A stretch of DNA of 64,000 nucleotides from Macrostomum lignano (lineage: Eukaryota). Shown piece after piece: positions 1-64,000 of this stretch. The translations under genes were made by a program, and so were the position numbers. The stretch's first letter is position 1. Each line of letters starts with the position of its first letter. Under the pieces are notes generated by a model that was not told the DNA's origin, searched no databases, and worked only from the letters and a program-made list of their open reading frames with translations. Location: contig NIVC01000020.1 of NCBI GenBank assembly GCA_002269645.1, positions 1,364,001-1,428,000 of the forward strand, written 5' to 3'.

Positions 1-3000
1 TCTAGTCCCTTTTTATAGCTAGGTGAAATAAAACAATAAAGAGTCAAATATCTTATTCAAGGATATAGGCCTACAACTTGTTATAAATGGGTTAAGAATC
101 AAATCCCAACTTTTCAATTGAGTCCAATATTCTTACTAGGGCTAAGCCTACCATTTTAATTAAAAATAAGTGAAATAAACAAGACAATAATTCAGTCATA
201 GGCCTACCATAACAAAAGACCCTACTATGAGTTTTAGACCTAAAAACAAAAACATCATTCCTGGTGGTGGTTACAATGTAATCTAACATTAATAGTTCTG
301 TCAATTTAACATTCAAATAAGCAAGTCTAAGCAGGAACAGGCTAGGTCTAGCTCCAAGTGCAATGTATGTACTAGTGCATCATACAGCATAGGTCTTTGT
401 GACCAAATATTTTTTATTTACTTTCGTCTCACTAACTCATTATGTCGATGGACTTATTCAAGTTATTGTTATATTTGTAGATTTGTAATTAGGGACATTT
501 AGTTTTGGGTTTTATTCAGCATATTAATTGGGGTAGGCTTATTGTTAAAAGATAGGCTTACGCTTAACTTCTGAGCTTAGTAATGGTCAAATGTCTAGTT
601 AAAACCAGTTCAGTAGGAAAACTCCGTAGCCTTCGTTACTTCGCAACATCGGGATGTTCTCAAGGCCATGTTTATTTATAGATTTACCACCTTCATAGAC
701 TTTAATGTTTTATTTACTGAAAATTTATAGGATATTTCAATCTTATTTTACATAACTATATCCGGTCTTGGCCCCATTCTTTAATATTTATCGTATCCGC
801 TTGTTTTAAACGGTAAAATAGGCCAGAAGTCACATGACCTAATGAGAATATTGAAACTTTGGGAATTACAAAAATTCTTAAAATAGCACAATTAGATTAG
901 ATAACGCTGGCTTTTTCCTTTAGCTGGAAATACACTTAAATGAATGAATTGATTAAAAGCAATATTCAAAGCAATTAAATTCACGTCGCCAAGTTCTATC
1001 TTGTATATAAGGACTAAGGCTGAAGTAGGGCCCGGTACGGAAGACCCGAAAATGAATTAGCCGTTGAGCTAGCCGTGACTAAGCAAAATTTTTAATGTGA
1101 ATTCACCCCGTAATTATACATTCGTGGCTGTGGTGCCATTTGTACGAGTCTATTTCTTTTCCTTCTACTGCGACGGCGGATTAATACATGTAATAATAAA
1201 TCTAAAAATATACAGTAGTATACATGTATATAGTAGGCAGATTTTCAGCTTGCACTTTAGCGCGTCACATTTTAACCAACTGTAAGCTTTATAGGGTCTC
1301 GGGACGGCTGTATGCTGATTTCCTTAGCAATAAGGCTGTCATTTGAGAGGGCTTTACATTTTAGGTTTCCAAGTTTTTTTAACAGAAGAAGAAGCGAATG
1401 TAAACATTTTCACGGTTTTCAATATTTTCTATTGATTTATTAGTCAATAAAAAGCGAGTGTTAGACGATTGGTTGGTCGCTGTTAGATTAAAAAGAAGAA
1501 AGGAACAATTTTTAAATAGAAATACTGCAGGTGCACTCGCAGAGCCCATGTCGTGCTGGCTGGGGGCGAGAACTTTGCTAACCGGACACGGGCGGATAGA
1601 AAAAGACAAATCAAGCAGCAATTCTAACGGGAAGAAGAAAAGGAGCAACACGCGGTGCTTCGAAAGAAAATCAGCATAACAAAAGCAGCTATAGTTGATA
1701 GCTAATAAATATGAATGGGATCTACAGGAAAGGTGGGACTATTTACGGCTAAGGAAGTTGGATCCCCAGTTGTCCCAAGATGCGGCAAGTGAGACGCCAG
1801 CAAAACAGAAAATTTAGGGCTTATATGCAAAAAGCGGGGAGGCAGCGGGATCGGTAAGCACAAACAAGGACACCGCTAAACCGGATTGGGCAGATTCAGT
1901 TCAAAAAGGTTGCAAGCAAAAATGAATAACATAGGAAGAAAAATGGCGGGAGGCGGGCAGTTCGACCCGGTAAAAAACGAAAAACATTAATTAAACTCAT
2001 CGCAATTAATTTGGAGCAGCAATTAAGCCAAACAAGGTGCAGGGTGCGGGGCTACTCATCAACTCAGCAACTCAGGTGTTAATATTGCTCTATACAACAG
2101 GCAACAAGCCTGACTACTTAGCCAGCAGTAGTTTAACCACAACAAATAGCAGCAGTTTAGTTCCAATCTACTGACATCGCACGCCGGCAGTAGTATGAGG
2201 CGCATTTCATATTTTTGGCGAAACTTAAACGAAGTATATTGATTGCTTCTTTATATTATTTTAGTTCACCTCATACTACTTGCAATAGGATTAAATGAAA
2301 TACTTTAGTGTTAAGAGAATTCCGAGAACGAACAGTCAATAAAGGCCGACTTAGCGATAAATTTCCAAGAAAGCAAAAGCCATGATGAAAAAAATTTCTG
2401 GTCCCTGTTGCAGGTTTGCTTCTTTAGTTAAATATAAAAAAACAGAAATGATTTGATGAAAAATCGCATTGTTGCAAGAGGTGCTTCGATGACTAGAGAG
2501 TCCGAGTGTCCCCGTTTAAATTTTGATCAAGACATCAACAGAAAATCCGCTCTCGGGAACTGCCAAGGGCCCAAATTGTTAAAATTCTAAATAATTTTGA
2601 TTAGTGCAATAAAAAAGAACAAAAAAGCAGACGAATACTACTCAGTAATAGCAGTAGTAGAGGTGCGATGCTGCGAGTAGAATTATCACGAGGATGTGAA
2701 ATAAAATATACAGCAGGTTAAAACTGATACTGCAGCGGGACGCGAGCCCATCGTTGCAAGTTGGTCGAAATTCGATTCCAGCTGAGCGGCCAGAAGGCGG
2801 GGGCCGGCGGAGTCAATGAAAAATCAATAAAAATTCAAACAGATAAAACAGTGCGGGAACAATGGGGCAATCGGGCATTGGGACTGAGAGTAGTGAGAAA
2901 AAGGTTGCGGCCCCGCAGACAGTTCCGTGTATTCGAGGGCCGATTCGAAAAGGCTCGGCTCAGTAAAACAAAATGTTCCTCAAGTTTTTTTAGCAAATAA

Positions 3001-3180
3001 AAGAAACTCGCACAGCAACCAACCGCTGGGATAGAAAAACTGAAAGAAAAATTAGCGGAAAATGAAACGAATGACGAAGGGAGGGGGGCAGAGGCGGAGG
3101 CGGACAGAAGTGGCGGAAAGGAGGGCAGCAGCGGCCCGAACTCAAAGTAAGCAGCAGCGCGGCGGTCCAGCTGGAGGCCC

Positions 3181-6100
3181 TCACAGGTCGGTCTCGCCGT
3201 ACAGCGTGGCTGAGAAGGTCGTGTAGTCCAGCGCGCCCGGCGGAGCGTCCGGCCCGCCGTAGGGCGACATGCGCTGGATGCAGTACTCCGCCTGGTCCGG
3301 CGGCAGCTCGCGGCGCAGCACCTCCGAGGTCACGTATGGCTAGTTGGGGGGATTGAGATCAGGATCAGTCTTTAAGAATTCACAGCAGCTAGTTGGGTCA
3401 GCTGGGTCAAGTAATTCGGTTTCGGTCAGCTTTAAAACCTCTGGAGGTCATTTGGGGTCAAGCCAATTGAGGTCAGGGGCTCGAGTCAGTCGGTATCGAA
3501 TGAGCTGGGATCAGATCTGCTTAGGTCAGGGCTCAGGTATCAAGTCAGCTACGGCAATGCAATGGGTCAGGTATGAGGTCAGCTGGGTCAAGTTTCAGGT
3601 CAGCTGGGTCGTTTGTCAGGTCAGCTGGGTTGTGTCAGCTAGGTCAAGTGTCAGGTCAGCTGGGTCAAGCGTCAGGTCAGCTGGGTCAAGTGTCAGGTCA
3701 GCTGGGTCAAGTGTCAGGTCAGCTAGGTCAAGTGTCAGGTCAGCTGGGTCAAGTGTCAGGTCAGCTGGGTCAAGTGTCAGGTCAGCTGGGTCAAGTGTCA
3801 GGTCAGCTGGGTCAAGTGTCAGGTCAGCTAGGTCAAGTGTCAGGTCAGCTGGGTCAAGTGTCAGGTCAGCTGGGTCAAGTGTCAGGTCAGCTGGGTCAAG
3901 TGTCAGGTCAGCTGGGTCAAGTGTCAGGTCAGCTGGGTCAAGTGTCAGGTCAGCTGGGTCGGGGGCCAAGTCAGGTGAGGTGAAGAATGCTCACCAGGTC
4001 GCCAGCCAGGATGCGGAAGGACTGAATGATCTGGTCCGCGGTGTTCTGGTCCGTCTTCTCGCTGGTCATGAAGTCCACAAAGGCGTCGAAGCCGACCTGG
4101 CCGGTGCGGTTGGGGTCCACCAGCGCCATGATGCGCGCGAAGTCCTGCTCGCCCTGCCGGTCGTTGCGGATGTTGTAGCCGAGGGACACCAGGCAGGCCT
4201 TGAACTCGATGGGGTCGAGGCGGCGGGTTTTGCTCTTGTCGAAGTGGTTGAAGCACTTGCGGAACTCCGTCATCTCATCGTTGGTGATGCCCTTGGAGTC
4301 CCTGCGACGGTGGGGAAATCGCTTGCGTTAAATATGCGCAGATTTATTTCAAGGCCTGATCTCGCTTCAAAATATGTCACCTTGATTTGAAAGTTTTCCC
4401 ATCCCATCTCATCTCATCTAATCTCAACTCCTCATCTCATCTAATCTATCTCATCTCACATCTAGCCTGTACTCGTCTGACTGGAGGTGGCTGCAGCCAG
4501 CGGGGAGGCCATGCCCTTTTCGACACGCTCACAAAGGGTGTACAGCGACCCTGAATATCTTATTGCCAGGCATGTACACTGTCTGTGCCTTGGGGGCTGG
4601 CTCTCAAGGGCGAGAGAGACCCTGAATATCTTATTGCCAGGCATGTACACTGTCTGTGCCTTGGGGGCTGGCTCTCAAGGGCGAGAGAGACCCTGAATAT
4701 CTTATTGCCAGGCATGTACACTGTCTGTGCCTTGGGGGCTGGCTCTCAAGGGCGAGAGTCGCACAACAAGCCCCAGGCAATGTTTTGAGCACGGAGCCCC
4801 AACTCGATGAGGCCGCGCTAACCACCAGCCTCAACTATTCGCGACTGGTATACCTGATATTTGTCTCTGGTAAAACCCCATTTGTGCTAAGCTGGCTACA
4901 CAGGAAGCAGCTGCAAGTGTAAAGAACTTGAAGACTCTTGTCTCATGGCAGATTTTTTAAACGCAGAATCAAGCGCTTGACACTTTGAAAAAGCTTTGGG
5001 CCGTATGCAGAAAGCCTAGTAGTCTGGACTTGGGTAGTTCAGTCTATAGTCTATGGTCTAGCTAGCCTAGTTTTGCTATAGTAGACTGGTCTAACTTTGT
5101 GTTTCTGCATACCAAATCCTAGTCTAGACTAGCTTTTCAAGACCGGACTACCCTAGACAGAGCTTTCTGCATACGGCCCTTTGAGAACTGAATAGGTGAA
5201 ACTAGATTTTTATAGATAAATTTGACTGCCGCCTACTGAAGAGTAGTAAGAAAAGAATGTAAAGCAAATATCTTGAAGCGAATGAGAAAAAAACAGTTGC
5301 AAACCGGACTTCGAGCACGGGTCTATGAGTAGTTCCAGTAACCATTCGAATCTCACTTCTGAGCATCAGACATGGACTCACTCATACAGGATCTTACAAT
5401 GACCGTCTATAAGGAATCGTTGGATATGCCGGCGACTTGACCCAGGTGCATGACTCACCTCATGAGAATCTGATTGGCCACTTCGTTAAGCGCTTTGGCA
5501 ATGGAGGTGTGCAGCTGCTCCCAGCCAACACGGATGGTCTCCATTGTGTAGGGCGAGTGCGGGTTGTCGAAGATGAAGGCCTCCTGGATGCTCTGGTTCA
5601 CCCGCTCCATCTCTTCGATGTTGCTCTGCGCAGGTGGCGGGGATGGGGGTTGCTGCATCAGCTCTGTTGTCTGGGATTCTGGGATAACAGAGTTGGGATC
5701 TGGGATTCTGGGATAACAGAGTTGGGATCTGGGATTCTGGGATAACAGAGTCTGGGATCTGGGATTCAGGGATAACTGAGTTGGGATCTGGGATTCTGGG
5801 ATAACAGAGTTGGGATCTGGGATTCTGGGATAACAGAGTCTGGGATCTGGGATTCAGGGATAACTGAGTTGGGATCTGGGATTCTGGGATAACAGAGTTG
5901 GGATCTGGGATTCAGGGATAACTGAGTTGGGATCTGGGATTCTGGGATAACAGAGTTGGGATCTGGGATTCTGGGATAACAGAGTTTGGGATCTGGGATT
6001 CTGGGATAACTGAGTTGGGATCTGGGATTCTGGGATGAGTTGGGATCAGGGATTCTGACATTCTGGGATAACTGTGTTGGGATCTGGGATTCTGGAACAA

Positions 6101-9100
6101 CCAAGAAGCGCCCAATAAGGCTCTCCCACCTTGAATCCTTGCAGCTCGTCCTGGATGGCGTTCAGCCGGCGGTCCTGCTCCTCCAGGCTGAGCTGCCGGC
6201 CGCTGGAGCAGATGCTGGACACGCCGTCCAGCCGCTGCTCGATCCACGGCCCGGCCACGTTGGCCAGGTCGGCGAACTGCCGCCGCAGGCGCTCGTTCTG
6301 GTGCTGCCGGGCCACCTCCTGCTGCAGGCTCTGGTCGCGGGCGGGCACCCGAGCGGAGACTTCGTCCCACTTTATGGCCAGCTCCTGTGGGCGGCATTTG
6401 AGAGCATCGCTAATTGCTGAAAGCCTGGGTCCGGAGTGCTAGGTTAGTTTTGGGACTGGGATCGATTAGTTTTAGGACTGCATGGGATCGATTAGTTTTG
6501 GGACTGGGATCGATTAGTTTTGGGACTGGGATCGATTAGTTTTGGGACTGGGATCGATTAGTTTTGGGACTGCATGGGATCGATTAGTTTTGGGACTGCA
6601 TGGGATCGATTAGTTTTGGGACTGGGATCGATTAGTTTTGGGACTGCATGGGATCGATTAGTTTTGGGACTGCATGGGATCGATTAGTTTTGGGACTGCA
6701 TGGGATCGATTAGTTTTGGGACTGCATGGGATCGATTAGTTTTGGGACTGGGATCGATTAGTTTTGGGACTGGGATCGATTAGTTTTGGGACTAAGGGAA
6801 AAAACAATGTTAAAGATGAAAATAACAGCAATATCTGCACTGCGCCACTGGCAGTAGCATGATGGGGAGTAAAAGCTAAAACTTTCTTTGCTTACTTTAA
6901 AGTAAAAATTAGAAAGGCTGTTGCAATTTAAAACAAATGAGCTGAGAGAACAAGAGCGCAGTAATTGGCGTTGCGCCACGATCCCCCCCCCCCACAGCTC
7001 TGCTCTCTCGCCCAGTCCAGCTGGCTCTCAGTCAGGGTTATCGAATTTCAAGCAGGGCAGTCTGCATTCGCGCCCCGAGACCCCCGCCCGCTGCCCGGCA
7101 CGACAAGGCCTGGACGGGAGACACCCTCACGGGATGGGGCGGTGGGCGGCTCCGTCACGCCCGGTTTCAAGGTGAACCGAGGAGTCTGGAGTGCCAACTC
7201 TGCTACACTGCGAGGCTACAGCAGTCTTCTGTGAAAACTGAAGTCCTGCCGTCTGCCTTGTCCAGTCTCCTGGCTCAGCATCTCCCTGAACCCCCTCAAC
7301 CGCCTCCATCCGCTGTACGCAGCCGAGCCGCAGAAATGCCGAGCTTTGGCCGCAAAGAAGTCTTCAAACTGGCTGGGGGTCACTGCAGCGGCCAGAGGGA
7401 GGGGAGGCCCCGGCACCGCACAGACAGCCGCCTTCCCAGGCTGCAGAGGCTGGGCGGCCCCATCCCCACCCCCTGGATTGATTTCCCGCTCCCTGCCTCC
7501 GCCGTTCGCACTGAAGCGGCTGGGGGGAGGGGGTGGCCGAGCGGGCAATTCGCAAATGGCAAGGGGAAAAATGCGGCCAGGGGGGGGGGGGGGGCTGGGG
7601 ATCCTGCATTGCAGCGGCAGCAAGGCGCTGCACCGTAACAGACACTGAACTGAACTGAACGCCCGCTTGGCAAAATGGCAGAGTGAATCTGGGGGGAGGG
7701 GGGCGCAGACGCAAAAGCCGCAGTTCGGGGCTCCGAAGGCTGCAAGCAAAAGTGCAGCGGCCGCATCCCGCATCCGCTCCCTAGATTGATTGCCGGGCGC
7801 AAAGGTGCAACAGGCGGAGGCTTGGAAGATGTCAGAAGGCGGGAGTCGGGGGGGGGGGGCAGGCTGGCCGTCCTCAACCACAGGCGTCTGCCGTTCCCAG
7901 CCTGTTAAACTCGAATACAGAAATCCTGCAGCTTGCCAAGCTAAACTAGCAATCCAATTATCGGGTTTGTGCGGATCCGCATTGCATGACTCACGGGAGC
8001 TCGCATGATTCACTTCTGCTTCCGTCATGTCGTGACTGGCATGACCCATTAAATATGCATGACCCAATCTTTTTCGAATAGCATGACTCTTTGACCCTGC
8101 ATGACCCAACTAGCATGACCCATTGATCCTGAATGACCCAACTAGGATGACCCATTGATCCTGAATGACCCAACTAGCATGACCCATTGATCCTGCATGA
8201 CCCATTGATTCTGCATGACCCAACTAGCATGACCTATTGATCCTGCATGACTCAACTAGCATGACCCATTGATCCTGCATGACTCAACTAGCATGACCCA
8301 TTGATCCTGCATGACCCAACTAGCATGACCCATTGATCCTGCATGACCCAACTAGCATGACCCATTGATCCTGCATGACCCATTGATCCTGCATGACCCA
8401 TTGATCCTGCATGACCCATTGATCCTGCATGACCCAACTAGCATGACCCATTGATCCTGCATGACCCATTGATCCTGCATGACCCATTGATCCTGCATGA
8501 CCCATTGATCCTGCATGACCCAACTAGCATGACCCATTGATCCTGCATGACCCAACCCAGCATTACCCACCAGGCCCCGCGGCTCACCCTGGCAGTCAGT
8601 CCGGTGTACGGGTTGATCAGCGCGTCGCCGGAAAGGCCGTGGGCGGCGGCCAGCTCGCGCACCTCGGCGTCGATTTGGGCGATGGCGCGGTGCTCGGCCT
8701 CGGCAGCCGGCAGGCTGGCCCGGAACTCCGAGTGGGCGGCCTGCAGCGAGTCCACCTCCTGCACCGAGTACACGATGAAGAAGTCCATCAGGTCCTCGTT
8801 CGCTCCGTCCAGCCAGTTGTTGAACGGGGCCGCCCGCTTGGCGAACTGCAGGTGCAGCTGGTCCAGCGACTCCAGCACCTGCTCCGCCTCGCGCAGGGCC
8901 CGCGACCTGCGACAGCGGACCGGGCTCGACTTCAGGTCCTCCGCTGCCCTCCTGACCTCCGCTACCCTCCTGACCTCCGCTGCCCTCCTGACTTCCGCTA
9001 CCCTCCTGACCTCCGCTACCCTCCTGACCTCCGCTACCCTCCTGACTTCCGCTGCCCTCCTGACCTCCGCTACCCTCCTGACCTCCGCTACCCTCCTGAC

Positions 9101-12100
9101 CTCCGCTACCCTCCTGACCTCCACTGCCCTTCTGACCTTCGCTACCCTCCTGACTTCCGCTGCCCTCGTGACCTCCGCTGCCCTCCTGACTTCCGCTGCC
9201 CTCGTGACCTCCGCTGCCCTCCTGACCTCCGCTACCCTCCTGACCTCCGCTGCCCTTCTGACTTTCGCTACCCTCCTGACCTCCGCTGCCCTCCTGAATG
9301 AATCCAGATGGTCTCACCTGGTGGTGCTGAGGACTCCCAGGCGGTCCCAGGCTCCGCAGATGGCCTGGCAGCGAGAGTTCACGGAGTCCAGGTCATGGTA
9401 GCCCAGGCTGTTCAGGTCCTCGGCAATCTTGCAGATCTGCTCCACCCGCTCCTGGTGAGCGCCGAGGTCGGCCTCGAAAGCCACCTGCTTGTTCATCATG
9501 GCTTTGAGGTCGTTCAGCTTGCACGATTTAAAGTCCTGCGACTGCTGCTGCGCCTCCTTGCCCTCCATCCAGGCCTCGTGGTTGCCGCACTTCAGCACGA
9601 ACTTCTTGTACAGATTCTCCAGCCTGCGGACGGGTGAGTCAGGAGCTACGAGTATGGTTACTGCATTGAGGATATTCTCAACTGTGCAACACCCACCACC
9701 CCAATCTCACCTGTGTAACACCCACCACCCCAATCTCACCTGTGCAACACCCACCACCCGAATCTCACCTGTGCAACACCCACCACCCCAATCTCACCTG
9801 TGTAACACCCACCACCTCAAACTCACCTGTGCAACACCCGCCCCCCCCTCAATCTCACCTGTGCAACACCCGCCACCCGAATCTCACCTGTGCAACACCC
9901 ACCACCCCAATCTCACCTGTGCAACACCCACCACCCCAATCTCACCTGTGCAACACCCACCACCCCAATCTCACCTGTGCAACACCCACCACCACAATCT
10001 CACCTGTGCAACACCCACCACCACAATCTCACCTGTGCAACACCCGCCACCCGAATCTCACCTATGCAACACCCACCACCCCAATCTCACCTGTGCAACA
10101 CCCACCACCCCAATCTCAACTGTGCAACACCCACCACCACAATCTCACCTGTGCAACACCCACCACCACAATCTCACCTGTGCAACACCCGCCACCCGAA
10201 TCTCACCTGTGCAACACCCACCACCACAATCTCAACTGTGCAACACCCACCATCCCATTCTCACCTGTTCATCACCCACCCCCCAAACTCACCTGTGCAG
10301 CCGCTGCATCTCCGCCAGCATCCACTCCTCGAATCCTTTCTCGGCCTTCTCCAGCCCCTTCCAGGCGTTGGCGATGTCGGAGACCAGCTTGCCCTCGGTG
10401 GGCAGGTAGGCAGGCCGGTTGCTGAGGCGCAGTCGAGTCTGCAAGGTGTTGAAGGTGGTCTCCAGCAGGGCCTTCTCCTCCAGTTTGGGCGGCTTCTCAG
10501 CCCGGCGATAGTCTCGAAACTGGTTGAGGCGGTCGCGAACGCCGTCCAGGGTGTTGTCGGTGCTGCGGTCCTCCAGGATCGGGCGGGTCCGCTTGATCCA
10601 GGCTAGCAGGTCGCTGGCCAGGCGCTCGTAGAGGTCCATGAGCTTCTCGTTCTCCTGGTTGACGCGGAGCACCTTGCAGATCCGGTTGGCGGCGGTCTCC
10701 GCCTTCTGGGCGCCCGAGAAGGCGTGGTAGTAGGCAGACACGTAGGTCATCACGGACCGCTCGTCCGGCTTCACGTTGTTCACCATGTCTGCGGGGCATG
10801 ATGCCAGTGTACAGGTGTGATACCAGTGTACAGGTGTGATACCAGTATACAGGTGTGATACCAGTATACAGGTGTGATGGCAGTGTACAGGTGTGATACC
10901 AGTGTACAGGTGTGATACCAGTGTACAGGTGTGATACCAGTGTACAGGTGTGATACCAGTATACAGGTGTGATGGCAGTGTACAGGTGTGATCCCGTGTA
11001 CAGGTGTGATGCCTGTGTACAGGTGTGATACCAGTGTACAGGTGTGATGCCTGTGTACAGGTGTGATGCCTGTGTACAGGTGTGATGCCTGTGTACAGGT
11101 GTGATGCCTGTGTACAGGTGTGATGCCTGTGTACAGGTGTGATATCAGTGTACAGGTGTGATCCCGTGTACAGGTGTGATGCCTGTGTACAGGTATGATA
11201 TCAGTGTACAGGTGTGATCCCGTGTACAGGTGTGATCCCATGTACAGGCGTGATGCCTGTGTACAGGTGTGATACCAGTGTACAGGTGTGATGCCTGTGT
11301 ACAGATGTGATGCCTGTGTACAGGTGTGATGCCTGTGTACAGGTGTGATATCAGTGTACAGGTGTAATTTCAGGTGTGACACCAGATTACCAGTGTACAG
11401 GTGTGATACCAGTGTACAGGTGTGATGCCAGCGTACAGTTGTGATGCCAGCGTACAGGTGTGATGCCAGCGTACAGGTGTGATGCCTGTGTACAGGTGTG
11501 ATGCCTGTGTACAGGTGTGATGCCTGTGTACAGGTGTGATATCAGTGTACAGGTGTAATTTCAGGTGTGACACCAGATTACCAGTGTACAGGTGTGATAC
11601 CAGTGTACAGGTGTAATTTCAGGTGTGACACCAGATTACCAGTGTACAGGTGTGATATCAGTGTACAGGTGTGATCCCGTGTACAGGTGTGATACCAGTG
11701 TACAGGTGTGATGCCAGCGTACAGGTGTGATGCCAGCGTACAGGTGTGATGCCTGTGTACAGGTGTGATGCCTGTGTACTGTTGTGATGTCAGTACACAG
11801 ACAAGATTGGAAGCATAGAAATCTTATGTATAGATGAGAGGACATTGATGCCAATGATGCCAATGAGCTGCACTCATATCCCCAGCGCTCACCTTCGGGA
11901 TCCAACATCCTGGGAATGTCCAGGTGCTTCTCGGCCACATCGAAAGCGAGGTTCAGGTTTTCCAGCGGGTTGTCCTGCAGTTTTTACAGCGTCGGCGAAC
12001 ATTTGAGGTTGGCTAATATAAAGCAATAAAACTGCACTACTTCAAGGCAGCCCGCCTGAGAATTTTATGGCTGCTATAAAACTGGTTAGTAGAAACACCA

Positions 12101-15100
12101 GGCAGCAGGCATGAGTACAGGCAGGGAGGTGGCAGGCAGGCAACTCACTTTGCTCAGCTTGTCATAGTCGATGAGCTCCGGCCTGTGCCTGTGGATCAGC
12201 GCACAGAATGCCAGGCCGTCCTGGAAGCTGCAAGAGTAGAAAAGGGGGGTCCCGGCTGCTGCGACAGGGGGTTCGGATCGGCATGCGGTGCTGGGAGGCA
12301 AATGTGAGTAGCTGAACAACAGGAATGCCCGAAATCTGCTGCAATCCCTATCTACAGACACTGTAATCCCTATCTACAGACACTGTAATCCCTACCTACA
12401 GACACTGTAATCCCTATCTACAGACACTGTAATCCCTACCTACAGACACTGTACTCCTTATCTACAGAAACTGTAATCCCAATCTACAGACACTGTAATC
12501 CCTGTCTACAGAGTACAGACACTGTACTCCCTATCTACAGACACTGTAATCCCTATCTACAGACACTGTAATCCCTGTCTACAGACACTGTACTTCCTAT
12601 CTACAGACACTGTAATCCCTGTCTACAGAGTACAGACACTGTACTCCCTATCTACAGACACTGTAATCCCTATCTACAGACACTGTAATCCCTGTCTACA
12701 GACACTGTACTCCCTATCTACAGACACTGTAATCCCTGTCTACAGACACTGTAATCCCTGTCTACAGAGTACAGACACTGTACTCTCTATCTACAGACAC
12801 TAATCCCTATCTACAGACACTAATCCCTATCTACAGACACTAATCCCTATCTACAGACACTGTAATCCCTGTCTACAGACACTGTAATCCCTGTCTACAG
12901 ACACTAATCCCTATCTACAGACACTAATCCCTATCTACAGACACTGTAATCCATGTCTACAGACACTGTAATCCCTATCTACAGACACTGTAATCCCAAT
13001 CTACAGACACTGTAATCCTTATCTACAGACACTGTAATCCTTATCTACAGACACTGTAATCCTTATCTACAGACACTGTAATCCCTATCTACAGACCCTG
13101 TAATCTCAATCTACAGACACTGCACCACCCACCCAGCAGGATTGCAGCAGAATCAGGTGACAGAACAGCAAAGTCAGCAAGCAGCTCATGCGGTGAGAAG
13201 GCAAGCGACAATGCATTGAACAGCAGAGGTCAGTCGGCATGCCCTGCAGGCGAGCGCACTGACTGACCCTTGAGAGCTTCGAATAGTCGAGCAGCTCCGG
13301 CCTGTGCCGGTGGATGAGCGCGCAGAAGGCCAGGCCGTCCTTCCAGCTGCGATCGAGTTGCGCAACAGGTGGACGGAACGCGTTGTGATTCCGAAATTGA
13401 TGCTGAGCTCTCCCAGATCCCCAATCCCAATTTAGCACAGAGCGCCCCTTGCCCAGCCAGCTCACCTCATGTGAAAGTTCTGCACGTTCACGTTCTTGTA
13501 GGGAGCGGTCTTGCGCTGGCACCACAGCAGGAGGCCCTCCTTGGCGGTCATCTCTGCGTTTGGCGGCGTGGTTTAAAGTACAACTGCACTAATATTAACA
13601 ACCAGTAAAATTCTGACTTACCTTCAACGGTGATGTCCTGGATGGCGAAGCGGAGGATGATCGTCCAGATCATGCCCAGCGTCATCTTCACGTTGCCGTC
13701 CACGATTTCTAAAATTCCAGTTTTAAGCCACGAGATAAATGACCGCGAGCCTTCTAGAGGGACCAGATTCTCCACGGCGCCAGACACTCCTATCTAGAGG
13801 CGCCAGACACTCGTATCTAGAGGCGCCAAATACTCGTATCTAGAGGCACCAGACTCTCTTTTACAGAGGCGCCAGACACACTCACCCAGAGGCGCCAGAT
13901 ACTCGTACCCAGGGGCGCCAGACACTCATTTAGAGGCGCCAGATACTCGTATGCAGAGACGCCAGGCACTCTCACCTAGAGGCGCCAGATACTCGTATCA
14001 AGAGACGCCAGGCACTCTCACCCAGAGGCGTCAGGCACTCTCACCCAGAGGCGCCAGGCACTCGTATCAAGAGACGCCAGGCACTCTCACCCAGAGGCGT
14101 CAGGCACTCTCACCCAGAGGCGCCAGGCACTCGTATCAAGAGACGCCAGGCACTCTCACCCAGAGGCGTCAGGCACTCTCACCTAGAGGCGCCAGATACT
14201 CGTATCAAGAGACGCCAGGCACTCTCACCTAGAGACGCCAGGCACTCTCACCCAGAGGCGCCAGGCACTCTCACCCAGAGGCGCCAGGCACTCTCACCCA
14301 GAGGCGCCAGGCACTCTCATCCAGAGGCGCCAGGAACTCAAACCTCCCCACCAAAGCGCCACTCACCCTCGGCGCCAATGGACACGAGCTGCACGCCCTT
14401 GCGCTCGATGAACTCCAGCGCCTTGTTGACATTGTTAATCTTGTGAAAGCGCATTCGGCCCCGCTCTGGCTTGGGCAAAGCCTCGCCCGAAATCACCTCC
14501 AGCAGCAGCATGAGCTTCAAGCCAGAGCACAGGTCCTGGGTGATATCCTCGATGGAGGTGTCAGCTTTGCGCAGGAAGGAATTGATCCAGGCTGTGAATG
14601 TCTGTGCATGTGCAAAACAGTTTGTTCAACATTAATGGAAGGCTTGTAATAGGAGACAAAATCTTAGATATTGAAATTACGAGCTATATTGAATGGTTAA
14701 ATATATATAGATATTAAAGATTAAATATCGATATATTTTAAAATCAGATTATATACAAGACTATCATTAATCTTATACAAGAAGTGACTAAACAAAAGGA
14801 ATATATGAGCTATATGTAAAATTCAAAAAGATTTTTTAATCATAGATGAATTAAAGATTAAATAAGATATACAGCTTAGTATTAAATTTTTAAAGCAAAA
14901 TAAAATAATTTGATTATTTTAAAAAGGATTATCATCTTTAAAAAGCTTTATTGCCATTTTATTTTTATAATAATTTCATCCTTGAGTTTAAAGCAAACTT
15001 GTACATTCACTAGCATAATGGAATATTAAATATTTAGTACATATGCATATCATTGTTACATTAAGATAAGTGATAAGAACATACTTACTATATATAAATA

Positions 15101-15758
15101 CATATATAACAATGAGAAAAGATGAAGATGGGATAGTGCAAATTACAAATCTAAATAAATAGAAAATATTTTAACTTTAACTACTAAGTTAGTTTTCTAT
15201 ATATTAGAGTTTATTACCCTAAGCACAAAAATTTAAATCATATGACTAAGTTGGTCATTTCTGTAGTCAAAGGATAATATGCAACAAAAGCCAAAGGACA
15301 ATAAACTATCAAGTCTAATTTGATAATTGATTATAGACTAGTGATATCAATAGTATTGATTTTTTATCACAAAAGAAACAACCGTCTTTCAAATTTAGTA
15401 GGAAAATTTTAGCACTGAGCTGCGCTGGCGGCTGGCCTAGATTTTTAAGTCAGATTTTTATAGTAAGGCTTAAATTATCTAAATTGAATTTTTTGAACTT
15501 TAAAATAACAGTTTTTTAGCAGCAATTAGACAATAAAAACTATACACCTGCGATTAGTTCAAGAGCTCATGACCATGTTGCATTGAATAAACATTTAAAA
15601 GTGAAAAGTACCTTTTTCTGCTGGATCTCCCACACAGGGTCCAGAAAGTCTTCCCTGTTCCATTCTTCCTCTTCTTCTTCTTCGCCATCATAGTACCCAG
15701 GACCATTATTGTACGCTGAGCCATTGTTGCTGTTATAATACTGCCCTGAATTAGCCAT
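3181..15758 (-). CDS. ACTN: Alpha-actinin, 13 coding exons per isoform, 908 aa (CH1-CH2, 4 spectrin repeats, EF-hand/CaM-like domain)
   Basis: Exons in transcript order: 15612-15758, 14367-14601, 13622-13708, 13466-13553, [13268-13346 OR 12149-12227], 11893-11974, 10293-10788, 9318-9623, 8588-8906, 6130-6384, 5459-5625, 3995-4301, 3181-3339. All junctions are GT-AG and phase-compatible; total 2727 nt including TGA. Hallmark peptides: [82 protein letters not shown]. Confidence 0.97.
3575..3960. repeat. 21-bp minisatellite GTCAGGTCAGCTGGGTCAAGT
   Basis: Tandem array in the last actinin intron. Confidence 0.95.
4400..4850 (-). mobile_element. SINE-like element with (AGATG)n tail; central domain triplicated as a 71-bp tandem repeat
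   Basis: On the minus strand: degraded tRNA-like head, core CCTTGAGAGCCAGCCCCCAAGGCACAGACAGTGTACATGCC homologous to the 35483 SINE, a different 3' region, and an (AGATG)n tail at 4400-4462. Confidence 0.65.
4998..5179. mobile_element. 182-bp MITE, PIF/Harbinger-like
   Basis: Perfect 18-bp TIRs GGGCCGTATGCAGAAAGC (4998-5015) and GCTTTCTGCATACGGCCC (5162-5179), with TTT on both flanks as a candidate 3-bp TSD. Superfamily is inferred from the GGGC end and the 3-bp TSD. Confidence 0.75.
5672..6095. repeat. 29-bp minisatellite CTGGGATTCTGGGATAACAGAGTTGGGAT
   Basis: Tandem array built on CTGGGAT heptamers; actinin intron. Confidence 0.95.
6445..6795. repeat. 22/26-bp minisatellite GATCGATTAGTTTTGGGACTG(CATG)G
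   Basis: Tandem array; actinin intron. Confidence 0.95.
8095..8555. repeat. Mixed 18/14-bp minisatellite CATGACCCATTGATCCTG / CATGACCCAACTAG
   Basis: Tandem array; actinin intron. Confidence 0.95.
8935..9295. repeat. 18-bp minisatellite CCTCCTGACCTCCGCTAC
   Basis: Tandem array; actinin intron. Confidence 0.95.
9682..10292. repeat. 29-bp minisatellite containing the actinin exon-7 donor sequence
   Basis: Unit CAATCTCACCTGTGCAACACCCACCACCC; on the sense strand it reads TGCACAG|GTGAG, as at the real donor (10291-10292). Confidence 0.95.
10800..11790. repeat. 19/20-bp minisatellite CCAGTGTACAGGTGTGATA
   Basis: Tandem array with variant units; actinin intron. Confidence 0.95.
12149..12227 (-). 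CDS. ACTN: Alpha-actinin alternative exon 5b (CH2): (S)[26 protein letters not shown]
   Basis: 79 nt, polypyrimidine plus tgcag acceptor, gtgagt donor, phase 2 to 0; paralogous to 13268-13346. Confidence 0.9.
12347..13120. repeat. 22-bp minisatellite CTACAGACACTGTAATCCCTAT between alternative exons 5a and 5b
   Basis: Tandem array bracketed by an inverted repeat at 12336-12348 and 13139-13151. Confidence 0.95.
13268..13346 (-). CDS. ACTN: Alpha-actinin alternative exon 5a (CH2): (S)[26 protein letters not shown]
   Basis: 79 nt, cgcag acceptor, gtcagt donor, phase 2 to 0. Confidence 0.9.
13780..14335. repeat. 23-bp minisatellite GAGGCGCCAGGCACTCTCACCCA
   Basis: Degenerate tandem array; actinin intron 2. 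Confidence 0.9.
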
Positions 15759-16111
15759 ACTTAAAGATGACAAACTAAGTATGCCGAACTGAACCAAATA
15801 TCCGAGATGCAGTGGATAATGGATTCAGGAAGAAAAATTGACTGAACTTTTTCATTCAAATATAATTGTGGATGTTAATAAAAAGCAGTGAAACAAATTC
15901 ACTACAATAGTTAGTTACTTGTCGTATCCAGCATTTTAAATTAAAAAATAATACTAAAATTTTATGTTTTGAACCTTCTTAACTTAAAAGCTTTTATTTC
16001 TAAATTTTATTGTGTGCGTCTCTGGTAAATTCAGTTTGTGAAACTACCATCTATTTTTAGTGAAAATTTCATGAGGTCGTAAAGCGTGATTTAGACGATC
16101 CAAATGACGAT
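15759..16111. promoter_or_regulatory. Probable bidirectional promoter and 5' leader region shared by alpha-actinin and vasohibin
   Basis: Only 353 bp of very AT-rich DNA separate the two divergent start codons. Promoter function is inferred from the geometry. Confidence 0.6.
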
Positions 16112-19040
16112 ATGAATGCCGATTTTGATGAAACAACGTTGTTTCTAACAAACAAAAACGGATTTCCAATTGACGATGGCACCTGGAGCAATATGTGGAA
16201 ATTTGCTGAGTATCAGCAACCCAAAGCTAAAGAAAAGATTCGAAGTATAAGAGCGACTCCAGCAAACGATTTGGCTGAGGTATACTAATGAATATATTTG
16301 AAATGCATGCATATGCTATCCACTCTACGGTTCTTAAAATAAAAGACTCTTGAAAACTCCTGTTATCTGTTTTCCTCTGTAAATAGCCAAAGGCTATTCT
16401 CATCGCTTTCTGACAAATTTTGAGTTAAATCACATACACGAATCTTTTCCCTATTTTTCAGCCAAAAATCCCAGTGCCACCACTCACATTTCCGATTGGT
16501 TCGACGACATCGTCAAAAATACTGGCCGTTCAAAAATACTTTGCTGAGCTGCAGTAAGTGAATGGTATATTTGGCCTCTTGCTGCATACACTGGAACAAG
16601 ATCTCTTTGCCTTAAACTATTTTGAGCAGAGTTTCAAACAAAAAGGTCCCTGAAGAGTCAATAATTTTTATCCTCCCTATCTATCGTTCGCAATCATTTT
16701 AGATACAATCATACTGGCACGCAATTTTTCGAAATAAAAAAGTACCGCTCTTTTACTGGGTAAGATCAGAAAAACATTAAAGAATTGCTGTTGCGAAAAT
16801 CACCAAAAGCCGAGCCTTCATCTCATTGCAGTCTCATGGAAGATGCCAAACAGATGATAAAAGAATCTCTGCCAATAAAATGCCTGGAGGCCGTTGTCCT
16901 CGGAATGTAAGTGCTGATCCGGTTTACATCTAATTGCTTCAGTGTTATCGCAATAGCAATCTCTGAATTCTACGAGTTTGCGAGACCCTCGTGACAACCT
17001 GATTCCCACCCCCAGCTACCTGACCAACAAGATCGAGGACCTCACCCGCTTCGCAATCGGATTCAAGTCGGCCTTCAACGGTCACGTGCACCGGCACGTC
17101 GTGCTGGGCCTGTACAGCAAGGGGATGTTCGGAGCTCTTGGGATCAGCCGGCGAGACGATCTGATGTACAAACCGCTGACCTTTAAGGTAACTTTGGTTG
17201 GTGTACTCAGACATTTCTAATGCAAGCGAATACTGCAGTAGTAATGCAGGCAACCCAGCAGTCCCCTGCAAACCCCAGCAGACTCTAACGGAACTCATCA
17301 TGGAGTACAAGGCGGCCTACCAGCGGCACTGGCACAAGCTGAAGCAGGTGAAGATCGGCATGGCCATCGGCAAGAATCCGCACAGCTTCGAGCCGCTGCC
17401 GTGGAAGGTGCCGTCTGAGCTTCGATTTGCAAGATTTCAAGTTCTGCTTGGCGCACGCACGCTCTGTCATTTCGCCCCCCTCCCCTCCTCCCGTACTCCA
17501 GGGCCTGACAGTCTTCCCCAGCAGCCAGCCGTTTGAGGAGATGCGCAGCGAGCTGGAGAAATTCTCTAAGCTGGTGAGTAAAGTTTCAGAGCAGGGGGGG
17601 GGGGCGTCAGCACGTTTTAGGACTAAAATCTGTCAAAAAGAACCAGCCTGGCCAGTTTGAATGGGCTCACAGCTACCAGAATAAGAATCGTGTTTTACGA
17701 TCTGTGAATGAGCTTTACTGCTCATGATTGATAAGCTCAAAGCGGCTACACTGAGCTCTGCTTTGGTTGGCCGGTCCTGGGGCTGATAGCAATGAGCAGG
17801 CGGCTTGACTGCACCAGACAGAGTGTCCTGGGGCTGATAGCAATGAGCAGGCGGCTTGACTGCACCAGACAGGGTGTCCTTGGTCTGATAAAGAAATTTT
17901 AATGACATTGCATGTGTGAGGAGCAGAAACTGATGCAAATCAATTGAAACCGTAATTGGATAAAAACAGAGCGAAACCACCATGATATCAATGGCATTCT
18001 GGGCCTATGAACAATTAGTAAGGGCACTGGAATCTGTACTAAGGGCACTGGAATCTGTACTAAGAACACTAGTCAGTCAGTACTAAGTCAGTACTAAGGA
18101 CACTGAAGTCAGTACTAAGGGCACTGAAGTCAGTACTAAGGACACTGAAGTCAGTACTAAGGGCACTGAAGTCAGTACTAAGGGCACTGAAGTCAGTACT
18201 AAGGGCACTGAAGTCAGTACTAAGGGCACTGAAGTCAGTACTAAGGGCACTGAAGTCAGTACTAAGGGCACTGAAGTCAGTACTAAGGGCACTGAAGTCA
18301 GTACTAAGGGCACTGAAGTCAGTACTAAGGGCACTGAAGTCAGTACTAAGGGCACTGAAGTCAGTACTAAGGACACTGAAGTCAGTACTAAGGGCACTGA
18401 AGTCAGTACTAAGGACACTGAAGTCAGTACTAAGGGCACTGAAGTCAGTACTAAGGACACTGAAGTCAGTACTAAGGGCACTGAAGTCAGTACTAAGGGC
18501 ACTGAAGTCAGTACTAAGGGCACTGAAGTCAGTACTAAGGGCACTGAAGTCAGTACTAAGGGCACTGAAGTCAGTACTAAGGGCACTGAAGTCAGTACTA
18601 AGGGCACTGAAGTCAGTACTAAGGGCACTGAAGTCAATACTAAGGGCACTGAAGTCAGTACTAAGGGCACTGAAGTCAGTACTAAGGGCACTGGAGTCAG
18701 AGCTTTCCGCCATGACATCCGCCATGCAGGTGAGGCACGGCGCCAGCTTCTCCCACCAGCAGCAGGCGGCGGCCCGCCGGGAGCGGCTGCCCCGCAGTGC
18801 CAGCCTGCCGGCCCTCAGCCAGCCGGCCTCCCCACAGCGCTCCGCCCAAGAGCCCGCGCAGCACCGCGGCAGACAGCAGCAGCAGCAGCAGCAGCAGTCA
18901 GCAACTCCTCAGAAGTCGCTGCTAATGCGGTGAGTTGTTTACAGCCGCCCTCAACGCCTGCAGGCAGCGACAAAAACTCCTTCATCCTCATTTGCCCCCC
19001 GCATTTCAGAAAGAAGTCCGGCTACCTTCTGCGCGTCTGA
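16112..19040 (+). CDS. VASH: Vasohibin family tubulinyl-Tyr carboxypeptidase, 9 exons, 330 aa
   Basis: Exons 16112-16279, 16462-16553, 16703-16759, 16832-16906, 17016-17187, 17282-17407, 17502-17573, 18730-18929, 19010-19040; all GT-AG and in phase. Motifs: LQYNHTGTQFFEIKK, catalytic LPIKCLEAV, RHVVLG, GALGISRRDDLMYKP, C-terminal GYLLRV (human VASH1 ends GYQIRV). Confidence 0.95.
17775..17880. repeat. Two-copy direct repeat GTCCTGGGGCTGATAGCAATGAGCAGGCGGCTTGACTGCACCAGACAG
   Basis: Vasohibin intron 7. Confidence 0.85.
18020..18700. repeat. 21-bp minisatellite CACTGAAGTCAGTACTAAGGG
   Basis: Tandem array; vasohibin intron 7. Confidence 0.95.
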
Positions 19041-19639
19041 TTTCGGCCGCCAACTTCGTCAAAGCTGCCAAAACTGACCTCAATAGTAGAATCTTGTGAT
19101 ATTTTGTTATTTTTGTGATTTTTCCTGCTCAACTTGTTCAGGCAGTGCGGCACTGTACAGAGCAAAGCGCTGCACTCGCGGAGAGCGAGAGCTACAAGAA
19201 TCTCTCAGACCAGTTGGGTCCCCAGTGAGACCAAGAGGCGGGCCAGTCCAGAGCTCAAAGTGCCGCCCGCACTTCCTGCCGGCCTTAGAGGGAAGGAGTT
19301 GCTTGGCTGCTGCGAACTCAGAGCAAGCGCATTCTGAATACAACCAGCTGTTCCTGTGCCTGCACGCGTTCACGCTGTACAGATTTTTTAAATACATGAG
19401 CTATTTTACATTGCATTAGAAATCATGTGTAGGCATCTCTCACACTGACTTGCGACTTGCAGCTTTTCTAAACTCTTGGTACTATTGGTGGAGCTCGTGT
19501 TGAGAGCAGGTGAGGAAGAAGGCGCCCGGTGCTGCTGTCCCATCGACCTACTGGCGACTGGAACAGCGGCTTTTGAACATCGAAATTTTGGATTTTTCTG
19601 GCCAGATAAATGGCAATTTTAGCATTCTCCTCGTGTTTG

Positions 19640-19792
19640 ACTACTCAGTACACTGACTACTCAGTACACTGACTACTCAGTACACTGACTACTCAGTACA
19701 CTGACTACTCAGTACACTGACTACTCAGTACACTGACTACTCAGTACACTGACTACTCAGTACACTGACTACTCAGTACACTGACTACTCAG
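19640..19792. repeat. 16-bp minisatellite CTGACTACTCAGTACA
   Basis: Perfect tandem array downstream of vasohibin. Confidence 0.95.
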
Positions 19793-20280
19793 TCCCAACA
19801 TTGGTGATACTCTGACTGTAACTCTTGCAGCCCTTCAAACACGGCCGATTCTCCCTGCCAGAATTCCAGTAACAATGTGAATTTTTTGTTAAAATCTGTT
19901 AATATCTGCCAGATGTGCCTGAGAACTTTTCGCTTCAATGAACCCCTGTCGAATCCATCTCGTCATTCTCATGCTGCAGCTGCCCCGTGGGAAATAATCT
20001 CACAGGTTCCCATCACTCAGTTCTCTCTGCACCTTTGTCAACAGGCCTCAGAAATGACAAATATTGAAGACAGCTTCTGAATTGCTACAAGTTTGTTTAG
20101 AAACGGGGCATCACCAAAGGACAGTATGTTCTTTGAAAATTCCATACGGATCGCAGTTTTCCGAGGCAGGCAGTCGGTAGCGACTTGCTGAAAAGCTTGC
20201 AAAAGTGCATCAAAATTAAAGATATCGAGCGCTCAGGAGGAGCTGCAGCACGGCTGCTCAACGGATGAATTCCAGGGGCA

Positions 20281-21196
20281 TCAGAAAATCTGCCTGCCGT
20301 ACGCGACCACCTCGCACAGGGTCAGGCCTTCGATCGGCAGGTCCACCTGCCCCGTCCGGCCCACCCGGCCGCAGCTGAAATTCTTCACAGAGAAGCTGCT
20401 CGGCTCGAAGTAGGACGTGAAATCGACGCCATCGAGGCTGATGGTGAAGTTGTTGAGCCTCTGAGAGCAGCAGTCTACCCGGTTGTACAGGGCCACGCGG
20501 TCGATGTATGCCCGCTGCGGCAGACTGGCCCGCCACCAGGCGTTCCTGGCGGAGCTCGTGTGGGTGCAGGAGCCGGCAGAGAAGTTCTGGTTGGTGCTGC
20601 CGTCGATGGCCAGGCCGCACGGGCCGCCAAAGCCGGTGTCGACCTGCTGGCAGCTGGAGAACAGCAGCCGGTCCTCCACTGCATGAGTTGTTTGCGTGAG
20701 TCCAGTCAGAGCTTTGAGCTCGGCAATTAAAGGCGTGAGTCCAGTCAGAGCTTTGAGCTCGGCAATTAAAGGCGTGAGTCCAGTCAGAGCTTTGAGCTCG
20801 GCAATTAAAGGCGTGAGTCCAGTCAGAGCTTTGAGCTCGGCAATTAAAGGCGTGAGTCCAGTCAGAGCTTTGAGCTCGGCAATTAAAGGCGTGAGTCCAG
20901 TCAGAGCTTTGATCTCGGCAATGAAAGGCGTGAGTCCAGTCAGAGCTTTGAGCTCGGCAATGAAAGCACAGGTGCGAGAGACTCACCCGACTCCTTTGCG
21001 AACAGGCTGCTGGGGCAGTCGGCGGTGGCTGCCGCTTCCACTGCCAGCAGATGAGCTCGCAGCGGCGACCAGAAGCACCCAAAGCAGCAGCTGCTGCCTG
21101 CCCCTCACTGCCAGCATTTTTGGTGCAGAATACTTGGCACTGCTGTGCGCTGCTTAAATAACGCTGAGCCTCCACCTGGTAGCTGCGATCTTCCAT
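20281..21196 (-). CDS. PAN/apple-like plus F-type lectin (fucolectin, FTP domain) gene; upstream exon apparently frameshifted
   Basis: FTP exon 20281-20678 is intact, with an exact H-X26-R-X-D-X4-R fucose-binding motif (CTHT...YNRVDCCSQRL). The upstream exon donor at 20985-20986 (gtgagt) is phase-compatible only in the frame ATADCPSSLFAKES, while the PAN-like cysteines (SSAQQCQVFC...RRCELI) are in another frame. Confidence 0.75.
20694..20965. repeat. 39-bp minisatellite GCGTGAGTCCAGTCAGAGCTTTGAGCTCGGCAATTAAAG
   Basis: About 7 copies filling the F-type lectin intron. Confidence 0.95.
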
Positions 21197-21442
21197 TTAG
21201 AAAGGCACTCGTTCAAAATACTATCCCAAAAATGATTTGCGACTGTAGCTGACAATCCACTCCACGCGGCTTTTCTCATACTACTTGCGACTGACTTGAA
21301 AGTAGCTGAATTGATTGCGACAAGCTATTTTTGCTGCCGCTCACGCGGCTAAGCGGGCAACTGTAAACTGATTTAAGGAGTAGGCGATGGGGGAAGCAAT
21401 TAAAAAGGGAACGCCAGAGGCTTTGATGAAATGAAGGGAAGA

Positions 21443-22241
21443 ATGCGGGCCTCTCCGGTGGATCTTCTTCTGACGGCCGCTGCGGCTGCCTCTGTGGGAC
21501 TGGGCGGCTGGCAGCCTCAGCTTCTTGCGACCCGCCACTTGCGCTCCGGGAGTGGACTTCCACAGCTGGTGCGCTGCTGTGCTGTTTGGCCGACTGGGAG
21601 CTGTACTACGGCAGCTGGCTGGGCCTGGGCGCCGACTGCCCCGACGGCCTGTTGGTGAAGGAGGCGGATAAGCAGCAGGCAAAGGTTTCATGTTTCATCA
21701 GCTACCCAAATAATGTAGATTCCTCTTGTTTTTTAAAGTCTCCAATTAGAGAAATTTCACGGCTTAAACAGGGAACAAAAAGATGTCTGAAATTAGTAAA
21801 TATGAAGTTTGACAAAAAATATTTTTAAAAAAATAATTTATTTTCTTTAGAAGCAGAATCAACACTGACCCCACCTTGCGGCAGGGCCATGGACGGCGTT
21901 GCCAACCAGAACTTCTTCAGCGGCTACTGCACTCACACCAGCCCCAATACCAACAGCTGGTGGCGGGCCAGCCTGCCGCAGCGGGCTTACATCGACCGCG
22001 TGGCCCTGTACAACCGGGTAGACTGCTGCTCTCAGAGTTCGCGTCCTACTTCGAGCCGAGCAGCTTCTCTGTGAAGAACTTCAGCTGCGGCCGGGTGGGC
22101 TGGACGGTGCGGGTGGACCTGCATGAAAGCCTGGAGGCTCTGACCCTGCGCGAGGTGGTCGCGTACGGCAGGTGGTTGGTTCTCTTGACTCCGCTGACTG
22201 CCTCGAGAAAAAGCCAAACTATCAAATCTTGTCTGTCTTGA
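21443..22241 (+). pseudogene. Degenerate paralog of the PAN-like plus F-type lectin gene (inverted copy)
   Basis: FTP exon from 21851 is highly similar to 20281-20678 (CTHTSPNTNSWWRASLPQRAYIDRVALYNRVDCCSQ). It carries a 37-nt frameshifting deletion at 22037/22038, a donor GT changed to AT at 21668-21669 (GAG GCG G|ataagc versus GAG TCG G|gtgagt in the paralog), and an internally deleted PAN segment. Confidence 0.8.
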
Positions 22242-23435
22242 GTTTTGCTTCCTCAGCCTTCTCAATGCTCAATTCTCTCTACTTTGCTTGTTGTAGTTGC
22301 AAATTTTTTATTATTTGATTGGAAATTTCACAGTTCCTCCGAAGTTTGCTAGAAATGTTTTTGCTGATCAAAACCGCTCTGCATCTCTGAGCAAAAAGCT
22401 GCCTTTGCTTTGTACCTCGCCTTAATCACTGCGTCCCCCTGCATTATCATGTTTCATTGTGTCGCATTGTTTCATTGACTTTCAGCTCTCTTGCCAGTCC
22501 TGCACCTCCCACTTTCTAAACGCGGTGCCTCGGTATCTATAAATACGAAGCCACCGCTGCTTAGGACACATTGCGTCTGGTTCAACTGCGTCCCTCATAT
22601 TCCATGTGTTTCTGCCTTGCTGCTTTAGAGACGATCCAACTACAAAGAGAAGGGCAGTGCCACTATCACTACATGCAGACTGTCGGGTCTGCCACTCTGC
22701 CCTATGCTTAGATGCTAGCTAAGCTGATCACAATCCCCTGTTGAGGACTCGTCAATTCACCTGATTTCAGCCGACCTGCGTTCCATGGGCGACCTCTGAA
22801 ATCCTTGAAGGCACAAAATGCACTTGCTAATAAAGTTTTAGCATCCTTTAGCGGTTAAGCTTATCTGATTAACCATCTCTGTGAGAAGTAGTCAGAGACT
22901 TTGCTAGGTGTCCGCATCTCACAGCATGGAATCCTCCGCTTGGGTGCTGCAGGGGGCATTGCGAGGCCTTTGATGGCTTTGACAAGATAGCCTTGCCCTG
23001 AGCCCAATTCGAGTTCATTCCTACGAGCTACGTGGTTCCGCACGGCAGCGAGCGGCATTGGCTCAGGGACTCGTGCGGGACTCGTGCGGGACTCGTGCGG
23101 TATTGTGTAAAAACTGCAGATTTACTCCTAGTGAGCCATTCGTCAGCGGAAGCGAAGTTGCTGGTGCACCAATTCTGCAGCTGACCTGAATTATTAATTT
23201 TTGGCCACTGCCCTTCAAAAATTTTGCACAGCGAATGGAAAAACTTCCTTACAACCCGCTGTTACGCTGCGGCTGCGGCTGTAGTTGCTAAAACAATTGC
23301 AATGCATCTTCTTCTGATTGTAGCAGCCAGTTTGCAGTCGGCTCCTGTGTTCTCTTATTTGAGTGACGGCCTTCTTTGCTCAATCCTGACTCGTGATGAG
23401 ATATAGACTAAAGGGGCGCCCAGGCTTGGGGGATG

Positions 23436-24426
23436 ATCCCGCCTCCCGGATCCCGCATCCCGGATCCCGCATCCCGGATCCCGCATCCCGGATCCCGCAT
23501 CCCGGATCCCGCATCCCGGATCCCGCATCCCGGATCCCGCATCCCGGATCCCGCATCCCGGATCCCGCATCCCGGATCCTGCATCCCGGATCCCGCATCC
23601 CGGATCCCGCATCCCGGATCCCGCATCCCGGATCCCGCATCCCGGATCCCGCATCCCGGATCCCGCATCCCGGATCCCGCATCCCGGATCCCGCATCCCG
23701 GATCCCGCATCCCGGATCCCGCATCCCGGATCCCGCATCCCGGATCCCGCATCCCGGATCCCGCATCCCGGATCCCGCATCCCGGATCCCGCATCCCGGA
23801 TCCCGCATCCCGGATCCCGCATCCCGGATCCCGCATCCCGGATCCCGCATCCCGGATCCCGCATCCCGGATCCCGCATCCCGGATCCCGCATCCCGGATC
23901 CCGCATCCCGGATCCCGCATCCCGGATCCCGCATCCCGGATCCCGCATCCCGGATCCCGCATCCCGGATCCCGCATCCCGGATCCCGCATCCCGGATCCC
24001 GCATCCCGGATCCCGCATCCCGGATCCCGCATCCCGGATCCCGCATCCCGGATCCCGCATCCCGGATCCCGCATCCCGGATCCCGCATCCCGGATCCCGC
24101 ATCCCGGATCCCGCATCCCGGATCCCGCATCCCGGATCCCGCATCCCGGATCCCGCATCCCGGATCCCGCATCCCGGATCCCGCATCCCGGATCCCGCAT
24201 CCCGGATCCCGCATCCCGGATCCCGCATCCCGGATCCCGCATCCCGGATCCCGCATCCCGGATCCCGCATCCCGGATCCCGCATCCCGGATCCCGCATCC
24301 CGGATCCCGCATCCCGGATCCCGCATCCCGGATCCCGCATCCCGGATCCCGCATCCCGGATCCCGCATCCCGGATCCCGCATCCCGGATCCCGCATCCCG
24401 GATCCCGCATCCCGGATCCCGCATCC
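23436..24426. repeat. Near-perfect 14-bp satellite (GGATCCC GCATCCC)n, about 70 copies
   Basis: One visible variant near 23580; a short orphan copy at 24693-24745. Confidence 0.98.
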
Positions 24427-24649
24427 AAGGAACACACCAGACTTGACAATATTTGTGTGCTTTCCTATTTCCCTAGGCTGTAGTACATTTCCTCCTAGAA
24501 GAAGTCTCCAATGCAACAGTTAAGTATTCATGCAATGCGCTCATCTGTTGGCTCCGGCAAGATGCGGGAGACTCCGTTTCACCTCTCACTGCCGTGCAGC
24601 AGCAACAGGGGGCAGAGACCGATTGTTAAGATAATAGAAATAATGCTAA

Positions 24650-25108
24650 TTAAGGCCCAAGCCAAAGGAATTTATTTGCTGTCTTGTCTTGTCCCGGATC
24701 CCGCATCCCGGATCCCGCATGCCGGATCCCGAATCCGGGAATCCCGCGTCCTTGAGTCCTTGAGTAGTCGATGAGTGAGCAGTCGCAGCAGCCGCTTCGC
24801 CCCATCAGCAGCGCGGCGCACCAGCCAAGGAAGCTGCATCGCATGGCGCATTCTGCGAAGCTGCCAACCTCCGTGCTGGAGTTGACGGCTGCAGTTGAGG
24901 TGCCCGGAGCGCAGGTGGCGGATCGGCGCAGCTGCAGTTGGGTGTCAGCGGCCAGTGCGGCTCCGGCAGTGACAGCCAGGAGCAGCAGCTGGCAGTTTGC
25001 TTCCCTCCGGCATGCTGGCCTTTCCGCTGTCCCAGCGAGGGCCGCGGAGCTTCCGGATTGCTTTTTTGTATCAGCAATCGCTGCGATCTGACTGGCTGCC
25101 AGGGACAT
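24650..25108 (-). CDS. PAN/apple-like small secreted-type ORF or orphan exon, paralog of the lectin N-terminal exon
   Basis: Hydrophobic LLLLAVTAGAALAA followed by ATCAPG...SFAECAMRCSFLGWCAALLMGRSGCCDCSLI. It shares ATCAPG and WCAAxLxGR with 21534-21593. The 3' end runs into 14-mer repeat sequence and no donor was found. Confidence 0.45.
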   Translation of the reverse strand: MSLAASQIAAIADTKKQSGSSAALAGTAERPACRREANCQLLLLAVTAGAALAADTQLQLRRSATCAPGTSTAAVNSSTEVGSFAECAMRCSFLGWCAALLMGRSGCCDCSLIDYSRTQGRGIPGFGIRHAGSGMRDPGQDKTANKFLWLGP

Positions 25109-25339
25109 CCTTGCCAAATTAATAGTCAACCTGCACTACTTGTATTCAGTAGCAACATGCGGTCATTGAATCCATCTGAGTGACGCGCAGTTGGGTGTGA
25201 AACGAACTTTTGGTACAGCCTATTTTTTCAATTGAGAGCATCTGCGTCTGCGCCATCAGCCGTGACTTCTGAATTTTGATTTCAACTGGTCCTAACCACT
25301 GAGCTGGGGCCTTACCTGCGGCCTCGCACGTTCGAATTT

Positions 25340-25780
25340 CTGTCTTCTTGTGTCTTCTTGTCTCTTGTTGTGTCTTTTTGTGTCTTCGTATGTCTTATTG
25401 TGTCTTCTTCTTTTATCTTGTGTCTTCTTGTGCCTTCTTGTGTCTTCTTGTCTTCTTGTGTCTTCTTGTCTCTTGTTGTGTCTTTTTGTGTCTTCGTATG
25501 TCTTATTGTGTCTCTTTGTGCCTTTTTGTGCCTTCTTGTGTCTTCTTGTACCATTTTGTGTCTTCTTGTACCTTCTTGTGTCTTCTTGTCTTCTTGTGTC
25601 TTCTTGTCTCTTGTTGTGTCTTTTTGTGTCTCTTTGTGCCTTTTTGTGCCTTCTTGTGTCTTCTCGTGTATTCTTGTGTCTCTTTGTGTCTCTTTGTGCC
25701 TTCTTGTGTCTTCTTGTCTTTTTGTGTCTTCTTGTGTCTCTTTGTACCTACTTGTGTTTTTATGTCTTCTTGCGTCTTCG
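25340..25780. repeat. Degenerate TGTCTTCTTG-type low-complexity repeat
   Basis: Pyrimidine-rich imperfect tandem repeat. Confidence 0.9.
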
Positions 25781-26025
25781 TGTGTTCAGTTTAGTTTAGT
25801 TAATTTCAGTTTAGTTCAGTTTAGCTCAGCCAGCTTCTGGCACAGCAAGCAATGAGCCAATCAAATTGCTGGTGACCACAGTCGCAGTTGGCATTGGGTA
25901 GAGTTAATTCAATGAGAGTTCTATCCGTCCTTTGGGATAATAAACTACGCAATAAAACTCCAACAGAAGCCTTCTGTAAGGGTCAGAGTTGCACTGAATG
26001 ATATACCAGCTATTAAGCAGAAGCC

Positions 26026-27425
26026 ATGCCAGCTAAGAAACATCTGAGCACTGAAGTGGCAGCAGCCATACTGTTCTTCGCCATTTTCTTCGGAGGACAG
26101 ACTGAAGGTGAGCTCATGCGAAGGGCTGGAGCAGCGGTAGGGAACAGCGGGAGGGAACAGTGGGAGGGAACAGCGGGAGGGAACAGCGGGAGGGAACAGC
26201 GGGAGGGAACAGCGGGAGGGAACAGCGGGAGGAACAGCGGGAGGGAACAGCGGGAGGGAACAGCGGGAGGGAACAGCGGGAGGGAACAGCGGGAGGGAAC
26301 AGCGGGAGGGAACAGCGGGAGGGAACAGCGGGAGGGAACAGCGGGAGGGAACAGCGGGAGGGAACAGCAGGGAAAGCAGATGCAACAGCAAAAAGCAGAT
26401 AGAAACAGCCATGCATGAAAGCCGAAAGCAATTTTAGCACCGAGAAGCTGCCTTAACTTGTAGCAGAAATTTTTCTAATTACTGAACTTTCATCTGTTTT
26501 AATGCATTTATTTGGTCTGAGCCGTGTCCAGAAATGATGGCATGCAATTTTCGCGATCGACCCTCGTCTCGGGCCAAATAGTTTTAGAGTTTCCATCAAG
26601 TTCACGGTGTCCTTGTCACTGGGCAGGCAGGAATTTCAGCCTCTGTAATTAAACCAAACACACTCGCCTCTTCATCTTTTGCAAGAGGTGTTTTGATGGC
26701 AGCATCCCGCAGATCGTTCAGGTCTTCTGCCCCAGGCTCTGTTTCTAGGGCTCCTTCGATTAGCTGAGCCAAACTGCAGCCATTAAAACCGTCTCCGCGC
26801 ATATCCCTACCGCACTACTAGTTTGTCAGTAGAAATGTCAGTAGAATTGTCAGTATAAGTGTCAGTATAAATGTCAGTGGAAGTGTCAGTAGAAGTGTCA
26901 GTAGACATGTCAGTAGAAATGTCAGTAGAAATGTCAGTAGACATATCAGTAGAAATGTCAGTAGAAATGTCAGTGGAAATGTCAGTAGAAATGTCAGTAG
27001 GAATGTCAGTAGACATGTCAGTAGAAATTTCAGTAGACATGTCAGTAGAAATGTCAGTAGAAATGTCAGTAGAAATGCCCGTAGAAATGTCAGTAGAAGT
27101 GTCAGCAGAGATGCCCGAACTCGTCCCGCAGTGGCCGCTGTGCAGTCCCTGCTGGTGTGCGAGAGGTCAGCGGCTGAGCTGAGCTGCCCGGCGGGCGCCA
27201 TCCAGACGGAGTTCGCCATGTACGGCAAGTCGGACGAGTTCAGCACGGCCTGCACCAGGACAACCGGCAGCCTGAACAACTGCTGGAGCCCGAACTCCCT
27301 GAGTTTCGTGCGGGCGCAGTGCGACGCTCGGCAGAGCTGCAGCTTCGTGGCCAGCAACGACAACTTCGGCGGCGACCCGTGCCCTGGCAACTACAAGTAC
27401 CTGTTCGCCAACTACACCTGCCAAG
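26026..27425 (+). CDS. Secreted SUEL/rhamnose-binding-lectin (Gal_lectin) domain protein
   Basis: Signal-peptide exon 26026-26107 (phase-1 donor gtgagc) joins symmetrical phase 1-1 exon 27132-27425 with the SUEL cysteine pattern CE...LSC...A.YG...C...C...C...C...F.DPCPGNYKYL...YTC. A possible terminal exon at 29725-29828 is phase-compatible but has no recognisable homology. Confidence 0.85.
26140..26370. repeat. 13-bp minisatellite ACAGCGGGAGGGA
   Basis: SUEL-gene intron 1. Confidence 0.95.
26827..27105. repeat. 12-bp minisatellite GTCAGTAGAAAT
   Basis: SUEL-gene intron 1, close to the acceptor. Confidence 0.95.
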
Positions 27426-27521
27426 GTGAGGCAGCAGCTTGATTGATTGACGAATGCTCTTCGAATTCCTCATTTCCTCATTCGAATATTAAATACCTTA
27501 TTTTTAATTCGAGCATATTCC

Positions 27522-29665
27522 TTAGCTTGACAATGACTGTCACTCATCACCTCAGCTTGACAATGACTGTCACTCATCACCTCAGCTTGACAATGACTGT
27601 CCCTCATCACCTCAGCTTGACAATGACTGTCCCTCATCACCTCAGCTTGACAATGACTGTCCCTCATCACCTCAGCTTGACAATGACTGTCACTCATCAC
27701 CTCAGCTTGACAATGACTGTCACTCATCACCTCAGCTTGACAATGACTGTCACCCATCACCTCAGCTTGACAATGACTGTCACTCATCACCTCAGCTTGA
27801 CAATGACTGTCACTCATCACCTCAGCTTGACAATGACTGTCACTCATCACCTCAGCGTGACAATGACTGTCACTCATCACCTCAGCGTGACAATGACTGT
27901 CACTCATCACCTCAGTTTGACAATGACTGTCACTCATCACCTCAGCTTGACAATGACTGTCACTCATCACCATCACCTCAGCTTGACAATGACTGTCACT
28001 CGTCACCTTAGCTTGACAATGACTGTCACTCATCACCTCAGCTTGACAATGACTGTCACTCGTCACCTTAGCTTGACAATGACTGTCACTCATCACCTCA
28101 GCGTGACATTGACTGTCACTCATCACCTCAGCGTGACAATGACTGTCACTCATCACCTCAGTTTGACAATGACTGTCACCCATCACCTCAGCTTGACAAT
28201 GACTGTCACTCATCACCTCAGCCTGACAATGACTGTCACTCATCACCTCAGCTTGACAATGACTGTCACCCATCACCTCAGCTTGACAATGACTGTCACT
28301 CATCACCTCAGCTTGTCACCCATCACCTCAGCTTGTCACCCATCACCTCAGCTTGACAATGACTGTCACTCATCACCTCAGCTTGACAATGACTGTCACC
28401 CATCACCTCAGCTTGACAATGACTGTCACTCATCACCTCAGCTTGTCACCCATCACCTCAGCTTGTCACCCATCACCTCAGCTTGACAATGACTGTCACT
28501 CATCACCTCAGCTTGACAATGACTGTCACTCATCACCTCAGCTTGACAATGACTGTCACTCATCACCTCAGCTTGACAATGACTGTCACCCATCACCTCA
28601 GCTTGACAATGACTGTCACTCATCACCTCAGCTTGACAATGACTGTCACCCATCACCTCAGCTTGACAATGACTGTCACTCATCACCTCAGCTTGACAAT
28701 GACTGTCACTCATCACCTCAGCTTGACAATGACTGTCACTCATCACCTCAGCTTGACAATGACTGTCACTCATCACCTCAGCCTGACAATAACTGTCACC
28801 CATCACCTCAGCCTGACAATAACTGTCACCCATCACCTCAGCTTGACAATGACTGTCACTCATCACCTCAGCTTCACAATGACTGTCACTCATCACCTCA
28901 GCTTGACAATGACTGTCACCCATCACCTCAGCTTGACAATGACTGTCACCCATCACCTCAGCTTGACAATGACTGTCACTCATCACCTCAGCTTGACAAT
29001 GACTGTCACTCATCACCTCAGCGTGACAATAACTGTCACCCATCACCTCAGCTTGACAATGACTGTCACTCATCACCTCAGCTTGACAATGACTGTCACT
29101 CATCACCTCAGCTTGTCACCCATCACCTCAGCTTGACAATGACTGTCACTCATCACCTCAGCTTGACAATGACTGTCACTCATCACCTCAGCTTGTCACC
29201 CATCACCTCAGCTTGTCACCCATCACCTCAGCTTGTCACCCATCACCTCAGCTTGACAATGACTGTCACCCATCACCTCAGCTTGACAATGACTGTCACT
29301 CATCACCTCAGCTTCACAATGACTGTCACCCATCACCTCAGCTTGACAATGACTGTCACTCATCACCTCAGCTTGACAATGACTGTCACCCATCACCTCA
29401 GCTTGACAATGACTGTCACCCATCACCTCAGCTTGACAATGACTGTCACTCATCACCTCAGCTTGACAATGACTGTCACTCATCACCTCAGCTTGACAAT
29501 GACTGTCACTCATCACCTCAGCTTGACAATGACTGTCACTCATCACCTCAGCTTGACAATGACTGTCACTCATCACCTCAGCTTGACAATGACTGTCACT
29601 CATCACCTCAGCTTGACAATGACTGTCACTCATCACCTCAGCTTGACAATGACTGTCACTCATCA
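27522..29665. repeat. 30-bp minisatellite CTCAGCTTGACAATGACTGTCACTCATCAC with 20-bp deletion variants
   Basis: 2.1-kb array downstream of the SUEL exon. Confidence 0.97.
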
Positions 29666-30268
29666 ACATGAGAAGGGGTTCATCTATATTAGTGGATAAT
29701 TATCATTCTCACGATAATTCTCAGTACAGAAATCGACCTGCCCAGCTCAGGTAACAAACAGATCCCTAACGACTTTCTCGATCAGGTCTGAGTTCGGCAG
29801 AGAGGTGGGGCTGAAATGCATCCCCTAAAGAAAGGGTAAAATATCCCCGAGCCGCTGAATTTTGAATGACAGCTCAGGATCGAAAACAGCAGGCTCAGCC
29901 TTATGCTTCCCGCGGCAGCGCCGGAGGGCGGGAGAGACACAAACAAGACGGCCGCGGCTGCGGGAAGACAGCACGGGAAGACTCGAGAGTACGGGAAAAG
30001 CGCGCTAAAACTCCAGGCAAAGAAGAGGGTGGGACAACTTCCCTCAGCCGATATCTTGCTGCTTCTTCTCCCCCGTCTCTACTGCGGAACTCGTCTCCGG
30101 CGCGCCTCCCCGCTGGCAGCCAATGGGGGGCTGAGCAGGGAGGCTCAAAAACAGCCAGCAACTGGCCGGGCCGGCCACTGCCTGCCTCCGGCTCGCTAAT
30201 TGCGGCGGCGGAAGAAGATAAGCAAGAATTGATTGAGGCCGTGCGAACTGCTAATTTGGACCGACGCC

Positions 30269-41771
<11,503 letters not shown>

Positions 41772-44396
41772 CGCAACCTGCCCGCACAACGCCAGCCAGA
41801 GCTCAGGCCGCTGCCATGGAGAACTGGCTATTTGCTATTTGCTATTTAAATTCGACCCTGTAATAACTAATGTCCGAATTCAGCAGATCGTCAGCTTGAT
41901 CATTACTCCAGAAGCACTGCCAAAACCAGTTTTGATAATCACGGAGATTCTAAGTAGAACTGGAACTGCTTCTCCTAAATGTGCCGAGTTGATCAGCGCA
42001 ATGCAATGGTCCACTCTTGAAGGCACCGCATGCAACCTTGCATTGGCAAACAGGGACCGGAGCTCTGCAGAGTTGTGCCTGCATGCGGTTTTGGTCTGCA
42101 CTTTGCCTGTGGGTCCACGCCACCAGGTCCATTGAGCTCGCACTGTTTGCAAAGCTTTGCACAGAATTCCAGCTTAGAAGTCTTGGAATGAAAGCCAAGT
42201 AAAACCTTTTCAGAGCCAGATTTCAGCGCATTACCAGACTCGCTCCGCACAGCACTTATGTCCCTGCTCTCACGCCACCGCTGCAGACTCAGTGCAGACT
42301 GTGCCGGTAAGAGAATTGTTAATAGTTCAGAGGACGGACTTGATATCCACGCGTTTCAGTCACGGTTGCCACGATCTCGTAACCATAGGGTCGTCGAGAA
42401 ATGCTGCACCCACAGGAATTAACAAAGAAAATTTCTTGTGCGTGCACTTTTACTTTTATGGCAATATTTCTCACCAACGACAGCCCCCTTAGCATCAAGA
42501 GCTCTGAAATATTAATAGTTAAAGTGCACGTACAAAAGAACATTCATCTGTTGATTCCCTTGTTGGTGCAGCATTTCTCTATACTGCATACTCGACCAGT
42601 TTTTTAATTTATTGCTTTTTTAAAGCGAACTTACCCAAACTAAATAAATAATTAACTTCCCATATTTTGCACCTGTGTGTACTTTGGCGATGGACTGCGC
42701 GGCAGCAAAAATAAAATAATCTGCAACCGAGGCCCCCCTGCTCTCTGTCTCCTTTTAGGCTACACCTACCACTGGCTGTCCATTCCGATTAAAAAAAAAA
42801 ACTCAAACAAGAAAATTTGTTTTAAGAGTCAGATAAACGGATTTGTCTTTGCTTTAATTTCTTTGAAACCCAAGAGAAAATCTCAGGAGAGCAGGTTGCC
42901 CAGGGGAGGGACAGCCGGGCCTGTTGCTACTCGACTACCCTCTCGAATACCCTCTCGAGCTGTCTGTCCTTCACAACCCCGGCCCGCCTCTCTTCTGTAG
43001 CGCTGCCTCTGTCTCGCGCGGCCCCAGCCGGATGCACAGGATTCGGGAGCAGCCCTCGGGCCACGCGGCCGCTACCTCCGGTGCAACTTACCGCTGCTGC
43101 CCCCCCCTGCCCTCGGATGCCCGCCGTTCAGCAGCTGCTCTGCAGCCGGGAGAGAAGCTCAAACTGGGAGGGAGGTGCCTGGGCGGAACGGCCAGTCTAA
43201 AAGGATTAATAAAACACAAATCTGCTGCCGAGCCACGATCGCAGCAGAGTGAGCAGTTTGCTGGGAAGGCAGTGGAGGGGTCAGGGGGGGGGCAGTCGAG
43301 AACGCGGAAGCCGCCCGCTTCCCCTTCCTTCTCAACTGCGAAAGCTGAGGAAGCGGGGATGAGATTCCCCCTTCCGCTGCGGAATCGTGAGAATTTCCGC
43401 CTGCTGCCGCTTCGATTGCCATGCAATTTTCTTCCACCAGCTGCGCTATCCATACTACTTGTCAGTAGGCTGCATTAATGATGTAGCCGTGCTTTTATTT
43501 GACTTTGCCCACTCAGTAGCCGAGCAGACCGACTTCATGGACAGCTGAAGTAGAAGGCCCTGCACAGAATTTTCTTAGAAACGCATAGCGCTAAAAGCGG
43601 TTTCACCATAGACAAATTCTGTCAATTGCTATCGATATAAAGTTCCATTTGCAAAGTTTCCATTTTCACCAGAACGCAGTTGTTTGGTTAATAGATAACA
43701 TGATGACTAACGTAACAATATCGTAACTACACGGGCCTCGGGCCTGTTCTGAGCCCAAACCTGTGTTGCATAAAAATTACTCTGACTAAAGCACAGCTAA
43801 TTCGGTAGATTAGTGGCTAACTCTAACTCGACTGGGGTGTCTGTCGGTCTGCAAGAGAGTCTCCAATTTCTGCCTGAAGAAGTGTTTGGACCAACCTCTT
43901 AGCCATGTTCTTGAATGTAGCTGGGTGGCTCTGGGCTGCGGCCCGCGCACTTCACCGGATAAGACCGAGCATCGCGAGTGCAATTGCGAGCTGAAAACAG
44001 TTTGAGTCAGGCTGCACTTCCTGCTCTCCGCGAGACCTCTTCCTAACCCGCCCACCGATGCCGCCCCAGCCTCCCAGTGGCCTGCGCCATCGCTTGATTG
44101 TTTGCCAACCCCAACTGCGCGCTCATGAATTCGAGTGCACTACGCAACACACTGCCGCCCCCTCGCGCTGAGGTAGGTTTCTGTTCGAGCCAACACTGCT
44201 TTCTTGTCTCTCAGGCCTGGCATGTTTTCTCCGTTCCTCTCGCTGTTCCCCCATCGCTTTTTTTCTATTCTTACCGCCATTGGCCAGCTCGCCTACGACC
44301 TTACAGAGGTCTGCGGAATGACTTTTAAGGTCGCTCGTTCCCCTCGGCGAGAGCGCCAGTGAAGCTCCCGACCTGCCAAAGAACCGGACAGGCAAA

Positions 44397-47300
44397 ATGA
44401 GCAGCCGCCGCGAGTCCAAGGCCGAGAAGGCGAAGGACGAGGAGCTCGTCAGCTTCCTGAATGCGGCTGACAAATTCGAAGATATCGACGCTGACTCGGA
44501 AGAAGAAGCTGGCGACACAACGGACCAGGTCAACACTGAGGTGGTGCTGGTTGGTGAGTCAGTTGACTGAGGCAGACATGAGTAGGGAACGGGTGAGCCG
44601 CTCTCTGATGGCTGAGGCAGACATGAGTAGGGAACGGGTGAGCCGCTCTCTGATGGCTGAGGCAGACATGAGTAGGGAACGGGTGAGCCGCTCTCTGATG
44701 GCTGAGGCAGACATGAGTAGGGAACGGGTGAGCCGCTCTCTGATGGCTGAGGCAGACATGAGTAGGGAACGGGTGAGCCGCTCTCTGATGGCTGAGGCAG
44801 ACATGAGTAGGGAACGGGTGAGCCGCTCTCTGATGTTTCATGCAGACATGAGTAGGGAACGCGTGAGCCGCTCTCTGATGTTTCATGCAGACATGAGTAG
44901 GGAACGCGTGAGCCGCTCTCTGATGGCTGAGGCAGACATGAGTAGGGAACGGGTGAGCCGCTCTCTGATGGCTGAGGCAGACATGAGTAGGGAACGGGTG
45001 AGCCGCTCTCTGATGGCTGAGGCAGACATGAGTAGGGAACGGGTGAGCCGCTCTCTGATGGCTGAGGCAGACATGAGTAGGGAGCGGGTGAGCCGCTCTC
45101 TGATGGCTGAGGCAGACATGAGTAGGGAGCGGGTGAGCCGCTCTCTGATGGCTGAGGCAGACATGAGTAGGGAGCGGGTGAGCCGCTCTCTGATGGCTGA
45201 GGCAGACATGAGTAGGGAGCAGGTGAGCCGCTCTCTGATGGCTGAGGCAGACATGAGTAGGGAACGGCCTATCATGCACCTAATTCTCATTTTCGGTCAA
45301 GGCTCTGCAAAACTGAAAGCGAGGGAGCGGGCAGCAGGGGTTCCTAGCCGCATCTGCGCATCTGCGCTAATTTCCACACCCTGCTTACCTGGAGGATTCA
45401 CACTTTTTATTTGAAAAACTCCAATGCTCCAAACAGCCCCCCCATCCCCCCCGGCACAATGTGGTGTCGGAATGAAGTGGGAAGCTTCGGTTTTTTACAA
45501 CTTCGCAATTTGTTGCTAAGGAGATTCTGGGGCAGGGAAGCTGCGGGATCCCAACTAGCGTGACCTGGTTACCTGGGGGGGGGGCAGAGAAAACTCTTCA
45601 TCTGGATAATCGTGCCGGCCCGAATGCACTTCTGTCGAGGCCGTGCGTTGCGAACTTTCTTTGCTGGGCCCCGGTCGGCCTCTGTGCCGCCTCTTCCCGC
45701 TGGCTCTTCATCATTCCCAGCATCCCAGGTGGGCTGCCGCTACCGGCTGTTCACGATCCGCTCCATCATGTCCAAATCGCGAACCCACCTCTGTCCGCAT
45801 GTCGAACGCCGCTGCATCAGGCACTCCGACAGCAATAATTCCGCAATGATTTGGTGCAACCGTGCGCCGCTATGAAAAATTCAAATTAACTTAAAATTTT
45901 TCACCTTGAACTTGACTTTTGTAACCGGGATGTTTAATTGCTTGCGGAGATGGCGATTCCGAACAATGATTTTAAATGACTTCCAGCACCCCCTCCCTGC
46001 ACACCAACCACCAGCCTGAAGATCTTCGCGACTTCCAGCACCCCCTCCCTGCACACCAACCACCAGCCTGAAAATCTTTGCGACTTCCAGCACCCCCTCC
46101 CTGCACACCAACCACCAGCCTGAAGATCTTCGCGACTTCCAGCACCCCCTCCCTGCACACCAATCACCAGCCTGAAAATCTTTGCGACTTCCAGCACCCC
46201 CTCCCTGCACACCAACCACCAGCCTGAAGATCTTCGCGACTTCCAGCACCCCCTCCCGGCACAACAACGCGGTGGCCCCCTTCCAGCTCTTTCACAGATT
46301 TTCACACGGAATCAACAAATTTGAGAGTTGAGCAGAACCGAACCGTCGACCAAACCGTCCCCAGACATTTCGCAGGGCTCGCCGAGCGATGAGGCTGGTG
46401 AGTCGAACGAATGCGGCTGCTGGGGCCTGCGCTGCCGCTGCCTGCGCCGGTTGAACCAGTTCGAGCTGTTCCTGCTGCTGCTGACTCTGTTCGGCCTGTG
46501 CGGCGGCCTGCAGAGCGCGCTGAAGTCGGCCAGCCTCACCAAGCTGGAGAAGCGCTTCAACTTTGACTCGGCCACGTCCGCCCTGGTGCTCATGGCCAAT
46601 GATATGGTCTACCTGCCCAGCGTGCTGCTCGTCTCCTACTTCGGCTCGCTGGGTATGGCTGAGTGACTCTTCTCAACCAGCTGGGTATGGCTGAGTGACT
46701 CTTCTCAACCAGCTGGGTATGGCTGAGCGACTCTTCTCAACTAGCTGGGTATGGCTGAGTGACTCTTCTTAACCAGCTGGGTATGGCTGAGTGAATCTTC
46801 CCAACTGGCTGGGTATGACTGAGTGAATCTTCCCAACTGGCTGGGTATAGCTGAGTGACTCTTCTCAACCGGCTGGGTATAGCTGAGTGACTCTTCTCAA
46901 CTGGCTGGGTATGACTGAGTGAATATTCCCAACTGGCTGGGTATGACTGAGTGAATCTTCCCAACTGGCTGGGTATGGCTGAGTGACTCTTCTCAACCAG
47001 CTGGGTATGTCTGAGTGACTCTTCTCAACCAGCTGGATATGGCTGAGTGACTCTTCTCAAACAGCTGGGTATGGCTGAGTGACTCTTCTCAACCGACTGG
47101 GTATGGCTGAGTGAATCTTCTCAACCAGCTGGGTATGTCTGAGTGACTCTTCTCAACCAGCTGGTTCAACTTAAAAACTGTTTAACTACCATCCTCATTG
47201 ACAGCATGATTCAATTCCGATTTGATTAACTCAGTCTCAAAAACTTGTAATGCGATTTTTTATTAACAGTTGCTGAGCCAGTGAAGATTAAATACCCTGG

Positions 47301-50300
47301 CATCCAACTTAGTCATTTATGAGAGGAGTGAATGCGATTTAAGGGGCCGTAGCTGAGTAGCTGAGTAGCTGAGTAGTTGAGTAGTAGCTGAGTAGTTGAG
47401 TATCGGAGTAATTGAGTAGCTGAGTAGTTGAGTAGCTGAGTAGTTGAGTAGTAGCTGAGTAGTTGAGTAGTAGCTGAGCAGTTGAGTAGTAGCTGAGCAG
47501 TTGAGTAGTAGCTGAGTAGTTGAGTATCGGAGTAATTGAGTAGCTGAGTAGTTGAGTAGTAGCTGAGTAGTTGAGTATCGGAGTAATTGAGTAGCTGAGC
47601 ATTTGAGTAGTAGCTGAGTAGTTGAGTATCGGAGTAATTGAGTAGCTGAGTAGTTGAGTAGCTGAGTAGTTGAGTATCGGAGTAATTGAGTAGCTGAGTA
47701 GTTGAGTAGCTGAGTAGTTGAGTAGTAGTTGAGTAGTTGAGTATCGGAGTAGTTGAGTAGCTGAGTAGCTGAGTAGTTGAGTAGCTGAGTAGTTGAGTAG
47801 TTGAGTTGCTGAGTTGCTGAGTAGTTGAGTAGCTGAGTAGTTGAGTAGTAGCTGAGTAGTAGCTGAGTAGTTGAGTAGTAGCTGAGTAGTTAAGTAGTAG
47901 CTGAGTAGTTGATTAGTAGCTGAGTAGTTGATTAGTAGCTGAGTAGTTGAGTAGTAGCTGAGCAGTTAAGTAGTCAAAAGGCTCGAACACAAATTTCACA
48001 ATTTTGGTGTAAAATGGAGGCACCATACCACACAACTGATGTGCAAAGCGAGGCAAGCTGATACTCAAGCTGTGAGATCACGCAAATTTGGCCTGCAGCC
48101 CTTAGCTCCAGGCAGTGGGTGGAACCGAGCTGCTTCACTGCTGGCCATTGTAGTGCGCTTGTGCGCGAAATATAAAGTGGTCTCGTGGACCATATATTTG
48201 AGTTAATATATAGTCACTGCCGACGTGCGGCTACCACGTTATGCAATGGTTAAGGGGGGGGGGGGGGGGGGCAGAGCTAGCGCACGTTGGTCGAGAGAAC
48301 TCAAGCTATAGTCACATACAAGCCTACAGGCGTAGAGGGGCGTACACTACAGCCATCAAACCATTCTGCAGGTCACCGGCCGCGTCTGCTGGCTTTCAGC
48401 TGCTTCGGCTACGGCCTGTCCGGACTTCTGTTCGCCCTGCCGCATTTTCTGTTCGGCGCAGCGCCGCAGCCAACAGACGGCGCCTCGGCCAACCAGCAGC
48501 TGGGGTTCGTCTGCCCGGCCGACTCCGGGCTCCGCAACTCCACGCCCGCTGGCGCGATACCGCAGGGCCGGGACGCTGGACTGGAATCGTCCGTGGCGCT
48601 GGGCCTGTTCCTCATCTCCGGCTTCATCGAGGGCCTGTCGGTGGCGCCGTACTTCAACCTGGGCGTCGCTTTCATCGACGACATCACGGGCGACTTCTCT
48701 GGCGTCTTCATCGGCCTCGTCATCGCCGCGAAGATTTTGTCGCCGACTCTCGGCTACCAGCTGTACGGAAAGGTTCGAGTGGAGAGGCTCGGAAATCAAG
48801 GGGGTTTGAGGGATTTGGGGGGCTTCTCAAGAATGCTCCTCAAGGCCTGCCAGAAGGCCTTCGACGAAACGCTGAGTGAGTGCCTCTCCTCTCCGGTAGG
48901 GTGCCAGAGCGTCAATTTCACAGTGTCAGGAATTGGCTCTCCTAGTAGTTCTGAGCTCTGAGTTGATCCACGTCCCCTCGCTGAATTAGTTATGCCAGTA
49001 AGCGAAGCTAATTCTGACCCCCCCCCCACTCACCGTTCAAGGTTTTTGTCCGCCTCAGCGACCAGCTGATTCCGTCCGAACCGCGCGAGCGCGCCAGCCC
49101 TACCTACATCCCTGCCTGGTGGCTCGGCTTCGCCATCGTCGGCCTGCTGTCGCTGCTGCTCGGCCTGCCGATGCTGCTGTTCCCCTCCCGGCCCGGCTTC
49201 AATGCCGAGAAGTACCGGCGCCGGGCGGCGGGCGAGGGCGGCGGCCTCCTGTGCCGTGTCGCCCTCCGCCTGGGCGGCAAGCGCTCCTCTAGGCGTCGGA
49301 AAAGCCAATTGGAGGCAGCCGCCGCCGGAGAGGCGAAGCCCAACAGCCTGCTCGGCTTTGTCGGCTCGCTCAAACGGTTGCTAAGCAACCCAGTGTACGT
49401 GTGCCTGCTGTGCGGCAACATGTTCGAGTTCATGGAGATCAACTGCATCATAGCCTACATGGTGAAGTACCTGAACCTGCACTTTCGCATCGGCAGCGGG
49501 GAGGCGGCAGTCCTGGCCGGCATCGCCGGGCCGGGGGCCAACGTGCTCGGCATCCTCATCAGCAGCTGCGTGGCCGCCTGCGTCAAATGGCGGGTGCCGC
49601 AGCTGGCCAAGTTCCACGCCTGCGTCAACTGCTTCGGAGTGCTGGCGGCCGCGACCGGGTTCCTGTTCGTCTGTCCGCGCGTGGATCTGGTGGGCGGATT
49701 TCCGGCTGGTGGCCAGTGAGTGCCTGACTTTGTGTGCGCAGATAGCCTATTTGCCTGCCGGCTTAGTGACAAATTGTACTTGGGTGCAGCAGGGCTCCAA
49801 CAATCCTTTCTTATCAAATTTAGCAGCGGCGGCAGCTTCATCCCCGACTGCTCGGCCAGCGGCGGCCCCGGGGCACCTCAGCTGTCACCCTTCGCGTCCG
49901 GCTGCAACTGCAGCGCCGCCGCCTTCAAGCCGATCTGCATCGACGGGAGGAACTTCTTCAGCCCGTGTGCCGCCAACTGCCACGCGGTAAGCGGCCTGTT
50001 CTGAGTGAATTTTTTGCAGTCAAATGAATCACCTTCTATCTGGCTGAATATATCGATACATCTCGCACAGAGGGGCGGCAACGTGTCCTGTGAGTGCATG
50101 TACAACAGCACCGCCGGCCTGAGCACCGGCGTGGTGGCCAGCTTCCCTCTGGCGCAGCTGCGAATGCGCACCAACCTGCTCTGCTCTGACGAATGCAGCT
50201 CCAGTGTGTACACCTTCGTGGCGCTGTTCACCGTCCTCAAGCTGGTGCGCCTCAGCGCCCGCTCCCAGGAGGCGGTGTTGCAGCTGCGCTGCGTGCGGCC

Positions 50301-50794
50301 GCGAGACAAGGCGCTGGGCCTTGGTGTGACGTCATTCATGTTCAGCCTTGGAGGTCAGAAAATATTATAGAAAATCCCTTAATGAATGAGGCTATCATGT
50401 TTCTTCTACAGAAAGCAGCTGTCACCGTGGGTATCTCGCCGAAACTCGCACTTAATCTCCCTCAACAGGCATCTGGGTGCCGCCATTTGTGGGCCACCTT
50501 TTCGACCGAGCCTGCCTGTTCTACGACCCGAGGCCGAGCTACAAGCAGACCTGCCTGTTCTTCGACACCCAGCGCTTCCGCTACTCCTTTGTGGGCTTCA
50601 CCACCGCCGCCCTGGTGCCAGCGTGCGCCTTCTTCTTCTTGGCCTGGTACTTCACCGTCCGCCATCCGAAGTTCGCCGACATGTCCAGCTCGCGCCGCTG
50701 CACCCTGGAGATGCAGCAGCCCGCTGCTCTGGAGAGGCGCGGCGGCAATGATGCGGATAATTCTCCTGACAGGAAGGAGGCGCAGCATCTCTGA
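44397..50794 (+). CDS. SLCO: OATP/SLCO organic anion transporting polypeptide, 7 exons, about 763 aa
   Basis: Exons 44397-44553, 46365-46652, 48372-48772, 49042-49715, 49824-49986, 50071-50353, 50469-50794 are all in phase. Motifs: LEKRF, VSYFG...HRPRLL, YIPAWWLGF (OATP signature variant), Kazal-like CNC...PIC..G..F.SPC..NC, LFDRACL. Exon 1 is the least certain. Confidence 0.9.
44553..45266. repeat. 45-bp minisatellite GGTGAGCCGCTCTCTGATGGCTGAGGCAGACATGAGTAGGGAACG
   Basis: About 15 copies starting at the OATP exon-1 donor. Confidence 0.95.
45975..46260. repeat. 56-bp minisatellite GCGACTTCCAGCACCCCCTCCCTGCACACCAACCACCAGCCTGAAGATCTTC-like
   Basis: About 5 copies; OATP intron 1. Confidence 0.9.
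46648..47163. repeat. 32-bp minisatellite GCTGG|GTATGGCTGAGTGACTCTTCTCAACCA containing the OATP exon-2 donor
   Basis: About 16 copies; the first copy overlaps the exon end. Confidence 0.95.
47350..47975. repeat. Complex GAGTAGCT/GAGTAGTT 8-bp-based satellite
   Basis: OATP intron 2. Confidence 0.93.
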
Positions 50795-51604
50795 CGTTGA
50801 GTTTCTTGGACTGCCTAAGCAATACAGGAACTCGCTGCTCGATAAACTTTGTGAACCATTGAGTAACGGCTAGCGAAACTGAATGCCCGCAACTTCGCCT
50901 AATTAATTCGGACTCATGCGTACTCAAAGCAACCCAACCCTTCATCAGCGAATCGGTTTGCAAGCATGCGTAGCTCTGTCGTGTACACAATGCTTTGGCT
51001 GCTTTTGGTCCCTCCCAATGTGCTCCTTCATCCATCGGTACAAATTCTACTGCACAGTTCATTTTTGGAGTCATGGTCTTTTCTAGCTCGTAGTTTAATG
51101 TACAGTTTGCTTGTGGAACTCACACCGTTTCCCAGTCTAGTTCAACAAAACTGATATGCAGTTCTGTTGAATTGCACATGGTAGATTGCCGCTAGCTAAG
51201 TTGTACAGCCGGTGTTTGAATTCCAAGCTGCCTTGTCGAAATACGAGTGGCGCTCTAAAAATGTTATGACAAAATTGCAAATGGAGATGTCTGACTTGCA
51301 TATCAGTTTTGTTGCAATGGACTGGGAAACGGTGCATTTAGTCTCTCGGATCGTATCAAAGCTCTTGTAGGAGAATCTGAATGCACTCGGATAACTAAAG
51401 CTGCGAATAGCAAAAACTGAAATGGTCATTCTGTAATCACGTGCAGACTGCTGATAGAGCAAAGCTGCGGCTCTCTGATAATGATAATAAATGTAAAGAA
51501 TGCATCAGATGTATTTAAACCCTTCTGGTATCTCAGCACATAAACCACCGCTTTGCCCCACCTGATAGAAAAGGGCCGATCAGAGTGTGTGAGAATATTT
51601 TGCC

Positions 51605-53122
51605 ATGGCCTGCAAGACGGTGGCAGTCAACCTGCTGCTGCTTGTCTGCATGAAGCTCATTGTTCAGCTTGCCAACATCGAGTATTCGGGCTTCGATAAA
51701 GACGAATTTGCGTTGATCAATGACACTTGCACATTGCTGAACTCGACGCAACCAAACAAAGGTAGTTTTATTGGCCTTCTAACCAAAGGCCACGTGTTGA
51801 GATGCAGCCTATCGATTGTTGGCGGCCTGCTCGGCCGTGTCCTGGAATACCGCAGCATCCTGTTCTTCGGGGGAGCGATAATGTCCGTTGGAGTCTGTCT
51901 GATTACTGTTGTAACGCAGTTCGGCCTGGTTTGCACGCCGGCGCTGTACTATCTGGCCTGGATCCCGTATCCTCTGTACAATGGCCTGCTTCTTCCCACC
52001 ATGTTCTACAGTCTGATTAGCTGGAGCTCCGGGCCTAAGAGCCGCATGCTGCTGGCGGTGCTGTACTACTTGGTGACTGAACTTCCTCCCATCCTGGAAT
52101 CCAGCTCAGCATCCTTGTCAGGCATTCAGCTCTACGCCTACCGGCAGCATAGTGCAGTCGTGTCGGCAACGGGGGTTTCCCTGTGCCTGCTGTTCATGGC
52201 TCTGTCATTGGGGCTGGCAGCCGAGCCAAGCCGGCGCCAGTTTGAGCAGCTGACAGTCAGTCGCCTGATGCGGTACGCGCGCATCTTCGCAGCTTTTATA
52301 GTATTCGTAGCCCAGATGAACGACGGTCACGTATCGAATTACCGCATAGAAATTCGGCACTTGGCCCCAATTTCCAATCGCACTGAAGCCAAGCCCAGCT
52401 GGGAGCAGTGGGCGTGGGATGTCAACTTCACTCGACACGCCAACACTGCCGGAATTCTCGCCGCCGCTTGCGCTCTGGTAGCCATGGCAGCCTCGCCCCA
52501 CATTCGCTTCGTGTCCCACAAGATGAGACTAAAGTTGGGCGTTGCCTTGGCGGCTGCAGCTTCGTTAGGCTGTCTTGCAGCCTACCTGGTACTCGGCTGC
52601 AGTGCCGGATCGTGGGGTCCGGTAGCCGCATTCAGCGTTTTTGGTAACGCCGCGTTTTTCGATGGCGTCTCTGAGATGCTCAGCATTGTGGCCCTGTACG
52701 AACTGGCGGACGCGATCTCCTTTAGTCAGAACAAGCTGCTGCTGTTCGGCATCAGCTTCACCGCCAGCGCTCTGTCCGGTTTATTCAGGTACTGTGTTGG
52801 CCTCGCCGTCCATCGAATCGCTAGCGGTGGCGCGACTGGCGAAGGCACCGTGCTGCAGGTCACGCGTCTCGATCACGTCATCGACTTCGGCCTGTCGATC
52901 TCCTGTCTGGCCTACGCGCACTGGCTGGCGTTTCCGCTGGCTTCCACCCTGGAGCAGCCGGACCCGTGGGGACTCGCTGACCAGCAGGAGCCGCTGATTC
53001 CATCGGGCCAGGGTGAACTGTCGGGCTCCGTTCAGCAAGAGGAAGTAACGCCTGGCTCGTTCCAAGAGCCGAGCAGTGACGAACCAATTGACAGCGACAA
53101 TCTGCATCGCTCTAGCCGCTGA
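51605..53122 (+). CDS. Intronless divergent MFS-like multipass membrane protein (505 aa)
   Basis: Uninterrupted 505-codon ORF with about 11-12 hydrophobic segments, a motif-A-like VGGLLGRVLEYRSILFFG, and N-glycosylation sequons in the first loop; clearly paralogous to 55282-56709. Confidence 0.8.
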   Translation: MACKTVAVNLLLLVCMKLIVQLANIEYSGFDKDEFALINDTCTLLNSTQPNKGSFIGLLTKGHVLRCSLSIVGGLLGRVLEYRSILFFGGAIMSVGVCLITVVTQFGLVCTPALYYLAWIPYPLYNGLLLPTMFYSLISWSSGPKSRMLLAVLYYLVTELPPILESSSASLSGIQLYAYRQHSAVVSATGVSLCLLFMALSLGLAAEPSRRQFEQLTVSRLMRYARIFAAFIVFVAQMNDGHVSNYRIEIRHLAPISNRTEAKPSWEQWAWDVNFTRHANTAGILAAACALVAMAASPHIRFVSHKMRLKLGVALAAAASLGCLAAYLVLGCSAGSWGPVAAFSVFGNAAFFDGVSEMLSIVALYELADAISFSQNKLLLFGISFTASALSGLFRYCVGLAVHRIASGGATGEGTVLQVTRLDHVIDFGLSISCLAYAHWLAFPLASTLEQPDPWGLADQQEPLIPSGQGELSGSVQQEEVTPGSFQEPSSDEPIDSDNLHRSSR

Positions 53123-53914
53123 CATGATGGAAGACGGAAAAGTATGATTTTCTATGGAACTACTTCAACTTTGTGCAATTTTCGGCACGTTCACAGCTGT
53201 TTAGCTGCGATTTCTAAAATACACTGTTTTCGTTGCCCCGAGGACTTATACGATGTGTTCTAATGGTGAGGCAAAGGGGTGAAAGTCCATGTTGTTCGCT
53301 TTGACTTCCACTGAAGCAGAAAGCGCCAATTGTTTGCACGAGACTGAAAAACTTCATTCAATTTTTTTACACACGGCAATTTCAGAACCACGGACTACTA
53401 CTACTATGCATATGTTTAAGTCTTTGGGTTCTATCAGAAAATTCCTTAGTTTTCAACATTGCTTGTAAAAAATTATGAGCTGCTTTGAAAGCTTATTATA
53501 TTTTTAGGGCATTTTGTAAACACAAACGTGCTGACTAGCAGAGACAAGCGTTTCGGTGACTTTCAATTGGGTAGACTTCAGCGAAAATCCATATTTATTT
53601 GACTCGAAATGTAGTTTATAACGAGGGTAACAATAATTCAATAATTGCATAAGTAGTATTTGGAGTTGATCAAGTTTAGTCACATCACGAAAGCACTCCA
53701 TTCTCAGTCACGTTAATTAAAATAGCCAGCTAACTTCACAGTCTAAATTTAGGAGGTATGCGCTTATCTTTTCTTGTACTATGATTTATCACGTTGCATT
53801 AGTCATCAGTTCAACGACGACTACTGTAAATCCATCTGAGGTCTACTTGTATCTGGAGCGTTTATCGATGTGACGAGTTATTTCTCAGATTCTTTGATAA
53901 TAAAAATATGCTGC

Positions 53915-54483
53915 TGACTGAATGACTGACTGACTGACTGACTGACTGACTGACTGACTGACTGACTGACTGACTGACTGACTGACTGACTGACTGACTG
54001 ACTGACTGACTGACTGACTGACTGACTGACTGACTGACTGACTGACTGACTGACTGACTGACTGACTGACTGACTGACTGACTGACTGACTGACTGACTG
54101 ACTGACTGACTGACTGACTGACTGACTGACTGACTGACTGACTGACTGACTGACTGACTGACTGACTGACTGACTGACTGACTGACTGACTGACTGACTG
54201 ACTGACTGACTGACTGACTGACTGACTGACTGACTGACTGACTGACTGACTGACTGACTGACTGACTGACTGACTGACTGACTGACTGACTGACTGACTG
54301 ACTGACTGACTGACTGACTGACTGACTGACTGACTGACTGACTGACTGACTGACTGACTGACTGACTGACTGACTGACTGACTGACTGACTGACTGACTG
54401 ACTGACTGACTGACTGACTGACTGACTGACTGACTGACTGACTGACTGACTGACTGACTGACTGACTGACTGACTGACTGACT

Positions 54484-54515
<32 letters not shown>

Positions 54516-54820
54516 GACTGACTGACTGACTGACTGACTGACTGACTGACTGACTGACTGACTGACTGACTGACTGACTGACTGACTGACTGACTGACTG
54601 ACTGACTGACTGACTGACTGACTGACTGACTGACTGACTGACTGACTGACTGACTGACTGACTGACTGACTGACTGACTGACTGACTGACTGACTGACTG
54701 ACTGACTGACTGACTGACTGACTGACTGACTGACTGACTGACTGACTGACTGACTGACTGACTGACTGACTGACTGACTGACTGACTGACTGACTGACTG
54801 ACTGACTGACTGACTGACTA
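53915..54820. repeat. (GACT)n microsatellite, about 900 bp
   Basis: Near-perfect tetranucleotide array between the two MFS-like genes. Confidence 0.99.
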
Positions 54821-55281
54821 GTTGTCCTTGTTCAATGCATGTACGCAAGGCCAGCCAGTATCCTCATTTTAGGTTTATTTGGCTAGGGCCAAGAAAGTGT
54901 TCAGACTGTGCGACACAAGTCAGATGTTTGTCGCTGCATGCCTGAAATGTTTAAAAGATTTATGCTACGGAAGGCATTCACAGAGATTCTTGCACATTAA
55001 CTGTATTTTAAGCAAATGTACAGTGGCCAGTGAAGACAAGCGCGTGCGTCTTTCGCAGTTGAACATTTCCTTTTTGAGAAGCACACCTTACCATCTTTCG
55101 CAGCTGTCCACGGTAAACATTGAACGCTTGACGGTTTGCTTTCGTGCTGAGAGCCTCTGGGGTTGCGCGTTCTAACTGTACAAAAACCGCAACCTGCTGC
55201 ATGCCACAGGTAGTGTAACATAAAAAATTACGAAATTTCAGATAGAAACGCGAACAAATATCGAATCTTGCATTGTCAAAT

Positions 55282-56709
55282 ATGTCCCAGTTCTGTTGGA
55301 AAAGTCTGGTGGCGGTGATCATCATGAAAGCAATTAACCAGTACGTCACCTTTGAGTACCTACTCTACAACAGTAATTTGTACCACAAAGTTAACGGCAC
55401 CTGCCAGCTGAAAGACCCGTCAGGGTTGGTGAATTACACAAACGCTCCAATGATGTATACCTTTCACTTTGGATACACCCTGTCCGTGGTCGGTGGTCTC
55501 ATGGCGAACAGCCACCTCGGATTCCGGCCGGTTCTGATTATCGGCGGAGCGGTGACTGCGGTGGCTGCGGCTCTTCTGGCCATCAGCATCTCGCTCGGGC
55601 TGATCTGCCACCCGGCGTTCTACGCTTTTGTCTGGATGTTCCATCCTCTGTACATGGGTTTTATTGTACCTTGCCTGTTCTACGGATTCGTTCGCCTCAG
55701 CTGGGGGAGGAAGAGCCGCATGGTGCTGGTAGCCTTGTACTATTACAGCGCTGAAGCCTCTACGTGGCTGGAAGTTTTTGTCGCTCCCATTGTGACATCA
55801 AACTGGAATACCTACTACTGCATAATGGTTGGCGGCGTGTGCTTGAGCCTGATTTTTCTGTCGCTTTCGACAACACTAAAAGAAGATGAGGAGCCAAGCT
55901 CTATGGAAGTTCCAACCATGAAACGTCTCGTTCGATTTTTTCGCATTCTCAGTGCCTTCACGATGTTTTCCATCCAGTTGTACGACAAACACGTTGACGG
56001 GTACCAGAGGGAAGCCATTCTCTACTCGAGAAACTCGACAAGTAATTCGCTTTTTGAGTCCAACCTTCTGGCAGAAATGAAAGCCAATGATTTGCCGCGG
56101 TACGTGAACATGGCCTCGAAGCTGGGCACATCCGCGCTCCTGATTCTATTAGGAATCAGCAGGCAAACGTCTTTTATATCGCACGAGATCAGAATTCAGG
56201 TCGGAATCTTGACTGCAGCAACTGCTGCTCTATTTTGTTGTTCTGCAGATCTCCTTCTAGCAAAACTGGGCCCAGCAAGTCCCATTCTGACCACTTCCTT
56301 ATTTTGTACAGCATCGTTTCTGGATGGAGCGTCGGAGATTGTCGTGATGGTCGGTGTGTACGAGTTCGTCGATATGATTGGCACGAGAGACCACAAGCTC
56401 GTGCTTTTCGGCGTCGCCTTCAGCGTTTGGACTCTGGCTTACTTTGCCAGATATTTAATACAAAACTTCACGTTTCATGTCGTAATGCCTCTTCTGACTA
56501 GCGACATGAACTATTTCTACTGCGTGAACCATGCTCTTAATTTGATTCTGCTGGTCATCTGTCTCACGTACACCCGGTGCGTGGCTTTCCCGTTGGCCTT
56601 TCCCCTCATCCAGACGGACCAGTATCCGGAGCCAGAGGCTGAGGATGAAGCAAATGCTGAACGTGCGGCACTCCAATTGCCAGCAGAGCAGGATGATGGA
56701 AGTGGCTAA
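55282..56709 (+). CDS. Intronless divergent MFS-like multipass membrane protein, paralog 2 (475 aa from the ATG)
   Basis: Uninterrupted ORF, colinear with 51605-53122 along its full length (N.TC, S.VGGL, GL.C.PA.Y, KSRM.L..LYY, F.SH..R...G, F.DG.SE, KL.LFG..F, CL.Y....AFPL). Confidence 0.8.
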   Translation: MSQFCWKSLVAVIIMKAINQYVTFEYLLYNSNLYHKVNGTCQLKDPSGLVNYTNAPMMYTFHFGYTLSVVGGLMANSHLGFRPVLIIGGAVTAVAAALLAISISLGLICHPAFYAFVWMFHPLYMGFIVPCLFYGFVRLSWGRKSRMVLVALYYYSAEASTWLEVFVAPIVTSNWNTYYCIMVGGVCLSLIFLSLSTTLKEDEEPSSMEVPTMKRLVRFFRILSAFTMFSIQLYDKHVDGYQREAILYSRNSTSNSLFESNLLAEMKANDLPRYVNMASKLGTSALLILLGISRQTSFISHEIRIQVGILTAATAALFCCSADLLLAKLGPASPILTTSLFCTASFLDGASEIVVMVGVYEFVDMIGTRDHKLVLFGVAFSVWTLAYFARYLIQNFTFHVVMPLLTSDMNYFYCVNHALNLILLVICLTYTRCVAFPLAFPLIQTDQYPEPEAEDEANAERAALQLPAEQDDGSG

Positions 56710-57039
56710 TACCCGAGAATACATGCGAGTCCTGATCTGTCAAATTGATTATTTGAGAGTTTTGCTGCAATTCTCTTTCAGACTTGTTTGACTGAGAGAT
56801 ATTTCTTGCTCGTGACCCGTTGGGATTTGGGACCGATGTGACTCAAAAAACTCCTAAAGAAACTTGTGAAGCTGGTGTAATATCTCCAGTGTTTTAATAA
56901 TCCTATATTGCCCGTTCAATAAGACAAAGCGTAGTCTTAGTTCTCCTCAGAAAGCACTTAAATAATAATTTTTTCTCGGTACAAAATCAGTCTAGTCTCG
57001 CACTAGTCTCGGTAAGTTTGCCAAAATTTTCAATTTAAA

Positions 57040-60000
57040 TGTAGCGAATGCACTCGTAAAAGCACGCTCCAATTGTAGCGAATGCACTCGTAAAAGCACA
57101 CCCATAATGTAGCGAATGCACTCGTAAAAGCACACTCATAATGTAGCGAATGCACTCGTAAAAGCACACTCATAATGTAGCTAATGCACTCGTAAAAGCA
57201 CACTCATAATGTAGCTAATGCACTCGTAAAAGCACGCTCCAATTGTAGCGAATGCACTCGTAAAAGCACACCCATAATGTAGCGAATGCACTCGTAAAAG
57301 CACACCCATAATGTAGCTAATGCACTCGTAAAAGCACGCTCCAATTGTAGCGAATGCACTCGTAAAAGCACACTCATAATGTAGCGAATGCACTCGTAAA
57401 AGCACACCCATAATGTAGCGAATGCACTCGTAAAAGCACGCTCCAATTGTAGCGAATGCACTCGTAAAAGCACACTCATAATGTAGCGAATGCACTCGTA
57501 AAAGCACGCTCCAATTGTAGCGAATGCACTCGTAAAAGCACACTCATAATTGAAGCTAATGCACTCGTAAAAGCACACCCATAATGTAGCTAATGCACTC
57601 GTAAAAGCACGCTCCAATTGTAGCGAATGCACTCGTAAAAGCACACTCATAATGTAGCGAATGCACTCGTAAAAGCACGCTCCAATTGTAGCGAATGCAC
57701 TCGTAAAAGCACACTCATAATGTAGCGAATGCACTCGTAAAAGCACGCTCCAATTGTAGCGAATGCACTCGTAAAAGCACACCCATAATTGAAGCTAATG
57801 CACTCGTAAAAGCACACCCATAATTGAAGCTAATGCACTCGTAAAAGCACACCCATAATTGAAGCTAATTCACTCGTAAAAGCACACCCATAATTGAAGT
57901 TAATGCACTCGTAAAAGCACGCTCCAATTGTAGCGAATGCACTCGTAAAAGCACACCCATAATGTAGCGAATGCACTCGTAAAAGCACACCCATAATGTA
58001 GCTAATGCACTCGTAAAAGCACACTCATAATGTAGCGAATGCACTCGTAAAAGCACGCTCCAATTGTAGCGAATGCACTCGTAAAAGCACACCCATAATT
58101 GAAGCTAATGCACTCGTAAAAGCACGCTCCAATTGTAGCGAATGCACTCGTAAAAGCACACTCATAATGTAGCGAATGCACTCGTAAAAGCACGCTCCAA
58201 TTGTAGCGAATGCACTCGTAAAAGCACACTCATAATTGAAGCTAATGCACTCGTAAAAGCACACCCATAATGTAGCTAATGCACTCGTAAAAGCACGCTC
58301 CAATTGTAGCGAATGCACTCGTAAAAGCACACTCATAATGTAGCGAATGCACTCGTAAAAGCACGCTCCAATTGTAGCGAATTCACTCGTAAAAGCACAC
58401 CCATAATTGAAGCTAATTCACTCGTAAAAGCACACCCATAATTGAAGCTAATGCACTCGTAAAAGCACACCCATAATTGAAGCTAATTCACTCGTAAAAG
58501 CACACCCATAATTGAAGTTAATGCACTCGTAAAAGCACACCCATAATTGAAGCTAATTCACTCGTAAAAGCACACCCATAATTGAAGCTAATGCACTCGT
58601 AAAAGCACGCTCCAATTGTAGCGAATGCACTCGTAAAAGCACACTCATAATGTAGCGAATGCACTCGTAAAAGCACGCTCCAATTGTAGCGAATGCACTC
58701 GTAAAAGCACACTCATAATTGAAGCTAATGCACTCGTAAAAGCACACCCATAATGTAGCTAATGCACTCGTAAAAGCACGCTCCAATTGTAGCGAATGCA
58801 CTCGTAAAAGCACACTCATAATGTAGCGAATGCACTCGTAAAAGCACGCTCCAATTGTAGCGAATGCACTCGTAAAAGCACACTCATAATGTAGCGAATG
58901 CACTCGTAAAAGCACGCTCCAATTGTAGCGAATGCACTCGTAAAAGCACACCCATAATTGAAGCGAATGCACTCGTAAAAGCACACCCATAATTGAAGCT
59001 AATGCACTCGTAAAAGCACACCCATAATTGAAGCTAATTCACTCGTAAAAGCACACCCATAATTGAAGTTAATGCACTCGTAAAAGCACGCTCCAATTGT
59101 AGCGAATGCACTCGTAAAAGCACACCCATAATGTAGCGAATGCACTCGTAAAAGCACACCCATAATGTAGCTAATGCACTCGTAAAAGCACACTCATAAT
59201 GTAGCGAATGCACTCGTAAAAGCACGCTCCAATTGTAGCGAATGCACTCGTAAAAGCACACCCATAATTGAAGCTAATGCACTCGTAAAAGCACGCTCCA
59301 ATTGTAGCGAATGCACTCGTAAAAGCACACTCATAATGTAGCGAATGCACTCGTAAAAGCACGCTCCAATTGTAGCGAATGCACTCGTAAAAGCACACTC
59401 ATAATTGAAGCTAATGCACTCGTAAAAGCACACCCATAATGTAGCTAATGCACTCGTAAAAGCACGCTCCAATTGTAGCGAATGCACTCGTAAAAGCACA
59501 CTCATAATGTAGCGAATGCACTCGTAAAAGCACGCTCCAATTGTAGCGAATGCACTCGTAAAAGCACACCCATAATTGAAGCTAATTCACTCGTAAAAGC
59601 ACACCCATAATTGAAGCTAATGCACTCGTAAAAGCACACCCATAATTGAAGCTAATTCACTCGTAAAAGCACACCCATAATTGAAGTTAATGCACTCGTA
59701 AAAGCACACCCATAATTGAAGCTAATGCACTCGTAAAAGCACACCCATAATTGAAGCTAATTCACTCGTAAAAGCACACTCATAATTGTAGCTAATGCAC
59801 TCGTAAAAGCACACCCATAATTGAAGCTAATGCACTCGTAAAAGCACACCCATAATTGAAGCTAATGCACTCGTAAAAGCACACCCATAATTGAAGCTAA
59901 TGCACTCGTAAAAGCACACCCATAATTGAAGCTAATTCACTCGTAAAAGCACACCCATAATTGAAGCTAATGCACTAGTAAAAGCACACCCATAATTGAA

Positions 60001-60175
60001 GCTAATGCACTCGTAAAAGCACACCCATAATTGAAGCTAATGCACTAGTAAAAGCACACTCATAATGTAGCTAATGCACTCGTAAAAGCACACTCATAAT
60101 GTAGCTAATGCACTCGTAAAAGCACACTCATAATGTAGCTAATGCACTCGTAAAAGCACACTCAAATTGTAGCTA
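57040..60175. repeat. 34/35-bp satellite (GTAGCGAATGCACTCGTAAAAGCAC...) with higher-order structure
   Basis: 3.1-kb array of three alternating unit variants, with a 1169-bp internal duplication. Confidence 0.97.
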
Positions 60176-61708
60176 ATGAACAAATGATTGGAAGGTAAAT
60201 CTTTGCATTATAACACAGTGAACTCGAAATAGCTGAATTTTTTCCTGCTTGAAGCTTTTCTATTTAATGCTACTAATATTTCAATGGTTACTCATACCAT
60301 TAACTATATCCATAACTATACGTGTATTTTATATCACAATGCATGAAAAGAACACATCGATCTTGTTGAACTTTGTCTTGAAAGAACCACCTTAGCTAGA
60401 AAAACTAACAAAAGCTAAACTCTTTCTGCAACAATAAGATTGTTATTTGCACTTTGCAGTCACTTTTACCAAAGTACCAATTGGTATTCAATATTTGACC
60501 TAACTAGCCCATTACGCTGGTATTGTACAGAAAACCCCATTTTTTACACATGTCATACCGGTATGCATTCTCATGTAACTCGGGGAATTGCTTTCTTGCA
60601 TCTAAACAAGCCATTGCTGATGCACTACTCAAACTGGTCTTTAATTACGCATCCCACTCGCTACATTCGTTACTAATTCATTGGAATTATGAGTAATACA
60701 TAGTCAATCGTCCTGTCGACCATTAAAAATTCATGGGGGGGGGTTGTTAATATGTCTAGGCTCATAGGGAATTATTCAGATGTCTAGGCTCATGGGGGAA
60801 ATTGTTGTTGTTGAGATGCATAGTCATGAGGGATATTGTTAAAATTCTGTGGCTCAGCAGGGGGAATCTCTGAAATGAAATTCCAGAATCTCTGATCTTT
60901 AAAATATCTGAATTTACATCTCTGAAATGTCAAGATTCATGGGGGGGGGGATATATTGCTGAGTTGTCAAAATTTTTGTGGAAAAATTCTGAGATGTCAA
61001 GGCTCATGGGGGATTGTTGAAATGCTGTGGCTCGTCGGGGCAGCTCAGATGCTTTGATCCAAAGCTCATGGTGATCAGACACCTTATCTAGGTTAGATAG
61101 CTTGCTTTCAGGGTGGATGCTGCTTTTAACATCATTTTCCATAAGAAATTGAGAATCGTGACTGTTAACAATGGCAAAGCCTACATGTAGTTTATTCAAA
61201 AGCTTCCATTATTTTCTTTGTTGCCTCCCCAACGGGGGGAACAGATTTGATATGTAGTACATGTACTAAGACTTGAATTGCACCAATCGAATGCGACCAG
61301 CAACGTTGACGTCCAGAAATTCAATTAACTACATCAAATTCAAGTACCTTTTTAAACAGACGTTGCATTTTAGATAGTTGCAACTTGTCTAATGGTCGAA
61401 AGACCTGAAAGTCATCTATTTTCCGAGCATCCAAAAATGCTGGACAGTTAAAACACCCTTAGTGGTGAAGAGAGCTCCTTTAAGTTTACAGCGACGGTCT
61501 TGTCCCTGAGTGTGGCTTCTGGATAAGATAATGCTGGTGCAAGAGGGAGTTTGGTTGCTTCAGCATAGGATTGGGATTTTCATCAACCTGAACGTAGATT
61601 CACTCCTGCATTTCTGCGTCCGGGACGTTTTTCAAGGGCAGGGCTTCCGTTTGACCGCCCCAATCCACCCAGCTCTTGTGCAGTGTGCGCCATCATGCGC
61701 GCTCAATA

Positions 61709-63355
61709 TTTAACCCACGCACAGGAGACACTACTAAAAGAGTAGTATAATATTGATGTGACTAGTAGTCTTTGACTTCTTGAACTTGCTTTAACCGTAA
61801 CAATCTATCTGTGTTCAAGTCACACACAGAGTTTCCTGCTGTTTGCGCTAAACTCGCGCTTTGTAGCGCTACCCTTAGAAGAATCATTTTATATTACAAA
61901 TTAGGGTTACAAATTTTATTTAAATTTTCAAATGTCAATTAACTTCATCAATACAACTACACACTTCTAACACTATATACTACTACTAGTCTGGCAAATG
62001 TATGATCAGAAGTTCCTATGCAACAAAGTACGCGACCAGCAAACCAGATCGCTGCTGTGATATAAAGCCAATCATTACCAGCGGCTAGCAGCATTTTCCT
62101 CTGAATAATATTCTGGCTGATCGAACTTACTGCGCATACAGAGCGTACGGCTCGTGCACTACAGAAACTATAACTAGTGAACCTAATATAAATTATCAAG
62201 AGTTGTGAACTAATTTGAGCTAAAGACAAGAGCCAAAAACAGTAAACAGAATGGATGAAAACTTTAGTTTTAGCGGAAAGTGAGTCCATTCTGCCGATGC
62301 TCGTACTTCAACGCTGCGAATGCCAGCGTTGGAAGCAATCTAACAAACAAAGTCCCGGGCATCCTGGACATCGGCTGCAGAAATAAACTGTGGGCCGGGA
62401 ACTGGCAGAACTGTAGCATATTCTGCACCTTTTCGTAGGTCTGGGCTGGGCAGGACGACCTGGGATTTTCTCCGGAAAATGCTGCTCAGGGACTGCAACT
62501 GTTTGCAGCATGGAAGCCGGTCGCTTCCTGCCATTTCCGGTTCGCTCTACCAAATCACGGATGCTGGCTTCGAGATATCTGATAAAAGTATTCTGGCCAC
62601 CACACTTGCAGTACAGAACCCAAGCGTTGCGCACCATTTAAAGGCACGTATGCAAACCCAGCTTGTGGAACCATTTTGCTGTCTTTCTGCCGGCATCATA
62701 GGGCTGCAGGGGTGCCGTCCAGCGTGTCCGCTCCACCGCTGTGCATCGTCTGTGCTCCAGTAGTCATGTAGCTCGGACTTTTTGTTCAGGCCCATGTACA
62801 GGTGCATGCCGACTAGCTTTTTCATCTCGCTTGCGGTGCAGTCCCGCCAGCTAGATACGAGTACAATGGACGGAAGGACATCCGTCTCAGGATCCAGCTC
62901 CATCAGCATGGTGGCCACCTTGGCGTTTGTCCATTCAGCGAGGCGTTGGAAAAGCTCTTCAGAAAGAAACATTTGTAAAAATAAAGACTTATCCTTCTCA
63001 ACATCCTCAGGAATTAAAAAGTTCGGATTTAGGCCAGCAGTTCCGGTAAATTCAAAACATTCTGTCCCTTCATCGGACCCAGGCTCGACAAGTCGCCATA
63101 AATTCTCAACTACAGCAGCATCGCCATCTGCAAACTCCTGTTCTTCTTCGCCGTCAGGCCCTTCTATGGTTGGAGGCCATCCAGTGCTTCTTCGCCAACC
63201 TCCTCGCCAGGCTCCTCGTCTATTGTTAAGTAGGAGTCGAGGCTTGCTTCACTATCAGAGGTCATGTAGTCGATCTCAGAGGCAGAAGCCAAGTACTTTA
63301 GGATATCAGTGAGTAAATACTGTGTCAAATTTAGCGAGAAAAGGCTAACAAACAA
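61709..63355 (-). mobile_element. piggyBac-family DNA transposon, internally deleted and decayed
   Basis: Acidic N-terminus from ATG 63265, then FTG..G.NP, LF..F.SEEL...LAEWTN, EMKKLVGMHLYMGL...L.DYWS. The sequence jumps directly to GGADTLD...RKTAKWFHKLG and a C-terminal CRD (CRIC...CSRC..C..LC...CF..WH). Frameshifts near 63165 and 62710; stop at 62638-62640. TTAA+CCC end at 61709-61715; the opposite end was not found in the window. Confidence 0.85.
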
Positions 63356-64000
63356 GATGGTAAGAGTGTTACTGTAAGAAAGCTATTTTACTACAAAGGG
63401 GACTTGCTGTTTGAGCACAGATTTCTATGGTAAGCAGCGCATACCAAGCAGGCAGCAAGTGAAACTGTTTTATTGGCTAAAGCAGTAGTGCTGTTCATTT
63501 CCTTCCCGTCTAGCGCGTCAGTTTGAGCCAAGCTGGATCAGTATGCCTAGCCGGCAGGAATGGAAGTGACATGCTATGCCAGAAAATATCTATGGTAAGC
63601 ACTGCTTACCAAGCAGTCGGGAACAGACAAATTATGGATTCTGGTTAGCCAAGAAGAGGCTCTAGACATGAAAGAAGAAATCAGTTAAAAAGGTGCTAAA
63701 TGGGTGTTCGCCTCGCGGCGGCTTGCTGGCGCACTAATCGGGCGTCATCACAAGTCTGACCAGTCGTCATACAATTAACTGCTGCAAAAGCCAATTAAGT
63801 CGAAGATTTCTTACAATTTTCAACAAACTGTGTGCATATCGCATCTTCTTGAAGGGCCAGCTCTAGCCGCTGCTAGTAGATTCTCAACAATTTTGAGTCT
63901 CACTAATTAGCTTTCAACCCCTTTCAATGCAATTGTTTTTCTTACCATGAAAACCACGGCAGAAAAAGAAGAAGCAGGAAAAATTTGGCAATTTTTTTAC

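Follow-up and report, generated by a model that had tools for sequence, protein, structure and literature searches.

Introduction

The ancestral actin cross-linker, alpha-actinin, is encoded by one gene in most invertebrates. Where one actinin gene supplies both muscle Z-discs and non-muscle adhesions, flies and vertebrates rely on a CH2 exon of the either/or type. The alternative CH2 exons of vertebrate ACTN genes (exons 8a and 8b, e.g. ACTN4-SpEx8) and of Drosophila and other arthropod Actn stand in tandem, are mutually exclusive and differ by few substitutions. Those of fly Actn are tissue-specific, and a change in how CH1/CH2 close and open has been proposed as the effect of the exon-8 switch. 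Vertebrate exon 8 encodes the helix DIVNT..PDE.A.MTYVS..YHAF and includes ACTN4 K255 and T259 as well as the SpEx8 changes N249G, A251L, and S264C. Its duplication is reported to predate the split between human and fly. Vertebrate ACTN1 and ACTN4 possess a further pair, exons 19a and 19b, which encode Ca-sensitive and Ca-insensitive EF-hands and are said to have arisen in chordates. The muscle myosin heavy chain of protostomes, another protein, likewise relies on tandem exon duplicates rather than gene duplicates, although these form multi-exon clusters and not a pair (PMC3912159).

The DNA analysed here, referred to as the window, is a stretch of 64,000 nt from the flatworm Macrostomum lignano (contig NIVC01000020.1, positions 1,364,001 to 1,428,000). 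Its alpha-actinin gene contains a real and conserved pair of mutually exclusive exons, 5a and 5b, and such a kind of exon pair is already known in actinins. The pair shares the gene family and the splicing logic with vertebrate exons 19a and 19b, but lies in another domain. Like exons 8a and 8b it belongs to CH2, but it represents a different exon. No paper describing the exon-5 pair was found in the literature searched.

Results

The alpha-actinin gene of M. lignano

The alpha-actinin gene is complete in the window and is located on the minus strand (Table 1). Its product has 908 residues with either exon 5a or exon 5b. The gene is GenBank BOX15_Mlig007449g1, and the recorded genomic locus of its protein PAA93892.1 is the exact reverse complement of window positions 1181-17812. 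The 5b isoform derived from the window is the same as PAA93892.1, except for an upstream in-frame read-through in the latter. An exact look-up of both 908-aa isoforms in the protein collection retrieved neither as such, because the deposited proteins begin upstream of the ATG. Judged from its sequence, the product is an alpha-actinin of the spectrin superfamily. With full-length alpha-actinins of protostomes it shares 70% identity, it is collinear over the whole length with human ACTN1, and its N-terminal 249 residues give a full-length match to the actin-binding-domain structures of human ACTN2 with an E-value of 5e-133. The protein is composed of an actin-binding domain with two CH domains, a spectrin-repeat rod, and a C-terminal EF-hand region with a Ca-insensitive tail. 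The Pfam entries on record for PAA93892.1, which corresponds to the 5b isoform, are PF00307 (CH), PF00435, PF00036/PF13405, and PF08726.

The initial annotation had set the pair apart from vertebrate exons 8 and 19, and the gene model agrees. Vertebrate exon 8 corresponds to the N-terminal part of M. lignano exon 7, a single-copy exon of 496 nt, and the last CH2 helix region (ACTN4 residues ~247-275, including K255, T259, and S262) is therein present only once. An equivalence between vertebrate exon 8 and M. lignano exon 6 was also considered and is ruled out by the ACTN4 residue numbers, which point to exon 7. Both EF-hands are encoded by one single-copy exon (4301-3995).

A second M. lignano copy of the gene, on NIVC01004449.1, is ~99% identical to the window copy. 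Both exons are intact in it, 5a matching at 79 of 79 nt and 5b at 78 of 79 nt. Comparison of exon with intron conservation between the two copies was uninformative, because they are 94-100% identical everywhere.

Table 1. Features of the alpha-actinin locus, in window coordinates
Feature	Position	Strand	Remarks
Alpha-actinin coding region	3181..15758	-	13 exon slots, ATG to TGA; gene model from the window
Exon 4, constant	13466..13553	-	88 nt; 29 aa and 2 nt of a Ser codon; ~ACTN2 residues 150-179
Exon 5a, a-type, upstream member	13268..13346	-	79 nt; Ser (shared codon) and 26 aa
GCAUG	13238..13242	-	+26 from the 5a donor
GCAUG, second	13187-13191	-	+77 from the 5a donor
Inverted repeat, upstream arm	13139..13151	-	perfect, 13 nt; UCUGCUGCAAUCC
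Minisatellite	12339..13122	.	22-nt unit, 35.1 copies, 87% matches
Inverted repeat, downstream arm	12335..12347	-	perfect, 13 nt; GGAUUGCAGCAGA
GCAUG	12282..12286	-	-59 from the 5b acceptor
Intron between 5a and 5b	12228..13267	-	1040 nt, mostly minisatellite
Exon 5b, b-type, downstream member	12149..12227	-	79 nt; Ser (shared codon) and 26 aa
Exon 6, constant	11893..11974	-	82 nt; 27 aa

Anatomy of the exon 5 pair

Exons 5a and 5b share one slot and have the same length and the same phase (2 to 0). Each of them opens after two nucleotides of the exon-4 serine codon and ends on a codon boundary. The acceptor and donor sites are ...gatcgcag/C and AGG/gtcagt for 5a, and ...ctcttgcag/C and AAA/gtgagt for 5b, all splice sites of the pair being GT-AG. 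These properties make up a tandem-duplicated exon pair, and the paralogy, phase, and intact splice sites described in the initial annotation were verified together with the coordinates. The four junctions that it had listed (13466-13346, 13268-11974, 13466-12227, and 12149-11974) are likewise correct on the exon model. As two open and splice-competent 79-nt paralogues occupy one slot and recur in the second gene copy and in four species of three other phyla, chance is excluded as their source.

The two exons are identical at 61 of 79 nt (77%), and their translations at 81% of the residues. Among the 27 codons, 22 specify the same residue, seven differ only synonymously, and five change the residue. 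The changes from 5a to 5b are W to F, K to Q, L to I, S to D, and R to K. By the NG86 method, dN is 0.19 and dS is 0.72, which gives a dN/dS of ~0.26. Selection on both exons had been proposed from the sequence; this ratio and the low dN across phyla (see below) identify it as purifying. Owing to the length of 79 nt, an mRNA that includes both exons or skips both is frameshifted and stops early, as had also been claimed. Specifically, double inclusion leads to a stop inside 5b, and skipping leads to a stop nine codons into exon 6.

The intron between exons 5a and 5b

The minisatellite spans 784 nt of the intron between the two exons and swells it relative to the other exon-5 pairs. At 1040 nt, the intron is too long for simple steric hindrance. 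The two arms of the inverted repeat flank the minisatellite, and the repeat is also present in gene copy L001. A search for competing RNA pairing of the docking/selector kind returned only chance-level matches, save this minisatellite-bracketing repeat. Aside from the frame rule, no mechanism of exclusivity was found at the locus.

The GCAUG motifs at both ends of the intron are candidate Rbfox elements. In Lottia and Watersipora, too, the last 60 nt before the b exon contain a (U)GCAUG, and in Capitella and Dimorphilus they do not, in a scan range that was picked post hoc. The polypyrimidine tract in M. lignano is weak for 5a and stronger for 5b. By our own count, a stronger tract at the b exon is found in M. 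lignano, Lottia, and Dimorphilus and fails in Capitella and Watersipora, and we rejected it as a general rule.

The pair in other phyla

The initial annotation had called for a look across other spiralians, and both exons are indeed kept in annelid, mollusc, and bryozoan loci. Two 79-nt exons with AG/GT borders lie between the equivalents of exons 4 and 6 in Capitella, Dimorphilus, Lottia, and Watersipora, in the same order as in M. lignano, the matching second exon being unannotated at these loci. The RefSeq alpha-actinin isoforms of the molluscs Gigantopelta aegis, Ruditapes philippinarum, Ostrea edulis, and Haliotis spp. have the slot, the 79 nt, the phase, and the order of W/...LSR then F/...LSK seen in M. 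lignano. The isoforms of Gigantopelta, Ruditapes, and Ostrea differ exactly at exon 5, and so do two Sinanodonta models under one locus tag.

The signature of the upstream exon is ...PEL(L)DY..LSR, often with W, and that of the downstream exon is F...LIDY..LSK. The final residue is R upstream and K downstream in four of the five species with genomic loci, while W upstream is accompanied by F downstream in all three species informative at that position. In 8 of 10 species pairs, exons matched by genomic position are more alike in amino-acid sequence than exons matched crosswise. Comparisons of a and b exons across phyla yielded dN values of 0.04-0.22, whereas dS had reached saturation in nearly all of them; owing to this saturation, nucleotide sequences are uninformative on the orthology of a and b exons. 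By its slot, its 79 nt, the position of a upstream of b, and its signature residues, the M. lignano pair is a member of the lophotrochozoan exon-5 pair. At two positions it departs from the mollusc, annelid, and bryozoan b exons: the second residue of 5b is Q in place of K, and position 22 is D. The M. lignano pair and the mollusc, annelid, and bryozoan pairs are most likely orthologous, the a- and b-types being assigned across phyla from three to four informative residues of 26.

Hence the exon-5 pair is common to annelids, molluscs, the bryozoan, and the flatworm; it is old and conserved, and no flatworm novelty. The view of the pair as a lineage novelty is not supported, as it is common across Lophotrochozoa and public annotation already lists such isoforms. 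The spider and moth loci have a single exon 5, and it is the equivalent of vertebrate exon 8 that is duplicated there instead, a duplication absent from the spiralian loci examined. The cestode locus has one exon in slot 5. Separately, the exon with the PIP2 loop, exon 4, may also have been duplicated in the bryozoan and in Dimorphilus.

A recent duplication, specific to Macrostomum or to flatworms, would account for the single slot-5 exon of the cestode and for the dS of M. lignano, which is below that of the other species (saturated). A low dS is also expected from the strong GC-biased codon use of M. lignano, and paired 79-nt exons of like order and signature in two annelids, a mollusc, and a bryozoan, together with mollusc RefSeq isoforms that diverge at exon 5, make so late an origin highly improbable. 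The pairs of the different phyla might instead be independent, convergent duplications of exon 5. Recurrent convergent tandem exon duplication has been reported in the actinin family (vertebrates, arthropods, and nematodes), part of the signature is missing in Watersipora and the annelids, and the nucleotide identity of a and b within a species (63-77%) does not, on average, fall below that of same-type exons between species (61-77%). Against this, the phyla agree in which exon is duplicated, in its size of 79 nt, and in its phase, the R/K and W/F orders recur as counted above, and the pair exists in four phyla but not at the loci examined from the spider, the moth, and the cestode. We therefore consider convergence unlikely and a single origin the better reading.

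Exon usage in transcript-derived models

The GenBank annotation of M. lignano was made from StringTie/TACO RNA-seq assemblies and a de novo transcriptome. PAA93892.1, the model at the window locus, uses 5b, as do three UniRef models, whereas PAA47452.1 and PAA52094.1, the models at the second copy, use 5a. Exon 5a is also used by a 2.9-kb RNA-derived Logan contig from a related species (97% amino-acid identity), which has five nucleotide differences from M. lignano 5a, all synonymous. Thus, all seven deposited models and transcripts of M. lignano and its relative hold exactly one exon (three 5a and four 5b), with one model on record per M. lignano locus, 5a and 5b use seen on different copies that are ~99% identical, and reads that multi-map. 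The mutual exclusivity claimed in the initial annotation is in line with every one of them. A homologue search with a 263-aa query brought up no more Macrostomum fragments, so that 5b is not confirmed in a second Macrostomum species. A search with a short query, whose matches are all below 190 aa and include none from Macrostomum, revealed W as well as F at the exon-5 position in nature.

The weak polypyrimidine tract of 5a raises the alternative that only one of the exons is functional and its partner is a pseudo-exon, unused or in decay. However, frame, splice sites, and exact length are kept, both in the two M. lignano copies and from phylum to phylum, and both exons appear in RNA-seq-derived models, so a pseudo-exon is scarcely credible. 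With both exons functional, two isoforms are expected from each M. lignano copy, and not one as in the current annotation.

Relation to PIP2 binding

PIP2 binding has been mapped to residues 165-181 of ACTN2. Most of the loop so mapped is encoded by exon 4, together with the first helix of CH2, and exon 5 aligns to ACTN2 W180-K205, with W180 and K181 closing the segment. The placement of the WK to FQ change at the end of the PIP2-binding segment in the initial annotation is therefore accurate. Its suggestion of isoform-dependent regulation by phosphoinositides is not supported. A switch meant to change how PIP2 regulates the actin-binding domain, by loss of the lysine, would be consistent with this placement and with R192, a residue of the arginine platform, being encoded by exon 5. 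But R192 is the same in a and b, and the equivalents of R163 and R169 are located outside exon 5, in constant exon 4. Moreover, the K to Q change is confined to Macrostomum 5b, since the b-type exons of Capitella, Dimorphilus, Lottia, and Watersipora, like those of the mollusc isoform pairs, all keep K. The a/b differences that are conserved are W/F, L/I, E/D, and R/K, all of them chemically conservative. A role of the switch in PIP2 regulation thus appears improbable.

Discussion

It is very probable that 5a and 5b are tandem-duplicate, mutually exclusive exons of a single origin that predates the split of annelids, molluscs, bryozoans, and flatworms, and that both copies were kept by selection. 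Each mature mRNA would take one of the two exons, giving two 908-aa isoforms five residues apart. The differences lie in the segment opening the second CH2 helix (human ACTN2 W180-K205). Only single-inclusion mRNAs are predicted to yield protein, and the aberrant mRNAs would presumably be removed by nonsense-mediated decay. The pair probably arose once, before the four groups diverged, with purifying selection maintaining both members.

As to function, the most likely role of the pair would be to tune the actin-binding domain by cell type, acting for instance on CH2 stability or on the balance between the closed and open states of CH1/CH2. Such a role would parallel the exon-8 switch of arthropods and vertebrates, sited two exons upstream of it. 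More tentatively, the choice between a and b might be a switch between muscle or neuron and general cells, more than 500 million years old, Lophotrochozoa-wide, and possibly driven by Rbfox via the GCAUG at the b exon. Spiralians would then tune the CH2 "brake" of a single-gene actinin through another CH2 exon than arthropods and vertebrates; we regard this as conceivable but doubtful.

Flatworms, annelids, molluscs, and bryozoans have a second, separate either/or CH2 exon, and the one of flies and vertebrates is absent in the species examined. A few conservative residues (W/F180, L/I198, and R/K205 in ACTN2 numbering) have been held different by selection for a very long time. The two exons offer a natural comparison between two ways of tuning one domain, and since M. 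lignano is tractable by transgenesis, the switch is directly testable there.

Two mutually exclusive exons in the CH2 domain

The alpha-actinin gene on the minus strand was modelled by tblastn with a human ACTN1 sequence serving only as a guide, after which the exon boundaries were inspected. The coding region runs from the ATG at 15758 to the TGA at 3181 and fills 13 exon slots, with GT-AG sites at all introns. The gene corresponds to BOX15_Mlig007449g1 of assembly Mlig_3_7; a deposited locus from contig NIVC01000020.1 of GCA_002269645.1 matches window 1181-17812 exactly in reverse-complement orientation. The segment 11800-13700 codes for the CH2 domain, split by short introns, and slot 5 is occupied by two tandem exons, 5a and 5b. 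These two agree at 61 of 79 positions; synonymous changes alone separate seven codons, and five more code for a different residue. The product has 908 residues whichever exon 5 is used. When exons 4, 5a, and 5b are joined in series, a stop arises within 5b, and when exon 4 is spliced straight to exon 6, a stop follows after nine codons. Inspection thus bore out every exon coordinate and junction of the initial annotation, as well as its frame argument for mutual exclusivity. Outside exon 5, each part of the protein matches the window once in tblastn.

GC content within the gene is 37% at 14001-16000 (exon 1/intron 1) versus 59% at 8001-10000 (mid-gene). Almost every actinin intron (3600-14400) holds its own minisatellite with 25-42 copies of a 19-29-nt unit, which fits the 15% of simple and tandem repeats reported for the M. 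lignano genome. Head-to-head with the actinin gene, on the plus strand, is a gene of the vasohibin family (ca. 16112 to beyond 17812), and this layout recurs at the second gene copy. Further along the window, two long uninterrupted reading frames, neither with a Pfam match, appear to encode a pair of paralogous membrane proteins.

Features of the window (minus-strand coordinates in gene order) and of homologous loci
Feature	Position	Strand	Remarks
Exon 4	13553-13466	-	last residues NFHM, then 2 nt of a Ser codon
Exon 5a	13346-13268	-	79 nt; AG before, GT after; (S) + 26 residues
Exon 5b	12227-12149	-	79 nt; AG before, GT after; (S) + 26 residues
Exon 6	start 11974	-	downstream of 5a/5b
Minisatellite, 5a-5b intron	12339-13122		22-nt unit; ca. 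784 nt of intron
Inverted repeat, perfect, 13 nt	13139-13151 and 12335-12347		flanks minisatellite; both gene copies
Other intron minisatellites (examples)	11000-11794, 13776-14339
Further minisatellite arrays	ca. 18100-18700, 20400-21000, 23400-24500
F5/8 type C domain	20284-20982	-	Pfam
SUEL lectin domain	26822-27439	+	Pfam
Two C2 domains	40181-41768	+	Pfam; synaptotagmin-like
OATP transporter	48200-50900	+	Pfam
Long reading frames	51593-53119, 55246-56706	+	509 aa, 487 aa
piggyBac-like transposase fragment	62550-63248	-	Pfam
Exon-8 equivalents, L005 (spider)	58472-58558 and 58627-58713		duplicated
Exon-8 equivalents, L007 (moth)	41595-41720 and 42717-42803		duplicated
Exon 4 equivalents, L009 (Watersipora)	15920-16006 and 16278-16361		tandem; AG/GT
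Exon 4 equivalents, L010 (Dimorphilus)	3181-3264 and 3319-3405		tandem; AG/GT

Use of both exons in M. lignano

The full-length homologue search returned one cluster at 97% identity, composed of M. lignano proteins and one RNA-derived contig, with all other matches at 70% or less. Alignment of its members shows that PAA93892.1, the model at this locus, is the 5b isoform built from the window. PAA47452.1 and PAA52094.1 carry 5a and come from another gene copy with few amino-acid differences, while 5b is present in three UniRef models. Every aligned member has exactly one of the two exons. For the GenBank annotation, StringTie/TACO RNA-seq assemblies were merged with a de novo transcriptome, and isoforms below 0.75 of the major one were discarded. 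As 5a and 5b are each the reported form at different near-identical copies, this filter suggests, indirectly since reads multi-map between the copies, that both exons are abundant. In the second copy (NIVC01004449.1), 5a is identical at 79 of 79 positions and 5b at 78 of 79; the exon-versus-intron contrast is uninformative because the copies are too alike overall (introns 94-98% identical). The Logan transcript L002 (run SRR28338165, ca. 92% nucleotide identity), evidently from a related species, carries 5a with five substitutions, all synonymous.

Conservation of the exon pair in Lophotrochozoa

Among the top 120 full-length matches, isoforms of the same gene in molluscs diverge precisely at exon 5. 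In Gigantopelta aegis, isoforms X3 and X2 share one 26-residue version and X4 and X1 the other; a similar contrast is seen in Ruditapes, Ostrea, and Sinanodonta, and the F-type and W-type forms of Haliotis belong to separate species. We then searched genomic loci with the exon peptides. The pair, which the initial annotation had proposed to seek in other spiralians, lies between the exon 4 and 6 equivalents in the annelids Capitella teleta and Dimorphilus gyrociliatus, the mollusc Lottia gigantea, and the bryozoan Watersipora subatra. Each copy is exactly 79 nt with AG/GT, and the introns between the two exons span 303-1052 nt. A deposited 941-aa model from Nucella lapillus (P0138) has two exon-5-like motifs 52 residues apart and may read through both alternative exons.

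Counting M. lignano, genomic loci were available for five species, and in these the residues follow genomic position. A terminal R in the upstream exon is matched by a terminal K in the downstream one in four of them; the three species that differ at the W/F position all have W in the first exon and F in the second; and the ...EL(L/I)DY position has L upstream and I downstream in three of five. Position-based pairing exceeded cross-pairing in eight of ten species pairs, equalled it in one, and fell short in one. The most economical reading is a single origin before the four phyla split. Independent duplications in different phyla retain a small probability, only 26 codons being available to tell. 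Because synonymous sites are saturated for almost all exon pairs while dN is only 0.04-0.22, both copies look to be under long-term purifying selection, in agreement with the selection proposed from the M. lignano pair.

Lineages with another pattern

The cestode Dibothriocephalus latus has a single slot-5 exon with mixed a/b features (W...LIDY..LSK). This cestode has a second, divergent actinin-like protein (P0336) with F-type sequence; in parasitic flatworms, a duplicated gene may have taken the place of the exon switch.

Arthropods show the opposite pattern to spiralians. The spider Trichonephila and the moth Galleria have a single exon 5 and two tandem copies of the D.VNT.KPDERA.MTYVS.YYHAF.GAQ exon. 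The latter is the ACTN4 exon 8 region, which holds K255, T259, and the substitutions N249G/A251L/S264C of the splice variant SpEx8; its duplication is said to predate the human-Drosophila split (Lek et al., 2010, as cited in another paper). The spiralian loci examined contain no second exon-8 equivalent; in M. lignano, Watersipora, and Dimorphilus, the one copy seems to be continuous with the coding sequence after it. With the ACTN1 guide, tblastn found neither a second copy of this region nor an EF-hand exon pair in the window. The exon 5 pair is distinct from both known vertebrate pairs, as originally claimed. From these exon-8 and exon-5 pairs we conclude that the spiralian and arthropod/vertebrate switches affect the same domain through different exons, which fits a published remark that actinins acquired tandem exon substitutions repeatedly. 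Watersipora and Dimorphilus additionally have a tandem duplicate of their counterpart of exon 4, the exon with the PIP2 loop, and the second Watersipora copy has PYD, not PYK, at the ACTN2 R169 position. No second exon 4 was found in M. lignano, Capitella, or Lottia.

Exclusivity and regulation

The frame rule is the only exclusivity mechanism visible in the sequence. The 1040-nt intron between 5a and 5b is too long for simple steric exclusion. Perfect 13-nt inverted repeats like the one flanking its minisatellite are expected by chance ca. 0.02 times in this region. Pairing of the arms would loop out the minisatellite and leave ca. 220 nt between the exons. As CUGAC and a pyrimidine run precede the upstream arm, a candidate distant branch point is conceivable there. 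The Rbfox core GCAUG occurs after the 5a donor (+26 and +77) and before the 5b acceptor (-59). Lottia and Watersipora likewise have (U)GCAUG in the 60 nt preceding exon b, an interval that lacks it in the two annelids. Within M. lignano, the polypyrimidine tract of 5b is the stronger of the two. A weak, post hoc reading of these features is that 5b serves as the default and that 5a is the exon that is activated.

Structural context and significance

The M. lignano actin-binding domain aligns with human ACTN2 without gaps, exon 5 corresponding to W180-K205. According to the ACTN2 structure paper, the initial mapping placed PIP2 binding at residues 165-181, the loop between CH2 helices 1 and 2, and the PIP2 platform consists of R163, R169, and R192. 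The WK-to-FQ swap was therefore correctly placed at the end of the mapped segment. The suggestion that the isoforms differ in phosphoinositide regulation fared less well. The lysine of WK is absent only from Macrostomum 5b, R192 is the same in every a and b exon, and the equivalents of R163 and R169 reside in the constant exon 4 of M. lignano; the comparative data hence do not favour an explanation of the switch by PIP2 control. As the differences kept between a and b are conservative (W/F at the helix start, L/I, E/D, and R/K), they may reflect subtle tuning of how CH2 packs or of the CH1-CH2 interface.

Publicly available gene models already include both exons, and RefSeq lists the mollusc isoforms; no paper describing the pair was found in the literature searched. 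The pair is a further case of tandem-duplicated mutually exclusive exons in the actin-binding domain of alpha-actinin, notable for its age and for involving an exon other than the known one.
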